In this document: positions 1 to 64,000 of the stretch, one piece after another | How the letters are laid out: each line of letters opens with the position of its first letter | How positions within the stretch are numbered: position 1 is the stretch's first letter | Source of the DNA: Bdellovibrionales bacterium | Lineage (GTDB): Bacteria; Bdellovibrionota; Bdellovibrionia; Bdellovibrionales; UBA1609 | DNA length: 64,000 bases | Assembly (NCBI GenBank): GCA_965219095.1 | Contig: CBDCMT010000001.1 | Coordinates: forward strand, 1,792,001 to 1,856,000 | Direction: 5' to 3' | Program-made: the position numbers and the translations under genes | Notes under the pieces: generated by a model | What the model saw: only the letters and a program-made list of their open reading frames with translations | Databases searched by the model: none | Told to the model about the DNA's origin: nothing

Positions 1-797
1 CCATATTTTCTTTTCATAGATTTTAAAACAGAGGTAGAAACACTTTGTATACTCATGTGAAAATGCTTGCACATTTGACAGGAAGAATAAAGTTCTAAAA
101 GCTCGTCAGTGAGTTCTATGGGTTCAAGGCTTGATAGACGAAATCTCGGCATAGGAGTTTTAATCAAAAGCTCTTTTACAAGAGATTCAAGACCTCCCTT
201 GTAATCACCTATATGAACTCCTGTCAACACAACCTCTCTTATTCCTTTTTCATAGAGTTCAAAAACTTTATCTAAAAGGATTTGTAAAGGAAGGCTTCTG
301 CTTTTCCCCCTAGAAAAAGGAATCACACAAAAAGTACAAAAACTATTACAACCATCTTGGATTTTTAAAAAACTCCTTGTATGAGAAAACTCCTCACCTC
401 CCCCTTCCTCTAAGTCTTCTTTTTTGAAGATGTTTGATTTAAAAATACGATTGTCATTGAGATGGTAAACATAATTTTTGATGATTTGAGGTAAAGAGCT
501 TTTATGTGAGTTAGCTATAATCAGATGAGCTCCTGAAGAGCTTAGAACATCTGTATCCACTTGAGCAGAACAGCCTGTAAGGACAATTTTAGAAAAAGGA
601 TGTTTTTTTCTCTTTTTCCTCACCCAACGGAGAGCTTCTTTCGTAGATTCTGATGTCACTGCACAAGTATTGAGGATAAAAACGTCAGGTTTTTTTTCAT
701 CATAAAGAAAGTTTTCTTTTAAAAGTTTTTTTTGTAATAAACCAGTATCATAAGAGTTCACTTTACAACCTAAGGTTTCCACGGAAAATCTAATCAT
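1..797 (-). CDS. mtaB: tRNA methylthiotransferase MtaB (MiaB-like radical SAM), 3' end runs off window
   Basis: Manual translation from ATG at 797: MIRFSVETLGCKVNSYDTG..., then LNTCAVT, LTGCSAQ and LKIQDGCNSFCTFCVIPFSRG (CxxxCxxC). Confidence 0.88.
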   Translation of the reverse strand, partial: MIRFSVETLGCKVNSYDTGLLQKKLLKENFLYDEKKPDVFILNTCAVTSESTKEALRWVRKKRKKHPFSKIVLTGCSAQVDTDVLSSSGAHLIIANSHKSSLPQIIKNYVYHLNDNRIFKSNIFKKEDLEEGGGEEFSHTRSFLKIQDGCNSFCTFCVIPFSRGKSRSLPLQILLDKVFELYEKGIREVVLTGVHIGDYKGGLESLVKELLIKTPMPRFRLSSLEPIELTDELLELYSSCQMCKHFHMSIQSVSTSVLKSMKRKY

Positions 798-1874
798 TCA
801 AAGCACCCAGCCTCCCCCTAAAAGTTGATGACCTCGATAAAAAACAGCTGCTTGCCCTGGTGTGATGGCTCTCTGTGGTTCTAAAAAACAAGCCTCAAAA
901 CCTTCTTTCTTACGGTACACTTTTGCTTTCGCACCTCTATGAGAAAATCTTACTTTAACATTAAGAGTTTCTCCATCACAAATTTTATCTAAAAGATGAA
1001 CTTGAGAGATTTTGAAGTTTTGAGAGTAAAGACAGTCTTCAGTGCCTAGCCATACAACTCCGTTGTTTGCATCCATTTTTACAACAAACAAAGCTTCGTT
1101 ATAACCTGACACACCTAGACCTTTTCTCTGCCCATAAGTGAATTTATGAACTCCCTTATGAATTCCCAAAACTTCTCCAGTTTTAATGTTCTTGAAAACA
1201 CCAGGTTTGATTTTACTGGAGGGAATTTGAGATTCAATAAAGTGAGCATAACCTTGTTTTCCAACAAAACATAGATCTATGGAATCCTTCTTATTAAAAA
1301 CAGGAAGTTGTTTTTTTTGTGCATATTCTCTAACCTGTTTCTTATTCATGGATCCTACAGGGAACATAAGATACTGTAAGTTCTCTTTAAGTAAAGTAAA
1401 TAAAAAATAGGTTTGATCTTTCCAATCATCACAACTTGTCATAAGTTTGTATTTACCCTGATCTTTTTCTATGCAAGCGTAATGTCCTGTAGCTAAAAAG
1501 TCACACTCAAGTTCTCTCATTTTTTTGAATAAATGATCAAATTTCAAAAAAGTATTACAGTTTACACAAGGAATGGGAGTTTCTCCTTTTAAGTAAGAAC
1601 TTATAAAAGGATCAATAACTTTTTGTTTAAAAAAGTTTTCACAGTTTAAAACATAGAAAGGAATGTTAAGATGAGAAGCTACGGTGCGGGCGTCATTGAC
1701 ATCCACACTAGAACAGCATGTTCCATAACCCTCTTCTAAATTGCACTCAGAGTAATCCCAAACTTGCATGATCATACCTATGACTTCATAGCCTTGATCA
1801 ACTAAAAGACTTGCCGATACAGAACTATCCACTCCTCCGCTCATAGCTACTAAAATTCTTTTTTTTCTTCTCAT
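798..1874 (-). CDS. mnmA: tRNA 2-thiouridylase MnmA
   Basis: AMSGGVDSSV, TPIPCVNCN, ATGHYA, KDQTYFL and TPGQAAVFY motifs. Confidence 0.96.
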   Translation of the reverse strand: MRRKKRILVAMSGGVDSSVSASLLVDQGYEVIGMIMQVWDYSECNLEEGYGTCCSSVDVNDARTVASHLNIPFYVLNCENFFKQKVIDPFISSYLKGETPIPCVNCNTFLKFDHLFKKMRELECDFLATGHYACIEKDQGKYKLMTSCDDWKDQTYFLFTLLKENLQYLMFPVGSMNKKQVREYAQKKQLPVFNKKDSIDLCFVGKQGYAHFIESQIPSSKIKPGVFKNIKTGEVLGIHKGVHKFTYGQRKGLGVSGYNEALFVVKMDANNGVVWLGTEDCLYSQNFKISQVHLLDKICDGETLNVKVRFSHRGAKAKVYRKKEGFEACFLEPQRAITPGQAAVFYRGHQLLGGGWVL

Positions 1875-3028
1875 AAATCTAAACTCCTTAGACGTAAAAC
1901 CTCATTCTTAAAAACTTCACAAAATAAATCAACCTCTTTTTTTTGTGTAAACCAAGACAGACTGACTCTCACAGAAGTTTGAATTTCATGCTCTTCAAAG
2001 CCCATAGCTAAGAGAACAGGACTCAAGCTAGTGTTGCCAGAAGAACAGGCCGAACCTGAACTCAAACAAAACCCTTTAAGGTCCATACTCATAATAAAAG
2101 TTTCTGCATAGACTTTGTCAATGAAAAAACTTGAAGTGTTTGACACTCTGGCTTGATGTTTTCCTATGATATGAACACCCCCTACAGCTTCTAATTGTTT
2201 TTCCATATCATTTCTTAAAGTCCGCAGTCTTTCATTGGTTTCTATAACATGATCTTTATGGGAGGAACATACCTCTGCTAAACTACAGATAGCTAAAAGG
2301 TTTTCCGTTCCAGCTCGTCTTTTCCTTTCCTGCCCCCCTCCTAAAATGAGGCTTTGTAAGGGTGTCTTCCGAGCTACGTACAAAACACCACAACCCTTAA
2401 GAGCATAAAACTTATGAGCTGAAAAACTAGCTAAATCAATGCTTAAGTCTTTTAAAGCCAGATCAATTTTTCCTAAGGACTGAACCATATCACTATGAAA
2501 GAAAGCTCCTTTTTGATGAGCTTTCTTACAAAGTCTTTTAATAGGAAAGATATGGCCTGTTTCATTGTTCACATGCATAATAGAGACAAGAGCTGTTTTT
2601 TCATTAAGCTCTTTTTCATAACAGTCTTCATCAAAACACCCTTCTTTGTTAACAGGGATAACAACCACCTCAGCTCCTCTTTGGCTTAACCAATGCTGAA
2701 TTTCTCTTACACTAGGATGCTCCACAGAGCTAAAAATATAGCGATTTCTTTCAGACGATGAATTTTTAAGGGCTTCAAACAGACCTTTAAGGGCTTGGTT
2801 GTTACCCTCACTTCCCCCTGAATTAAAAACAAGCTCTAAAGGATCCACTTTGAGCATTTCAGCAATTTGAGTACGTGCTGTGTTAAGAAAGTGCTTAGCA
2901 TTTTGTCCTTCTTTATAAATGGAACTGGGATTACCCCATTCCCTTAGCCATTGGTCTAGTTTTTGAAACAATCTTTCGTCTGGCTTTGTTGTCGCATTGT
3001 TATCTAAATACACTCTTCCCATAATCAC
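1871..3028 (-). CDS. iscS: Cysteine desulfurase (IscS/NifS family)
   Basis: YLDNNATT, GNPSS, SAHKFYA (PLP lysine) and SSGSACSSG; overlaps mnmA start. Confidence 0.9.
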   Translation of the reverse strand: MIMGRVYLDNNATTKPDERLFQKLDQWLREWGNPSSIYKEGQNAKHFLNTARTQIAEMLKVDPLELVFNSGGSEGNNQALKGLFEALKNSSSERNRYIFSSVEHPSVREIQHWLSQRGAEVVVIPVNKEGCFDEDCYEKELNEKTALVSIMHVNNETGHIFPIKRLCKKAHQKGAFFHSDMVQSLGKIDLALKDLSIDLASFSAHKFYALKGCGVLYVARKTPLQSLILGGGQERKRRAGTENLLAICSLAEVCSSHKDHVIETNERLRTLRNDMEKQLEAVGGVHIIGKHQARVSNTSSFFIDKVYAETFIMSMDLKGFCLSSGSACSSGNTSLSPVLLAMGFEEHEIQTSVRVSLSWFTQKKEVDLFCEVFKNEVLRLRSLDL

Positions 3029-3058
3029 CTTCTTTTACCATAAACACGAATAAAAAAC

Positions 3059-3085
3059 TAAAAAAAACTCACTTTTTGCCGATAA
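3059..3085 (+). promoter_or_regulatory. Sigma28 (FliA)-type promoter
   Basis: Exact TAAA-N15-GCCGATAA consensus, ending 6 nt before the ATG at 3092. Confidence 0.75.
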
Positions 3086-3091
3086 AGTCTT

Positions 3092-4198
3092 ATGAAATGG
3101 ACTCAGTTTTTTAACATTTCAAAAGAGCAAATGCGTCATCTAATGAAACACAAGCCTAGCAACATTGACCTGCTTGTATGGTGTTTAGAGACCGGTAAAA
3201 TTGATAAAGCAAAGTATTTAGAATGGGCTAAAAATCATTACAAAATTCCTATTTTAAAATCTTCTTTTTTTCAAAAATCTAAAGCCGATCTGAATTGGAT
3301 CAAAAGTGTTTATCATGATTTTCAAAAGTACGAAATGATAGCTCCTCTTTTTTATTGGGAAAAAAAAGGGTTTGTGGCTTGCTTGGAGCCTTTAAAAAAT
3401 CCTCCCTGGAATTTTCAAACACAGTGGGTTTTGTGTAACTATCAGGATTTAAAAGTTTATAAACTTTATTTGAAAAAAACTTTTAGTAAGGGCTCCCAAG
3501 ATAAGGGTTCTGAAAAGATAAAATCTGAAAAGATAAAAAATTTACATGATGACTTAAAGCCTTATGTTCTTTATGAAAAAAAACCTTCTTTCTTAAAAAA
3601 TGAAGCCATCATTTACGAAGCTTTCTCAGAGCTTCAAAAAAAATTTGAAAAAGTGCTATTTCTAGGTTACGGAAAAAACAAGGTTTTAAAGTTTTTAAGG
3701 TGTGATGAAAACTGGGATATCAAGAATTACGTCAAAATTAGTAAGCCCATTGATCTATCTAAAAACAGTGTTTTTAAAATTTTACATACAACAGCACATC
3801 CTTTTCACGGTCCTGTCTACCCTAGCGAAGAAAACAATCGTTTCTTTCAAGCTTGTGGTTACGAAAACAGCTTGCCTCAGCACCTTACAGCTCTTCCTGT
3901 ATTTAGCGATGCGAGTATGACAAGATTGTTAGGATTTCTCTTAGCAGTGGGATGGCCTCGGAATTTTTCTACAGACACCTTAGTGTGGGCTCAAAAAATC
4001 GCTCAAAAATTATCAAGAAAGTTTATCATCTTACAAGAAACTATCAATAAGGCTGTCAAATTAGGAAAAGAAAAAAATAAGGAACTTTACGAAAGAAATC
4101 CTCAAAGCAAGAATGAGAAGTTACGAGCGGAGAACAAAGTTCAAAGTAAAATAATTGAGAAAGAAAACGTTCAAGGCCGTATGAAAAAAAGCTCATGA
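3092..4198 (+). CDS. Hypothetical protein (N-terminus weakly resembles PilB/GspE N-domain)
   Basis: 368-aa ORF directly behind the sigma28 promoter; family not firmly recognised. Confidence 0.6.
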   Translation: MKWTQFFNISKEQMRHLMKHKPSNIDLLVWCLETGKIDKAKYLEWAKNHYKIPILKSSFFQKSKADLNWIKSVYHDFQKYEMIAPLFYWEKKGFVACLEPLKNPPWNFQTQWVLCNYQDLKVYKLYLKKTFSKGSQDKGSEKIKSEKIKNLHDDLKPYVLYEKKPSFLKNEAIIYEAFSELQKKFEKVLFLGYGKNKVLKFLRCDENWDIKNYVKISKPIDLSKNSVFKILHTTAHPFHGPVYPSEENNRFFQACGYENSLPQHLTALPVFSDASMTRLLGFLLAVGWPRNFSTDTLVWAQKIAQKLSRKFIILQETINKAVKLGKEKNKELYERNPQSKNEKLRAENKVQSKIIEKENVQGRMKKSS

Positions 4199-4429
4199 AA
4201 GACATCAAATAAGTAATTTAAAAAATGCTTTTATGTTGATTTGAGAGCAAAAATACTAAAATTTCATATAAATTTAATCGATTCTGATTTTTTCTTCAAA
4301 CTAGAGGAAAGTCGGGTTGACATTAAAAATGTTGAAAGTTTTTAAGGACTTGGTAAAATTTTTAAAGAAAGCTTCCTTAAGATTATGTGAAAAGTCTTTC
4401 TAAAACCAAAAGATGGGAGAAGTAAAATT

Positions 4430-4765
4430 ATGAGTAATCTCAAAAAAAGCGGAAAACCACTTTTAAATAAAAGCGAGCAGTACACTCTTACAAAAGCTGA
4501 TCTTATAGAAAAAATCTATGAAAAGATAACTCATTCTAAACAAGAGGCTCAATATCTTATGGCCTTGGTTTTTAAAAAGATCCAAATAGGCCTTGTTAAA
4601 GATGAAAAAGTCAAAATATCAGGGTTTGGTATTTTTATCGTACAACATAAAAAACAAAGAAACGGCAGAAATCCTAAGACAGGTGAGCCTATGCTCATCC
4701 CTTCTAGAAAAACTCTCACCTTTCACACAAGTCAAATCCTTAAGGATCATTTAAATAAAGAATGA
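4430..4765 (+). CDS. ihfA: Integration host factor subunit alpha
   Basis: TLTKADL...VKISGFG...RNGRNPKTGE; ihfA-merR-tRNA-Pro synteny. Confidence 0.9.
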   Translation: MSNLKKSGKPLLNKSEQYTLTKADLIEKIYEKITHSKQEAQYLMALVFKKIQIGLVKDEKVKISGFGIFIVQHKKQRNGRNPKTGEPMLIPSRKTLTFHTSQILKDHLNKE

Positions 4766-4783
4766 TAAAGATAGGAGGTTAAT

Positions 4784-5245
4784 ATGCCTACAGAAGTCGT
4801 GGTTTTAGAAACAAAAAAAGAAAATTATCCAAAAACTCAATTCAGTGATAAAACTCAGTTTTTATTTGATGAAATGTTACGAGTGGAGTTTGATTCTATT
4901 CCTGATCGTCTTGAGTTTAAAATTGGTGATGTTGTCAAAATTACTGGTATTAAAACTTATGTCTTACGCTACTGGGAAAGCGAATTCAAAACCTTAAAGC
5001 CTAAGAAATCGGCGAAAAACCAAAGAATTTATAAGAAAAAAGACATAGAAATGGTATTTCTTATAAGAAAACTTCTCTATCGTGACAGGTACTCAATTCA
5101 AGGAGCTTGTGAGGTGTTGAAAAAATACTCTTGTTTAGGTAAATCTAAGTTTGAAACACGAAGCCTAAAAATTCATATGAAAAAAATAGCATATTCTTTA
5201 CAAAATATTTATGATCGACTGAAAGTATTGGAAAAAAAGCTCTAA
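4784..5245 (+). CDS. MerR-family HTH regulator
   Basis: FKIGDV...VLRYWESEF..LKPKKS..QRIY; typical ihfA neighbour. Confidence 0.9.
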   Translation: MPTEVVVLETKKENYPKTQFSDKTQFLFDEMLRVEFDSIPDRLEFKIGDVVKITGIKTYVLRYWESEFKTLKPKKSAKNQRIYKKKDIEMVFLIRKLLYRDRYSIQGACEVLKKYSCLGKSKFETRSLKIHMKKIAYSLQNIYDRLKVLEKKL

Positions 5246-5327
5246 AATTAAAGAAACGCCACTTTAAGCTTTCATTTATTTCCAACTTGTAAAAAATTTT
5301 TTCAAAGGTTGGAAATTTTAGTAACGT

Positions 5328-5357
5328 TTGAAAAACTTTTTAAAATATGTCTATAAT
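5328..5357 (+). promoter_or_regulatory. Sigma70-type promoter of tRNA-Pro
   Basis: TTGAAA-N18-TATAAT, 7 nt before the tRNA. Confidence 0.6.
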
Positions 5358-5364
5358 AAACTTA

Positions 5365-5441
5365 CGGGCCGTAGCGCAGCTTGGTAGCGTGCCACCTTGG
5401 GGTGGTGGAGGTCGTCAGTTCAAATCTGATCGGCCCGACCA
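5365..5441 (+). tRNA. tRNA-Pro(GGG)
   Basis: Acceptor stem CGGGCCG/CGGCCCG, anticodon arm CCACC-TTGGGGT-GGTGG, GTTCAAATC T-loop and encoded CCA. Confidence 0.96.
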
Positions 5442-5536
5442 AAAGGCGGGAGCCTTTTTGCCATTCCGCAAAACCTCAGTTTTTTCTGTAACTTAGTCTA
5501 TTTTCATTTGAGAACCATTTTTAGCTTGAAATGTCT

Positions 5537-5633
5537 GAAAATTTTGTGAAATTTTGCGAAATTTTTGAGCTTTGTCTTCACATGTCTTCACTGTGAAGAC
5601 ATGCACTATTTTGGTGCAAAATCACGTCTTCAT
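5537..5633. repeat. Putative integrase arm-type / Xis sites of the att region
   Basis: TGTCTTCAC at 5573 and 5583, inverted copy at 5593, variant at ~5625; ~10-bp GAAATTTTG repeats at 5537-5568. Confidence 0.55.
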
Positions 5634-5647
5634 TCTATAAGAAAAAG

Positions 5648-6760
5648 TTATGATTTTTTAGGGAACTGAATTAGTGTACCTATCCCTCCTTTCGTGCAAG
5701 GAACTTTTAAATTAAGGCTTTCTGTAGCTCCTTTTACATCTTCCCCACACAGCCTTAAATAACCTTGTGTTGTTCTTAAAGAAGCATGTCCTACTATACT
5801 CATCACTTTTGCTAGAGGTGCTCCATTGATAAGCATTTGAGTTATGAAAGTAGCTCTTAAATCATGAAACCTTACAGGCGTGATATTAAGAGCATAACAA
5901 AATTCCCTTAAAACCCTAGCTTGATCGCCACTTTCCCAATCACGAAGACGAGGCAGTACGAATTTTTCTTCTGGAAACTTCATTTTTAAGTCTTTAAGAA
6001 ACAAAGAACACTCTTTTGAGATAGGAACAACTCGATTTTTAGCTGTCTTTGTAGTGGTAAGACCATTAAATCTTGACCACGCCTTATTGACATGGATAAG
6101 ATCGCCTGAAAAGTCAATGTCTGTCCATTTTAAAGCAAAAAGTTCTCCTGATCTCATACCTGTTAAAAGAGCTAAAACCCATATAGGATAATACCTATGG
6201 TTATAGTTGTTAGCACTTTTTAAAAGAATTTGGATTTCTTCTTTGTTTAAGACTTTTTGTTTTGCCTCTGCCACTTTTACTTTAATTCCTACTGTGGGGT
6301 TTCTGTGCAAAATTCCGTCATCAACAGCCATTTGAAAAATTTTCCTCGTGGTTTTCAATACATTTTTTCTTGAATGAGATGAAAGAATGTCTATGGAGAA
6401 AACTAAGTCATGGATATTTGACGTTGTAATATCTTTTAGAAGAAGATTTCCTATGCAAGGAAAAATCCACTTTCTTAGGATTCCTTTGTGTCTTTGATAA
6501 GTAGAGTTTAAAAGTTGAACTCTTATCCTTTCAAGACATTTTTCTGACCATTTTTTAAATGCGTAAGCCTGTTTTACATCAAGCAATTCACACTTGAGTT
6601 TGAACTCCTGTTCTTGTGCTTTTTTTCTCGTGAGAAAACGTCTCTTAATTTGAACACGCTTCTTTTGAGCATCTTTGGCGGCAAGTCGTACCTCGTAATA
6701 TTTTTTTCCGTTATTATTGATTTCTACTATTGACATAATTAATTCCTTTCTTGAAAGCAA
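5648..6760 (-). CDS. Tyrosine recombinase / phage-type integrase
   Basis: TGMRSGEL, RFHDLRATF and VGHASLRTTQGY (R-HxxR-H-Y). True start may be MSIVEI at 6736. Confidence 0.95.
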   Translation of the reverse strand: MLSRKELIMSIVEINNNGKKYYEVRLAAKDAQKKRVQIKRRFLTRKKAQEQEFKLKCELLDVKQAYAFKKWSEKCLERIRVQLLNSTYQRHKGILRKWIFPCIGNLLLKDITTSNIHDLVFSIDILSSHSRKNVLKTTRKIFQMAVDDGILHRNPTVGIKVKVAEAKQKVLNKEEIQILLKSANNYNHRYYPIWVLALLTGMRSGELFALKWTDIDFSGDLIHVNKAWSRFNGLTTTKTAKNRVVPISKECSLFLKDLKMKFPEEKFVLPRLRDWESGDQARVLREFCYALNITPVRFHDLRATFITQMLINGAPLAKVMSIVGHASLRTTQGYLRLCGEDVKGATESLNLKVPCTKGGIGTLIQFPKKS

Positions 6761-6993
6761 TCTTTTAAGTCAACCAACTTAAATCTTAATCTTCTTTTGA
6801 ATTTATAGGCTTTGATTTTCTTGCGAAAAACTAAAATACGAAGTGCATTCTCACTGATTCCTAAGTATCGGGACGCTTGAAGTGTTGTTAACCAACTGTC
6901 TAAATTGTCAAAGAACAAGCCCTCTTTATAAGGGCGAATAGTGCTCTCTAAACTACTACTTTTTTTGATTGGTTTCAATCCTTTTGTATTCAT
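6739..6993 (-). CDS. Excisionase-like HTH_17 protein
   Basis: WLTTLQASRYLGIS...IKAYKF.RRLRF; directly upstream of the integrase. Confidence 0.8.
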   Translation of the reverse strand: MNTKGLKPIKKSSSLESTIRPYKEGLFFDNLDSWLTTLQASRYLGISENALRILVFRKKIKAYKFKRRLRFKLVDLKDCFQERN

Positions 6994-7018
6994 TTCTTTT
7001 TCTCCTTTCGATTTGAAA

Positions 7019-7046
7019 GCTAGGGAGCTTTAAAAAGCCCCCTAGC
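7019..7046 (-). terminator. Probable intrinsic terminator
   Basis: GCTAGGGAGCTTT / AAAGCCCCCTAGC hairpin downstream of the 75-aa gene. Confidence 0.5.
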
Positions 7047-7064
7047 AGTTGATTTTTTAGCCTT

Positions 7065-7292
7065 TTAAAAAGGCTCTTTTTCTGTCTCGCTTTTTTTCTC
7101 TTTTTTTGGCACTCTTCCTACAACTAAAAGCTCTCCTGAAACAGGCAAGCTTGAGAGCTTAAGAGAGAAGCCCTCTTTTGTTTTTAGAGGGAAGGCTACG
7201 CCCACCTTTAAAAACTCTGATTTTTCCTTACCGGATATGGTGAATTTACGCACTGAAAAAGCCTCGTAAATTTTACTTTTTTCGTTTTGCAT
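7065..7292 (-). CDS. Small plasmid/ICE protein, possibly ssDNA-binding
   Basis: KVGVAFP...GFSLKLSSLP..GEL motif and acidic C-terminal tail ending EPF, like SSB tails; RBS AAAGGAG. Confidence 0.55.
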   Translation of the reverse strand: MQNEKSKIYEAFSVRKFTISGKEKSEFLKVGVAFPLKTKEGFSLKLSSLPVSGELLVVGRVPKKEKKSETEKEPF

Positions 7293-7406
7293 TATGCTAC
7301 TCCTTTCATAATTGATTTGTTATTTGTTTTTTGACCTTTTTTTACTCCTTTCTTGGCTATTAAAAAACTTAAGTTAAACTTAAAAAAACAAGAATCCTTT
7401 AACCTG

Positions 7407-7627
7407 ATAGAGAAAATTTTTAGGACTTTTAAGCTAAAAATTTTCTCTATTTTTTCTCCTCCCACACCCCCTTTCCTTTCCCCACATTTACACACCCCAC
7501 TCTGCGGTACCGTGACCACCCTCTTCCATACTAAACAAAGTGTGTGTGGGAGAGGGTGGTCACGGTGAAAACCGAAGGTTTTAGCAGAGTTGGGTGTGTA
7601 AAACCAAAGGGAAAAGGAAAGGGGGTG
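7407..7627. repeat. Paired hairpins: perfect 17-bp IR (7407-7450) and ~160-bp GC-rich imperfect hairpin (7465-7627); oriT/ssDNA-promoter candidate
   Basis: ATAGAGAAAATTTTTAG/CTAAAAATTTTCTCTAT; ACCGTGACCACCCTC/GAGGGTGGTCACGGT; CACCCCCTTTCCTTT/AAAGGAAAGGGGGTG. Confidence 0.75.
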
Positions 7628-7692
7628 CATGCAAGACATGTTTTCAGCACTATAAGAAAATCCCAGAATTTTTTTAAAACCTCTCATAAAGC

Positions 7693-9321
7693 TCACTCCT
7701 TTAAGTTAAAAATTTGAAACAAATCTTGTGAGGTTTTGATCTTATCAATGAGTACAGCCTGACCTACTTTTAAGTTCTTAAAAACATCATGTTCGATCTT
7801 CATTTTTTTGGTCTCAAAAAGATTCCCTAAGCCTGTTTTTTCAACCTCTCCAGAATGCGATTCACTGACCTGAAAACTCCTACCTACAGTGTCCATAGTG
7901 CCGGCTGTAGAAGCCCATGTTTCGCAGTCTTCTTTCACATCTTGTCGAAGTATGATTTTAGTGGCTGTATTTCCAAACACTTGATTGCTAAAACTCTGAC
8001 TTACAACATTTAAATCAGCTAAGCCTTGGCAAAATAAGTGAACTCCTATACCAGCAGATCTCACTTGCTTTAAAAAATCCGAAAAATCAGGTGTAGCAAA
8101 AGATCCAAATTCATCAATTAAGACCCCTAAAAACAGAGGCTTAAAATCCACCTGTCCTGATTGAATTTGAGAGCTTATAACCTTTAGGTCTTGAACTAGA
8201 ATTTTACCGATTTTCTTACCTAAAAAACCATAGCCGTTTAAATTCAACTGGAAATAGGCTATTTGATTTTTTTTCATAACATCCAGGAGATCGATTTCTT
8301 TTTCTTCATGTATAGAGGAGTTTCTAAATTCTGGAGAAGTGAGGGTTTGGATTTGAGCTTTTAAGCCTGCAAGGTCTTGTGTCTTAATAGACTCAATAGC
8401 TTTTAAATCCTGAAGCATACTGTGAGAAAGTTCTCTATTTTGAGAAAGAGAGTTAGCCTGTAAGGCTTGCTTTAACTTTTCAAAGCTTGGAACTTCTTCT
8501 TCCTCTTTCCAAAGAGAAAGAACTGTGCCTATAAACTGGCTTGCTTGAGATTTGTAATAGTCATGAGAAAACTCCAAACTGCACATGATTTTTGACCTTA
8601 ATTGTTCTGCTGTACCATTTTTTAAGGGGTTATAGGAAAAAGAACTCTTAGGCTTAGCAAGGCTAAAAAGCTTAAAATCTTCCTTTTTTCTTCCGCAATT
8701 TTCAAATAGTTTTTGAATAAGATCTATATCAGCTTTATCTCCTTTAGGATCAATCACAATAAGAGGGTGTTTGTGTAAAAAAGCATGCTTTAAAAAAGAG
8801 AGCATTAGAGTGGTTTTTCCCATGCCTGTAGCACCAGAGACTATGACATGCTCTGTTCTCTGTTTCATAGGTAAAAACAAAGGCTTATTTTGAGTAAGAC
8901 TCATACCTAAGGGGACCTTTTTTTCATCTAAAAAATGCTTTTCAAACCCATCAAAAGAAGGCTTTTTAAAGCTCTTTAATAAGCTTAAAGGAAGCCTTTT
9001 TTCCTCCTCTTCAAAAAAACGAAAAAATTTACAAACAATCAGCACTAAGAAAGCTTGAAAGAACCAAAAACTAAGAAAAGAAAGTGAGAAAAAAAGATAC
9101 CAAGATTCCCAAAAAAAAGAGCTTAAAGCACCTAAAACAAGACTTACAAGAAAGAAGATTCCCAAGAGTTTTAAATTGTCTTGAATTTTCCTTGCACTTT
9201 CTGGTTTTTTCTTTAAAAGTTGTACACTTAAAATTCCTCCTAAAAAACAAAACATAAGACATGCTTTTAGAAAGCCTTCTAAGAAGTCGTTGATTTCATC
9301 TTCATAGTGTTTGTTTTTCAT
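7693..9321 (-). CDS. Type IV coupling protein (VirD4/TraD-like)
   Basis: N-terminal TM segments, HVIVSGATGMGKT, IDPKGD, LIDEFG, RSAGI and GNTATKII. Confidence 0.9.
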   Translation of the reverse strand: MKNKHYEDEINDFLEGFLKACLMFCFLGGILSVQLLKKKPESARKIQDNLKLLGIFFLVSLVLGALSSFFWESWYLFFSLSFLSFWFFQAFLVLIVCKFFRFFEEEEKRLPLSLLKSFKKPSFDGFEKHFLDEKKVPLGMSLTQNKPLFLPMKQRTEHVIVSGATGMGKTTLMLSFLKHAFLHKHPLIVIDPKGDKADIDLIQKLFENCGRKKEDFKLFSLAKPKSSFSYNPLKNGTAEQLRSKIMCSLEFSHDYYKSQASQFIGTVLSLWKEEEEVPSFEKLKQALQANSLSQNRELSHSMLQDLKAIESIKTQDLAGLKAQIQTLTSPEFRNSSIHEEKEIDLLDVMKKNQIAYFQLNLNGYGFLGKKIGKILVQDLKVISSQIQSGQVDFKPLFLGVLIDEFGSFATPDFSDFLKQVRSAGIGVHLFCQGLADLNVVSQSFSNQVFGNTATKIILRQDVKEDCETWASTAGTMDTVGRSFQVSESHSGEVEKTGLGNLFETKKMKIEHDVFKNLKVGQAVLIDKIKTSQDLFQIFNLKE

Positions 9322-10042
9322 AAAGTCCTCCTTTTTTTTCTTTTTTGAGCCATGTTTTTAAACTCAAAACTCCCCATCTAAAGGTTTCTATTTCAAAAGG
9401 ATCTGTGTAGTGGCAGAGTCCTATTTTATCAGCTTTTTGAAGTTCATTTCTTAAGGTTTTTTTATGTTTTTTTGTGATATAAACATAAAGAGCATGGGTG
9501 TAGATAGAGTTTAAATAGTCATTTAATCTACGGCTGTAGCGATTTTTACTCTTCATAGTGCTTTCTATCTCTACGGCTAATTTAAACTCCTCACATTCCA
9601 TAGAAAAATCACATACAGGTTCCTTCTTTCTTGAAAGAAAAGAGGACTTCATTTTTTCTAAATCTGTAGGAAAAATAAAAACATTATGAGGAAAACTCTT
9701 TTTCAACTGAAAAAAGATGCTCTCTAAAACAAACTGATGGATTAAGAAGTGGGATGAGAAGACTTTTTTTAACTTTCTAGACGTGTAGATTTTAGAACGA
9801 GGTTTTACGCCTATTTGTCTGAGAACCATAAGCCCGGATCTTTTCTTACACAAATTTAAAAGCTCACTAAAGCTCAAAGAATAAAGAAAGCCAGCTTTTC
9901 TGAGCTTAGAAAGTCTTACCTCGCAAGAAGCGTTTGAAGAAAAGAAATGACGTCTTAATTGAGGGAAAGTACAAAACCTTTGGTCTTTTAAAAAAACCAA
10001 AAGCTTTCTATCCCTTTTCTGAAGAACTATGTTATCATTCAT
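9302..10042 (-). CDS. Replication-relaxation (Replic_Relax, MOBC-like) relaxase
   Basis: N-terminal wHTH (RDRKLL...RLSKL.KAGFL), conserved H, D...AVEIE.T.K PD-(D/E)xK-like motif; adjacent to the coupling protein. Confidence 0.7.
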   Translation of the reverse strand: MNDNIVLQKRDRKLLVFLKDQRFCTFPQLRRHFFSSNASCEVRLSKLRKAGFLYSLSFSELLNLCKKRSGLMVLRQIGVKPRSKIYTSRKLKKVFSSHFLIHQFVLESIFFQLKKSFPHNVFIFPTDLEKMKSSFLSRKKEPVCDFSMECEEFKLAVEIESTMKSKNRYSRRLNDYLNSIYTHALYVYITKKHKKTLRNELQKADKIGLCHYTDPFEIETFRWGVLSLKTWLKKEKKGGLYEKQTL

Positions 10043-10043
10043 A

Positions 10044-10319
10044 CTATCCCTCTTCTTTTAAAGTAGATATGAAATCTTTTATTTTTTCTTGGTGGTTCTT
10101 GTTTTGAGAAAGCTCCTTTATCTTGTATTCAAGAGGGGTCATTTCTTCTAAAACCTCCTTTAGAAAAGATTCCTCCTGGTTTTCTAAGGCTCTTTGGAAT
10201 AAAAGACTTAAATCCACCTTAGATAAGCCTCTCTTTTTAAGCTCTTTTTTGAAAGATTGCATTGTTTCATATTGCTTTTCATTTAATATGATTTTTAAGG
10301 GTTTGTTTTCTTGTTTCAT
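10044..10319 (-). CDS. Small relaxosome-accessory / RHH-like protein
   Basis: 91 aa upstream of relaxase; weak resemblance to the 93/94-aa proteins at 36855 and 41868. Confidence 0.5.
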   Translation of the reverse strand: MKQENKPLKIILNEKQYETMQSFKKELKKRGLSKVDLSLLFQRALENQEESFLKEVLEEMTPLEYKIKELSQNKNHQEKIKDFISTLKEEG

Positions 10320-10990
10320 TTTAAACCTCCTTTTGTTGGTTGATTGTTAATAATGACAATTTTTACAAAAAAAGGAGCTTTTAAATAAGAAAAGCTCTCT
10401 TTTTTGTTTTCCTTAATGTAGCTTTGTAAGTCTTTAAGCTCTAAAAGTGATTGAGACACAAAGCTGTTTTTTTGTTTGCTAAGAGAGGATAGACGTCCTA
10501 AGACATAATTTAAAACTCTCCTTTTTCTCTCTCTTTTAAGTTTGAAAATTTTAAACGGTAAACTACCTTCTAAACTTTGAGCCTGAAAGTTTGTTATCAC
10601 TTGAGAATTAGGAAGTATCATTTTATTGAAATAAAACTGTACTCTCTTGAAAGAAGCTAAAAGTTTAACTTCTCCTATGAGTTTAGCACTCTTGTATTTT
10701 CCTTCTTCCACAATTCCTAAAACAGGAAGAGGCATCTCAGTGACAAAAAAATCATAGGGGATTTTAAGATTTAAAACCTCTCCCAGTAACAAGGGAGATG
10801 CTTGATTATAGATAATACGAGCTCTACTTTTTGAAGTAGCAGTTCTTAAAAGTTCTTTGGGAAGGTTTCCAGATTCCTTTACCAAAGGGAATACTTCAAG
10901 AGAGCGGAGAGGTTTTTTGCTCCAAGAAGACTTCCCCCAAGCAAAAGATACTCCTAAAAGACTTAAAACAAACCACATAAAAAACCTCAT
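10316..10990 (-). CDS. VirB10/TrbI-like T4SS protein
   Basis: Signal peptide, AKLIGEV...RVQFYFNKMILP; position in operon. Confidence 0.55.
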   Translation of the reverse strand: MRFFMWFVLSLLGVSFAWGKSSWSKKPLRSLEVFPLVKESGNLPKELLRTATSKSRARIIYNQASPLLLGEVLNLKIPYDFFVTEMPLPVLGIVEEGKYKSAKLIGEVKLLASFKRVQFYFNKMILPNSQVITNFQAQSLEGSLPFKIFKLKRERKRRVLNYVLGRLSSLSKQKNSFVSQSLLELKDLQSYIKENKKESFSYLKAPFFVKIVIINNQPTKGGLK

Positions 10991-11421
10991 CTCAGACTTC
11001 CTTTCATATGGGATCCGTCAATTTTTTTCATTGTAAGCCTAGGAGCTTTAAAGCCGGATAAAATTTTAAGATAATCTTGGTGGCTTGCTCGGTTGGCATA
11101 AACATCAAAAATAAAAAATCTTTGGTCACATTTTACAATCAAGTTTGAGCTTTGAGCTTTAGGACTTTCAAGCCATAAGTAAAGCTCTTTAGGTGAGTTT
11201 TTATCCCTATGCACTTTTAGATCATTTGCAGAGCCTAAAATGATCTTTTCAACCGCACATGGAAACTCAATGAGACTTACTCTCCCAGAATAAAGATAAA
11301 GTTTTTTATTTTTTGAAAGATCAAAAAACTGACTTAAAATCCTTTGAGGTTGAGCTCCCCATACTTCTAAAAAATAAAAAGAGCAAATAAATAAGATTAA
11401 AAATTTATAAAACCTTAACAT
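10987..11421 (-). CDS. VirB9/TraK-like T4SS protein
   Basis: Signal peptide, GRVSLIEFP...IILGS...SSNLIV pattern. Confidence 0.55.
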   Translation of the reverse strand: MLRFYKFLILFICSFYFLEVWGAQPQRILSQFFDLSKNKKLYLYSGRVSLIEFPCAVEKIILGSANDLKVHRDKNSPKELYLWLESPKAQSSNLIVKCDQRFFIFDVYANRASHQDYLKILSGFKAPRLTMKKIDGSHMKGSLR

Positions 11422-11950
11422 CTTCTACCTCCCAACCGTAAAAGTTCGTATCCGTAATTTTTGTTTTTTTTATTTGAAGAAGGATTTTTCCCTCTCTTTC
11501 TTCGCTTTTTTGATTTTTAAAAACAAGAACTTTCACTTTCACCTCATAAGTATGAGGTGAGGTTTTAGTGATTTTTACAATCTCTACAAACTGTGAAATC
11601 TTATCTTTTTTCACTTCTTCAAACACCTTGAGAAAGTAAGCTCTTTTCTCCTTCCATAACTTATCTGACATAAAGTTTCCAGCCTCTGAAATATGATCTT
11701 TAAAAGAAGCCCTATCATAAGAAAAACACAGTGTGATAAAATAAGATAAGAACACCTTTTCTGTTGTGCCCCTTTCCTCTTCCGTAAGAGCTTTTAAAAA
11801 GCCTTTTTCATTTCTCTCTAAGATGATGATCTCTTGATCACTAAAGCTTAGAAAAAGACTCGAGAAAAAACCCCAAAGAAAAAGAGAAAGAATAAGTGTG
11901 TAAAACACAAACTCATCTCTATAAAATTTTAAAAATATTTTCATGCTCAT
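11405..11950 (-). CDS. VirB8/TraE-like T4SS protein
   Basis: Single N-terminal TM and C-terminal N.YGW.V motif. Confidence 0.6.
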   Translation of the reverse strand: MSMKIFLKFYRDEFVFYTLILSLFLWGFFSSLFLSFSDQEIIILERNEKGFLKALTEEERGTTEKVFLSYFITLCFSYDRASFKDHISEAGNFMSDKLWKEKRAYFLKVFEEVKKDKISQFVEIVKITKTSPHTYEVKVKVLVFKNQKSEEREGKILLQIKKTKITDTNFYGWEVEDVKVL

Positions 11951-13059
11951 CTCCTTTCATTTTTTAAGTTTTTTGATTGGTTAGACTTGATTTCTATTTG
12001 TTTGTGTGCTTCTAAGTTCTCTTTATTAGAAGCTCTTTCAAAATTTTTCTCATAAGCTCTCTTCTGGCTGTTTTGAAACGAGCTTTCTTTTAGACCTTCA
12101 AAACTCCTAGTTTCCTTCATCATAAGCTCGTGAGGATTTTTTTGGAAATCTGGTTTGTAAGGAAGTTGCCTTTGAGAGCTTTTGAAACTCTGATGATAAG
12201 AAGCATTGTATTGCTTTGTAAGGTCTTGCTTGAAACCACCCCTAAACTGAGAACTTTTAAATTTTAAATTCCTTTTCATTCTTTTAAAGGAGTTTGAAAC
12301 TCTATGAGTGTGCCTGCTCTGTCCTGTAGCATTTAAAGTTTGAACTCTCTTTTTCTCAAAAAAAGAGGCTAAACTTAAGGCTGCTCCTCCAAGGCTTACT
12401 ATTTTCAAAGCCACACCACTCGAAAATTTCGACACAAACGAAAAAAATAAAAGCGGAAAAAAGATTTTAAGGAGACTTCCTAACATGAGAAGAATGTTGT
12501 TGGCAAAAGGATTTTCCGTAAGAAGAATGTGAACTAAAGCAAAATTCACTCCATACCAGAACACAGGCCAAAGGCTTGTAAGAACAAATACGCCTACATA
12601 CATCTTTAAAGATGTATAAGAAGATAGTGAAGAACTTAAAAAAATCAGAAAAGCACTTAAAAGAATAAGAAGTGAGATGATAAAAACATAGATTCCAAAA
12701 CTGATCCAATAAGAAATAACAGCAAACCATCTTGTAAGACGATAAACAAAAGCTCCTATAAAACCCTCACCTTGAAGAGGTATCTCAAAAACCTCACTTC
12801 CTTCAAAAAGAGAGGTGAAAAAGTAAGGGATCTTCATAGCGAGTACGACAAAATCACTGAAAAAATAAAAAAGCCCCCATAAAATAAGGCTGTCCTTTAA
12901 AATTTCAAGAAAGCCCCCTTCTTGTTTAAAGCACACAAAAGCTAAAACCACTCTTAGGAGAAAAATCAAAGGAAAAAATTTTAAAAGCTCACCCCTAAAG
13001 CTTTTGAAAATTTCAAGCATTTTTATAAAAACCTCATACTCAAAAGGAAAATCTGTCAC
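11947..13059 (-). CDS. VirB6-like polytopic membrane protein
   Basis: Multiple TM segments with a hydrophilic tail; inside the T4SS operon. Confidence 0.6.
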   Translation of the reverse strand: MTDFPFEYEVFIKMLEIFKSFRGELLKFFPLIFLLRVVLAFVCFKQEGGFLEILKDSLILWGLFYFFSDFVVLAMKIPYFFTSLFEGSEVFEIPLQGEGFIGAFVYRLTRWFAVISYWISFGIYVFIISLLILLSAFLIFLSSSLSSYTSLKMYVGVFVLTSLWPVFWYGVNFALVHILLTENPFANNILLMLGSLLKIFFPLLFFSFVSKFSSGVALKIVSLGGAALSLASFFEKKRVQTLNATGQSRHTHRVSNSFKRMKRNLKFKSSQFRGGFKQDLTKQYNASYHQSFKSSQRQLPYKPDFQKNPHELMMKETRSFEGLKESSFQNSQKRAYEKNFERASNKENLEAHKQIEIKSNQSKNLKNERR

Positions 13060-13664
13060 TTTTTTCTCCTTTCTTTAAAAGGATGAAAAGCTCCAAAACC
13101 GCTTTTTGAGTGATTTCTTATACTTTGAATCTGTTTCTCTAAGAACTCATCTTCCTCTTTTAAGAGTTGAAGCCTTCTTTTTTCTTTAGAAAGCCTTTCT
13201 CTTTCTTTTCTTATCTCTAGTAAGTACTGGTTTTTAAGGGATTCATTTAAAACAAAGTTGGTTTTCATCTGCTCGATAGCAGTAACAGCTGAAGAAGAAG
13301 CCCCTAATTGAGAAATTCTTTTTTTAAAGTTTTTAACTCTCCTTATGTAGTTGACAGAGTATCTGACCTTTTGGTGAAGGCTGTGAAGAGATTTGGAAGG
13401 GTTTAAAAGATCTAAAGTCTCTTTTGAAAGGTATTTGTACCCTCTCGCCTCCTTTGACAAAGAAGCTATGTCTTTACTTAAAAGCCTCAATTCCTTTTCT
13501 AAACTGTTATCCCCCTGCAGTTCATGAAGTAAATCTGAAAGACTTTCTAAAATCAAAGCTTTGTCTGCGATCTTTTCTAGAGGCTTAAAAAAAGAATCTA
13601 TAAAACAAGAAGCCTTTTGACAAAGAAAAAACGAAAAAAGAAAGAACATACAAACTTTCATCAT
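13056..13664 (-). CDS. VirB5-like secreted coiled-coil protein
   Basis: Signal peptide, helical; lies between virB4 and virB6. Confidence 0.45.
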   Translation of the reverse strand: MMKVCMFFLFSFFLCQKASCFIDSFFKPLEKIADKALILESLSDLLHELQGDNSLEKELRLLSKDIASLSKEARGYKYLSKETLDLLNPSKSLHSLHQKVRYSVNYIRRVKNFKKRISQLGASSSAVTAIEQMKTNFVLNESLKNQYLLEIRKERERLSKEKRRLQLLKEEDEFLEKQIQSIRNHSKSGFGAFHPFKERRKK

Positions 13665-15745
13665 GATAAGCCCTCTAAAAACCGAAACACTTGAGATAAA
13701 TTCTCATCACCGATAAAAGGATACAAGCTCCTTAGAGTTTTAAGTTTGATTAACTCTCTTGGATTTGTGGTGCTTTCTATGTACTCTTTATCGCTTAACC
13801 GCAAAAAGCCTACTTTTGAACAAAGCGAGTCCTTTAGAAAAAACTGAGAGTACTCTCCTTTTTGAGATCTCAAGGTCTTTAAAATTTCAAGCTCTTCATT
13901 TTTTAGAAAAAACCTCTCCTGAAATTCTTTTTCTTTATCATCTAGGGAAAAAAACACCTTAAATTCACTGTTGTCTAAAAGAGACTTGTCTTCTCTCACA
14001 ACTAAATCACTTGAGCTTTGAGCGATTAAAATAAGCGAAGCATTGAGCTTCCTTACGTTTTTACTTAATAATTTAAAGGTCTCAAATGAGTTTCTTATAA
14101 AGAAAGGTGTTTCATCTACAATAAAAAGAAGCTTCTCATAAGGCTCTTTAACAAGAAGCTTATGTGAAAAATCACACATAACAGAAGCTATGACTGCTTT
14201 TGCTATGTTCTTGTCTTCGGCTGTAAGAATCTCCTGGAAGTTAAAGTAATTGAGGTCTTTTAATTCAAAATCTCTTTTTGAAGAAAAGATATTCTCTCTC
14301 AACCTCCCCTTGGTCCAACGCTCTAGAAGAGCTTTTTTCTTAAAATTCTTAAGAACTTTCACAAACTCATGAAAACAAGGCCTAGTTGTTTGAGAATAGC
14401 TTATGAGCTTTTTCTCAAGTTCTCCCTCTTCTACAAAACTCATCTCATCTCCTATGAGAGTTTTTAAAAATAACATAAGCATCTCAACACTTTCTCTTTT
14501 GGAATTTAAGCATTGAAAGGGATCAAAGCCCTTAGGCTTTTCTAAGGAGATATGAAAAGCTTGCCCTTTAAGCTTTTCCACTCGTTTGGTGTAAGAACCT
14601 CTCACATCTACTAAAATCACTTTTAAATGGCTATCAGAGCATAAACTTTCTAAAAGAAGGTTCGTAAACACAGATTTTCCTCGCCCTGATTTTCCTATAA
14701 TAATGCCACAGTAATTGTCGTATTTTTTATGAAAGGGATTAAAAAGGTCTAAAGAATGATCGATTCTGTGAAAGAGAAGCCCTGAACTTAAAGGAAACAA
14801 ACTCCCCCTTGTTAAAAGAGGAAGAAAGTTTAAAAGCTCTTTATTTTGCAAAATCAGAGGAACATGAAAACTTTCTCCCGGCAAGAGGGAAAGAAAGCTT
14901 TTAAAAGCTCCCCATTTTTCCATCTTAAATTCACCTAGAAGAGAAAGAGTGTTTTTAGAGGCTGAGATGTCCTCTCTTAAGTCCTTCTCGCAGTCTCGTC
15001 TCAAAATCACATGGACTTCAAATTCAAAAAACTCGCTTCCCTGAAATTCCATCTCACACAAAGCCTCCTCACTGGCCTTGTAACGAAGAAAGCTCTCATG
15101 ACTTTGCCCTGCTCTCTCTTGAACCTTCACCCTTGAAAGAGCGTACTTTTGCTTTAAAGGATCAATTTTTTTCAATTTTATGTGGTATTCAAAGGGCAGA
15201 GGAAGCTTCTCTGTTAAAAAGATAAGATTCTCTAAACTTACATAAGAATTAGAAAGAGAGTTCATCTTAAAAGAAGCTAAATACTCTCTTTCATTAGAAA
15301 GCCCAAAAGCCTCAAGCTTTACCTTCTTAAAATCAAACAAGACTTTAAAAAAATCTTTCACAAACACAGGTTTTAATTTTAAAAACTTGTTTTCAAATTT
15401 GTTTATTTTATGCACCTTTTCTAAAACACCCTCTTCTTTGTGAAACAAAGAAACTTCCTTTTTAGAAAAAATATTAAAAAAGAGCTTTTTTCTGACAAAA
15501 CCTATTTCTTGTAAATCCTTAGACCTTTTGTTTTTGATGTCACAGTTATAGGAAAGGTGTGAAAAAAGATGAAAACTCACAAACTCACCAACTTTCAAGC
15601 TTTTGAAAAAACTCTCTAAAGAGTCTGTATAGACTTCCTTTTCAAAAGACTCAAAATCTTTCATTTCACATTTAAAGGTCTTTCCTATAAAACCATTGGA
15701 AAGCCAAACATAGTCTTTTAGTTTTTTAAACCTCTTTTCTAACAT
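13661..15745 (-). CDS. VirB4/TraC-like conjugation ATPase
   Basis: IIGKSGRGKS Walker A, VDVRGSY, IVDETP and RKLNA...AQS. Confidence 0.9.
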   Translation of the reverse strand: MLEKRFKKLKDYVWLSNGFIGKTFKCEMKDFESFEKEVYTDSLESFFKSLKVGEFVSFHLFSHLSYNCDIKNKRSKDLQEIGFVRKKLFFNIFSKKEVSLFHKEEGVLEKVHKINKFENKFLKLKPVFVKDFFKVLFDFKKVKLEAFGLSNEREYLASFKMNSLSNSYVSLENLIFLTEKLPLPFEYHIKLKKIDPLKQKYALSRVKVQERAGQSHESFLRYKASEEALCEMEFQGSEFFEFEVHVILRRDCEKDLREDISASKNTLSLLGEFKMEKWGAFKSFLSLLPGESFHVPLILQNKELLNFLPLLTRGSLFPLSSGLLFHRIDHSLDLFNPFHKKYDNYCGIIIGKSGRGKSVFTNLLLESLCSDSHLKVILVDVRGSYTKRVEKLKGQAFHISLEKPKGFDPFQCLNSKRESVEMLMLFLKTLIGDEMSFVEEGELEKKLISYSQTTRPCFHEFVKVLKNFKKKALLERWTKGRLRENIFSSKRDFELKDLNYFNFQEILTAEDKNIAKAVIASVMCDFSHKLLVKEPYEKLLFIVDETPFFIRNSFETFKLLSKNVRKLNASLILIAQSSSDLVVREDKSLLDNSEFKVFFSLDDKEKEFQERFFLKNEELEILKTLRSQKGEYSQFFLKDSLCSKVGFLRLSDKEYIESTTNPRELIKLKTLRSLYPFIGDENLSQVFRFLEGLS

Positions 15746-15998
15746 GAAGAACTCCTCTTTTTATGAATTTAACAAAAAAATAAAAAACCCCATCTCTTAT
15801 AAGTTTTTTTCGGTATTTGAGCCTTAAAGGCATGAGAATAAGAAGCGTTAAAATTACAATAACAAAACTTAAGACCTCAAGACCTAAAGGGAAAAAAATC
15901 ATTTGACTTACTATGTAAACCAAACTTAGAAATAAAAAATCTAAACTTCCAAGACCAAAAAAAGAGCTCTTTTTGTTTAAAATTTTTGAAGTTCTCAT
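15726..15998 (-). CDS. VirB3-like membrane protein
   Basis: 90 aa, two TMs, immediately upstream of virB4. Confidence 0.6.
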   Translation of the reverse strand: MRTSKILNKKSSFFGLGSLDFLFLSLVYIVSQMIFFPLGLEVLSFVIVILTLLILMPLRLKYRKKLIRDGVFYFFVKFIKRGVLHVRKEV

Positions 15999-16009
15999 AA
16001 CCTCCTCCT

Positions 16010-16324
16010 TTAATTGAATGAGTTGAAAATTAAACTAAAAATCGTGGAAGAAAGTGCAATAATAAGAGTTCCTATAGCAGCAGACTGAAGCCTCTCTAAG
16101 CCCAGCCTTTTTGAAAAATAAAAACACACACCTGAAATTAAAAATGACAAACCTCCTAAAATAATCCCTAAAGCTCTTACCGTATCAGAAATCCCTCTTA
16201 AGGAAGCTTCTAAATCACGTGCTTGAAGACAAAAACAAAATATGAAGATGAGAGTAAAAAGAATGAAAAGAAACTGCCTTCTAAAAGGACTTATTTCACT
16301 CATCTTTGTTTTAAAAATTTTCAT
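16010..16324 (-). CDS. VirB2/TrbC-like pilin
   Basis: Leader followed by two hydrophobic helices; upstream of virB3. Confidence 0.6.
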   Translation of the reverse strand: MKIFKTKMSEISPFRRQFLFILFTLIFIFCFCLQARDLEASLRGISDTVRALGIILGGLSFLISGVCFYFSKRLGLERLQSAAIGTLIIALSSTIFSLIFNSFN

Positions 16325-16887
16325 TTCACAAACTCCTTTCTTAAAAGAGGATTGATTCGAGCTGGCTTTATCTCAAAAAGATGATTTCTTCTTAAAACCC
16401 GAAAAGGCTCTATCTGTACCCAGTCTTCTCTTCCCACAACTCCCTCTAACTTATAAAGACTCCACTCCCCTGGAACTACAAGATGTTTTAAATGAGAAGG
16501 AAGTGGTTTTTTAGAAAAAGAAAGAACACCTTTTTGTAAAAGACTTTTGTTCTTTCCTAAAAAAGAAAGCCCGTTTTGTTCTTTCAAAATCTTAACCTCC
16601 TCCTTTAAGAGTTTCATTTCTTCTGTTTCTCTAAAATGATAAATCCCATAAACAGACATACCTAAACCTAAAAGACTTGAAAAAAGAATGACATTCTCTT
16701 TTTTGTTCTCTTTAAAAGAAGCACCATAAACTCCACCCACTAAAGAACTTAAAGCTATTTTCTTAAAAAGATCTTTTTTGACCTTTGCTTTTGAAACATG
16801 AGAACAAGCACATAAAAGACTTAAGAACAAAAAAAGAAGAAACCTTATAAACATGGGAGCTCCTTTTTTGATCCAAAAAGAACACAC
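16321..16887 (-). CDS. Putative lipoprotein of the transfer operon
   Basis: LCAC lipobox-like motif and glycine-zipper-like segment. Likely start MFIRF. Confidence 0.55.
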   Translation of the reverse strand: MCSFWIKKGAPMFIRFLLFLFLSLLCACSHVSKAKVKKDLFKKIALSSLVGGVYGASFKENKKENVILFSSLLGLGMSVYGIYHFRETEEMKLLKEEVKILKEQNGLSFLGKNKSLLQKGVLSFSKKPLPSHLKHLVVPGEWSLYKLEGVVGREDWVQIEPFRVLRRNHLFEIKPARINPLLRKEFVK

Positions 16888-17657
16888 ACCTTGCCGTACT
16901 CTCCGCTTTCTCCTTTTTCACCCCTCTTTCCTCTCTTACCTCTTAATCCTTTTTTTCCTGCATAAGCATGGCATAAGTGAGTTCTGTCACCTTCTCCGCT
17001 TTCACCTCCAACTCCTCCTAGTCCTCCTAAACCACCTTTACCTCCTTCTCCTCTCACAAACTCATAAGACAATTCAAAACCTTCTGTCTCCTTAGCAAAA
17101 ACTCTAAGAGTACCTGTAGCTCCTCCTGAAAAACCTTTTTTTCCTTCTCTCCCTTCTGCTCCCTCGCCACCATTTTCACCATGACGAAGACCCGGACAAT
17201 AACAATGATCCACAACAGGAGAACAACGTTCTTTAACACTCCTCCCTTTACGCCCCCTTCTTCCCCTTCCTTCAAATAACTCTAAATCACGAGCCTTCAA
17301 TCCCTCACCACCATTTTCTCCTCTTAGAACCACATGAAGTTTTCCTCTGATTCTTCCAGCTACAATAGTAAGCACAGCTCCATCTCTTCCTTTAAAACCT
17401 AACTCAGCGGTCTGATTCTCAGGAAAAGTCTCAATCACAGTGTCCTCAAAGAAAACTGTTTCCCCCTCAATACGCAAACCTCTCCCATAAGTTGTTAACA
17501 CTCCTTTAGGAAAAAAAATGTGCCTGGCTTTTAAGTGTTCTTTCTTAAGCTCTGTTATATCTAAAAACTCCTCCTCAAAAACTTGGAACTGAAAATTCCC
17601 TCCACAAGCTAAAAAGAAAACACTTAAGAAAAAGCATGTAAATTTAAAAAACCTCAT
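16845..17657 (-). CDS. Collagen-like (Gly-X-Y) lipoprotein, first gene of the transfer operon
   Basis: FLAC lipobox, Gly-X-Y runs and RBS GGGAGGAG. Confidence 0.7.
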   Translation of the reverse strand: MRFFKFTCFFLSVFFLACGGNFQFQVFEEEFLDITELKKEHLKARHIFFPKGVLTTYGRGLRIEGETVFFEDTVIETFPENQTAELGFKGRDGAVLTIVAGRIRGKLHVVLRGENGGEGLKARDLELFEGRGRRGRKGRSVKERCSPVVDHCYCPGLRHGENGGEGAEGREGKKGFSGGATGTLRVFAKETEGFELSYEFVRGEGGKGGLGGLGGVGGESGEGDRTHLCHAYAGKKGLRGKRGKRGEKGESGEYGKVCVLFGSKKELPCL

Positions 17658-17914
17658 AACTCCTCCCTTCTTTAAACCTTATGTCTTATGTCTTTTGTAT
17701 TTTGTCTGTACTGTCTAAAAACCCCGTCCTCTCCCTTATAGAGAAACACTACTGGTTCTTCTATCTTTATAAGAGCCTTAAACTCTTTTTTTGTTCTTTG
17801 CTTCATACACACTCCTTTCTTTTTGGTTTTATAAAAGAGTTCTTTTTATAAAACTTTTTGCTACAATAAAGTTTTAAATGAAAAAAAAAGGTTTTTTTTA
17901 TTTTTTTTTGAAAA

Positions 17915-18050
17915 TTTGCATATTTGTTACAAATTTGCTGAATCCGATACATTTGTAACAGATCTGTTACATTTGTAACATATATGCAAATTTGTAACAT
18001 ATATGTTACATTTGTAACAAATATGCAAATTTGTAACAAATATGCAACAT
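17915..18050. repeat. Array of ~19-20-bp palindromic repeats (TGTTACATTTGTAACA / TGCAAATTTGTAACA)
   Basis: About 6-7 units between the divergent transfer operon and the HTH gene. Confidence 0.85.
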
Positions 18051-18249
18051 TCAAACAACATTCAAGTCTGTATTTATTTCAAACAGATTCTTAAAAGTTT
18101 GCATATATGCAAACAATAGCTTGGGTTTTTAGAGAAATTTAAAGAAAACAGATCAATATCTTTACTTTATATTATGAAATTGATATAAAAAACATTGAGA
18201 TAGTAATATAAATTTGTTTAGTAACAAAAACCAAAAAGGAGGGAATAGT

Positions 18250-18639
18250 ATGAGAATGGGAAGTAAGATTTTAGAGCTTATGCATGCCCAACAGATCAAT
18301 GCAAATGAGCTATCTGATCTTTCTGGTGTAGGACGGGCTACTTTAAGCCGGTTTTTAAACACTCGTTCAGACATAGGTACAACTAAGCTCGTAAACCTAC
18401 TGTATTCTTTAGACGTAGACTTAGATCAAATGATTGAAGATAGAAAGAACAGTCTAGATAAAAATAAAACAAGACACACTGTGAATTCTGATGTCTTAGA
18501 GGTATTTTGGAACTTGTCAAAAGTAACGAGAAGAGGTGTTTTATTAACGCTTGTTAGAGACCGCAAAAAAGGCAGAGGCTTAAAAATGAAACAAGCTGTT
18601 TTGAGACTTAATTCGTATGTGAAAGGAGAGTTATGTTAG
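18250..18639 (+). CDS. XRE/HTH_3 transcriptional regulator
   Basis: ELSDLSGVGRATLSRFLN HTH; RBS GGAGG before ATG at 18250. Confidence 0.8.
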   Translation: MRMGSKILELMHAQQINANELSDLSGVGRATLSRFLNTRSDIGTTKLVNLLYSLDVDLDQMIEDRKNSLDKNKTRHTVNSDVLEVFWNLSKVTRRGVLLTLVRDRKKGRGLKMKQAVLRLNSYVKGELC

Positions 18640-19163
18640 AATCAGGAAATCAACAATTAAACAAAGAAAATAAAAATTTTGATGAAATTCTAGATGTCTA
18701 TCATAGTAATTCCGTGTGGCAAGCTCTTCATGCTCTGATTACAGTTCGACCCCTATCAGAAAATCAACAAAAAATAGCTAAAATTTTTGATGTGTCTTTA
18801 GAAGATATTGTAGAGGCGATAGAAGGTCTCATCACTTTAGGACTTGTAGTTTATGAGACAGGAGCATACAAAGCTAAAAAACAGAGCTTTATCTATAGAA
18901 CTCAAAAAGAAGACCTCGTTCAAGGACATAAAGATCAAGCACGAGAGATTATAAACAGGTTTTCTATAAATAAAGGCCTAGGAGCAAACTATCATTTTAG
19001 CTCAAACAAAGAACATATGAATCGGTTTAGACAGGAATTTTCAAAGTTAGTGAAAACAACTTTAATCGATAAAGGAAATGTAAACCCTGATGGGATTTAT
19101 GGTATTACAATGACAGCTGTCAACTTTATAGGGGATCTTAACAGCACAAAGGAGGCTTTATGA
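18633..19163 (+). CDS. DUF4423 / TIGR02147 C-terminal-like protein
   Basis: W.ALHAL...IAKIFDVS.EDI.EAIE.LITLGLV...H...IYGITM pattern. Confidence 0.6.
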   Translation: MLESGNQQLNKENKNFDEILDVYHSNSVWQALHALITVRPLSENQQKIAKIFDVSLEDIVEAIEGLITLGLVVYETGAYKAKKQSFIYRTQKEDLVQGHKDQAREIINRFSINKGLGANYHFSSNKEHMNRFRQEFSKLVKTTLIDKGNVNPDGIYGITMTAVNFIGDLNSTKEAL

Positions 19164-19504
19164 AAAAAATAGGTTTAACTTTAATTTTTGGAAGTGTGTT
19201 GAGCTTCAGTTTTTCAGTTTTTTGCGGAGGAGGTGGTGGAGAAATAGGAACCTTTTCTTCTGTAAAAGAAAGAGAGTTTGAAAGTTATTTAACAAGCGAA
19301 AACTTCAATGGTTTTTCTACAATCATTGCAAGCTATAATAAAGTTGCAAATAGGAATGATGAACTTTCTGATGAAGAAGAAAAAAGAATGAGACTGATTC
19401 AAGACTATCTTGAGTTTCTGGGCTTAGATAAAAATAACGAATCACTTATTCAAAATGTTCGTTTGGCTTTTGAAGAGGAGGCAGAGAATCAAATTGAGAT
19501 TTAA
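19160..19504 (+). CDS. Small secreted acidic protein
   Basis: Signal peptide followed by CGGGGGEIG; ATGA overlap with the upstream gene. Confidence 0.65.
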   Translation: MKKIGLTLIFGSVLSFSFSVFCGGGGGEIGTFSSVKEREFESYLTSENFNGFSTIIASYNKVANRNDELSDEEEKRMRLIQDYLEFLGLDKNNESLIQNVRLAFEEEAENQIEI

Positions 19505-20012
19505 TTTAAAGAAAGGTTGGTCAATGAGAAATGACCCTTTTCTAGGTGAGGAGGAAGTTAAAAAAACTCCACTTTTTGACTCATACCACAGATAGCTGAG
19601 TGATAGACATAGGAATAAAGATGAGATAAAAAACTTAAAAAAGATAGGAAAAAAAACAAAAAAAACTCTAAAGAAAAGTAAAAAAATACTGAAGAGGATG
19701 GTAAGCAATAGTGATGACCTAGATCGCTCGGTTTATCAGGAGACTCAGATCGCTTGATCTATGAGTTAAAAAAAGCTCGTTAACCGGATAGAACCTGATA
19801 AACAAGGAATAAAACCATGAGGTGATCTATCTTCAAAAAGGTAGATTAAGGTCTTGGATAGTCGAAATCAAAAACGGTCATTAGGAGCTAGACTTGATGG
19901 GACTGGCGTGTCTCTAGGATAGGACCTCCATAGCTGGTGAAAGGAAAAATCAAGAGAAATTCATAAAATTAAAACTAAAAGCTAGCCTTACGGTGTAATA
20001 GTTCTATTTATT

Positions 20013-20039
20013 TAAGTTCTCAAATTATTTTGTCGATAA
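20013..20039 (+). promoter_or_regulatory. Sigma28-like promoter
   Basis: TAAG-N15-GTCGATAA, ~50 nt upstream of the lipoprotein gene. Confidence 0.5.
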
Positions 20040-20090
20040 ATAAAACATATGCAACCAAAGTAAGTTAAGGACGTAAGGACAGCTTCTCTA

Positions 20091-21947
20091 ATGAATAAAT
20101 TTCTTTTATACAATATCTTTCTTTTAAGCCTTTTTCTCTTTAGTTGTAACGATTCTAAAAAACCATCCGTTACAAATCCTCCATCTATAGATTGTAATGA
20201 TGATCAACATATAGAAAACGAAGAATGTGTTTCCAACACAAGAAGTTGTGTTATTAGTAATGGTGAAGGATCTCAAACTTGGAGGAATAATTCTTGGAGT
20301 GCTTGTACAGCTTTGAGTTGCAATGCAAATTATCATAAAGAAAGTGGTTCCTGTGTTTCAAACACAAGGGATTGTGGCATTAGTAATGGTGAAGGATCTC
20401 AAACTTGGGCAAACGGTTCTTGGGGTAATTGTACTGTTTCAAACTGTAATTCAGGTTATCAAGAACGCACAGGTACTTGCATTTTAAGTTGTTCTGATGA
20501 TCAACATATAGAAAATAACCTATGTGTTTCTAACACAAGAGATTGTGGCATTAGTAATGGTGAAGGATCTCAAACTTGGAGGAATAATTCTTGGAGTGCT
20601 TGTACAGCTTTGAGTTGCAATGCAAATTATCATAAAGAAAGCGGCTCCTGTGTTTCCAACACAAGAGATTGTGGCATTAGTAATGGTGAAGGATCTCAAA
20701 CTTGGAGGAATGATTCTTGGAATGATTGTACAGTTTCAGGCTGTAATTCAGGTTACCATGAAGAAAGTGGCTCCTGTGTTTCCAATACAAGAAGTTGTGG
20801 TATTAGTAATGGTGAAGGATCTCAGACTTGGAGGAATGATTCTTGGAATGATTGTACAGTTTTGAGTTGCAATGCAAATTATCATAAAGAAAGTGGTTCC
20901 TGTGTTTCCAACACAAGAGATTGTGACATTAGTAATGGTGAAGGATCTCAGACTTGGAGGAATGATTCTTGGGACATTTGTACTGTTTCAGGCTGTGATT
21001 CAGGTTACCATGAAGAAAACAGTGCTTGTGTTTTAAGTACAAGCTCAACTAGTCATACTTGTTTTGCTTTTAATGTAAATAGAACTATCATTACGTATTA
21101 CTATGGGCTAGATTTAATTACTGGTCTTCCTTGTCCGAGAGATGTTATTATACCTGAAGGGGTTTTTTATATTGGTAGTCTTAATTTTCATCATACCTCA
21201 ACACCTGCTTTTTCCAATAGTTTTTTAACTTCGGTAATCATTACAAATGGTGTGGAGAGCATTGGTGAACGGGCTTTTTCTTATAATAATTTAACTTCGG
21301 TAATCATTCCAAATAGTGTGGAAGCAATTGGTGAATATGCTTTTGTTTACAATAATTTAACTTCGGTAATCATTACAAATGGTGTGGAGAGCATTGGTGA
21401 ATGGGCTTTTTCTTATAATAATTTAACTTCTGTGATCATTCCAGAAAGTGTAACAAGTCTTTCAGGGTTTTCTAACAATAATTTAGCTTCGGTAATCATT
21501 CCAAATAGTGTGGAGGTAATCGGTGAAAATGCTTTTTCTGGTAATAATTTAACTTCTGTGATCATTCCAGAAAGTGTAACAAGTCTTTCAGGGTTTTCTA
21601 ACAATAATTTAGCTTCGGTAATCATTCCAAATAGTGTGGGTGAAATTGGTAATTTTGCTTTTTCTGGTAATAATTTAACTTCGGTAATCATTCCAAATAG
21701 TGTGGGGGCAATTGGTGAATATGCTTTTTCTGGTAATAATTTAACTTCAGTGATTATTTCGAATAGAGACTCTCACCTCAGAATTTACAATAATACTTTT
21801 ACAAGAAATAATGATTTAACCATTTGTATAGAACTAAGTAAAACGCAAAGCGATAATCTAATAACAGAAGGTAACAATTATACATACAATCCTGGCGTAA
21901 CTGTAGTTTATGATGACGATGGGGATTGCACTAACAATTCACCTTGA
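20091..21947 (+). CDS. Surface lipoprotein with Cys-rich tandem repeats and BspA-type LRR_5 domain
   Basis: LFSC lipobox; about six ~43-aa SNTRxCxISNGEGSQTWxNxSWxxC repeats; LTSVIIPNSVxxIGxxAF LRRs. Confidence 0.9.
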   Translation: MNKFLLYNIFLLSLFLFSCNDSKKPSVTNPPSIDCNDDQHIENEECVSNTRSCVISNGEGSQTWRNNSWSACTALSCNANYHKESGSCVSNTRDCGISNGEGSQTWANGSWGNCTVSNCNSGYQERTGTCILSCSDDQHIENNLCVSNTRDCGISNGEGSQTWRNNSWSACTALSCNANYHKESGSCVSNTRDCGISNGEGSQTWRNDSWNDCTVSGCNSGYHEESGSCVSNTRSCGISNGEGSQTWRNDSWNDCTVLSCNANYHKESGSCVSNTRDCDISNGEGSQTWRNDSWDICTVSGCDSGYHEENSACVLSTSSTSHTCFAFNVNRTIITYYYGLDLITGLPCPRDVIIPEGVFYIGSLNFHHTSTPAFSNSFLTSVIITNGVESIGERAFSYNNLTSVIIPNSVEAIGEYAFVYNNLTSVIITNGVESIGEWAFSYNNLTSVIIPESVTSLSGFSNNNLASVIIPNSVEVIGENAFSGNNLTSVIIPESVTSLSGFSNNNLASVIIPNSVGEIGNFAFSGNNLTSVIIPNSVGAIGEYAFSGNNLTSVIISNRDSHLRIYNNTFTRNNDLTICIELSKTQSDNLITEGNNYTYNPGVTVVYDDDGDCTNNSP

Positions 21948-22345
21948 TATGAAATAGTTTAAACTTCATTTTCTGGAAAGTGAAGAAATTAGAGAAATTT
22001 AAACTTGGATAGGGCGGTCAGATAACCGAGTTACCTTGAACTCAATAAAAACTTTACTAAGGCTTTCGGAGAATGTGAGGCTAAGTTTATACAAGGAGTT
22101 GTGTAAAGTGGAGTTGGAAGGCTAAGGAAATCTTTATTTTCAGGTTAAAGGACTTTTCTTTAAGTCTGCTCTTCCAGAAAAAGATAAAAAATCATCTTCT
22201 TCTCGTTCAGCTAAAAAAAAGAAGTAAGTCCTAAGAACTACTTCTTTTGAATCTAGATAAATTGATGATCATCTGCTCTCATAATTGCAAGAAGTCTTGA
22301 ACCCTCATTTTCATTGGATGGAAGATGCATGTAGAAAAAGTAATT

Positions 22346-22924
22346 TTATTTCTTTTCTGTTCCTCTGAACTTTTCATAAAAACACTCAACATTATAGATA
22401 TCAAGAGAAGTGAAAAAAAATTTATCATTCATTGTTGCATTTAAAAACTCACATAACTTGAATATTTGGTCACCTTTTATTTCGTAAAGGTGATTTTTGT
22501 CTTCTGCTTGCCTTATTTTAGAAACAGGCAAGTTTAAAAAATCTGCTAATTGCTTTCTCGTTTTATTTTCTCTCAGTCTCATTTCTTTTATTTTATAAGA
22601 TATGCAAAATCTAAACATTTTATCTAATTTTTTATTCTTATGGCTTCTGGTCTTGTTTTTTTTGACTGTAACCATTTTGATGTCATGCAATTTCTCTTGC
22701 ATTACGAAAAACTCCGTAGCTTTTTTTATATCAATTTTATATAATTTTATTAGACTCATAAGAGTTTTTTGCGAAAAAGAAGAAAGCCCTCTTTCTAACC
22801 TTGAAAGCATATTTACGTTAATATTACTCAAAGCCCTAGCTACATCTTCTTGGCTTAAACCATTTTTTATCCTTTTGTGTCTAAAATATCTCCCTATGTT
22901 TTTATTTTTTGGATTTATTTTCAC
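22346..22924 (-). CDS. Double XRE-HTH regulator
   Basis: GLSQEDVARAL...LSRLERG and a second HTH TRKQLADFLNL. Confidence 0.75.
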   Translation of the reverse strand: MKINPKNKNIGRYFRHKRIKNGLSQEDVARALSNINVNMLSRLERGLSSFSQKTLMSLIKLYKIDIKKATEFFVMQEKLHDIKMVTVKKNKTRSHKNKKLDKMFRFCISYKIKEMRLRENKTRKQLADFLNLPVSKIRQAEDKNHLYEIKGDQIFKLCEFLNATMNDKFFFTSLDIYNVECFYEKFRGTEKK

Positions 22925-23379
22925 TTCTTGCCTTTATATCCTCTTCTTGCTTTTTTAGTTTTTCTTTTTTTAATTAAATTTTTTCTAGCTGTTTCTGTCA
23001 AAGATAGCCAAAATTGTATTGTACTTCTATACTGTGCTTCTGGTAAAAGTGAACCAAAATTTGAAAGTATTTCTGTTCTTCGATCCTCTAGTTCTTTTGA
23101 GTTTATTTTTGAAATATAAGGTGTTACAATAATAATTGTACTTGTAGCATACTCCATTCTTAGCTCCATTTCAGTGACTTGTTTACTAAACTCAACTTTT
23201 ATTTTCTCAGCTATGAAACCAGAGAGGTTATCTTTACTGTTCTTAGAATTTCGATACTGTTTGTTAATAAAGCTAACTAGAGAGTCAATACTTAGGGCTA
23301 GCTCTTTGGCAGACTTGAATACTTCATAGGGATAGAGACCTTGTTTATTTTGAACTTTTGGTCTCTTCTTTGAATTCAT
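22921..23379 (-). CDS. Hypothetical protein
   Basis: 152 aa with RBS; coupled to the HTH gene. Confidence 0.55.
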   Translation of the reverse strand: MNSKKRPKVQNKQGLYPYEVFKSAKELALSIDSLVSFINKQYRNSKNSKDNLSGFIAEKIKVEFSKQVTEMELRMEYATSTIIIVTPYISKINSKELEDRRTEILSNFGSLLPEAQYRSTIQFWLSLTETARKNLIKKRKTKKARRGYKGKK

Positions 23380-23398
23380 TCTCTCTTACCTCAAATAA

Positions 23399-23444
23399 TG
23401 ATTTTATATATAAATTATTATTTTATAATTTATATATAAAATCA
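23399..23444. promoter_or_regulatory. Perfect 20-bp inverted repeat between divergent genes (operator candidate)
   Basis: TGATTTTATATATAAATTAT-N6-ATAATTTATATATAAAATCA. Confidence 0.65.
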
Positions 23445-23499
23445 AGGAAAAACCTATGAAATTTTCAAAAATGGGTAAAAAAGTGGTATAAAGAAAATT

Positions 23500-23955
23500 A
23501 TGAAAGATAAAAAAGCATCTAAGACCCAATTATTGAAAATATCAGCACCCATTAGAGAGCTTCTTCAAGAATTATTGACACAGAAAATCAAAACAGGTGA
23601 AGATAAGGAGAAACTCGCTAAGTTTTTAGGCAAGTCAGTGGCTACTATCAACAAAATGGTCTATTCAGGAGAAATGGGTTTAGATTTATGGGTTAACAGC
23701 CTTGTCTATTGTTATGACTTTGAGCCAAGTGCATTAAAACATTATATCAAAAATTTACCTTACTTTTTATACAATCAGAGACCTATTTCTTCTGCCGATA
23801 AGATATGGGCAGAGATTTCAGGACAACTTACTCAAGATGAAAAAATTCACTATGGACATTTGTTAAAATGTTCTGTTAAAGCTAATCGTCATTTAGGAGC
23901 AAAACAAAAAACAAGACAAAAAAGAAAACCAAAACAAAAAAGGAAAAGTAAATAA
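23500..23955 (+). CDS. HTH-like regulator
   Basis: KEKLAKFLGKSVATINKMVY; divergent from the 22346-23379 pair. Confidence 0.55.
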   Translation: MKDKKASKTQLLKISAPIRELLQELLTQKIKTGEDKEKLAKFLGKSVATINKMVYSGEMGLDLWVNSLVYCYDFEPSALKHYIKNLPYFLYNQRPISSADKIWAEISGQLTQDEKIHYGHLLKCSVKANRHLGAKQKTRQKRKPKQKRKSK

Positions 23956-24050
23956 AAAGCCACTTCTTCTTTGAGAGTTTCTGTTATGAAGTTTTCAACC
24001 TTATAAGCCCAGTAATAGTTTTTTTCATCAATAAAAACTTCTCCTTTAAA

Positions 24051-24104
24051 ATCTAAGAAATATCCTCCTCGTAGGAGTCAAAGGCTGTTAAGAAACCGAC
24101 TTAC
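24051..24104. repeat. ~54-bp dispersed repeat, second copy inverted at 58007-58060
   Basis: ATCTAAGAAATATCCTCCTCGTAGGAGTCAA(A/G)GGCTGTTAAGAA(A/G)CCGACTTAC, 2 mismatches. Confidence 0.8.
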
Positions 24105-24459
24105 GGTCAAACCCGGCTTAGTACGACTGGTTTTGTTTGGGCATAAAGCCCCAGGCGTATCTTTTGAGGGCGAACTTCTATAAAATAAATGACATTAGCT
24201 AGATTTCCTTGTGCTTTTCTTTGGGAGCTAAAGGGTCTAAAGAAAGAGCTTTATGGGCTTGTGGCGAAATAAAGGATAAAAATAGGCATAACAAACTACG
24301 ACAAAATAATAAACTTTCAACAATGACAGTATATGTAATGTCTTTAAAGCACTCTAATTCTATACGTATTCATTACTTTATGAATTTGTGGAAAATCTTT
24401 TGTGCAATTGCTAAGGATTAAAAAATTTAAAACTCTTCCTTGATAAAGATAGGTTAAAT

Positions 24460-24651
24460 ATGTACCTTTTCTTTATGACTATAATTACCGAGCACGAATT
24501 TGAAAACATGAAAAAAGAGCTAGAAGCAATAAATAGTCTCGTGGGCTTTGAAGCTCCTGAAATACTTCAACAAAGAAAAAAAAAGCTCCTAAATAGGCTA
24601 GAAAAGTCAAAACAAGCTCGTATCAAAAGAGCAGGCTTAAGATTATTGTAA
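24460..24651 (+). CDS. Small hypothetical protein
   Basis: 63-aa helical ORF convergent with the type ISP gene. Confidence 0.4.
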   Translation: MYLFFMTIITEHEFENMKKELEAINSLVGFEAPEILQQRKKKLLNRLEKSKQARIKRAGLRLL

Positions 24652-24655
24652 ACTC

Positions 24656-27600
24656 TTATTCTTTTTTCTCTTTTGTTTCGGATATATCTACAGGTGTTTC
24701 TAAAATTAACTTCTTAAACTGCTTTTCTTCTAGATAAGAGGCCTCTTTAATGCGTGGGAGTGATTTTATTAGCTTTATACTCTCTATACTAACACTAACG
24801 ACTCTTTGAATAAGATCAATTATATATTTTGGGTTATCTGAAAATTTATTAGGATTATTTGTAATTTTACTCTTCTTATCCTCTTTAGCTTGATATCTAT
24901 CCATTATCCACTCAATAGCACTTCTGCCATTAACTTGATACTCATAGGCTTCTTGAGGGATTTCACTCAAAGTAATGCTGTTATTGTAAATGATACTACT
25001 TTTATCAGTTTTAGAGAGAAATTTCATTTTTGAGACTTCAAAATTATTATTTTTTAATTCCTCTATTTTAAGGGGATATTTTTTGACTTTTTCATAGTTG
25101 ATATGTAAATCAGCCAATTCTTTCCCAATTTTAGAGTATTTTTCAAACCCATTTACTAAGGGAATGCGAGGGAGCATTTTGCCAAAATTAGAGGCATACC
25201 TTTTTTTATAGTCTTCTGAATGAAGAAGTCCGTAAACATAGTAAAAAATAGCATCACCATCAATTTTTTTATCCTTATAATTTTCTTGAAATTTTTTAAC
25301 GACCTTTTGAGAAATGTTATCCTCTTTTTTAAGCTCTCCTTGAGAGTTTTTTTCATAGAAGTATCTTGAGAAACATTGAGTTTTAGACAATAAATCAAAA
25401 TTAGGAGTTGTATCCACCATCAAAGCTGAAAGACTTCTTGAGCCTACCCCACTTACACAAATGGCTAGGTTTTTTGTGTCAGGTTCTGGGAAGAGCTTGT
25501 ATGTAAGATAGCGTCTTTCATTTAATTCTTTAGAGTAGTATAAATTGGACTTTGTAAAGGGACGGTAAAGAGATTGTCTTAAAGATTCACCTCTATATTG
25601 ATATTTTTTATTTTTCTTTAGGTCGCCTTTAACGTTATGTGTCCAGCTTATCTTTTCAGGATCAGTGTTTAAAAAACTTTCTAATTTTTTAGGCTTTTTT
25701 TCTTGATACCTTTTCAACTCCTTATTATAAAAGGAGATCATGTTTCTGATATTTTTTTCTAATTGTGATTTATTGTAATTATAAGCCCAAGCATCTCTAG
25801 CTGTGACAACACCATTAGAATAAAGAGTGAATATGCCTTTCTCAGGATTCTTCTTATCCCCCATAGGAAAAAATTTCTCGTATGTTCCATCTCTTTGATT
25901 GATCCAATCATGATCTGCGTTTGGCTTAATAGGTTCCCAATCAATAGCTGAAAAGCTTTTAAGCTTTTTTATTTTCTTAAGCTTTTCTTCTCTATTTAAA
26001 TAATCTCCAATATCATAGTAATGAATCTTACAATCTTTTTTTGCTGGATTTTTTACTAAAAAAGAAATAGCCACTGGCACACGAGAGCCTTGACCGAAAA
26101 TTTTTCCACCTTCTTTTCTACTTTCTTTTCCTTTAGTTCTTTGATTACCTCTCAAATTAAAAATATAAAGACTCGTGAAGTCTTTTTCTAAATGACAACG
26201 AAGCCCGTCCATATTATTAGCATCTATAAAAGAGCCATTAGTTACAAAAGAGACGACTCCCTTGTTCCCTACTCGATCTGTTGCCCAACGTATAGCACGA
26301 ATATAAGAATCGTATAAATTCTTACAAAGAGTAGAGTTAGAGCTTTCAACATAAGTGTCTTTAATATCTTTGTCCAATCTTTTATACTCAAGATTCTTAT
26401 TATTATCATTTTCACTTTTCTGTCCAGAAGAATAGGGTGGGTTTCCCACAATGGCTCGAATAGCATATTTCTTTTGTTTTCTGATTTGTTTAAGATTTTC
26501 TTTAAGAAAATCATTGTTCTCATTTCCTTTATCTTCTTCAGACATTTGAAACGTATCTGTAAGTACTGCTCCCTTGAAACTTTCATAGGTGTTTTGTGAA
26601 ATTTTAAAGTGATAAGAATTTTCAATGTTTATTGCAGTAATATAGTAGGCAAGAAGAACTAACTCATTTGAATGAAGTTCTTCCTTGTATTTATATCTTA
26701 AATCTTCTTTTTTTATTAAATCAGACTGGATAAGACGAGCTAAAAATGTTCCTGTTCCAGAGAAAGGATCTAAAATATGGACATTTTTATCTGTCAAGCC
26801 CTCTCCAAACTCTTTTTTCAAAATTTCATCAGAGCTTTTTAATATAAAATCTACAATTTCAATAGGCGTGTAAACAATCCCTAATCTATCAGATAACTTT
26901 GGGAAACCCTCTTTAAACACTTTCTCATAAAGTTCTTTAATAACTCTTTGTTTTCCCTCTAAATTATCAATGTTTTCAACTCTTTTTTTGATACTTTCAT
27001 AACTACTTTTTAAATCTTTTGTTTCAGCTTTTGCTTGATTTTCAAATAGTTTCACAATAGATTCCATGCTTTTAGAGATGGGATTTTCTTTCGAAAAATT
27101 TCTATTTCTAAATAGAGCATCAAAAATAGGCTTAGTTAACATGTGTTGAGAAAGCATTTCTATAGCATCATTTTCTGAAATTGTATCATTTAAATTTTTT
27201 CTCAAGCTTTTTAGAAACTTATTAAATTCAACTTTTATTTTTGAATTTTTACTTTTTAAAGAACCTTTCATTCTTCCTGCAAGAATTCTTGTAAGAGTTC
27301 CTGTAAGGATTTTAGATTTTTTTGAAATATCTTTAGCTAAAACCTCGAGATACTGTCTGTTTCCACACTTAAGAACTAGTTTTGCACAAATGGCACCCTT
27401 CAATTCTTCAAGCTTATAATATGGGAGTTCTAGCCGTTTAGTTTCCCCTTTCTTATTTTTAGAATTATTTTTGTCATCATTCTTATCAAAGCCAACACCA
27501 ATAATCTGAATAGCCTTTGGCCTTTTTCTATTAAATTCTATCTTATTTATCATAGCATCAAACCTGTTATCATGAGATCTTAAAGCTTGTAAAACTTGCC

Positions 27601-29461
27601 AGACTACTTGGTAGGTTTTATTATCATCTAAGGCTTTTTCCGCAGGAATATCGGCAGGGACAACAATAGGAAGAATTATATGACCATAATTTTTTCCCTC
27701 TGATTTTCTCATGACTCGACCAACGGACTGCACTATATCTACTTCTGATTTTCTCGGATTTAAAAACATCACAGCATCAAGGGCTGGAACATCTACGCCC
27801 TCAGAAAGACAACGAGCATTTGTTAAAATACGGCACTCATTTTCTCCTACATTATCTTTTAACCACCTTAATTCTTTGTTTCTGATTAAAGCATTTTGCG
27901 TTCCATCTACATGATGGACTTCGCAGTTAAGAATTTTTTCTGTTTTTTTAGTTGAATTTCTAGCAAAAGCTTTTATGATTTCATTAAAGTATTTTTCAAT
28001 ACGTTTTGAAGATTTAATAGTTCCTGAAAAAGCAACAGCTCTTTTCATAGGGGTTTTGTCTTCTTTTGCTTTCTTCTCTTTTTCTTCTGAATCTGAAATG
28101 TATTTTTTAGAAAGACCGTTCCAGCAACCCACAATTTTAATCACATCTTGTGTGTTGATCTCACTATTTTGAGAAAACTCTTTCTGCATAACTTTTGAAA
28201 CATAATTCTCACTAATTGCTAATATAGATACTTTATAGTCGGATAAAAGGTCTTTCTCAATCGCATTAGAAAAATCAAGTCTATAAAGCTCTTTTCCATA
28301 CTTTTCTTTATCGTCCATTGAATAAACTTTGATTTCATTTTCTTCAGCTTTTTTCTTAGAACTTTCTGAATATATTCTTGGAGTAGCTGTCATATAAAGT
28401 CGCTTCTTAGCTTTAATAAAATCCCTATCGTGGACTTTAGTAAAATAAGAACTTTTCTTTCTAGTCTTTTCTTCAACTCCAGTTGTTCTATGTGCTTCAT
28501 CACAAATGATTAAATCAAAATTTTTTAAACTCCCTTTTTTTTGAGCATCAGAAATAACCTTAATAGAATGATATGTAGAGAAAATAACATTAATAGTGTC
28601 TTTTTTATTTTTTAAATTTTTTCTAGTATTCTCAAGAGCCATGGATAGTTTTTTATAGTCTGTTGTAGGAGGAAGTGCTAAATCAGTTGTTTGAATGTCT
28701 TCCTCTTCACTTTTTCCAGCTTGGCTGTCTGAACAAACTACAAAACTATTTATATTTCTCTGAGTGTTTTGTGTCCATTCACGTAGTGTTTGAGAGAGTA
28801 GAGAAAGAGAAGGAACAAGAAATAGCACATTACCTTTAGAGCTTACTAAATTTTCCGCAATTCTAAGAGAGGTAAAGGTCTTGCCTGTCCCACAAGGCAT
28901 AATGAGTTTTCCTGCATTTTTATTTTCAAAGCCTTCTTTAACTTTTTTAAGAGCTTCTGCTTGATGCGGACGTAACTTCTTTTTTATACGAGAGACTTCT
29001 CGTTTTTTTAGTAAATTCTTCCAATCAACATCAGACTCTTCTAAATCACTAATTCCTATCCTTTGGCAGGGTTTGCTTCTTCTATTGAGAGCTTTTTCAG
29101 CATTAGAACTCCATAGGTCAGTTGTTGAAATGATAATTCCTTTTGTGAAAGGCTTTTTCCCTAGCTCGCTTAGAAAAGAATCAATATTTTCTTTTCTGAG
29201 TTCAACATCTGATTCATAAAACTTGCATTGAATAGCATAGATGTCGCCAGCATTGCTTTCTGCAACTATATCAACACCTGTATCAGGCCCTTTTCTTTGA
29301 GGCCAGTCTTTCCAAAGCCATACATTCTTAAAATAGCTTTTATAAATGGAATCGTTCTTAAAGAATGCAAGCATAAGTTTTTCAAAGTACTCTCCCTTTT
29401 GCCTTTCGCTTTTAGCCTTCTTTCTCAGATCCTTAAGAGTATTTTGTAAATTGCTTGACAT
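24656..29461 (-). CDS. Type ISP restriction-modification enzyme (LlaGI/LlaBIII-like)
   Basis: Mrr-like nuclease (GVDIVA...IQCKFY), SF2 helicase (GTGKT, DEAH, TATP, QSVGRVMR), MTase (DPFSGTG, GNPPY) and C-terminal TRD. Confidence 0.93.
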   Translation of the reverse strand: MSSNLQNTLKDLRKKAKSERQKGEYFEKLMLAFFKNDSIYKSYFKNVWLWKDWPQRKGPDTGVDIVAESNAGDIYAIQCKFYESDVELRKENIDSFLSELGKKPFTKGIIISTTDLWSSNAEKALNRRSKPCQRIGISDLEESDVDWKNLLKKREVSRIKKKLRPHQAEALKKVKEGFENKNAGKLIMPCGTGKTFTSLRIAENLVSSKGNVLFLVPSLSLLSQTLREWTQNTQRNINSFVVCSDSQAGKSEEEDIQTTDLALPPTTDYKKLSMALENTRKNLKNKKDTINVIFSTYHSIKVISDAQKKGSLKNFDLIICDEAHRTTGVEEKTRKKSSYFTKVHDRDFIKAKKRLYMTATPRIYSESSKKKAEENEIKVYSMDDKEKYGKELYRLDFSNAIEKDLLSDYKVSILAISENYVSKVMQKEFSQNSEINTQDVIKIVGCWNGLSKKYISDSEEKEKKAKEDKTPMKRAVAFSGTIKSSKRIEKYFNEIIKAFARNSTKKTEKILNCEVHHVDGTQNALIRNKELRWLKDNVGENECRILTNARCLSEGVDVPALDAVMFLNPRKSEVDIVQSVGRVMRKSEGKNYGHIILPIVVPADIPAEKALDDNKTYQVVWQVLQALRSHDNRFDAMINKIEFNRKRPKAIQIIGVGFDKNDDKNNSKNKKGETKRLELPYYKLEELKGAICAKLVLKCGNRQYLEVLAKDISKKSKILTGTLTRILAGRMKGSLKSKNSKIKVEFNKFLKSLRKNLNDTISENDAIEMLSQHMLTKPIFDALFRNRNFSKENPISKSMESIVKLFENQAKAETKDLKSSYESIKKRVENIDNLEGKQRVIKELYEKVFKEGFPKLSDRLGIVYTPIEIVDFILKSSDEILKKEFGEGLTDKNVHILDPFSGTGTFLARLIQSDLIKKEDLRYKYKEELHSNELVLLAYYITAINIENSYHFKISQNTYESFKGAVLTDTFQMSEEDKGNENNDFLKENLKQIRKQKKYAIRAIVGNPPYSSGQKSENDNNKNLEYKRLDKDIKDTYVESSNSTLCKNLYDSYIRAIRWATDRVGNKGVVSFVTNGSFIDANNMDGLRCHLEKDFTSLYIFNLRGNQRTKGKESRKEGGKIFGQGSRVPVAISFLVKNPAKKDCKIHYYDIGDYLNREEKLKKIKKLKSFSAIDWEPIKPNADHDWINQRDGTYEKFFPMGDKKNPEKGIFTLYSNGVVTARDAWAYNYNKSQLEKNIRNMISFYNKELKRYQEKKPKKLESFLNTDPEKISWTHNVKGDLKKNKKYQYRGESLRQSLYRPFTKSNLYYSKELNERRYLTYKLFPEPDTKNLAICVSGVGSRSLSALMVDTTPNFDLLSKTQCFSRYFYEKNSQGELKKEDNISQKVVKKFQENYKDKKIDGDAIFYYVYGLLHSEDYKKRYASNFGKMLPRIPLVNGFEKYSKIGKELADLHINYEKVKKYPLKIEELKNNNFEVSKMKFLSKTDKSSIIYNNSITLSEIPQEAYEYQVNGRSAIEWIMDRYQAKEDKKSKITNNPNKFSDNPKYIIDLIQRVVSVSIESIKLIKSLPRIKEASYLEEKQFKKLILETPVDISETKEKKE

Positions 29462-30059
29462 AACTTTTTTTCGGAAAATTCAGATAGAACATTTAGGAGG
29501 GAACTAAAAATCAGGTCGAATATCCCTAATCTAAAAGTAAAGTTTTTTGTTTAAAAAAAAGATTTACCTGAAACTCTGTAGCAGGTAGATACTATTGCCA
29601 GCCCTTAGGGCAAAGAAAGGGATCTCTTTTTGCTTTCTCGTCTGTTCGAGAAAGTTCTTGAGTTACTCTTTATGCCATTTTTAGCATTTTGCCTCACAAA
29701 GACTTCACTGACTCCGATTATTATTGCTGTGGCTTTTGGATTTCCAAATTTTTGTATTAAGGTCTTTAGTTCAGTCACAAAAAGAACTTGTAGGTTCAAT
29801 CTATATTCCAAATTCAGACGTTAGTCACTGTTAAAAAATAACTTAGACGGTAAATCAAAAAGATAGGTCACTGGTTTAACTATAGGGTTAGTTTTTTTCT
29901 CATAATTCTCCCTTTCAAAATAAGGTTGATATTTTGTATCAGAGAGATTGAGGGAGAATGTACTTGGGTTGATGAGACTTTGAAGTTTGTCTTGGAGATA
30001 GTTTTCTGGTTTGCCTTTTTTTGTAAAGTAGAGAGTTATAACAAGGGTTATTGAACCTA

Positions 30060-30133
30060 TGTAGTGCTTCCGTTTAAGTTTTTAGGTTTTCTTCTCTAGA
30101 GAATCGACCGGAAAATTAAGTGTATTCACTATA
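30060..30133 (-). mobile_element. ~74-bp IS630-derived MITE
   Basis: One end TAGTGCTTCCGTTTA matches the IS630 terminus at 60965; the other end is TATAGTGA; related copy at 43397. Confidence 0.65.
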
Positions 30134-30277
30134 TAAACAATGGGAAATTTTAAAGTGGTTTGTCCGAATAATAGGTTGCTGATTGAGAGGTAGAGAAAAA
30201 TTAAGAGTAAGTCTATGACTTCAAATCTTAGTGTTAGTTTTCCCTCAAGTTGGCGAGGTGTTTTTGATGTGAGTAAA

Positions 30278-30302
30278 ACTATACAGCCTCCAAGCTGTAT
30301 AG
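30278..30302 (-). terminator. Intrinsic terminator of the REase-STAND gene
   Basis: CTATACAGC/GCTGTATAG hairpin followed by TTTT on the minus strand. Confidence 0.55.
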
Positions 30303-30309
30303 CGAGAGA

Positions 30310-32565
30310 TTAATTTCTTAAAGTGTTAAACATTGACTCTAATTCTCGATCAGAAATTATATCAATATGATTTCTGTTACTACCATAACTTCCGGTTCCA
30401 TTCTCATCATAATCAGCATATTCTTGTTCTTGCTCTTGAGCCAAGCTTTCTAACTCATTGCTTAAGCCAGATTCAAAACCATAAGCAGATTCTATCTCTG
30501 CAAGTTCTTCTGCGACTTCTCTCATTTCAGAGCTACTATAGCTACTCTTATATTCACTAAAAGTTTCATCAATATAAGAGCATGCCTGATCATCAACGTT
30601 TTCTTTTGTTTCTTCATCAATAAAACTAAAACTATTAAGGAATTCTTTCACAATAATTAAATCTTGTCCGTCAATATCAGTGCAAAAAGCAACCTTAGCT
30701 CTTTCTAAAAGTAGTTCTCTATTTTCAAAATAGAGAGTTTGCTTTTCTTCAAATATCTTCAAACAATCTATAGCCTCAACCAAAGATATGGATTGTTTCC
30801 ACATGGGAGGCTCAATATAACTCCAAAAAATTTTTGAGAAATTCTTAAAGAAATCATTATTTTGGCCTATCATTTTTTCAGTAGAATTTTTAAATACTAT
30901 AGAGAAAGTAGGATTAAATTCTAAGAAATGAGCATTTTTTTTAGCCAACTTTATTTTAAGTATTTTACTTTTTATGGATTTAAAAATACTTTTAAAAACC
31001 TTTTTTTCACAAGACAGATTAAGAAGTTTACTTATTTGTTCTATGTATTTTGAATGGTTTAATAAATCAGTGAATAAATTTTTATTTTCACACAAGTATT
31101 CCTCTATAAAATCACTTATAGCTGGGTTAATAAATTTTACATAAATTTCATATCTATTGTAATTTTGTTTCCTTTTAGTAGAGATAAATGATCCTTCTAA
31201 CTCTTTAAGAGATTTTGTGAAATCATTGAGAGAAGTTTTAGATTGATGTTTTTTTGACAGTTCTTGTTTAAGAACAGTGTAGGAATCTTCTAATATGCCA
31301 AGTGAAATGTTGCCTTTAAAGCTAGCGATAGTTAAAATAAGATACTGAGCTACTGCTGAGAGTTGATTGAAAGCATGTCTCCAGATTTGCTCTGGATTAT
31401 CTAAATTCTCAATGAAGTATTTACTATATTCACTTGGAGTTACATTTTTTAGCTTATTTATTTCTGTCATTGTTTCTATTGATCTTGGGTTAAAGTTCTT
31501 ATGGCGTATAATATTCAAATAAGCTCTGTTATCAAGAAAGCTTTTTATATATTTTGTTCCTATGCTAGAGAAAAAAAGATGGTTGTATAGTATTTTTGCT
31601 TTATTATAGTCTGTGTATTTATCCAATTTTAAGACATACTTGTTCATATCTAGATTGGAACTAGACAGTCTTTCTAGAGAATCATAGGCTTGCTGTAAGA
31701 TATATTCTCTAGTTGTAAGTATTATTTTATGAGGGTTATTCTTTGAAGATATTTCCTCTAAAAAGCTTATGATCTTAGAGTCCTCATTTTTTTCTAACTT
31801 GCTTTCTAAAAATGTGGTTCCTAAAAAGTCATCATAATAGAATATGGTTTTATTTTTTGATCTTAAAAACTTATAACCTTCTCTTATATTGCTTGAAATT
31901 TTTGAAAATCTATATCCTCGTTCCATATAATAAAAAGAGCTCATTTCAGCTAGTGTAGTTTTTCCAACACCAGGTTCTCCTGAAATAACACAGCAACTTT
32001 TTTCATTTAGAATTTCTAATGCCTCAGAAAGTGATTGGTTCTCTACATACACTTCAACTTTATTTTTTATTTTCTTCTCTATGATCTCCGATTCATTTAT
32101 ATCTTGACTATGGAGAACTTTTTCCAAAATGTTTATATTATTCAGCCATAATTTAGAGTGCTTATACTCTATTTCAGGATATTGTCTAATGAGATTGTTT
32201 ATATCTTCATTTCCCAGTACTTCCACATTATTCTTCACGTAATTCTTTAAAAGACTAAACAGTTCTTTTTTTTGAGTAGTGCTGAGCGGACATGAAGTAA
32301 CTAAAATATAGTTATCAGGTGCAATGTTTTTAACTTTATTTGATTCTATTCTCGTAATATGAGACACTAAATCAGAATAATTTTTATATCGCTTACATTG
32401 GACTATAGTCTCTTTCTTGTCTGTGAAAAATCTACCGTCTATACCCTGATCCTTTCCTTGTTTAAAGGTTTCTATCAAAGATATGTTTTTATATTTTTGC
32501 AATAAATCAATAGCTAGAGTTTCAAAGTCTAAAGGAGATAAGTTATCAAAAGTGTAAAAGGTCAT
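30310..32565 (-). CDS. Mrr-like restriction endonuclease fused to a STAND (nSTAND3-like) NTPase
   Basis: DFETL...DQGIDGRF...VQCKRY; ISGEPGVGKTT, YYDDFLG and LTTREYIL. Confidence 0.8.
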   Translation of the reverse strand: MTFYTFDNLSPLDFETLAIDLLQKYKNISLIETFKQGKDQGIDGRFFTDKKETIVQCKRYKNYSDLVSHITRIESNKVKNIAPDNYILVTSCPLSTTQKKELFSLLKNYVKNNVEVLGNEDINNLIRQYPEIEYKHSKLWLNNINILEKVLHSQDINESEIIEKKIKNKVEVYVENQSLSEALEILNEKSCCVISGEPGVGKTTLAEMSSFYYMERGYRFSKISSNIREGYKFLRSKNKTIFYYDDFLGTTFLESKLEKNEDSKIISFLEEISSKNNPHKIILTTREYILQQAYDSLERLSSSNLDMNKYVLKLDKYTDYNKAKILYNHLFFSSIGTKYIKSFLDNRAYLNIIRHKNFNPRSIETMTEINKLKNVTPSEYSKYFIENLDNPEQIWRHAFNQLSAVAQYLILTIASFKGNISLGILEDSYTVLKQELSKKHQSKTSLNDFTKSLKELEGSFISTKRKQNYNRYEIYVKFINPAISDFIEEYLCENKNLFTDLLNHSKYIEQISKLLNLSCEKKVFKSIFKSIKSKILKIKLAKKNAHFLEFNPTFSIVFKNSTEKMIGQNNDFFKNFSKIFWSYIEPPMWKQSISLVEAIDCLKIFEEKQTLYFENRELLLERAKVAFCTDIDGQDLIIVKEFLNSFSFIDEETKENVDDQACSYIDETFSEYKSSYSSSEMREVAEELAEIESAYGFESGLSNELESLAQEQEQEYADYDENGTGSYGSNRNHIDIISDRELESMFNTLRN

Positions 32566-32595
32566 ATAGTTGGTTTATTATTACAGTAAAGGGTT

Positions 32596-32997
32596 TTAAT
32601 ACACCGTAAACCGAATAAAATCAAATTGTAATAGATTTTATATGATCTGATAGTTACCCTTCCTGAGTTAATAAAAAACTGTCTGTCAGTTTGCGTTCTG
32701 TTCAATCATCTTTCTGCCTTATACTTTTTTGTTTGTGGCGTGATTTTTGGCGTTATAGAGCAGTTTAGAGCGGTACGTTGCGGTCTGTCAAGGTCTCAGG
32801 TAGTCAGGGTATATTGTTGTTATTATTAAATTTTTCACTGATTCCAAAAACTTAGAAAATGGGCTCGTCTACCCACCTTTAGCTTTATTACAGGAAACCC
32901 TAACGCAAAACAGCACATAATCTATGCTCTCGTGGGAACCGCCATAGGCTTTGGTGCTTCGTCTATCGTTGATTTTATTAGGTTTACGGTATATTAA
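32596..32997. mobile_element. ~400-bp non-coding MITE-like element with 29-bp terminal IRs
   Basis: TTAATA(C/T)ACCGTAAACC(G/T)AATAAAATCAA at both ends (27/29 match). Confidence 0.65.
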
Positions 32998-33107
32998 TTT
33001 CATAATTCGGACTTCAGGCTAGTATGACTTCAATCACATTTAGTCATGTTGGTAAAAATTAAAAAAGTATCTTTTAAAATAAAAAGGGAAAGTATAAAGT
33101 ATTATTA

Positions 33108-34019
33108 ATGGCTAAAAATTCCATGAAAAAAAACTCCCCTACTCTTGATTTTGCAGTGGATCCGTTGAGCGAAACAATAGCTTATGAAACTTTGCTTAGT
33201 CTAAGAGATGTGACAGAAAAAACACTTGAAAAAGAATTTCCCTCTGATAGTTTTCTGGAACAAGAAACTCTTTTACAAATCCTAGAATTAAAAAAAGAAT
33301 CAAGGAGAGAAGAAATCGAAAAGAATTATTCTGAGGTTAAAAAATTTGTAAGTGCAAAATGGAATGATTTTTCTGTTTGTATAAAAGATAACTTTCATTT
33401 TCCAAATGATTTAAAAAATCATGATCCTTTAAAGCTTTTCTATTACAAAGGCAATATAAGTCTTCTTGAAAGTCGTTGTATGTCAATTATTGGTACAAGA
33501 GAGGCAACGTCAGATGGACTCAAAAGAGCGGAAAAGCTAACTAAGATTCTTGTCAATAAAAATTTTACAGTTGTTTCTGGACTTGCTAAAGGGATTGATA
33601 CAAAAGCTCTTCAAACTGCTATTAACATTAACGGAAGGGTAATCGCTGTGATTGGGACACCTATTGACAAGTTTTATCCAAAGGAAAACAAGGAACTGCA
33701 AGAACTTATTGCCAAGAATCATCTTTTAATCAGCAAGGTTCCTCTTTTTAGATACAAAAAAGAAAATTTTTCTTCACATAAATTTCATTTTCCTAGAAGA
33801 AATATCATTATGTCAGCTATTTCAGAAGCCTCTATCATTGTAGAAGCTTCTGAAACGAGTGGAACACACTCTCAAGCAAGAGCAGCTCTCAAACAAGGGA
33901 AAAAGTTATTTATACTTGATTCTTGTTTCAAAAAATATAAATGGCCATTTATTCTCGAGAAAAAAGGGGCCATTAGAGTTAGACAAGAAGAAGATATATT
34001 GAGGCACATAAAGGAATAA
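33108..34019 (+). CDS. DprA/SMF-like protein (ShosA/DprA-PRTase type)
   Basis: SIIGTR, VSGLAKGID, FPRRN.IMS and VEASETSGT..QAR. Confidence 0.88.
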   Translation: MAKNSMKKNSPTLDFAVDPLSETIAYETLLSLRDVTEKTLEKEFPSDSFLEQETLLQILELKKESRREEIEKNYSEVKKFVSAKWNDFSVCIKDNFHFPNDLKNHDPLKLFYYKGNISLLESRCMSIIGTREATSDGLKRAEKLTKILVNKNFTVVSGLAKGIDTKALQTAININGRVIAVIGTPIDKFYPKENKELQELIAKNHLLISKVPLFRYKKENFSSHKFHFPRRNIIMSAISEASIIVEASETSGTHSQARAALKQGKKLFILDSCFKKYKWPFILEKKGAIRVRQEEDILRHIKE

Positions 34020-34024
34020 ACCTA

Positions 34025-34708
34025 GTGTCAAACTACAAGTGGCAAAAAATAAGAACTGGTTCAAACATAATGGATTATCCTATAAATATAAGCACTTTCA
34101 GACATATTGATCCTGACGATAATTGCTTTCATTTAATGGAGTGGATAAAGGGAGGAAGTTACACGGATTCAGAGGCTAATAGTCGCATACTTAATTTTAA
34201 AAACCCACCGAAAGCACAAGGCTCAAATCCTCGTTATTATAAGGATAAGGCTATTAAACAATTTGCTAAGGACTTATACTGTCCTATAGAAAGTGTTATT
34301 AAAAAGTATAAAGAAGAATCTATTTGTGTATCTTTTATACCATCTTCAGTATCAAGTAGTGATAGAAAATATGATGATAGATTTGAAAAAATTTGCGGTC
34401 TGCTTTGCAAAAAATTTTCAAAAATCCATTACGAACAAGCTATTCGGGTAACAGAATCTCGAAACAAGTCAGCTCAAGGTGGAGAGTATAGAAATGATGA
34501 ATATGTAGAAAAAATAAAACAAAGCTTTACATGGGATGGTTTCAGACATACCCCAAGTGCTATTATCATCTTTGATGATGTTATAACAACAGGTTCACAG
34601 TTCAAAGCATATAAAGAGCTTATTAGAGAAAACTTAAACAATGATCCAATAATAATAGGTTTATTTTGGGCCAAAGCCGTTGAAGCTATATCGACCCCTA
34701 ATTTGTGA
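34025..34708 (+). CDS. Phosphoribosyltransferase-like toxin partner
   Basis: IPSS...YDDR and IIFDDVITTGSQF PRPP-binding loop; follows dprA. Confidence 0.82.
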   Translation: MSNYKWQKIRTGSNIMDYPINISTFRHIDPDDNCFHLMEWIKGGSYTDSEANSRILNFKNPPKAQGSNPRYYKDKAIKQFAKDLYCPIESVIKKYKEESICVSFIPSSVSSSDRKYDDRFEKICGLLCKKFSKIHYEQAIRVTESRNKSAQGGEYRNDEYVEKIKQSFTWDGFRHTPSAIIIFDDVITTGSQFKAYKELIRENLNNDPIIIGLFWAKAVEAISTPNL

Positions 34709-34915
34709 TAGTTGCGACTTGACAATTTAGACAGTTGGTTAACAACTCTCCAAGAACCCCAACACCTAAGATCAATAATTACACTTCCTTATAATTTTTA
34801 CAAAAAATCAAACTATAAAAGAATTAAAAGTTTAAATCTTAAATTGACAAAAGAATTGCTATTGTTGATTTTTATTCTTCTTTTATCTTCATACTGATTT
34901 TAAAAGTAAATAAAA

Positions 34916-36685
34916 TCAGTGAATTATAGTTTTCACATTACCCCGACCAACACAAACACTGTGCGGATTTTTGACCGCTTGAACCCAATTTCCCATTTCA
35001 GACTTTTTGGCTCCAAAATACTCCACACCTAGACCATGTTTATAGACTACAACCTTCTTGATGATCTCTGAGAGAAGTTCTTTTTGCTGTCTGGGGGTGA
35101 TTTTGGGTAGAGCCTTGTTTACAACCTTGAGTGCTGAAAAGATATTCTCTGCTGAAATGATGTTTTCTTTGAATTGAGACTTTTCCCTTTTGAGTTTGTC
35201 GATCTCTTCTTCTACCTGAGATTTCTTTTCACTAAGGTTGCCTAATTCTTCAATTAAAATGTCCTGAGCTTTCTGGTTCTTGCTTCTAGCAATGGCCTGA
35301 GTGAGGCTCTCTATATCTTTCCTTATGCCCTTTAAGGCTTCTAGGCGAGAGTACATAAGACTTTCCTGTTGTTTGAGACTCTCCTGGTTTTGGTGAGTGT
35401 TGTTTTGAGCAAGCTTTACTAAAAGGGCCTTATTTTTTGATAACTCTTTGAGTCGAAATAAAACACCTTCCTCTATAGTGTGGGCAGGAACATGCTCTAA
35501 GTCACATTTTTTTAAATGCCGATCTCCATAAGTCATCATCTTTCTTCTGTGGCCATAATAAAAGTACTTTTTTCCGTCTCTATTTGAGCTTCCTTTCCCT
35601 ACAAGCTTATCTCCACAAACTCCACAATACGTTAAACCTGAAAGAATATAACAATGATTGCTAGCTCTTAATTCTTTTTTATTTTTTTCTAAACGATCTT
35701 GAACCTCATTAAAAAGATTTTTATCAATAATAGCAGGCCACTGGCTGTCATAAACTTTGTATCTTTCAGGAACAGAAAGCTCTGACTGATCTTTATTTCT
35801 ATTTTTCTTGTTGAGTTCTCTTTTTCCTAAATAGGAAAAGTTGGTGAGAACAGTGTATAAAGACGAAGCAGTCCATCTTGTTCCGCCTCTTTTTTGTCCC
35901 TTTTTATTTACAAAAGACTTGGTGGTGTAACCATTTTGATTTAAAAAGTTTAAAACTTTAAATGTTGAGCCTAGCTCTAGAAGCTTTTTAAAAATCATTT
36001 GAACTATAGGTTTTTCTTCTTCATTAACTTTCAAATGGCATTTTTTTTCAGGGTGAAGATCATAGCCTAACATTCTTTGTCCACCATTAGAAAGACCTCT
36101 CTCTGCCCTTGCGTGAACTCCATGCTTTATACGCTCTACAGTGGTTTGCCTTTCAAATTGAGCAAAGCTAATGGCTTGGATAACCATAAGCTCTCCCATA
36201 GCAGTTGAGGTGTCAAAGTTTTCCTTTAGACTAAAAAACTTCACTTTATGTTCTTTGAGAAAATCCCAAAACTGGCAGAAATCTTTAACACTTCTACTAA
36301 GCCTTGAAAGCTCTGTTACAATAACAGCATTAACCTTTCCTAAAACAATGTCTCTACACATTTTTTGAAAAGCTGGACGGTTTAAGTTCTTCCCTGAATA
36401 ATCCTTGTCTGTGTAAGTTTCAATAACTTTTCCCCAATTTTTTTCAGTGTTGTTTTTCATATTGATAAAGTTTTTAATTCTTTGTGGGTGAGATACAAGA
36501 GAGCCTTCTTCTCTAATTTCATCACTTGGAGAAAGCCTCACATAAGAAGCTATGTTGTATTTATAATCCAATTGTTTTTTTGAAGTCTTCTTTTTTGAGG
36601 ACATGGCCTTTGAGGGGTTTTCCCCTTTTGCTATTTTCCTCCATGAACCGCTGTAACATGTTTGCGATTTTTTCGATTCTTTCAT
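34916..36685 (-). CDS. Large serine recombinase (LSR1)
   Basis: YVRLS, DYSGK...RPAF, ELSRLSR, recombinase domain, CGVCG zinc ribbon and coiled coil. True start probably MSSKKK (~36604). Confidence 0.93.
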   Translation of the reverse strand: MKESKKSQTCYSGSWRKIAKGENPSKAMSSKKKTSKKQLDYKYNIASYVRLSPSDEIREEGSLVSHPQRIKNFINMKNNTEKNWGKVIETYTDKDYSGKNLNRPAFQKMCRDIVLGKVNAVIVTELSRLSRSVKDFCQFWDFLKEHKVKFFSLKENFDTSTAMGELMVIQAISFAQFERQTTVERIKHGVHARAERGLSNGGQRMLGYDLHPEKKCHLKVNEEEKPIVQMIFKKLLELGSTFKVLNFLNQNGYTTKSFVNKKGQKRGGTRWTASSLYTVLTNFSYLGKRELNKKNRNKDQSELSVPERYKVYDSQWPAIIDKNLFNEVQDRLEKNKKELRASNHCYILSGLTYCGVCGDKLVGKGSSNRDGKKYFYYGHRRKMMTYGDRHLKKCDLEHVPAHTIEEGVLFRLKELSKNKALLVKLAQNNTHQNQESLKQQESLMYSRLEALKGIRKDIESLTQAIARSKNQKAQDILIEELGNLSEKKSQVEEEIDKLKREKSQFKENIISAENIFSALKVVNKALPKITPRQQKELLSEIIKKVVVYKHGLGVEYFGAKKSEMGNWVQAVKNPHSVCVGRGNVKTIIH

Positions 36686-36776
36686 CTTCTTCCTCCTGAC
36701 TTAATTCTACGGGAATCCATTTTATATTGTTTAGCATAGAGTCTCTTATGGAGCGAGATTTTTTTCTCTGCTTCAT
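36561..36776 (-). CDS. Conserved 71-aa protein overlapping the LSR1 start
   Basis: RBS AAGGAG; equal-length homologue at 45826-46041. Confidence 0.65.
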   Translation of the reverse strand: MKQRKKSRSIRDSMLNNIKWIPVELSQEEEDERIEKIANMLQRFMEENSKRGKPLKGHVLKKEDFKKTIGL

Positions 36777-36854
36777 ACAACAACTCCTTTCAAGGATAAC
36801 AAGCTTTTTTATTGTTTTCTAGGTTTGACGTGGTGAGTATAGAGGTAGGGTTTT

Positions 36855-37136
36855 TTAGTTAAAAAGGGCCTTTATATCGGAAAGCCTAGGGCTTTTATTA
36901 GCACTCTCTAGCTCTTTGATGAGAGATTTGGCATAGGTCACAGGATTTTGAGTTTCTTTTTTAATTTTGTTGATATTTTTTTTAAAGTGCTGCTTTTCAT
37001 AGCTTTCAATAATAAAAGAAGTGAGGGCTTGTTTTTTGACTTTACTGGCAGTCTCTTTATTGAGAGCTTCTAGCATTTTTATAAGAGATTTGTTAGCTTG
37101 ATTTGAAATAGCAATTTTAGAAAATTTTTCTTTCAT
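36855..37136 (-). CDS. 93-aa conserved protein (possible DNA-binding regulator)
   Basis: Paralogues at 41868-42152 and a decayed copy at ~45475-45750. Confidence 0.7.
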   Translation of the reverse strand: MKEKFSKIAISNQANKSLIKMLEALNKETASKVKKQALTSFIIESYEKQHFKKNINKIKKETQNPVTYAKSLIKELESANKSPRLSDIKALFN

Positions 37137-37172
37137 AAATTTTTTCTCCTTTTATTTAAAAGGAAAAATGGC

Positions 37173-37637
37173 CTAGGCCACTTTTCCTTTGTATTTTTCT
37201 ACAAATTCTAGAATATCGTGCTTCCAGTAGTAGTTTACTTCATCGAAGGTTATGAGTTCTTCATCTGAAACTAAGCCGTCTATGTATTCATCTTTAGCTA
37301 ATCTCCAAGAGATTTCATCAAGCTGTTTAATGGCAACTGCTGTATCCACCGTGAGCCAGACGATTTTTGTATCTTCTGAGTAGCACTTATCAATCATAGT
37401 CTCAAATGCTTCCTCTGTATTGACTGGATCAAGAGCTTCTTTTAAAAGTTGTTCATAGACCCATTCGGTTCCGTACTCAACTCCAAAGCCTTCAAGCTCA
37501 CGCATGAGATCATCTGTTCCACAAGCTTCGCAAACTCCTGTTGGTGCTTTCATGTAACAGCCATAGCAAAAGGGCCTTGTTTCGAAAAATGCGATTTGTT
37601 CTAGTTTTTCTGTGATTTGTTTTTTTGTTAGCTCCAT
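37173..37637 (-). CDS. Acidic Zn-ribbon protein, copy 1
   Basis: CYGC...CEAC; about 34 D/E vs 16 K/R; RBS AAGGAGG. Confidence 0.75.
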   Translation of the reverse strand: MELTKKQITEKLEQIAFFETRPFCYGCYMKAPTGVCEACGTDDLMRELEGFGVEYGTEWVYEQLLKEALDPVNTEEAFETMIDKCYSEDTKIVWLTVDTAVAIKQLDEISWRLAKDEYIDGLVSDEELITFDEVNYYWKHDILEFVEKYKGKVA

Positions 37638-37869
37638 ATTTGTCCTCCTTTGTTTATATGGTTTTTATTGTCAGGAGCTTGCAAAGGCCGAAGTGAGTGC
37701 TTTTCAAGAAAAAAATTGGGGGAAACCTTTAGGAGGAACCGATTTTTTTCTTTAAAAGCAGAACGAGCGCAGGCCTAAGCTCATGACAAAAATAAAAACC
37801 ATCATAAAAAACAAAGGAGATTAGGAGCTAACAATAAATCATAGAAAAACTATAAATTGCTTTTGAAAC
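37579..37869. repeat. ~290-bp imperfect hairpin covering the RBS and start of the acidic gene, copy 1
   Basis: Arm pairs TGTTAGCTCC/GGAGCTAACA, CTCCTTTGTTT/AAACAAAGGAG and ATGGTTTTTAT/ATAAAAACCAT. Confidence 0.85.
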
Positions 37870-38013
37870 AGTTCTTTATTGTCTTAGATAAAATCTTGCT
37901 TTGAGATATCTATGACTTTAGTTGTGTCTTAACAAAGACCATTATCTAATTTTATGGAGTATTTATATAGAATGACTTTATATTTGCCCTTGTCAATCCG
38001 TTATAGTTTATAG

Positions 38014-38571
38014 ATGATCCTTTTAAAGAACAGAATAATTCAGAATCCTTTTTATTTATTACTTAGTTTTTTACTCATTCTCTCTCTTTTTTCTTGTGAT
38101 GAAAAATCAAATTCAACTGATTCAAATTCTTGTGAACCATGTAATTCTTGTGAACCATGTAATTCTTGTGAGTCATGTCCTCCTTGTCCTGTTCACAAGA
38201 AATTAAAAGATGGAACTTTTTTCGTCGGTTTAACCACACATGGTATGTTACTTGAAGTATCGAATTCCGGCGCAAACTATAAGATGGCGATACTTGATAA
38301 AGATCAACTGCTTTATATAACAGGATCAGGGAAAATTTCTTATGATGGAAATTATATTCAGTATAACGAAACTCCCTCTAGCTGTGGTACTTTATTCTCC
38401 GAACAAAACATAAAAGGTTATAGAGTTTACTATGTAGGGGAAGATATGTTATATCTAAAAGTATATGAGGATAGCTCTGTTGTGCCTGTATCTTTATATA
38501 AAGAAGATTCAACTTTTGACAGTTTAATAGAATCGATAATAGCTAACGGCTATACTTCTGCCTGTCCTTGA
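38014..38571 (+). CDS. Lipoprotein with an 18-bp (NSCEPC) tandem repeat
   Basis: LFSC lipobox; SCEPCN-SCEPCN-SCESC. Confidence 0.75.
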   Translation: MILLKNRIIQNPFYLLLSFLLILSLFSCDEKSNSTDSNSCEPCNSCEPCNSCESCPPCPVHKKLKDGTFFVGLTTHGMLLEVSNSGANYKMAILDKDQLLYITGSGKISYDGNYIQYNETPSSCGTLFSEQNIKGYRVYYVGEDMLYLKVYEDSSVVPVSLYKEDSTFDSLIESIIANGYTSACP

Positions 38572-38652
38572 GAAATTAATAAGAATAATATTTTTTAAAT
38601 TAACCCTTGAGAAAAATATCCAGTGTTTTATTTTTCAAAAAGAGAAAGTAGC

Positions 38653-39117
38653 CTAGGCTATTTTCTCTTTATATTTTTCTATAAACTCCATAATATCATG
38701 CGTCCAGTAATAGTTTTCTTCATCAAAAGTGATAAGTTCTTCATCAGAGACTAAGCTATCTATATAACTGTCTATTTCTAAATTCCAAGAAATCTCATCA
38801 AGTTGTTTAATGGCAGTAACAGTGTCTACTGTAATCCAGCCGATTTTAACTTCTTCTGGGTAACATCCATCAACCATAGTTTCAAAGATTTCTTCTTTAT
38901 CGACTGGAACAAGGGCTTCTTTTAAAAGCTGTTCATAGACCCATTCGGTTCCATATTCAACGCCAAAGCCTTCAAGTTCACGCATAAGATCATCTGATCC
39001 ACATTTGTGACAAACTCCTGTTGGTGCTTTTATGTAACAGCCATAGCAAAATGGTGTTGTTTCAATAAAAGCGATTTTTTCTAGTTTTTCTATGATTTGT
39101 TGTTTTGTTAGCTCCGT
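38653..39117 (-). pseudogene. Acidic Zn-ribbon protein, copy 2, with ATG changed to ACG
   Basis: Collinear with 37173-37637 (465 bp); start codon reads ACG at 39117-39115. Confidence 0.7.
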
Positions 39118-39352
39118 ATTTGTCCTCCTTTGTTTATATGGTTTTTATTGTCAGGAGCTTAAAAGAGGCCGAAGCGAGTGCTTTTCAAGACAAAAAATTG
39201 GGGGAAACCTTTTAGGGGGAACCGATTTTTTTCTTTAAAAGCAGAACGAGCGTAGGCCTAAGCTCATGACAAAAATAAAAACCATCATAAAAAACAAAGG
39301 AGGTTAGGAGCTAACAATAAATCGTAGGAAAGCTTAGAAATTGCTTTTGAAA
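39059..39352. repeat. Second copy of the ~290-bp hairpin
   Basis: Near-identical to 37579-37869, with the same arm complementarity. Confidence 0.85.
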
Positions 39353-39383
39353 TAGCTTTTTATTGTCTAGGTGAAAAAAGTAC

Positions 39384-40903
39384 GCCTCCTCAAAAGAATC
39401 TGTGGCTTCCCGGAGGTTCTGGCAGTTTTCCAAGGTTATGATATAAGGCGATTTTTATAGCTTTAGAGGTTCTAAAGCCGTAAGATTTTCTCATAGTGAG
39501 TTTTACTTTGTTGTTTAAACCCTCTACAATCCCTGAGGAGAAGGCTTTTTTAGCCTTGAAGTAATTAAGAATAAGTAGCTTATGTCTTCGTATGGTTTTT
39601 GCTTCTCTTTTCATAGGTTCAATTTTTGAAAGCATGACTCGTCTCGTCCAACTGTCTATAAATTTACCAGCCCAAGTTGGTGAAACATAGGTCCATAACT
39701 GTCGGAAGTCTTCTTTTAAAAAATAACAGCGGATACTTTTTAAATTGTACTGTATTAAATGCCTTAATTTTACTTTCTCATAAGATTTTAAATTTTCTGC
39801 ATTTTTTAACAAGGGCCATCTAGCTTTTGTTAAAAGGGGTTCATACCCGTCTTCTTTCATTTTTTTGTGTTCTGAAGCTCTCACTTCGTCTAAAGCCTTA
39901 TTGAGTCTTGCTACGATATGAAACCGATCTAATATATTCAAAGCTTGACTTGCCCTTTCCTTTATTACTTTTAAATAGGGCTTCCACATATCAGAACACA
40001 CAAACTGTATATCTTTTGACTTCTCTCCTAGTAAATCAAAGAATTTTCTAAAACTCTTTTCTGTTCTTTTTTCTCCTATCCATAGCAAACGAACACTTTC
40101 TTTGCTTATTTCATAGACTAAGGTGAGATACTGATGGTTCTTTTTCCATTGTATTTCATCTACACCTATAGCTTGTATTCCCTTTAAAACCCTTTGTTTT
40201 AAACCATATTCTACGACCCATTCTACCGAAGCATAGACCTGATTCCAACTGACATGAAACTTACAAGAAACCTCTTTCCAAGACAGGTGACGACACCAGT
40301 CAGCTAAGTACTTCATGTAAAAAATTGTTAGGTTTTTCTTACCATCGGCCCAAGGTAAATACTCAACTTTTACCCCACAGCAAGGACAATTAACTCTTCT
40401 TACAAAATAAACAAAAAACACCCTGTAACTTAAAATAGGAAGGGATTCAAAGTCCCGTGATGATTTACTGCTGTCATACACTGAACAGGGCTTCTTACAA
40501 ACACTACAAAAAGCTTGGCCATTTTTACGAGCCTTAATAGGAACATTAATTGACTTTCTATCTTTTGAAAAATAAATGTCTCCGTATACAAAAGACTTCC
40601 ATCTTAAACAATCATTTAGTATAGTCTTCAAAAGCATCTCTTCCCTCCTTTTTTTTTTTTTTTGAATAACATTTTAAGGCATCTGGGAAGTAGGTGCTTC
40701 TTTTTTAAAATTTTAATGTAACACAGCAAATAAAAGCAAATAAAAGAATGTTTTTGAGTTCAATCACCGGAGGTGATAGAGGCCAGTAAGGGCCTCAAAG
40801 AACTCAAAAATACAAGATAGAATGTCTTACTCTTACTTTGATTAATATGAGCTCTTTTGGGGGATTTCTACTACTTTTCACCCACAGATTCCCGGGAGGA
40901 GCC
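39384..40903 (-). mobile_element. ISL3-family insertion sequence, complete, 8-bp target duplication AAAAGTAC
   Basis: IRs GGCTCCTCCCGGGAATCTGTGG / GCCTCCTCAAAAGAATCTGTGG; TSD at 39376-39383 and 40904-40911. Confidence 0.92.
39390..40637 (-). CDS. ISL3 transposase
   Basis: Zn finger, IGVDE, CSDMW..Y, LDRFH and EGLNNKVK...R.SYGFR. Confidence 0.95.
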   Translation of the reverse strand: MLLKTILNDCLRWKSFVYGDIYFSKDRKSINVPIKARKNGQAFCSVCKKPCSVYDSSKSSRDFESLPILSYRVFFVYFVRRVNCPCCGVKVEYLPWADGKKNLTIFYMKYLADWCRHLSWKEVSCKFHVSWNQVYASVEWVVEYGLKQRVLKGIQAIGVDEIQWKKNHQYLTLVYEISKESVRLLWIGEKRTEKSFRKFFDLLGEKSKDIQFVCSDMWKPYLKVIKERASQALNILDRFHIVARLNKALDEVRASEHKKMKEDGYEPLLTKARWPLLKNAENLKSYEKVKLRHLIQYNLKSIRCYFLKEDFRQLWTYVSPTWAGKFIDSWTRRVMLSKIEPMKREAKTIRRHKLLILNYFKAKKAFSSGIVEGLNNKVKLTMRKSYGFRTSKAIKIALYHNLGKLPEPPGSHRFF

Positions 40904-40944
40904 AAAAGTACTAACAGGGGTTTTTAGTTTAAAGAATAAGAACT

Positions 40945-41286
40945 CTAGATTGTGACTTTGCAGTACTCCGAAGGGTTGTCTGGATCATCACTTTTTGAAG
41001 CATTATTGTGCCAGTGAAGAGGTTGAAGGTTTGAGAGTTCATCTCCACCACCTTTTGCGACTGGATTAATGTGATCGATTTCCCAGCCGTATTCAGAGCC
41101 TCTATTTCCATATTGGTTGAAGTGGATTGTGGCACCACATTTATCTTGACGATTATTATTGTCGATTACTTCTCGTACAATACCATCGTCTTCTTCAGTT
41201 ATATAACTAGCTTTCTCCCAAACCTGTTCAATGATGCTTTGTTCAAAAGCATCCCCATTTCTTTTTGTATTAGGTTTTCTTTTCAT
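40945..41286 (-). CDS. HNH endonuclease
   Basis: GWEIDHINPVAKGGGDELSNLQPLHWHNN..K.D. Confidence 0.9.
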   Translation of the reverse strand: MKRKPNTKRNGDAFEQSIIEQVWEKASYITEEDDGIVREVIDNNNRQDKCGATIHFNQYGNRGSEYGWEIDHINPVAKGGGDELSNLQPLHWHNNASKSDDPDNPSEYCKVTI

Positions 41287-41590
41287 TTTTACCTCCTAAA
41301 TTTTTTAACCACTCTACTTTTCTTAATAAATTGAAGAAATGTTCATACACATGTATGTCATGGTATTGTTTATTTTGATGAACAAATTGAATAACTTTAA
41401 AAGCTTCTTTAATTTTTTGTTCGTCTTCAAAACTTATTTCAGAGGATTTGTGAAAAAGTGCCTCATGAACATTTCTAAATAATTCATCATAACGAGTTTT
41501 CCTTACTTGATCTTTTGTAAATTTTTTCCCATTTGGAAGTGATATCTCTTTCGCTTTCTTTATATTTTTCAAGCCTATGTCAATTATCAT
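41270..41590 (-). CDS. Hypothetical protein
   Basis: 106 aa overlapping the HNH start. Confidence 0.5.
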   Translation of the reverse strand: MIIDIGLKNIKKAKEISLPNGKKFTKDQVRKTRYDELFRNVHEALFHKSSEISFEDEQKIKEAFKVIQFVHQNKQYHDIHVYEHFFNLLRKVEWLKNLGGKNEKKT

Positions 41591-41867
41591 TTTAATTCTC
41601 TTTTCCTGCTTTCGCTTTAAATTACATTTTTCAATAATTTTAAAAAACTATCGGTATTTCTACCAATAATTTTTTTAGTATTACACATAAGACCTCCTTT
41701 GGCAAGATTATCTTGCCAGAAAAATGAAAAACCAGGGTTTTTAGGAAGGGAAAATGCTTTGAAAATGATATAGACTGGGTGTTTAAAGAGCCTTTAGTGG
41801 AGCTTTTCTTACTCTTGATAAGTGGGTTTTGAAAAAGAAGCTTTTTTATTGCGTTATCATTTGTAGA

Positions 41868-42152
41868 TTATTTTTTAAAAAAAGACTGAATGTCTTTAAA
41901 ACCTATGTTTTTGTTGTTTTTTTCAAGCTCTTTTAGAAGAGATTTAGCATAAGCAAGAGGGCTTTGTGTTTCTTTGATCATTCTTTTTCGGTCGATTTTA
42001 AAAAACTTTTTTTCATACTGAATCACAAGCCAAGAAAGAAGAGCCTGCTTTTTAACCTTTGTATGAGAGTCGTTGTTAAGAGATTCAAGCATTCTTTCTA
42101 AGGCATTATTCCCCTTATTTGTAATAGCAATTTTTATGAGTTTTTCTTTCAT
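41868..42152 (-). CDS. 94-aa paralogue of 36855-37136
   Basis: MKEKL.KIAI...KVKKQAL...YEK...KETQ.P..YAKSL.KELE. Confidence 0.7.
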   Translation of the reverse strand: MKEKLIKIAITNKGNNALERMLESLNNDSHTKVKKQALLSWLVIQYEKKFFKIDRKRMIKETQSPLAYAKSLLKELEKNNKNIGFKDIQSFFKK

Positions 42153-42219
42153 ATTTTTTCTTTCATTCTGTTTGAAAAAGGGTAAGTAGCTATAAAGCCA
42201 TTTTCCCTTTATATTTTTC

Positions 42220-42615
42220 GGCTCCTCCCAGGAATCTGTGGGTAAAAAGTAGCTAGAAATTCCCCAAACGGGTCATATCAAGCAAAGCAAGAAAGTAAAG
42301 ATTAAGATATCCTATCTTATATTTTTGAGCTCTTTGAGATCTTTTGCTGGTCTCTATTGCTTCAGCGATTGAACTCAAAAATCTTCATTTTATTTGCTGT
42401 ATTACATTAAAATCTTAAAAAAGAAGTCCCTACTTCCCAGATGCTTTTGAAGACTATACTAAATGATTGTTTAAAATGGTAGTCTTGTGTATGGAGACAT
42501 TTATTTTTATGCTTTTAAAGTAATTCATCTTAATTTTTACTTTCTTGCTTTGCTTGATATGACCCGTTTGGGGAATTTCTAGCTACTTTTTACCCACAGA
42601 TTCCCGGGAGGAGCC
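42220..42615. mobile_element. Non-autonomous ISL3 derivative made of two inverted left ends
   Basis: ~80-bp near-perfect IRs starting GGCTCCTCCC(A/G)GGAATCTGTGGG; interior matches the ISL3 5' region up to MLLKTILND. Confidence 0.8.
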
Positions 42616-42779
42616 AAATTTTTAAGCTTAATTTTTCGTTTTTGAGTATAAGGTTCTCTATGTATTAGAAATATTTTGTCTAAATACTTTTTTTTGAAAA
42701 TCATTTTGCTCCTTATGTTGGATTATGTTATTATAGCTAAGGTATATTTTATTCAAGCAAGCTTGAAAAGGCGTAAGAT

Positions 42780-43205
42780 ATGGTTTTATTTTCTAAGATA
42801 ATAAATAGACTTTTAATAGCTTTAGAAGTACTTTCTTATGTTTTTATAATTTTGATACCAGGTAGTATATTTATATTTAGCGATTATGTTGGTATTGGTA
42901 TGTTTTATTATTTAGTAGGTTATTGCCTTTTCTCTTTTATTCTCTTTAGAGTTGTCAGATTTGTTTTAAAGCCTTTTTTAGAAATTCATGAAGGTGATAA
43001 AAATACGGCTCCTCAAAAGAACCTCCGGGAACCCACAGATTCTTTTGAGGAGGCATTTTTTCTTTTGCCTCTATTTTTTCTTACTTCAATTATCATCACT
43101 TGGTTTAAAGGAACAGGTAATTTTATAGAAAAAGTAAAACGTGTTTTTATTGGGACAATTTTGCTTATTGCTTTTCCTGAAATCACAGAGGCTGTTTTAT
43201 CGTAA
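42780..43205 (+). CDS. Membrane protein ORF, possibly chimeric, containing a 48-bp ISL3 mini-end
   Basis: Hydrophobic segments; 43007-43054 is ISL3 terminal sequence read in frame. Confidence 0.4.
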   Translation: MVLFSKIINRLLIALEVLSYVFIILIPGSIFIFSDYVGIGMFYYLVGYCLFSFILFRVVRFVLKPFLEIHEGDKNTAPQKNLREPTDSFEEAFFLLPLFFLTSIIITWFKGTGNFIEKVKRVFIGTILLIAFPEITEAVLS

Positions 43206-43396
43206 CTGTTCGGAAAAATTCTAGTTAGGTTTTACCTGAATTTTAAAATAAATCGTTAAAATTATTAGTGTTTTTTAGTTTTAACCCCCTGCCTTCTTCG
43301 GACAACTACCCGTGACCCTGCTCTCCTTACATAACTGTCGTGCGAATGGGGTCACGGCTAGCTTGAAAGCAGAGGGTATGGTATAAGGAGAGGGTA

Positions 43397-43471
43397 TATA
43401 GTGACAGCGCTTAGATTTTCCATCTATTCCCCCCTAGAAGAAAAGACTGAAAACTAACCGGAAGCACTATA
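43397..43471 (+). mobile_element. ~75-bp IS630-derived MITE
   Basis: TATAGTGA...CGGAAGCACTATA; aligns with 30060-30133 and the IS630 end. Confidence 0.65.
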
Positions 43472-43524
43472 CATCGGAGACAATAGTGAAGACAATTAGG
43501 TTATGTTTTTAAGTAAAAAAATAC

Positions 43525-44991
43525 ATGGGAAATAAAAAATATATTTATAATTCAAAATTTTTTTCTCCATTTATATTGATTAAAGATAAAGGTAAAATTC
43601 AAAAAATAAGAAAAGAGTTTTATAAAATTAACCATAACAATTGGCACTTTGATAAGACAAGCGGAGAGCAAGCCTCTCAATATACATGTACAGATTTTCT
43701 TCTCTACATTGTTTTTTCATTTAATAGAAAAAATAAAAAAGGCGAAGCTCGTTTATGGTTGATTTATAGCGAAAAAGAGTTATTTGATGGATACCCTCAT
43801 ATATTTATTACAAATATTATTTCCTCAGAAGAGGGTATTGATGTTGTAGAACACAACAATATAGCAAAATCATTTTACAAAGAAGTAATGGTCACATTAG
43901 CTAATAATTTAAACTTAGAGCATGGAGAAACTATGAATGGGAAGCATAGGACTTCAATAGAGAGTACATCAAATACAGATCCAAATCCATGTTATTCGAT
44001 TAAAGAACAAATAAATAACATCTCTTGCCAACGTCCGCACCTTGTCATACTTGGAGCAGGAGCAACTAGAGCAACACTTCCCAATGGAGATAAAAACGGA
44101 AAAACATTACCTTTAATGAATGATCTTATTGAAATTCTTGATCTAAGTAAGTTAATTACAGATTGTACCTCTGAAGTACCAAACAATTTTGAAGTGTTTT
44201 ATAGTTCTATACACAAGGAAAAATCCGATCTATCTAAACAAATAGAGAGAAAGATATATGAATATTTTTCATCTGTCCAAATACCAGATAAGCCCACTAT
44301 TTATGATTATTTGATTTTTTGCTTAAGAGAAAAAGATGTTATAGCTACTTTTAATTGGGATCCTATTTTAGATCAAGCTCTTGAAAGAAGTGCCACTTAT
44401 TTTAAAAATAAATGTAGGGAGTTTCGCCTGCCACAAATATTACACCTTCATGGTAATGTTTCTATTGGTTATTGTATCGACTGTCAAACAAAGGGTTCAA
44501 TAATGACTCTTTGTCATAAATGTAATAAACCTAGAAGAAAATCTCAGTTATTGTATCCTGTATCTGAAAAAAACTATAAATTAGATGCTTATATTGAACA
44601 AAATTGGAAAGCTGTTCAAAAAGTTTTTGAACAAGCGTACATTGTAACAATTTTTGGCTATTCAAAACCTACTTCGGATGCAAAAGCTATAACGCTTTTT
44701 AAAAATGCTTGGGGGACGCAAGAAGATAGAGATCTTGAGGAATTTGAAATTATAAACACAGAGAATACGGTTGAAAGTTGGGAAGAGTTTATACACACAC
44801 ATCATTTCGAATATACAAATAACTTTTTTGAATCTAAAATTGCAAGGTTTCCAAGAAGATCATGTGAGTGCGAATGGGAAAGACTTATGGAATGTAAGTT
44901 TTTCGATGGCAATCCAATAAAAAACCGCTCTTCTTTTAAGGAGCTATATGATTTCATGGAACCACTAATAAAAAGAGAGTTAGAAAAATGA
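43525..44991 (+). CDS. SIR2-like domain protein with an N-terminal extension
   Basis: ILGAGAT, TFNWD, LHLHGNV, CxxC..CxxC and IFGYS motifs. Confidence 0.82.
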   Translation: MGNKKYIYNSKFFSPFILIKDKGKIQKIRKEFYKINHNNWHFDKTSGEQASQYTCTDFLLYIVFSFNRKNKKGEARLWLIYSEKELFDGYPHIFITNIISSEEGIDVVEHNNIAKSFYKEVMVTLANNLNLEHGETMNGKHRTSIESTSNTDPNPCYSIKEQINNISCQRPHLVILGAGATRATLPNGDKNGKTLPLMNDLIEILDLSKLITDCTSEVPNNFEVFYSSIHKEKSDLSKQIERKIYEYFSSVQIPDKPTIYDYLIFCLREKDVIATFNWDPILDQALERSATYFKNKCREFRLPQILHLHGNVSIGYCIDCQTKGSIMTLCHKCNKPRRKSQLLYPVSEKNYKLDAYIEQNWKAVQKVFEQAYIVTIFGYSKPTSDAKAITLFKNAWGTQEDRDLEEFEIINTENTVESWEEFIHTHHFEYTNNFFESKIARFPRRSCECEWERLMECKFFDGNPIKNRSSFKELYDFMEPLIKRELEK

Positions 44992-45314
44992 GGAAACCCA
45001 ACACCAACCAATACGGCAAAGACTTCTCAAAAGAAGAGGAGCTTCTTGTCTGAAAAAAAGACGAAATTATTTCTGGTGAAAACCCTACTGTAGTCCGAAA
45101 AGATAAATGTGGAGCAACTATTTACTTTGATCAATATGGATATGATGAAAACGGAAAGCCTCAAAAGTATGGTTGGGAGATTGATCATATTATGTCAGTT
45201 TCAAAAGGTGGGGGAGATGAACTTTCCAATCTCCAGTCTCTTCATTGGAGAAACAATCGCTCAAAAGGTGATAATTCAGATATTCCCCCAGAATATTGCA
45301 AAATCACAGATTAA
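44988..45314 (+). pseudogene. HNH endonuclease with a premature TGA
   Basis: Paralogue of 40945-41286; TGA at 45051 where the paralogue has Trp; GWEIDH...GGGDELSNLQ.LHW.NN retained. Confidence 0.8.
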
Positions 45315-45474
45315 GTATAAGTTTTCTTCTTAGTCTAGATCAGAGTTTAATAACCAATAAAGAAATCCTATATCAAAAACTATTTCAACATAATTTTTCT
45401 CCCAAACCCTTCCTAAAGTATTTTTTTTAAGTTTGATATTTTTCATAGGAGAATAGATAAAAAAATCTTTAAAA

Positions 45475-45750
45475 TAAAAACTCACAAAAATTGCAATTAC
45501 AGATGAGGCTAACAAAGCCCTTGAAAAAATGCTTGAAACTCTTCATAAAAACTCTCTTTTCAAAATCAAAAAACAGAATCTTTCTTCATGGATTATAGAG
45601 ACTTATGAAAAAAGTTATTTTTCAACGCCTAAAGAGGCTCAAAACCCCATACTTATGCCAAGTCCGTTATTAAAAAGCTAGAAGAGACCAAGAAAAATCC
45701 TACACTAAAGGAGATCAACAGTATTTTCTCAAAGCTAGAAGGCACACATA
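45475..45750 (+). pseudogene. Decayed copy of the 93/94-aa protein
   Basis: KLTKIAITDEANKALEKMLE...IKKQNLSSWIIETYEK; no start codon and a frameshift near 45650. Confidence 0.65.
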
Positions 45751-45825
45751 AGAACTTTATTTATACTCGGCACGTCATGTCTGTAAAATATGATTAAAAA
45801 TTGTTATTATTAAGGAGGAATTCTT

Positions 45826-46041
45826 ATGGGTAAGAACCGAAAACCTTACTCCAAGAAATACCCTATGCTAGACCATATAGAATGGATAAAAGTTGAACAA
45901 ACAGAGGAAGAGGAAAATGAAAGAATTAAAGAGATCGCAAGAATGCTCCACAGGTTTATGGAGGAAAATTGCAAAAGGAGAAAATCCCAAAAAAACAATG
46001 TATTCCAAAAAGAAGGCTTTAAAAAAAGCTTTGGACTGTAA
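45826..46041 (+). CDS. Conserved 71-aa protein overlapping the LSR2 start
   Basis: RBS AAGGAGG; homologous to 36561-36776. Confidence 0.65.
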   Translation: MGKNRKPYSKKYPMLDHIEWIKVEQTEEEENERIKEIARMLHRFMEENCKRRKSQKNNVFQKEGFKKSFGL

Positions 46042-47692
46042 GTATAGATTAGCGGTTTATGTAAGACTCTCTCCAAGTGATGAAATAAGAGAGGAAGGTT
46101 CTCTTATCTCTCATCCTCAAAGAATTAAAAATTTTGTTAAAATGAAAAACTCTACAGAAAAAAACTGGGGAAAAGTCATAGAAACTTATACAGATAAAGA
46201 TTTTTCAGGAAAGAATCTAAACCGCCCTGCTTTTAAGAAAATGTGTCGAGATATTATTTCAGGAAAAGTCAATGCTGTTATTGTCACAGAGCTTTCAAGG
46301 TTAAGTAGAAATGTAAAAGATTTTTGTGAGTTTTGGGAATTTTTAAAAGAAAATAAAGTTAAGTTTTTTAGTCTTAAAGAAAATTTTGACACCTCTACTG
46401 CTATGGGAGAGCTTATGGTCATTCAAGCTATTAGCTTTGCTCAATTTGAAAGACAAACTACTGTAGAGAGGATAAAACATGGAGTTCAAGCAAGAGCTGA
46501 ACGAGGTCTTTCTAATGGTGGGCAAAGGATGTTAGGCTATGATCCTCATTCTGAGAAGAAATGCCACCTTATGGTGAATGAAAAAGAAAAGCCTCTTGTT
46601 GAGTTTATTTTTAAAAAGTTTTTAGAGTTAGGCTCTCTAAGTAAAACTCTTAATTATTTAAATGAAAATGGCTATACTACAAAATCATTTCTAAACAAAA
46701 AGAAAGAGAAAAAAGGTGGCAACCGTTGGACTATGGGAACTCTTTATACTTGTCTTACGAACCTTGCTTATTTAGGGAAAAGGGAGTTAAATAAGAAAAA
46801 TCGCAACAAAGATCAATCAGAGCTGAGTCCTTCTGAAAGATATAAAGTCTATGAGAGTCAATGGCCTGCTATTGTATCCAAAGAGCTTTTTAATGATGCC
46901 CAAGCTCTTTTAGAAGTGAATAAAAAGCACACAAGGTTTAAGAAGCATTGTTATGTTCTTTCAGGCTTAGCTTATTGTGGGCTTTGTGGAGAGAAGATTG
47001 TAGGAGTTGTGGCTAACGGAAGAGATAGAAAGTATTACTACTATGGCCATAAGAGAAAGATGCTCGCTCATGGAACAAGGCATTTAGAAAGGTGTGAGCT
47101 TGAAAATGTGCCTGCTCATGCTTTAGAAGAAGCGGTTCTTTTTAGAATTAAAAACCTTATAAAAAACAAAAAACTTTTGATAGAGCTTGTCAAAAACAAC
47201 ACTTCGCAAAATGAAAAAAGCCTCAAACAGCATAAAAGCCTTATGCAGTCCCGTATAGAGGAGTTAAAGGCTATAGAAAAGGACATAGAAGGACTTACAA
47301 TGGCCATAGCAAGGGCTAAAGATGACAAAACCCAAGATGTTCTGTTAGCAGAAATGGACAAGTTGACTGAGAAGTCCCACGCTTTAAAAGAAGAGATAGA
47401 AAAGCTCAAAAAGGAAAAATCTAAAATGAAAGAAGGGCTTGTTTCAGCAGAAGGAGTGTTTTCAGCCTTAAAGCTTGTAAACAAAGAGTTACCTAAGCTA
47501 GATCGACAACAGCAAAGACAACTCCTTATGAAAGTTATAAAACGAATTGTGGTCTATAAGGATAAACTAGGGGTAGAGTATCTAGGGGAACAAAACCCCA
47601 ACTTAGACTTTGGGGTTCAAGCGGTCAAAAATTTGTCTGATTTTCGACTTGGTCGACCAACACAAACACTGTGCGGATTTTTGACCGCTTGA
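45893..47692 (+). CDS. Large serine recombinase (LSR2)
   Basis: Same motifs as LSR1, diverged. True start probably MYSKKK (~45998). Confidence 0.93.
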   Translation: MNKQRKRKMKELKRSQECSTGLWRKIAKGENPKKTMYSKKKALKKALDCKYRLAVYVRLSPSDEIREEGSLISHPQRIKNFVKMKNSTEKNWGKVIETYTDKDFSGKNLNRPAFKKMCRDIISGKVNAVIVTELSRLSRNVKDFCEFWEFLKENKVKFFSLKENFDTSTAMGELMVIQAISFAQFERQTTVERIKHGVQARAERGLSNGGQRMLGYDPHSEKKCHLMVNEKEKPLVEFIFKKFLELGSLSKTLNYLNENGYTTKSFLNKKKEKKGGNRWTMGTLYTCLTNLAYLGKRELNKKNRNKDQSELSPSERYKVYESQWPAIVSKELFNDAQALLEVNKKHTRFKKHCYVLSGLAYCGLCGEKIVGVVANGRDRKYYYYGHKRKMLAHGTRHLERCELENVPAHALEEAVLFRIKNLIKNKKLLIELVKNNTSQNEKSLKQHKSLMQSRIEELKAIEKDIEGLTMAIARAKDDKTQDVLLAEMDKLTEKSHALKEEIEKLKKEKSKMKEGLVSAEGVFSALKLVNKELPKLDRQQQRQLLMKVIKRIVVYKDKLGVEYLGEQNPNLDFGVQAVKNLSDFRLGRPTQTLCGFLTA

Positions 47693-47696
47693 ACCC
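47613..47696. other. Symmetric serine-recombinase att-like junction centred on CG 47654-47655
   Basis: TTGGTCGACCAA core plus perfect 20-bp IR GGGTTCAAGCGGTCAAAAAT, both symmetric about the same axis. Confidence 0.75.
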
Positions 47697-49310
47697 AATT
47701 TCCTATTTCAGACTTTTTGGCTCCAAAATACTCCACGCCTAAGCCATGTTTATAGACTACAACCTTCTTGATGATCTCTGAGAGAAGCTCTTTTTGTTGT
47801 CTGGGAGTGATTTTGGGCAGAGTCTTATTTACAACCTTGAGTGCTGAAAAGATATTCTCTGCTGAAATGATGTTGTCTTTGAATTGAGACTTTTCCTTTT
47901 TGAGCTTTTTGATCTCTTCTTCTACCTGAGATTTCTTTTCACTAAGGTTACCTAACTCTTCAATTAAAATGTCCTGAGCTTTCTGATTCTTACTTCTAGC
48001 AATGGCCTGAGTGAGACTTTCTATATCTTTCCTTATGCCCTTTAAGGCTTCTAGGCGAGAGTACATAAGGCTTTCCTGCTGTTTGAGACTCTCCTGATTT
48101 TGGTGAGTGTTGTTTTGAGCAAGCTTTACTAAAAGGGCCTTATTTTTTGATAACTCTTTGAGTCTAAACAAAACACCTTCCTCTATAGTGTGGGCAGGAA
48201 CATGCTCTAAGTCACATTTTTTTAAATGCCGATCTCCATAAGTCATCATCTTTCTTCTGTGGCCATAATAAAAGTATTTTTTTCCGTCTCTATTTGAGCT
48301 TCCTTTCCCTACAAGTTTATCGCCACAAACTCCACAATAAGTTAAACCTGAAAGAATATAACAATGATTGCTGGCTCTTAATTCTTTTTTATTTTTTTCT
48401 AAACGATCTTGAACCTCATTAAAAAGATTTTTATCAATAATAGCAGGCCATTGGCTATCATAAACTTTGTATCTTTCAGAAATAGAAAGCTCTGACTGAT
48501 CTTTATTTCTATTTCTCTTATTAAGCTCTCTTTTTCCTAAATAGGAAAGGTTGGTGAGAACAGTGTATAAAGACGAGATAGTCCATCTTGTTCCGCCTCT
48601 TTTTTTCTCCCTTTTTGTTCACAAAAGACTTCGTAGTGTAGCCGTTTTGATTTAAAAAGTTTAAAACTTTAAATATAGAGCCTAGCTCTAAAAGCTTTTT
48701 AAAAATCATTTGAACTATAGGTTTTTCTTCTTCATTAACTTTCAAATGGCATTTTTTTTCAGGGTGAAGATCATAGCCTAACATTCTTTGTCCACCATTA
48801 GAAAGACCTCTCTCTGCTCTTGCGTGAACTCCATGCTTTATACGCTCTACAGTGGTTTGTCTTTCAAATTGAGCAAAACTAATGGCTTGGATAACCATAA
48901 GTTCTCCCATAGCAGTTGAGGTATCAAAGTTTTCTTTTAGACTAAAAAACTTCACTTTATGTTCTTTGAGAAAATCCCAAAACTGGCAAAAATCTTTAAC
49001 ACTTCTACTAAGCCTTGAAAGCTCTGTTACGATAACAGCATTAACCTTTCCTAAAACAATGTCTCTACACATTTTTTGAAAAGCTGGACGGTTTAAGTTC
49101 TTCCCTGAATAATCCTTGTCTGTGTAAGTTTCAATAACCTTTCCCCAATTCTTCTCTGTATTGTTTTTCATATTGATAAAATTTTTGATTCTTTGTGGGT
49201 GAGATACAAGAGAGCCTTCTTCTCTAATTTCATCGCTTGGAGAAAGCTTCACATAAGAAGCTATCTTGTGTTTATAATCTAATCGTTTTTTTGAAGTCTT
49301 CTTTTTTAAG
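47617..49310 (-). pseudogene. Large serine recombinase (LSR3), near-identical to LSR1, frameshifted and 5'-truncated
   Basis: Extra base in the T-run at ~48600-48606; YVKLS instead of YVRLS; start replaced by hsdS sequence. Confidence 0.85.
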
Positions 49311-49878
49311 AACAGATTGGCAATAGAGCTTTAGTTTTTCTTTAGCGGTTTCTAGTTCTTTTTTACTTTGGTCAATCAAAGAAAAGAGAGTTTCAATTTT
49401 TTTAACAATGACTCTTTGTTCGGGGATAGGGGCAAGTGGAGAGGGAATCGTCTTTAATTTACTACTTGACAACTCCTTAAAAGTAACACCTGATCCCAAA
49501 GAATTTAGTAAATCCTTCTTCAATTTTAAGAAGTAATAAATATATTCTGAAAGATTATTGCCTTTAACAATTAAGTTACGAAAACCTTGGTTTGTAGTAA
49601 CCATATTTGATGCTATCACAACGTATCCAATTGGAGTTCTTGTTGAGAGCAAGACACTTCCTTTAGGTAATTCTTTGGCGGAAGACTTTTTTAAACCCTC
49701 TAAGGAAATGTTTTTATTCCCTCTTGAAATATACTTGCTTTTATAATTAGAAAGGTCTTTAGGGGTTATCCATGGTATACCTCCGCCCCAATATTTTTCA
49801 TTCATTGTTGAATGGAGTTCCGCCACCTATTATTTCGCATACATCCTCTAACTTACACTCAGTCCAATCATCTCTCAT
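49272..49878 (-). pseudogene. hsdS: Type I R-M specificity subunit half (one TRD), frameshifted and fused to the LSR3 5' region
   Basis: MRDDWTECKL..GGGTP/STMNEKYW..IPWITPKDL, TNQGF and PIPEQRVIV.KIE.LFS.ID. Confidence 0.8.
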
Positions 49879-51254
49879 TTTTTAATCACCTTCCAATGTC
49901 CGCCTTTGTCGGGGCCTACTCTTTTTAAGAGATTTTTCTTCTTTAAATAATCTAAGCTATGCTTAACAACGTCTGAGGAGACATCTAATTTTTTTGCCAG
50001 GCTTTCTCTGCTCTCATTTGGATTTTTATCTATTAATTTCAATAATTTACTTGATACTTTCTGGGCGGTTTTCTGGGCGGTTTTCTGGGCGGTTTTCTGG
50101 GCGGTTTTCTGGCTAGTTTCTAAGCCACTCCTTTCTTTTCTAAAGATTACATTGTAAAAGAGGTTGCCTTTTTCGTGTTTAATATCCATTTCTACTTTTT
50201 TCTTATGACTTTTTACGGCTTCTTTCATTTTGTTAATACCAGTTCCTGCTTGCTCTATGTAATTGGCCCTATGGAGCATAGATGCAATTAAAAGATTTCT
50301 AGGAACACTTTTCTTTCCAAAATCTTTAGGGTCGAGATCACTTGGCAAATTGCCTGGATTATAAATCTCCACTCTATCGGCAAAAACCTCTACAACTACG
50401 CGACATCTTTTTTCAAAATAATCTCTATGGCAAACAGCATTGATAATAGCTTCCCTTAAGGCTTCTTCAGGGTAATCTCGAACCTCTTCTCTTCTTGGTC
50501 TGCCATCAATGATATATTCATTGTTGGTATGTCTTAGAACAAAAGCTAAGGCTCTTTCAATATTTTGAAGAATACTGCCTTTTTGTTGTTGCCTGTCTAA
50601 AATTTTAATTTTTTCTGTTCCTTCAAATAATATGCAGTCAACAAGAGCATGATTCATAATAAAGTCTATATCTTTAGAAAAAAATAACACTCCTAAGTTT
50701 GTTAGCTTTCTATCTTCTGTTAGGCATTCGAAATTTTTTAAGAATACTTCTGGTTCAAGAGTTGGGCTAATTTTTGAAAGCGTTAGAAAATCCTTAAACG
50801 CATGAATATCAAAATCAGTTTCAAAGTTGGCCTTTTCATTAACAAGCTGTTCAAAACAAATTCGCCCCTCTTTTTTATACAAGTCCATGATTTCATCTCT
50901 TGAGAGCTTTTGAGTGTTTGGGCCAATTCTCCTGAAAAATCCACGAGAGCAAGCATAGGGCTTAACCTTGCCTTCAGGTACGTCAATAACAATTAAATTA
51001 TCTGCAACATTTATTTTAATGTCTAAAATCTGAGGTTGAAGTTGCCTTAGTGTATCTTGGATTTTTGATTTAGTTTCGTTGCTGGTATCAATACCGACTA
51101 TTTCTCCGTTATCGGCAACTCCTAAAATGATTTTTCCGCCAGAGGCATTAGCGAAAGCACAGACTTCTTCAATTAGAGATTTATCAAAACCTTGTTTGAA
51201 TTCTGTGCGATCATCTTCACCTTTAGAAATAATTTTCTCTATGTCTATTTTCAT
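49875..51254 (-). CDS. AlbA_2 (Schlafen-like) + HATPase_c_4 + HTH protein
   Basis: GEDDRTEFK, AFANASGG.IILGV, ALREAIINAVCHRDY and RVGPDKGGHW; 12-bp QKTA repeat. Confidence 0.88.
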   Translation of the reverse strand: MKIDIEKIISKGEDDRTEFKQGFDKSLIEEVCAFANASGGKIILGVADNGEIVGIDTSNETKSKIQDTLRQLQPQILDIKINVADNLIVIDVPEGKVKPYACSRGFFRRIGPNTQKLSRDEIMDLYKKEGRICFEQLVNEKANFETDFDIHAFKDFLTLSKISPTLEPEVFLKNFECLTEDRKLTNLGVLFFSKDIDFIMNHALVDCILFEGTEKIKILDRQQQKGSILQNIERALAFVLRHTNNEYIIDGRPRREEVRDYPEEALREAIINAVCHRDYFEKRCRVVVEVFADRVEIYNPGNLPSDLDPKDFGKKSVPRNLLIASMLHRANYIEQAGTGINKMKEAVKSHKKKVEMDIKHEKGNLFYNVIFRKERSGLETSQKTAQKTAQKTAQKTAQKVSSKLLKLIDKNPNESRESLAKKLDVSSDVVKHSLDYLKKKNLLKRVGPDKGGHWKVIKK

Positions 51255-51698
51255 TAAGCAACCACAGCCTCGTTTATTTCTGCAATAATAGAGTACATTT
51301 GATTTCCAAAGAGATTATGCATTTTTGCTAAACCACCTTTAGAGTCAAAGGGGGCATTATCAAAATCACTTTCCTCTATATGAAAAGAATCTTCAATATG
51401 ATCTTTTATCATTCTGAGCCACTGCATTTGCTCTTCTGTAAATTTTCTTTTATTCCCTGCATGTTTTTTAAAAATCCAATTTTTGAAGTTCCTGTTGATG
51501 GTTTCAGAGTATGGCGTAATCTTAGGATCAATTTTACATATTTTTCAAATTATAGCAACAATGGCTGTTAGTTCTTTTATAGGTGAATTGATTTGTCTTC
51601 CTTCTAATTTAGCATAGGCTTGAAAGACTTCAATGGGGGCAAGATTAGGTTTAGTATATTTTAGCTTGTCATGAATTTCTTTTATCATAGAATAGGTA
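51255..51698 (-). pseudogene. hsdR: C-terminal fragment of a type I restriction subunit (EcoEI-like R)
   Basis: Manual translation ...RNFKNWIF...FTEEQMQWLRMIKDHI..S..I...DFDNAPF..KGGL.K...LFG; internal TGA; cut by the IS1634 fragment. Confidence 0.7.
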
Positions 51699-52072
51699 CC
51701 TGAATTCTGTTAATTTTGGTACTAGGTTTTTATTCGGCCCTCGCAATGCGTCGCATTAGTCGGAGGGGATTTTACAACTTAAAGCTGTGTGGGATTTCTT
51801 GAGTCACATTAAAAGCTTTATAAAGGCTCTTTTGCTTACCGGACAACTCTCCTAATCTTGTTTGTCCTGTGGCCAATTTATAGAACTTTAATTTGTCTAA
51901 AATTTTATAGACCTCTGTTTTTGAAAATTTCTTGTACAGATTCTTTTCTTTCATCACATTGTTTATGTGAGAGATTAAAGTTAAAGCTATAAAGTTAATA
52001 AATAAACTTCCTCTCATGGTTTGTAGCGAATGAGTCCTCGCTCGCTTTTCATTTATATCATGCTTGAAAGAC
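51699..52072 (-). mobile_element. IS1634 right-end fragment
   Basis: Near-identical to 61140-61513, including the terminal IR. Confidence 0.88.
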
Positions 52073-52638
52073 TATTATCTTTATTGGCTTTTTTAATGAT
52101 CTTACTTAGCAAGAAGTGAGCATCAAAAACTTTTCCTTCAAAAAATATTTGTTGCTGGGGTTGAATGTCTTTAGTTTTAATTGCATTTAAGATGTTATCG
52201 ACCTTCTTATCTGTTTTCAATTGCTTTTGTTCTATGTTCTTCATTCTTTGAGATACTAAAGAGTTGGTGGATAAAACCTTTCTCATTTGAATAAAGGCTC
52301 TCATAATTCTTATACTTACCTGAACAGCAATTTTACTGTGTAAGATGCCTGATAGGCTAGCTACTCCTTGCTCTGTAAAAACATAAGGAAGACTGCCTCC
52401 AAGGTGCTTTTTAGATGGTATCGCATTTTGCGATACCATAAAATCCACTTCATCTGTATTAAGTTGAAACATAAAATCAGAGGGAAATCGCTCTTTAATT
52501 TCTCTTAACTTGCTCTCTAAGTCGTATAGTTTTAACCTCATATAAGATCGAAAGGTCTCTGTCTAGCATAACATCCTTTCCTCTAAGACTATAAATTTTA
52601 CCTTGTATGCTCTGGCTTTGTGGCACCAATGTTTTCAT
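52073..52638 (-). pseudogene. ORF6N-domain DNA-binding protein, frameshifted and truncated
   Basis: IYSLRGKDVMLDRDLS.LY.V...QVKRN/ERFPSDFMFQL...LPYVFTEQGVA.LS.IL.S. Confidence 0.8.
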
Positions 52639-52739
52639 AAACCTCTCCTGAGATCCTACCTTTGCTCTATAGCATTCTATAATACAAAAAACTACAAAAT
52701 AGTAGGGAATTTAATGGTTTAGGGCCACAAGTTGTTACC

Positions 52740-54037
52740 CTAGCCAAGATTGTCTTCAGTGTCGCTTGTGGCCACCCAATACTCCTTTTCTGAGGGGTAG
52801 AGCCTAATCACTGCCTTTTCCTCTCCTTGTACCATAAAAGCTTCTGAAAACTCCCTCTTTTTGCTTTGAAGGCTTGCTACAAGAGAGAGTTCCCTCTCAT
52901 TGAGCTTTAATATCTCATAGGCAGGCTTTAGGTCTCCTTTTTGTTGAAGAATAAATTTTGTGGCGGTGTTGTTTAGAATCGCAGGGCCTATGGGGTGGTT
53001 AGCGATTTCCTCTATCCCTTGAGTGATGAATGTTATGCCAGATCCAGTTTTTCTAAGAGTTCGTACACAATACTCCATAAAATTTGAACTAGCCCTTCCC
53101 TTAAGTAGTTCCCAACACTCATCCATCAAAATGCGTTTCTTTTTTAAAGTTGTTTTAGGATCATTTGCTTCTATCCTTTGTAAAATAAAATTAGTGATAA
53201 TTAAAATCATAACACTTTGAAGGTCAGAGTAACTTGATAATCCTTTAAGATCAAAAACTACAAAATCATTTTCAGTGTTAAAACTTCCTTGAGTATCTAG
53301 AAGTTTTTCGTAAGGAGTTGAACTTGTCCAAGGATAGAGCATTTTAGCAAAGTTTTGAAGTTTTTTATCATTTGAATTTTTAAGTAGATTTTTAAAGTCC
53401 GAGAGTCTTGGAGTTTTATTGAACTTATAAAGTTCATCAATTTTTTCCTCTAATAAAGCACGTTCTAATTTGGGAAGTTTCTCTCCCTCAACATCCGTTA
53501 ATAAGTTCTCCATAAGTGCCAATAAGAATTTAATCTTTCCTGAATTTGGAGTCTTTGCGTTTCCTTGTAATGCAAACGGATTAAACGAGAGTGAATTGGG
53601 ATTTTCTTCTGAGTTATTAGACGATGGGGCAACATCAACATATTGACCTCTTGTTAGTTTGCAAATTTTTCTGTAGCTTCCGCCAATATCAATAATAAAA
53701 TTCATGGAGTTTTCCTTAATCTTTTCTTTGGATTGAAAATTCTCTGATTTTCCCTATGAAAACGGAGATTTTTTGAGGCGACCTAGAATGAAAAATCCTA
53801 GTGAGTAAAATTTATTTCGAATCTAGGTGAAGTAAAATAAGATTATTTAAAAAACTCTTCCCCGATCCTCTGGAGCCTGTAACTAGAGAATTGTAGTTAG
53901 AAAGCTTAGAATGAAATGGATCATATTTAACAAGAGCTTTTTCTCTGTTTCTAAAGAGACAAATTAGTTTTTGATCAACTCCTGTGTAGCTTTGATAGAC
54001 TGGTAGAAAATCAGCAAGGTTACTTGCCTTTGTTTTT
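52740..54037 (-). pseudogene. Second VirB4-like ATPase, fragment
   Basis: ORF 52740-53705 has DIGGSY, MDECW and RKTG..ITQ; upstream 53840-54037 encodes YDPF..NYNSLVTGSRGSGKS; ~100-bp insert between them; cut by the ISL3 end at 54038. Confidence 0.8.
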
Positions 54038-54298
54038 GCCTCCTCAAAAGCATCTGTGGGTTCCCGGGAGGAACCTTAATCTTTAATGAAAAGAATACAT
54101 TCCTAAAACAATGAAAAATTTGATGTGAAAGATAAAAATAACATAAGTTGAATCGCTGGCTTATATTTATAAAAAATTCACTATTGTTATATTTTTGATG
54201 TCTAGTTTTTAGACATAACTAAAAAATCAACCTCCTTTTTTATAGAGCTATTGTAATAAATAGGCCTATTTATTACAATAGCTCTTGAGGTATAAGTA

Positions 54299-55073
54299 AT
54301 GAACATTTCAAAAAGTCGTATCTTTTTATCATATTTTGTCATCACTCTTGCTTGGTTATTTTTTCTACATGGAGAAAGTAACAACAAAAATGAGAACATT
54401 CTTATTGAAAGTGATTTAAGCCGTGAAGAGCTTTGCACAGAAAAAAACTTTGCATTTCTTTTAAACCTCTACAAAAAAACTCCTGAAGACGAGTTAAGCG
54501 AATTTTTAGAAAAATGTAAAGGAGTAAAAGCAGGGGTTTTTAAAAGAAATGATATTTTTAATGAGGAATTAGGAAAGTTTCAAGGCTTTAGACCTTTGTT
54601 TTATTTTATCTATAAGAAAGACCTTCAAAGGGCTAAGTTCCTTTTAGATTATGGTGTGGAAAACGAATTTAAAATTATACCCCCTTCTATCCTCTCAACA
54701 TCAATCAGGTATTTTACGCCACTAATTTTAGCTGTGTACTTAAATGACGCAGATATGGTCAATCTTCTCATTGATTATGACACCCCCCTTGATACAATTT
54801 CACATGAAAATGTTGGGATAACAGCTTTAACTTTAGCTACTCAGAATGAAAATCAAAACATCATTGAAATATTATTAGATCATAGTGCTGATATTGATTT
54901 GCCAGGAATTTATAATTTAATTAAAAAAACACCTCTTATGATTGCTGTTGAAAAAGGAAATTTAAATCTTGTAAAGTATTTTCTAGAAAGAAAGTGTGAA
55001 GTAAATAAAATAGAGTATTATAAAACGGCCTTAGACTATGCCTATGCTCTCCCTGAAATACATAAAAATAGAA
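54299..55073 (+). pseudogene. Secreted ankyrin-repeat protein truncated by ISL3
   Basis: TPLILAV, TALTLA, TPLMIAV and TALDYA; the tail of the ORF is IS sequence. Confidence 0.8.
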
Positions 55074-56580
55074 GGCTCCTCCCGGGAATCTGTGGGTGAA
55101 AAGTAGTAGAAATCCCCCAAAAAGGCTCATATTAATCAAAGCAAGAGTAAGACATTCTATCTTGTATTTTTGAGTTCTTTGAGGCCTTACTGGCCTCTAT
55201 CACCTCCGGTGATTGAACTCAAAAACATTCTTTTATTTGTTGTGTTACATTAAAATTTTAAAAAAGAAGCACCTACTTCCCAGATGCCTTAAAATGTTAT
55301 TCAAAAAAAAAAAAAGGAGGGAAGAGATGCTTTTGAAGACTATACTAAATGATTGTTTAAGATGGAAGTCTTTTGTATACGGAGACATTTATTTTTCAAA
55401 AGATAGAAAGTCAATTAATGTTCCTATTAAGGCTCGTAAAAATGGCCAAGCTTTTTGTAGTGTTTGTAAGAAGCCCTGTTCAGTGTATGACAGCAGTAAA
55501 TCATCACGGGACTTTGAATCCCTTCCTATTTTAAGTTACAGGGTGTTTTTTGTTTATTTTGTAAGAAGAGTTAATTGTTCTTGCTGTGGAGTAAAAGTTG
55601 AGTATTTACCTTGGGCCGATGGTAAGAAGAGTTTAACGATCTTTTACATGAAGTATTTAGCAGACTGGTGTCGTCACCTGTCTTGGAAAGAGGTTTCTTG
55701 TAAGTTTCATGTCAGTTGGAATCAGGTCTATGCTTCGGTAGAATGGGTCGTAGAATATGGTTTAAAACAAAGGGTTTTAAAGGGAATACAAGCTATAGGT
55801 GTAGATGAAATACAATGGAAAAAGAACCATCAGTATCTCACCTTAGTCTATGAAATAAGCAAAACCCGTGTACGCTTGTTGTGGATAGGAGAAAAAAGAA
55901 CAGAAAAGAGTTTTAGAAAATTCTTTGATTTACTAGGAGAGAAGTCAAAAGATATACGGTTTGTGTGTTCTGATATGTGGAAGCCTTATTTAAAAGTCAT
56001 AAAGGAGAGGGCAAGTGGAGCTTTACACATATTAGATCGGTTTCATATCGTAGCAAGACTCAATAAGGCTTTAGACGAAGTGAGAGCTTCAGAACACAAA
56101 AAAATGAAAGAAGACGGGTATGAACCCCTTTTAACAAAAGCTAGATGGCCCTTGTTAAAAAATGCAGAAAATTTAAAATCTTATGAAAAAGTAAAATTAA
56201 GGCATTTAATACAGTACAATTTAAAAAGTATCCGCTGTTATTTTTTAAAAGAAGACTTCCGACAGTTATGGACCTATGTTTCACCAACTTGGGCTGGTAA
56301 ATTTATAGACAGTTGGACGAGACGAGTCATGCTTTCAAAAATTGAACCTATGAAAAGAAAAGCAAAAACCATACAAAGACATAAGCTACTTATTCTTAAT
56401 TACTTCAAGGCTAAAAAAGCCTTCTCCTCAGGGATTGTAGAGGGTTTAAACAACAAAGTAAAACTCACTATGAGAAAATCTTACGGCTTTAGAACCTCTA
56501 AAGCTATAAAAATCGCCTTATATCATAACCTTGGAAAACTGCCAGAACCTCCGGGAACCCACAGATTCTTTCGAGGATGC
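55074..56580 (+). mobile_element. ISL3-family IS, copy 2, no target duplication
   Basis: Near-identical to 39384-40903; transposase starts at ATG 55327; flanks differ. Confidence 0.92.
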
Positions 56581-57759
56581 AAAAACATTAGGCTTTCCTT
56601 CAAGAGATCTTGTGATCATTTCATAAGCTTCGAAATCACTTGTTATATGAGAGACGATTTCTATTCCCAGATCCTTAGCTGTCCTTCCCTCTCCTTCTCC
56701 TATTTTTTTAGTTCTTAAAGGCTCTTTATGAAGCCAAAAAACAAGACTTCCTGCTTCCCATTTATCTCCCCCCAAACTTATGAGCTTTTCTTTTAAACCT
56801 AATTCATCAAGCACTCTCCAAGTTCTCTCCAGATCAGAATTTTGCACAAATAACTTTCTTACATTCATCTTCCACCAGAACTTTGCATAACCTGTTTCTA
56901 ATTTTGAAGCTGAAAATTCATTTATAATTTCTTTAATCCTTTCTAAATCTTCTTTTTTAGGCTTTAGTTCATACTGAAACATCTTAATCAGATAACGGAT
57001 GACTGAAAAGATCTCAGGATTCATACCCTCCTTGTACCTTTGAGTTTCTTTATGATTTTCTGAATCATAATAGCTTATTTCTCCTTTTAGAAGATCTTCT
57101 AAAAGGGAAGGGTTTTTAGCATCCCACTCCTTGATGCTTCTTACTACAGGATCTTTAGATTCGGTCAGCTCTATCATCATCACAGAATAAGAATCGGTAT
57201 GCTGTTTTAATACATCTCCTTCCAATAAAGGTGCCTTTGGACCTCTTGATTCTCTTAAGGGCCTTACCTCCCAAGCACTTTTATTGCTGTTTCCTTGAAA
57301 GTAAGGAAACTTTCTAGAAAGCTCTTCTTCTAGCCTTGAGGCTTCTTCCTCTGACCCCCCTTCTATGACTAAATCTATATCCTGAGTGGGAAAAAAGATC
57401 TTTGTGTAGTCGTAATCGAAATGTTCTTTTTGGAGTTTAAACCAGCCCTTGTTCTTATCTTTCTTTCGTTCTAGATCTTTTTTCACATAGTAAGCTACGC
57501 TGGAGGCTGATCCTCCTAAAAGCCAGACCCGGACTCCCATACTTTCAGCTAAGTTTTTGATGTACCGAAGTTCTGGATTTGTGAGGCGAGCTTCTTTGAT
57601 AGCTTCGGTGAGTTGATCTGAACTCACAGGAGTTTGTGAAAAAGTATACTTCGAGAATGAGAAAAAAACTGGAAAGCTTAAAGCAAACAAAAAGGTTTTA
57701 AAGTTCATAAAATTATATTTCTTAAAATCGTATTTATCCTTTGAAATTAACTGAAACAC
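56581..57759 (-). pseudogene. Truncated duplicate of the 800-aa secreted NTase protein
   Basis: Collinear with 59458-60636 until cut by ISL3. Confidence 0.85.
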
Positions 57760-58233
57760 CCAGCGTAATTATTTTTCATCATTATTATCATTTTTTATAC
57801 AGTAAGACAATTAAAAAAGTTCAACTAACTTTTTTACTATATTTTTTACAAGCTTTTTGTAAGTTTTATAGGCTGTGTGATAGATGCTTTGGACTGTGTT
57901 GAAAAAGTGGAGTCAAAAACTAAGATACAATTGTTAAGAAATATCTATGAAGGGATTTCATGCTAAAAATAAAATTTCAGCCCATAGAAAATTAAACCTT
58001 CTTTAGGTAAGTCGGCTTCTTAACAGCCCTTGACTCCTACGAGGAGGATATTTCTTAGATGTGATAGTCGCATTAGTTGTGATAATTTGTAATAGACGTC
58101 TATGAAAAAGAATGTCAAGAAAAAACACTGATCAAAAATCACATTCATGTTCATAGAATAAAGGTTTTAATTCATGTAAAATATTTCTGATATTTCAAGA
58201 CATGTCAGATCAAGCCACAACTATCACACTTTG

Positions 58234-60636
58234 TTAAAAAAGAGGCTTGCAAGAAAAGTCTTCTCCTATTTTTTTAGCAGTTTGAAGCCTTTTTCTCCAC
58301 TGAGAGTGGATTGTGGCTAACTTTTCTTCCATAGATTTAGTAAGAATATCTTTTTCTATCAAAGTTTGAATTAAATTTCCTTCTTGAAGTTTCTTCATCA
58401 CTGACCTCAATAATAAAGTCCAGATCATAGAATCTCCATGGCCTTTTTTAATCGAAATTTCCACCAATTCTATCCATTTTTTAGGGTACTTTTCAATCAT
58501 CAAGACTTTTGATAAAATATCGTTCACAATAGGATAATAAATGTTCTCGTTTCCTTTTTCAATCAAAACTTCCATAAACTTCACCCATTCTTTATGATAT
58601 TCTCGAATCACTAAGTCTTTTGACAAAACGTAATGTACAATATATTTACCGTAGCCTCTTTCAATCAAAACTTCCATAAACTTCACCCATTCTTTATGAT
58701 ATTTTTGAATTACTAAGTCTTTTGACAAAACGTAACGCAAAATATAAAAGCCGTAGCCTTTTTCAATCAAAACTTCCATAAACTTCACCCATTCTTTATG
58801 ATATTCTCGAATCACTAAGTCTTTTGATAAAACGTAACGCAAAATAGACAAGCCGTAGCCTTCTTCAATCAGAGCTTCCATAAATTTCATCCATTCTTGA
58901 TGATATTCTTGAATCACCAAGTCTTTTAATAAAATATTTTCAATAATAATAAAGATAATTTCCCTGTCTCTTATTTCGAATAAGCGCTTAATAAGAGAAA
59001 AATCCAAATACTTTAAGGGAACATCCAGTTCAAACCATTCTTGAAGGATAACTTCCCGTGAAGAATTTTTCTCTTCAATTGAATCTAAAACAATCTCTTT
59101 ATAAACATAATCTATATCCTTATCACTGACTTTACTGTTTAATAATTCACGATTTATTTTTCTTCTTAACCTTTCTAACAAACCTCTTTCTCGCTTCCAG
59201 TTTTTTTCACTTCTTTTCAAAAACTCGAAAAATCCTCTGAAACTTAGGTTAGAGCTATCAGGAATTACTCTCAATACAGCTTTGTTACGAAAAATAACTA
59301 TATCACCGTATAATGCAAAATCCGCTCCCTCTCTTGCTTCAGGGTGTACATGAAATCGAATCGTAAAACCAGTCCCGGCTCTTCCTGTTAGTCCTTTCAC
59401 TGTGTAAAAACCCTCACCATGGAAGGCATGCTCTCCGTCAGCATTTTCTCTTGAAATAAAAACATTAGGCTTTCCTTCAAGAGATCTTGTTATAATTTCA
59501 TAAGCTTCAAAGTCACTTGTTTCATGAGATACGATCTCTATTCCCAGATCCTTAGCTGTCCTTCCCTCTCCTTCTCTTATTTTTTTAGTTCTTAAAGGTT
59601 CTTTATGAAGCCAAAAAGTAAGACTTCCTTTTTCCCATTTATTTCCTCCCAGGCTTATGAGCTTTTCTTTTAAACCTAATTCATCAAGCACTCTCCAAGT
59701 TCTCTCTAGATCAGAATTTTGCATAAATAATTTTCTTACATTCATCTCCCACCAGAACTTCGCATAACCTGTTTTTAATTCTGAAGCTGAAAATTCATTT
59801 ATAATTTCTTTAATCCTTTCTAAATCTTCTTTTTTAGGCTTTAGTTCATACTGAAACATTTTAATCAAATAACGGATGACTGAAAAGATCTCAGGATTCA
59901 TACCCTCGTTGTACCTTTGAGTTTCTTTATGATTTTTTGAATCATAATAGCTTATTTCTCCTTTTAGAAGATCTTCTAAAAGGGAAGGGTTTCTGGAATC
60001 CCACTCCTTGATGCTTCTTACTACAGGATCTTTAGATTCGCTCAGTTCTATCATCATCACAGAATAAGAATCGGTATGCTGTTTTAATACATCTCCTTCC
60101 AATAAAGGTGCCTTTGGACCTCTTGATTCTCTTAAAGGCCTTACCTCCCAAGCACTTTTATTGCTATTTCCTTGAAAGTAGGGAAACTTTTTAGAGATTT
60201 CTTCTTCTAGCCTTGAGACTTTTTCCTCTGACCCCCCTTCTACGACTAAATCTATATCCTGAGTGGGAAAAAAGATCTTTGTGTAGTCGTAATCGAAATG
60301 TTCTTTTTGGGGTTTAAACCAGCCCTTGTTCTCATTTTCCTTTCGTTCTAGATCTTTTTTCACATAGTGAGCTAAACTAGAGGCTGATCCTCCTAAAAGC
60401 CAGACCCGGACTCCCATACTTTCAGCTAAGTTTTTGATGTACCGAAGTTCTGGATTTGTGAGGCGAGCTTCTTTGATAGCTTCGGTGAGTTGATCTGAAC
60501 TCACAGGAGTTTGTGAAAAAGTGAGCTGCGAGAATGAGAAAAAAACTGGAAAGCTTAAAGCAAACAAGAAGGTTTTAAAGTTCATAAAATCATATTCCTT
60601 AAAATCGTATTTATCCTTTGAAATTAACTGAAACAC
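58234..60636 (-). CDS. Secreted multidomain protein: nucleotidyltransferase-like head, ART-like domain and 34-aa helical repeats
   Basis: Signal peptide from MNFKTF (ATG 60585); VWLLGGS...DIDLV; SHET...I...HGEGFYT; 102-bp repeats at ~58520-58940. Confidence 0.7.
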   Translation of the reverse strand: MFQLISKDKYDFKEYDFMNFKTFLFALSFPVFFSFSQLTFSQTPVSSDQLTEAIKEARLTNPELRYIKNLAESMGVRVWLLGGSASSLAHYVKKDLERKENENKGWFKPQKEHFDYDYTKIFFPTQDIDLVVEGGSEEKVSRLEEEISKKFPYFQGNSNKSAWEVRPLRESRGPKAPLLEGDVLKQHTDSYSVMMIELSESKDPVVRSIKEWDSRNPSLLEDLLKGEISYYDSKNHKETQRYNEGMNPEIFSVIRYLIKMFQYELKPKKEDLERIKEIINEFSASELKTGYAKFWWEMNVRKLFMQNSDLERTWRVLDELGLKEKLISLGGNKWEKGSLTFWLHKEPLRTKKIREGEGRTAKDLGIEIVSHETSDFEAYEIITRSLEGKPNVFISRENADGEHAFHGEGFYTVKGLTGRAGTGFTIRFHVHPEAREGADFALYGDIVIFRNKAVLRVIPDSSNLSFRGFFEFLKRSEKNWKRERGLLERLRRKINRELLNSKVSDKDIDYVYKEIVLDSIEEKNSSREVILQEWFELDVPLKYLDFSLIKRLFEIRDREIIFIIIENILLKDLVIQEYHQEWMKFMEALIEEGYGLSILRYVLSKDLVIREYHKEWVKFMEVLIEKGYGFYILRYVLSKDLVIQKYHKEWVKFMEVLIERGYGKYIVHYVLSKDLVIREYHKEWVKFMEVLIEKGNENIYYPIVNDILSKVLMIEKYPKKWIELVEISIKKGHGDSMIWTLLLRSVMKKLQEGNLIQTLIEKDILTKSMEEKLATIHSQWRKRLQTAKKIGEDFSCKPLF

Positions 60637-61139
60637 CCAGCGTAATTATTTTTCATCATTATTATCATTTTTTATACAGTTAAGACAATTAAAAAAGTTC
60701 AACTAACTTTTTTACTATATTTTTTATAAAACTTTTGTAAATTTTATAGACTATGTCTAACAGTTAAGAGTTTATAAATATTTTCAGATAAGGAAAAAAT
60801 CAAGGTAAAAGTTGATGTTATCAAAAGGTAGTTTAAAATGTTCTTTCTGGAAAATAGAAGAAAAATCAAAAAGATATCTATGAGAATCTCTTATGACAAA
60901 GGGTTTTCTGTGGATTCTGAGGGGAGAAGTTATAAAAACAAGCTTTAAATTGTAATAGATGTTATATAGTGCTTCCGTTTAGGTTTTCAGTTTCCTAAGA
61001 TAGAGAAGTTATCAGTTATCAAAGTTTCTAATTTAGGTCTGTGTTTTCGTATTCCTCTAAAAAATTGACTTAAACTTCCCTTGAAATCGTCATAGTTTTC
61101 ATAATATCGATTCGCCGTGACCTCTTTTTTCATAAACTT

Positions 61140-63064
61140 CCTGAAATCTGTTAATTTTGGTACTAGGTTTTTATTCGGCCCTCGTAATGCGTCACATTAG
61201 TTGGAGGGGATTTTACAACTTAAAGCTGTGTGGGATTTCCCGAGTCACATTAAAAGCTTTATAAAGGCTCTTTTGCTTACCGGACAACTCTCCTAATCTT
61301 GTTTGTCCTGTGGCCAATTTATAGAACTTTAATTTGTCTAAAATTTTATAGACCTCTGTTTTTGAAAATTTCTTGTACAGATTCTTTTCTTTCATCACAT
61401 TATTTATGTGAGAGATTAAAATTAAAGCTATAAAGTTAATAAATAAACTTCCTCTCATGGTTTGTAGCGAATGAGTCCTCGCTCGCTTTTCATTTATATC
61501 ATGCTTGAAAGACAAAAAAATCTTTTCAATGCTATCTTTGTTTCTATACAACTCTAAGATCTCATCTTTTGAAAGCTTTTGATCGCAATCGGTAAGTAAA
61601 ATCAACACACCCATTTTTCGCATCTGCTTTTTAATATAATCCAAATCTTTCGAAATAAAAAAACCTCCCTTTTTCTTGACAACTGTAAAGCGCTTCTTGG
61701 CACTCTTTAAGGTTTCTGCTATGCACTCATCGCACTCTTTCTTTGTCCTAAATTTCTTCTTAGAAAATCTTCGCTCAAAACAATCCAACTTCAATAGCAT
61801 TTCATTTTTTTTAGACACCCTTCTCTTTTCATCCAAATATATATGAGCCATACAACGAGTCTTTCCAATTTTAATTTCTCGTTTGCAGTAAGAATAAACT
61901 TGACCACGGAATACAAACGAAGAGGGAATTGAATCAAGCTCCTTACTCACAGATCCCAATAAAGCATGGGATAGACTCGTACTAAAGCTCATAGGGACGA
62001 TATACGATGAAGCCTCCCTGTTTAAATCTTTTATGTTTTCTTGGCTGTAAAACCCTTTATCTAAAACAAAACACTTCAAATCTAAATCGTATTCCTTGGC
62101 TAACTGTAACACGCTCCTTAATGACACAACATCAGTAATACTGCCCGGATACAATCGATAACCCAAAGGAAGGCTTGAACTTCCTTTGCCTAAACCTTCC
62201 TTGCTCTGACTTAAAACTCCTAAATTGACTTGATCCAAAGACTCACCATCTCGATTATAACCCCTTTCTAAAAACTCATTCTTAACACCATAAGAAGATA
62301 TAGATGTAATATCAAACATAAAAACTCTGGAGCTTTCTCTGTGTACACCAACCCACTCCATAAAAAATCTCTCCACTCTCTGCTCGTCTAAACCTATAGA
62401 TAAAAGAAAATTACTTATGTCCGGTGAATTAAGACAATTCTTGGAAGAAACAAAAGATTCTTGACACCAATACGGATAAAGATAATAAGCTTCCCCCCTA
62501 ATCACTTTAAAAAAAGACAAATAAAGAACCTTCTCATATTCTTTCGGAAAAACTTTCTTTAACACCTTCACTAAATTTAATTGCTTGCTGATCTCTCGCA
62601 AAAGATGCACCCCCCCAACACCTACAGAACCTATAGGATGTTTGTTCAACTTGGCTTCAAGCTTCCCCGTAGATTGATTCTTCTTGCCCAAATAAACTCT
62701 TCTCTGACGAGATTGTTTTTTTTCTTTGTCCCAGTAACTGCTTATCTCATACACATAGATGCTTCCATTTCTTTTCTCTTCATACCTATAAGACATAGTT
62801 CAAATTGAACTATGTTTTAGGGGCTTTGTCAACTCCCTGTTGATGGCTCAAAACTCTTAACGACAGAATCAAATTTCAATCCAAAAACAGAGCCTATGAA
62901 AAACATAGCTTTAAAAAGACCTATAAAAATAGTGTGTTATAAGTTCTCCAGAAAAACTCAATGAGACTAAATTAACTCGTTCTTATGATTTATCAGGAGT
63001 ATTCTGTTGAAAAAAAACAGGCTCTTAGTCCTGAAACCTAGTACCAAAATTAACAGATTTCAGG
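61140..63064 (-). mobile_element. IS1634-family IS, complete, 6-bp target duplication AAACTT
   Basis: IRs CCTGAAATCTGTTAATTTTGGTACTAGGTTT; TSD at 61134-61139 and 63065-63070. Confidence 0.92.
61213..62796 (-). CDS. IS1634 transposase
   Basis: FDITSISSY, GYNRD...QVNLG, DKGFYS and Y..K..IEK.F...K. Confidence 0.92.
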   Translation of the reverse strand: MSYRYEEKRNGSIYVYEISSYWDKEKKQSRQRRVYLGKKNQSTGKLEAKLNKHPIGSVGVGGVHLLREISKQLNLVKVLKKVFPKEYEKVLYLSFFKVIRGEAYYLYPYWCQESFVSSKNCLNSPDISNFLLSIGLDEQRVERFFMEWVGVHRESSRVFMFDITSISSYGVKNEFLERGYNRDGESLDQVNLGVLSQSKEGLGKGSSSLPLGYRLYPGSITDVVSLRSVLQLAKEYDLDLKCFVLDKGFYSQENIKDLNREASSYIVPMSFSTSLSHALLGSVSKELDSIPSSFVFRGQVYSYCKREIKIGKTRCMAHIYLDEKRRVSKKNEMLLKLDCFERRFSKKKFRTKKECDECIAETLKSAKKRFTVVKKKGGFFISKDLDYIKKQMRKMGVLILLTDCDQKLSKDEILELYRNKDSIEKIFLSFKHDINEKRARTHSLQTMRGSLFINFIALILISHINNVMKEKNLYKKFSKTEVYKILDKLKFYKLATGQTRLGELSGKQKSLYKAFNVTREIPHSFKL

Positions 63065-64000
63065 AAACTTCCAAAGCCTTTCTATAGGATTTAAATTCGG
63101 TGAGTACGGAGGAAGATAAACAAGTTTTATATTCAACTCTTTCGCGAACTTCTTGACAGACTTCGATCTATTGTATCCGGCCCCATCTAAGATAAGATGA
63201 ATCTCTTTTTCATCGGGATGCTTCTTGCGAAGATGATGGAGCATATCACATATAGAAACATGGTTAACTGTCTTATGACTCCTGACTACCGTCTTCAAAC
63301 TATTGATCTCAATAGCTCCACAAACATTCACTCTTTTTCTCCAGCCTGAATTGGTCTTCACTTCAAACTTCTTACCCTCTCTTATCCAACCATATGAAAT
63401 CGTAGGGCCCCACTCAGGATGTGTGGAATCAGCAAAGTAAACAGGACCGTCTTTCTTCTTAATTCTCTTGTATTTACGCACAAACTTTTCCTGCTCTTCT
63501 TTCTTTACCTTACCTGGTATCGCTGTGGCTTTTTTATAAGAAAAACCAAGGCGATGGAGAAGATCAATTACACCACTTGTTAAAGTACGTAACACCAAAA
63601 TTCTCCTCAATGAACTGAATAAGGGCCTGTGATGATGGAAAAATTCTTTTCTCTAATTCCTTTAAAAGCATTTTCTCCTCTTTCTTAGTTAAAAAGGACC
63701 TTTTAGGGTTGTAATTGTCGTTGATTAAGCACTCTATCCCACCTTTGTTATAAGGATCTCTATAGGCTCTTATCGTGCCCTCATCAATGAAAAGAAAACG
63801 GGAAATATCTTTACACAACTCACCTTTATCTAAATGGAGAATTGTCATAATCCTTTTTGCGTATTTAAGATTTTTCTCTAGAGATAGTTCATAGAGTAAA
63901 TCTTTTCGCTCTTTTTTTGATAGAAACCCTGATATATGAAACTATTTTTAAAAATAAATGACTTTTTATCAAGACCTTAGAATAAAAACTAGACCTCAAC

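Follow-up and report, generated by a model that had tools for sequence, protein, structure and literature searches.

A family of candidate single-stranded DNA promoters on MOBC-relaxase ICEs of Bdellovibrionota

Single-stranded DNA (ssDNA) promoters upstream of ardA, klcA and ssb are established and belong to several unrelated sequence classes (PMC12672017, PMC9849209). Frpo/ssi (ssp class 1) and the class 2-3 elements of F, ColIb-P9 and pESBL are imperfect hairpins of about 300 nt lying directly before ssb, ardA and similar genes (PMC9849209, PMC12672017, PMC11541004), and the hairpins described here from ICEs of Bdellovibrionota likewise have this form. Their host elements share the Replic_Relax (PF13814) relaxase with MOBC systems such as pAD1 (TraX) and CloDF13 (MobC) (PMC12857230, PMC6736028). 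A review, in its account of MOBC, reports no observed covalent relaxase-DNA intermediate and locates the repeats bound by TraX 70-120 bp downstream of nic (PMC12857230). Samuel et al. left MOBC out because it lacked leading-region enrichment (PMC11541004). A literature search, with most subscription papers outside its coverage, found no paper on such hairpins in Bdellovibrionota.

The window, which is the whole analysed stretch of 64,000 nucleotides from a Bdellovibrionales genome, contains two copies of the hairpin, each at the start of a copy of the same gene:
37173-37637, - strand: gene for a 154-aa acidic orphan protein with CxxC..CxxC, pI 4.3 (ORF, Pfam and fold search)
37579-37869, + strand: hairpin copy 1, on the template strand of the 154-aa gene (fold)
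37579-37637, - strand: first ~19.7 codons of the gene, forming the stem base (sequence and fold)
37644-37650, - strand: SD AAGGAGG within the stem (sequence)
37676-37707, - strand: TTGAAA-20-CAAGCT, complement of the template arm (sequence)
37751-37781, + strand: weak candidate non-template -35/-10 on the upstream arm, TTTAAA-19 or TTAAAA-18 to TAAGCT (37776-37781), aligning with TTGAnn-17-nAnnnT of relatives
38653-39117, - strand: second copy of the gene, an open frame with ACG at the start (sequence)
39059-39352, + strand: hairpin copy 2, 92% identical to copy 1 (sequence and fold)

As DNA, the + strand of copy 1 folds into a single long imperfect hairpin of -73.5 kcal/mol (z -12.6), which none of 200 shuffles equalled, whereas the - (coding) strand folds more weakly (-62.5 kcal/mol, z -9.7) and reaches -98 kcal/mol under RNA parameters. 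Copy 2 folds at -69.2 kcal/mol (z -10.3), so that both copies described in the initial annotation are real and lie far beyond shuffles. Its claim that the upstream arm pairs with the ribosome-binding site and early codons also holds, as the stem of copy 1 takes in the SD, the start codon ATG at 37637 and 59 nt of the ORF. A long imperfect stem-loop in ssDNA, by which Frpo, ssi and ssp elements are recognized, is thus found in this hairpin family. The second gene copy has ACG at 39115-39117, and a Logan contig spanning 37816-39146, which may be from the source sample, shows the same ACG unchanged. A lipoprotein-like gene with Cys-rich 18-bp repeats (38014-38571) separates the two hairpin-gene units and is encoded on the opposite strand.

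The new hairpins resemble Frpo/ssi in occurring in several copies per genome and in carrying candidate -35/-10 boxes on one arm. They differ in that their consensus boxes are weak or absent and their stem runs about 20 codons into the gene, and the larger new class is multibranched and found on Bdellovibrionota ICEs. A blastn search of two hairpin classes against PLSDB (72,556 plasmids, E 0.1) gave no match to plasmid ssDNA promoters. Because of the missing sequence match, the weak boxes and the non-canonical geometry, the hairpin is not classed as Frpo itself; with moderate confidence, we regard it as a Frpo-like ssDNA promoter on the template strand, belonging to a family of MOBC-relaxase ICEs in Bdellovibrionota.

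The two copies of the window lie in a remnant that has no relaxase of its own, among intermingled serine-recombinase elements interrupted by ISL3, and in this decayed setting they may be inactive. The surrounding features are as follows:
7465-7627, - strand: oriT-like palindrome of a tyrosine-integrase ICE, 3' of its relaxase (9302-10042) and T4CP (7693-9321) (sequence)
34916-36685, - strand: large serine recombinase of the element (Pfam)
34943-34978, + strand: att-like sequence, identical to the end of a tRNA-Pro-inserted ICE elsewhere in the genome (sequence)
36855-37136, - strand: 93-aa gene, found after oriT or the hairpin gene in related ICEs, putative accessory protein (comparison of ICEs)
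39374-40907, - strand: ISL3 between the HNH gene and hairpin copy 2 (sequence)
40945-41286, - strand: HNH gene, which immediately precedes the hairpin in the intact ICE (comparison with the intact ICE)
43284-43400, + strand: oriT-like palindrome of an inverted neighbouring remnant, 85% identical to that of the intact ICE (sequence)

Elsewhere in the genome, two ICEs that retain relaxase and T4SS genes each carry a further copy: one has a third hairpin, 97% identical, and the other has a fourth copy of the gene behind a hairpin of different sequence, which still pairs with its own ribosome-binding site and codons. The gene order in the intact ICEs is T4SS, T4CP, relaxase, GC-rich palindrome, HNH, hairpin, 154-aa gene, 93-aa gene, recombinase and tRNA att. 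In the window, three serine-recombinase remnants occupy 34916-49300, two of which converge at 47613-47692 with att-like ends common to the tRNA-Pro ICE. Short ISL3-derived elements with 92-nt inverted ends (42217-42618) are present at 40586-43064, and the read depth of ISL3 in the sequencing runs is 30-100 times that of its flanks. A tyrosine-integrase ICE at tRNA-Pro (5648-17700) contains VirB4, T4CP, a Replic_Relax relaxase and an oriT-like palindrome, which has at least six more copies in the genome and therefore suggests satellite elements. A defence cluster at 24656-34708 encodes a type ISP restriction-modification enzyme, an Mrr-nSTAND3 protein and a DprA and PRTase pair.

Relatives of the locus, chiefly from Bdellovibrionota genomes, were collected by scans from 47 genome and 66 metagenome loci, to which three from this genome were added. 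Gene starts were assigned for 109; 100 of these extended far enough upstream, and removal of near-duplicates left 70, whose upstream regions fall into several sequence classes. Complementarity between the upstream arm and the ribosome-binding site and 5' codons exceeded z>3 in 26 of the 70 non-redundant starts (three from this genome), against 5 of 150 control starts from the same loci; these counts are not independent, because the relatives share descent. The arm matches its own gene best in 14 of the 26, and the own gene is among the top three in 22. The other 44 starts fall below this threshold, about seven of them being second genes of operons. Within the class of the window, double-sided changes affect 12 of 28 pairs of the core stem (9 sequences) and 4 of 15 pairs in a second set (12 sequences). 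The covariation that the initial annotation proposed to look for is therefore absent from the three near-identical copies of this genome, which show no compensatory double change, and present among distant relatives. The consensus fold of the 30-member class has nearly no structure, and a viral pattern scan returned two matches, both in unrelated context.

The genes behind the hairpins are the next line of evidence. Models built from the sequence of two hairpin classes were searched against 44 genomes, and 18 regions were retrieved for matches not before the 154-aa gene, which most matches precede. Among 20 other matches inspected, the hairpins head DUF2958 genes (five loci, four Pfam-confirmed), ArdC, SSB and an operon with ArdA, while six adjoin no recognisable establishment gene. 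ArdC is a leading-region gene. Viewed from the genes, four of seven ArdC matches and two of four ArdA matches in the 44 genomes have a hairpin upstream, and one and the same hairpin class precedes ArdA at one locus (L165) and the 154-aa gene at another (L166). The family is thus found, as Frpo is, directly upstream of establishment and anti-defence genes. Where a DUF2958 gene follows, the outer stem is matched to it, with 23-37 long-range pairs in all four folded, while for three of 11 other genes folded it fails to cover the start (0, 0 and 8 pairs). A phylum-wide search found the hairpin class upstream of DUF2958 in 4 of 10 loci tested, a count that is not taken as independent support because some of these loci probably come from genomes already counted. 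The main text of PMC11541004 does not mention DUF2958. One stretch of 15 kb (L150 and L151, G003:C1:19372-33755) has three hairpins in the same orientation, before the 154-aa gene and two DUF2958 genes. An orphan family of 60-125 aa, a further anti-defence candidate, is often first behind the hairpin, before ArdA or the 154-aa gene (L165:2268-3700, L166:4100-5431, L167:3700-4534).

The 154-aa protein itself is widespread, with 800 representatives at E<=0.001. It is strongly acidic, with a median net charge of -19 among 76 full-length relatives, and the CxxC..CxxC motif occurs in 62 of 87 relatives. Its predicted structure is confident (pLDDT 96), and searches for its function in Pfam, Foldseek PDB, Foldseek BFVD and PDB profiles gave no match. 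A wide fold search with VIA-align reached a best Z of 3.9, with ArdA not among the matches listed; such a missing match is not evidence for a new fold. PHROGs matches fall in three unnamed families and those in the ESM Atlas in unnamed clusters, while plasmid and phage collections contain no protein match. The protein is similar to ArdA (PF07275) in size, in its strong acidity and in its position behind the same hairpin class, and differs from it in having CxxC..CxxC and no Pfam, profile or fold match. Judged by its charge and shared promoters only, it is probably an anti-restriction or other anti-defence factor, a role to which the Pfam, fold and PDB profile searches add no fold or family match.

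Which strand folds is suggested by several strand-specific features of the relatives. The clearest strand marker in the dataset is GCGNAGC, an unusually stable DNA mini-hairpin, which in counts taken from related loci occurs in 20 of 70 template strands, including apical positions in two classes, and in 0 of 70 coding strands; the window copies themselves are without it. A strand-neutral mismatch test, applied to 58 of the 70 starts (the other 12 being operon-internal or without a hairpin), leans towards the template strand (120 vs 41, null 81 vs 44). The raw excess of G-T wobbles (153 on the template vs 43 on the coding strand) was rejected as strand evidence, as composition-keeping shuffles give the same and arm composition explains it. 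The template strand is therefore favoured, not proven, as the folding strand.

In the class of the window, the paired core of the upstream arm contains a TTGA-type hexamer, with A-11/T-7 at 17 nt after this box in 11 of 23 sequences and at any other spacing in at most 4 of 23, although the TTGA box in this count is partly forced by the anchor pattern used. For the most part, the best sigma-70 scores on this arm do not exceed those of shuffles, and no -35/-10 boxes recur consistently in the largest class (30 loci). The window version, TTAAAA-18-TAAGCT (37752-37781), has the weakest boxes (7/12). The coding-strand TTGAAA...(C/T)AAGCT of the initial annotation does exist, and its reported spacing of about 21 nt is 20 nt in copy 1 (37702-37707 to 37676-37681) and 21 nt in copy 2, where it reads TTGAAA..TAAGCT. 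As promoter boxes, however, these hexamers do not stand, since under the template-strand model they are only the complement of the template arm and lie on a strand that takes no part in the folded template.

Fold, conservation, covariation, gene neighbours, ICE context and orientation were computed here, and from these we infer the strand used, the promoter activity, the start site and the protein function as follows. After transfer, the template strand of the downstream gene would fold, so that expression would begin before the incoming DNA has become double-stranded, and the upstream arm would act as the non-template strand, with a TTGA-type -35 in a conserved stem and a -10 in or beside a loose part. 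Host RNA polymerase would then initiate within the stem, some 30-45 nt ahead of the start codon, and cross the long outer stem, and in this proposed model the arm copies the ribosome-binding site and first codons because the polymerase runs through that stem. The product would be an establishment protein, and the transcript may additionally prime second-strand synthesis.

A weaker explanation, which we consider improbable, is a translational lock in RNA, whereby a transcript started upstream includes the arm and hides the SD and first codons, so that the gene would stay off until the fold is opened or circumvented. The arm does pair and co-evolve with the SD and early codons, the coding strand also folds well both as DNA and as RNA, and under RNA parameters the two strands gain equally over shuffles. 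Such a transcript could start at TTCAAA-18-TATGAT (37867-37838), within the arm and upstream of the anti-SD; however, this only available promoter match is no better than chance would give (6 found, 8.2 expected), which leaves the lock of the initial annotation with little support. The confinement of GCGNAGC to the template strand also speaks against it, as does the conserved core of the hairpin, 90-130 nt upstream, where sequence conservation exceeds what a lock needs, and Rfam on the whole window found one tRNA only and no family that matches the hairpin. A lock could nevertheless be a side benefit of the ssDNA promoter, silencing read-through.

The host elements encode a Replic_Relax/MOBC-like relaxase with a conserved D..ExE..KSK.Y motif and an adjacent T4CP, as in MOBC systems. 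PF13814 scored above the cut-off in two of seven family relaxases scanned and below it in three, including that of the window, with no match in two; a weak tblastn match (E 1e-3) links the relaxase to the MOBC-typed plasmid p23023. In a hand tally of same-contig pairs within 50 kb, the hairpin gene and the relaxase share a strand in 24 of 25, a count that includes two pairs from near-identical elements and excludes one weak match and three pairs more than 130 kb apart. In MOBC elements the oriT is expected to be a large inverted repeat close to the relaxase. An asymmetric GC-rich palindrome, putatively the oriT, is the top-ranked local hairpin in 20 of 29 relaxase loci, always with the same polarity, 17 times downstream and three times upstream of the relaxase. 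Unlike the MOBC systems compared here, the hairpin elements are integrated, with serine or tyrosine integrases, and their palindrome is usually 3' of the relaxase. Among Bdellovibrio plasmids, pBdHAGR1 has the family relaxase, but neither hairpin model finds a match in it; a cultured Bdellovibrio plasmid typed as non-mobilizable (AP029177.1, L199:8814-14026) carries VirB4, a family relaxase, an IS-split T4CP and SSB, and is a possible bench system.

The hairpin genes lie 3' of this oriT-like palindrome and point away from it, directly at 0.7-7 kb in several elements and at 3.9 and 4.1 kb on the circle in two ICEs with att repeats, which were detected in only 2 of 11 ICE end pairs. This is unlike F and IncI, where such genes point toward oriT in the leading region, and the leading-region placement of the initial annotation is not borne out by it. 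The MOBC plasmid pTEF1 has a long palindrome of the same polarity sharing TGACCA..CAACG..TGGTCA, with acrIIA9 and ssb in the same layout, 3' of the palindrome and pointing away, and with a template-strand hairpin upstream of the acrIIA9 cluster. Its TraX-type repeats are downstream on the template strand, a position that would fit nicking of the template strand if "downstream" means along the nicked strand. The MOBC plasmid p23023 is a counter-example, in which ardC and antirestriction genes are on the opposite strand and the layout is not seen. From this arrangement it follows that the genes either enter last, on a template strand transferred 5'-first, or that MOBC transfer is 3'-first; a trailing arrangement is, in our judgement, more likely than reversed polarity.

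The position relative to oriT also bears on another unlikely explanation, that the hairpin is a single-strand origin or conversion checkpoint, at which synthesis of the complementary strand is primed or stalled close to the 3' end of the transferred DNA strand, expression being secondary. Single-strand origins of the ssoA type have RSB and CS-6 motifs and are primed by RNA polymerase. If the template strand goes 5'-first, the hairpin would be at the same 0.7-7 kb from the trailing end, and a primer there would copy the whole element; in F, Frpo/ssp1 transcripts are described as priming conversion and ssp2 as stalling it (10.64898/2026.01.09.698686). A pure origin, however, has no need to follow the ribosome-binding site and codons of different genes, nor to sit always directly before establishment genes, and the two readings are not exclusive. 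That the hairpin is a recombination or transposon-end structure (MITE, attC-like or oriT) unrelated to expression is very improbable, for although the tandem duplication, the adjoining ISL3 and recombinase debris, and TGACA..TGGC at the stem base in 38 of 70 template strands would suit it, the genome has no free-standing copies, every match preceding the gene, a separate GC-rich palindrome beside the relaxase fits oriT, and coding sequence is part of the stem, which follows it.

The Frpo-like ssDNA promoter thus retains from the initial annotation the Frpo-type idea, as the family heads ArdC, SSB, DUF2958 and ArdA genes, covaries and carries template-strand markers, and parts with its boxes, leading region and lock. 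In a bolder version, to which we give a low probability, the hairpins are strand markers showing that MOBC DNA enters 3'-end first, so that the true leading region is 3' of oriT on the relaxase strand; if true, this would explain the missing leading-region anti-defence enrichment of MOBC, and the 154-aa protein would then represent an anti-restriction family with a new fold. In a milder version, they would belong to a "trailing-end" establishment module, with transcripts that serve both to produce anti-defence proteins and as primers for converting the entire element.

The finding adds ICEs of Bdellovibrionota, and with them new sequence classes, to the known range of ssDNA-promoter-like control, and nominates a widespread 154-aa orphan as an anti-defence candidate via its promoter. 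It also provides a strand marker for the question of how MOBC elements orient and deliver their DNA, and the layout found predicts the true location of MOBC anti-defence genes.

Follow-up and report, generated by a model that had tools for sequence, protein, structure and literature searches.

Results

Three serine recombinase genes and a symmetric site

The window, which is the whole stretch of 64,000 nucleotides that was analyzed, contains three genes for large serine recombinases (LSR1, LSR2 and LSR3), flanked by remnants of the elements to which they belong. The features of this region are as follows.

34916..36685, minus strand: LSR1, an intact large serine recombinase of 589 residues, 98% identical to a copy at tRNA-Pro(TGG)
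36855..42152, minus strand: remnant of the LSR1 element, far end missing
42217..42618: inverted ISL3 ends at the axis between oppositely oriented remnants, probably a deletion scar
43083..45675, plus strand: remnant of the LSR2 element, far end missing
45917..47692, plus strand: LSR2, an intact large serine recombinase (Resolvase, Recombinase and Zn ribbon domains), 71% identical to LSR1
47617..49314, minus strand: LSR3, a pseudogene; contigs of two public sequencing runs carry the version seen in the window
52740..54036, minus strand: VirB4-like fragment belonging to the LSR3 element; the intact element at tRNA-Pro(TGG) matches it with 92% identity

LSR1 and LSR2 score above the Pfam cut-offs for PF00239, PF07508 and PF13408, in that order, and coiled-coil helices are visible in the structure model of a natural relative. 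By homology, LSR2 starts at the ATG at 45917; a TTG is present upstream at 45893. The open frame and the catalytic Y-x-R-x-S motif are intact in LSR1 and LSR2, but not in LSR3: about 27 of its N-terminal codons were lost when it became joined at 49314 to a fragment of a type I HsdS gene, its frame is shifted by one base near 48600, and the motif's invariant Arg is replaced by Lys. The first-pass annotation of this DNA had missed that LSR3 is broken. It had correctly reported that LSR1 matches LSR3 up to the same CG: the two are 95.4% identical over 1661 nt, and the identity ends at 34944-34945 and 47654-47655, respectively. The remnants next to LSR1 and LSR3 lie on the minus strand and those next to LSR2 on the plus strand.

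Several other features were observed in this region. At 36561-36776 and 45826-46041, a conserved frame of 71 codons runs across the LSR start in a different reading frame; it might encode a regulator or be part of translational coupling. A scan for promoters and terminators near LSR1 gave results at the level of shuffled sequence. The HsdS fragment is a half-gene (49272-49826) joined by deletion onto the LSR3 5' region. Copies of ISL3 are present at 39384-40903 and 55074-56580, with dozens more genome-wide, and the 42217-42618 region is a small element made up of two inverted ISL3 ends.

LSR2 and LSR3 overlap tail to tail across a site that is symmetric about C47654|G47655. The palindromic core, the perfect 20-bp inverted repeat (47613-47632 / 47677-47696) and the predicted C-terminal tails of all three proteins were found as first annotated. 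The site consists of the following parts.

47613..47653, plus strand: P arm of LSR2, formed by the 3' coding end of LSR2; positions 47613-47632 are a 20-bp block in common with the LSR1/LSR3 arm
47649..47660: 12-bp palindromic core, two tRNA 3' end (ACCA) replacements placed back to back
47654..47655: central dinucleotide CG, the crossover point, corresponding to tRNA-Pro nucleotides 71-72; four arm copies break here, contigs switch here to tRNA-Pro(TGG) and tRNA-Pro(GGG), and the element arms are symmetric about it
47656..47696, minus strand: P arm of LSR3, identical to the LSR1 arm and to two more copies in the genome

The site is symmetric because both arms are homologous 3' ends of paralogous genes in the same codon register. 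The FLTA end of the LSR2 and LSR3 proteins is the antisense reading of the shared block of the other arm. The two arms are otherwise about 50-60% alike around the 20-bp identity, and within the block all six third codon positions are conserved despite the diverged surroundings. The exact 20-mer is present in five copies in the 3.1-Mb genome, each of them 21 nt before TTGGT|CG in the 3' end of an LSR gene, and this recurrence is not due to chance. A pattern search with the 20-mer in viral contigs gave no match, and the searches of metagenome and viral contigs revealed no independent close relative of the arm; a lone match in a metagenome contig was discarded as a chance hit, located in an unrelated housekeeping region. 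The block lies largely beyond the usual footprint, and its identity may reflect an extra binding site, perhaps for the tail domain described below, or template switching in a quasi-palindrome.

The crossover maps to nucleotides 71-72 of tRNA-Pro

The arm of the LSR1/LSR3 type has four copies in the genome, and all four change partner exactly at the CG. Their partners are tRNA-Pro(TGG), a tail frame, the LSR2 arm and the probable end of a tyrosine-integrase element. At tRNA-Pro(TGG), the arm meets the antisense 3' end of the tRNA gene; the CG coincides with nucleotides 71-72, and the ACCA is contributed by the arm. Contigs of the public runs (three runs of one study, which may derive from the source sample) join the arm at 47654 to tRNA-Pro(TGG) (X1) and directly to tRNA-Pro(GGG) (X2). 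The junctions support, to the base, the crossover at the CG that had been proposed from the window.

Three further features bear on the position of LSR1.

5365..5441, plus strand: tRNA-Pro(GGG), to which the whole array is probably anchored
5648..6760, minus strand: tyrosine integrase of a conjugative element (5442-34949) that separates the tRNA gene from LSR1
34942..34949, plus strand: 8-bp repeat of the tRNA-Pro(GGG) 3' end; the LSR1 junction has its CG within this repeat, and the tyrosine-integrase element probably has its right end here

The tRNA-Pro(GGG) gene and the LSR1 junction have this 8-bp repeat in common, and it bounds the 29.5-kb tyrosine-integrase conjugative element. We infer that this element slipped in between tRNA-Pro(GGG) and LSR1 and displaced the latter. 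The present tail of LSR1 is most likely an accident, derived from the end of the tyrosine-integrase element. The 54-bp end to the left of LSR1 was also considered as an LSR arm and rejected, as the family motif described below is absent at both expected distances; we prefer, with reasonable though not full confidence, to assign it to the tyrosine-integrase element. This end (34892-34949) recurs with 92% identity and the same core at C2:742098-742155, inside the intact LSR island, where an 11-kb block of cargo terminates. No left end matching the 54-bp sequence was found. Among the cargo of the tyrosine-integrase element (5442-34949) are genes for a type ISP restriction enzyme, for an nSTAND3 NTPase and for a DprA + PRTase pair. 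The DprA + PRTase block (32870-34856) is duplicated with 97.7% identity at C2:1868271-1870256, and conjugation genes of the LSR-island type (VirB3/VirB4/pilin-like) are represented by fragments in the cargo at 29886-32994.

LSR1-3 belong to a family of integrases that target tRNA genes

The ends of eight further LSR homologues in the genome adjoin tRNA genes or tail frames; those inspected adjoin tRNA-Met (three), tRNA-Ile, tRNA-Leu (two), tRNA-Ser, or a tail frame. We then classified 133 distinct 3' ends from cellular loci, six of which are from the source genome; the two ends at 47654 were excluded and 60 viral ends were set aside. A tRNA or tmRNA gene adjoins 92 of these ends (91 after removal of one mis-parsed row), eight are fused in frame to a tail, three are followed by a tail that is out of frame or preceded by a stop, 12 lie at contig ends, and 18 fall into none of these classes. 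The reading frame crosses the crossover centre in 88 of the 91 tRNA-adjacent ends, which upholds, for the family at large, the proposal that the att site lies within the 3' end of the recombinase gene itself. Half of these frames (44/88) stop 15 nt past the centre, in the antisense T-loop, and the run-on beyond the centre ranges from 5 to 252 nt.

The P arms of the family contain a conserved outer motif, GTTCG, at positions -23 to -19 (89-97% of 88 arms). On the host side, this motif is found in the T-loop of the tRNA, 5 bp closer to the centre, and the far arm of the element has it at the attP distance. These att sites are made up of a two-base centre and symmetric arms, and attP has its outer motif 5 bp more distant from the centre than attB does. 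The 5-bp offset of the T-loop fits the rule described for canonical large serine integrases, in which attP and attB differ by this distance in the placing of the outer motif (PMC3783163). The pattern is weaker in LSR1 and LSR2, whose arms have only three of the five bases of the family motif at -23 and GTTCA at -39 instead. By eye, no motif is seen in the host half-site beyond the tRNA, and, also by eye, targets switch often along the tree.

We conclude that LSR1-3 are members of a large serine integrase family, encoded by conjugative islands, whose insertion sites are the 3' ends of tRNA and tmRNA genes. Family members are mostly from Bdellovibrionota, and 85 of 201 genomes of the order contain a match at E<=1e-60. 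LSR matches in viral contigs are mostly distant, and none of the 60 viral ends is located at a tRNA gene. At one locus (L272; G160:C534:14300-20800), two convergent integrases of the family flank a tRNA-Arg/tRNA-Ser pair, with no direct arm-to-arm join. An intact element of the source genome spans C2:719.6-752.9 kb, and complete genomes contain others (G100:C1 and G178:C1).

The far arm of the islands opens a frame for a putative detached C-terminal domain

In three islands of the genome, the end of an older LSR at the far end runs in frame into about 155 additional residues, 24-33 kb from the intact LSR at the tRNA gene. This tail piece comprises a helix-turn-helix (HTH) and a second recombinase-like domain; the best structural matches in a Foldseek search with it are serine integrases, with weak scores (best E 2e-3). 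In relatives, the tail is found as a lone frame of 115-254 residues. Sixteen of 32 unfused tail frames have a clear core with the motif at the attP distance, and the other 16 have no clear motif. An ATG before the HTH is present in none of the 16 clear-motif frames, and in three of the 31 frames with a scorable core. At loci L046 and L072, the core is read in another frame and an ATG overlaps the core itself; in these lineages, the tail could be made on its own.

When excision was carried out in silico by joining the gene end to the far arm at the shared core, an open frame was obtained in eight of nine same-contig pairs; three of these pairs are from the source genome, and the one failure involves a second, outer tail. 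Five further pairs were all in frame, giving a total of 13 out of 14. Full-length fusions also exist in nature: P0001, of 760 residues, and five more of 730-769 residues, all of them seen in assemblies and several located at tandem junctions. A word-index search yielded one full-length fusion among 8000 scored candidates. The model of one natural fusion predicts a confidently folded core, a disordered linker of about 60 residues (about 532-590) across the att site, and then the HTH and recombinase-like domain. Natural fusions end in basic or variable sequences. The outer and inner integrases of at least one tandem array are unrelated in DNA sequence, and therefore the fusion there is a chimera. 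The genes restored in tandem in the source genome are broken in all three cases; the idea that such genes are always broken was ruled out by intact ones in relatives. A scan of genome contigs with a three-sequence alignment of the tail gave no match. A search of representatives with a tail profile returned mostly multi-HTH proteins, yet also many proteins of 145-260 residues with a single match.

These assemblies indicate that recombination rewrites the integrase's C-terminal end by a whole domain and not by ten codons. The first-pass annotation had supposed that each event swaps a tail of about ten codons: the C-terminus does change, but what is exchanged is predicted to be the domain of about 155 residues. 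None of the three tails in the window corresponds to a stage of the usual cycle: an integrated tail is read from the antisense strand of a tRNA gene, and the excised form would gain the domain of about 155 residues.

The site at 47654 is a join of two gene-side arms

The two arms at 47654 are the gene-side ends of two paralogues and not the two ends of one element; the cognate far arm of an LSR1/LSR3-type arm is located at C2:719603. Among the 133 classified ends, no tail-to-tail join was found, and none of 121 other ends resembles 47654. We conclude that at 47654 two gene-side arms were joined the wrong way round, as the palindromic CG permits. The site would be a true product of the crossover and yet a dead end, a rare by-product of a widespread family of split-gene integrases. 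That a palindromic centre permits either orientation, as the first annotation had stated, agrees with the opposite orientations of the LSR1 and LSR2 remnants. Of the 91 tRNA-adjacent ends, 35 have a CG or GC centre.

Another reading, which we consider very unlikely, is that 47654 is the working attP of a composite island (34944-47654) with two integrases, LSR1 and LSR2 acting as a pair like CcrA/CcrB and the 20-bp block serving as their shared binding site. In its favour, LSR1 and LSR2 are intact and face outwards, the two arms are of the P type, the join has the geometry of an attP, and the third codon positions of the block are kept in a diverged region. However, the 121 other ends contain no second case, the interior consists of two decayed remnants cut by insertion sequences and has no tail frame, and the genome holds neither an empty site nor a second copy.

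Somewhat less probable still is that the tails constitute a degron switch, in which about ten residues are swapped in each event and FLTA, as a ClpX-type degron, couples the stability of the enzyme to its integration state. The tails do change at the CG, and the LTA end of FLTA resembles LAA and LVA ends. Relatives have tmRNA tags with LAA or MAA as their last residues, and LSR2 could be destabilized by accident. Screening of the whole genome with ARAGORN detected 34 tRNA genes and no tmRNA gene in this assembly, which is 94% complete; this observation bears on arguments of the ssrA type. Against the proposed coupling, FLTA is seen only in the arm-to-arm join and at none of the 121 other ends, and one of its two carriers, LSR3, is dead. 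Moreover, integrated tails are whatever the antisense tRNA sequence gives, with their variable run-on: none of the 88 natural tails ends in AA, and four end in A.

An assembly artefact between near-identical repeats is the least probable explanation: the arm is a five-copy repeat and no contig bridges the junction with the 31 bases on both sides that our rule demands, but mismatch-free contigs of two of the three runs continue from the LSR2 end into 22 and 28 bases of the other arm, the run contigs list no other continuation of LSR2, and the join falls on the exact crossover base.

Discussion

A model for split-gene integrases and the history of the array

The account that we regard as likely, with good confidence, combines split-gene integrases that target tRNA genes with a wrong-way join at 47654. 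As far as can be read from the sequences, the integrase gene points at the tRNA gene, its last codons form the P arm that supplies the ACCA of the tRNA, the crossover falls on the two bases directly ahead of the discriminator, and the other arm of the element opens a frame of about 155 residues, mostly without an ATG. On the circle, the gene would encode an integrase of 730-770 residues. Integration would leave a core of 560-600 residues with a throw-away tail, and excision would rejoin the domain in frame. Newcomer elements would insert at the junction between tRNA and arm, generating tandem arrays.

Such an array presumably grew at tRNA-Pro(GGG). The LSR2 element would then have been inserted or flipped the wrong way, which is possible because the Pro centre CG is palindromic, so that its P arm now lies against that of LSR3. 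ISL3 activity at 42217-42618 probably removed the matching far-arm join together with both tails. No tail-frame remnant was found in the window and no far-arm join is kept between LSR1 and LSR2; the route to the 47654 join is therefore inferred. Intramolecular recombination between two attP sites has been reported for the LI/A118 integrase and CcrAB (PMC3783163). The palindrome first flagged in this window is a side product, and its main use is as base-exact evidence for the crossover.

Comparison with known systems

The comparisons made here draw on excerpts of the cited papers. An att site inside a serine integrase gene has already been published, for phage Perkons and for Dehalococcoides dsiB. 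In the Psychrobacillus phage Perkons, the serine integrase ORF165 has attP in its own coding region and its C-terminus is rewritten in frame, with junctions established by PCR and sequencing (PMC13245101). The target of Perkons is the protein gene floA, and residues 515-552 are swapped, whereas here the target is a tRNA gene on the opposite strand and a predicted DNA-binding module of about 155 residues is detached. The Dehalococcoides ssrA islands encode the large serine integrase DsiB, in which the overlap of the gene's 3' end with attL at an RNA gene is constant, and they form tandem arrays; the authors suggested that a full dsiB gene might exist only on the circle or where another island lies next to it (PMC3146451). 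In the excerpts of that paper, the missing 3' piece is not identified, tmRNA is the only target and there is a small partner recombinase, DsiA, while the family described here uses many tRNA genes.

The archaeal SSV-type “suicidal” integrases also have attP in the gene, target tRNA genes, are split upon integration, and give hybrids and target switching through tandem insertion (PMC7253208). They differ in being tyrosine recombinases of which both pieces are inactive; here, the enzymes belong to the serine family, the catalytic core with all standard domains remains whole, and intact tandem-restored genes exist. The IntP protein of myxophage Mx8 is a tyrosine recombinase as well, encoded by a phage and not by a conjugative island. 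Its attP lies within the integrase gene, and the new 3' end gained by integration alters activity without killing it (review PMC6070905). Finally, the LI/A118 and Bxb1 integrases have the domain order, the central dinucleotide and the 5-bp shift of the outer motif in common with the present family (PMC3783163, PMC12286644). Unlike these canonical enzymes, the present family has its att site within the gene, inspection by eye shows no motif in the host half-site on the far side of the tRNA, and attL-type junctions are reused as targets. In the full-text literature covered, which includes few subscription papers, we found no detachable HTH-recombinase tail in tRNA-targeting serine integrases, and the excerpts of PMC12884075 and bioRxiv 2020.12.28.424599 contain nothing that bears on the split design.

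Possible functions of the detached tail

Our first choice for the function of the tail, held with considerable doubt, is that it would provide a tethered extra grip on DNA, such that only the circle-encoded enzyme would integrate efficiently. This preference is based on the host arm beyond the tRNA, which shows no motif by eye. We regard self-regulation as rather unlikely, a role as an excision factor as slightly less likely than that, and a tail without any function as more improbable again. Engineered C-terminal fusions of an integrase to a recombination directionality factor (RDF) can reverse the direction of the reaction (PMC3783163, PMC12286644), and such fusions block integration (PMC12286644). 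A plain directionality factor is argued against because the recipient must integrate the element with the circle-encoded long form, and integrase-RDF fusions block integration.

We tentatively propose, with slightly more doubt than conviction, that the HTH and recombinase-like tail may act as a built-in direction switch, in which the state of the DNA would select the long or the short enzyme in place of a separate directionality factor. This would operate in a family that reads the universal T-loop and CCA, changes its tRNA target together with the two-base centre, and makes chimeric enzymes in tandem arrays. Such a system would be a natural and testable design for controlling the direction of serine integrases, with one gene giving two products chosen by recombination. 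Enzymes that read the near-universal T-loop and CCA of tRNA genes, and apparently accept whatever DNA follows, could serve as tools for integration in a broad range of hosts; clones made from chromosomal copies would contain the short form and lack the tail. The model would also explain orphan HTH/recombinase frames of about 150-200 residues as markers of island ends. At two loci of the family (L084 and L085), the P arm contains a hairpin, which could act as a terminator of the tRNA transcript and would then be a third function in the gene end.
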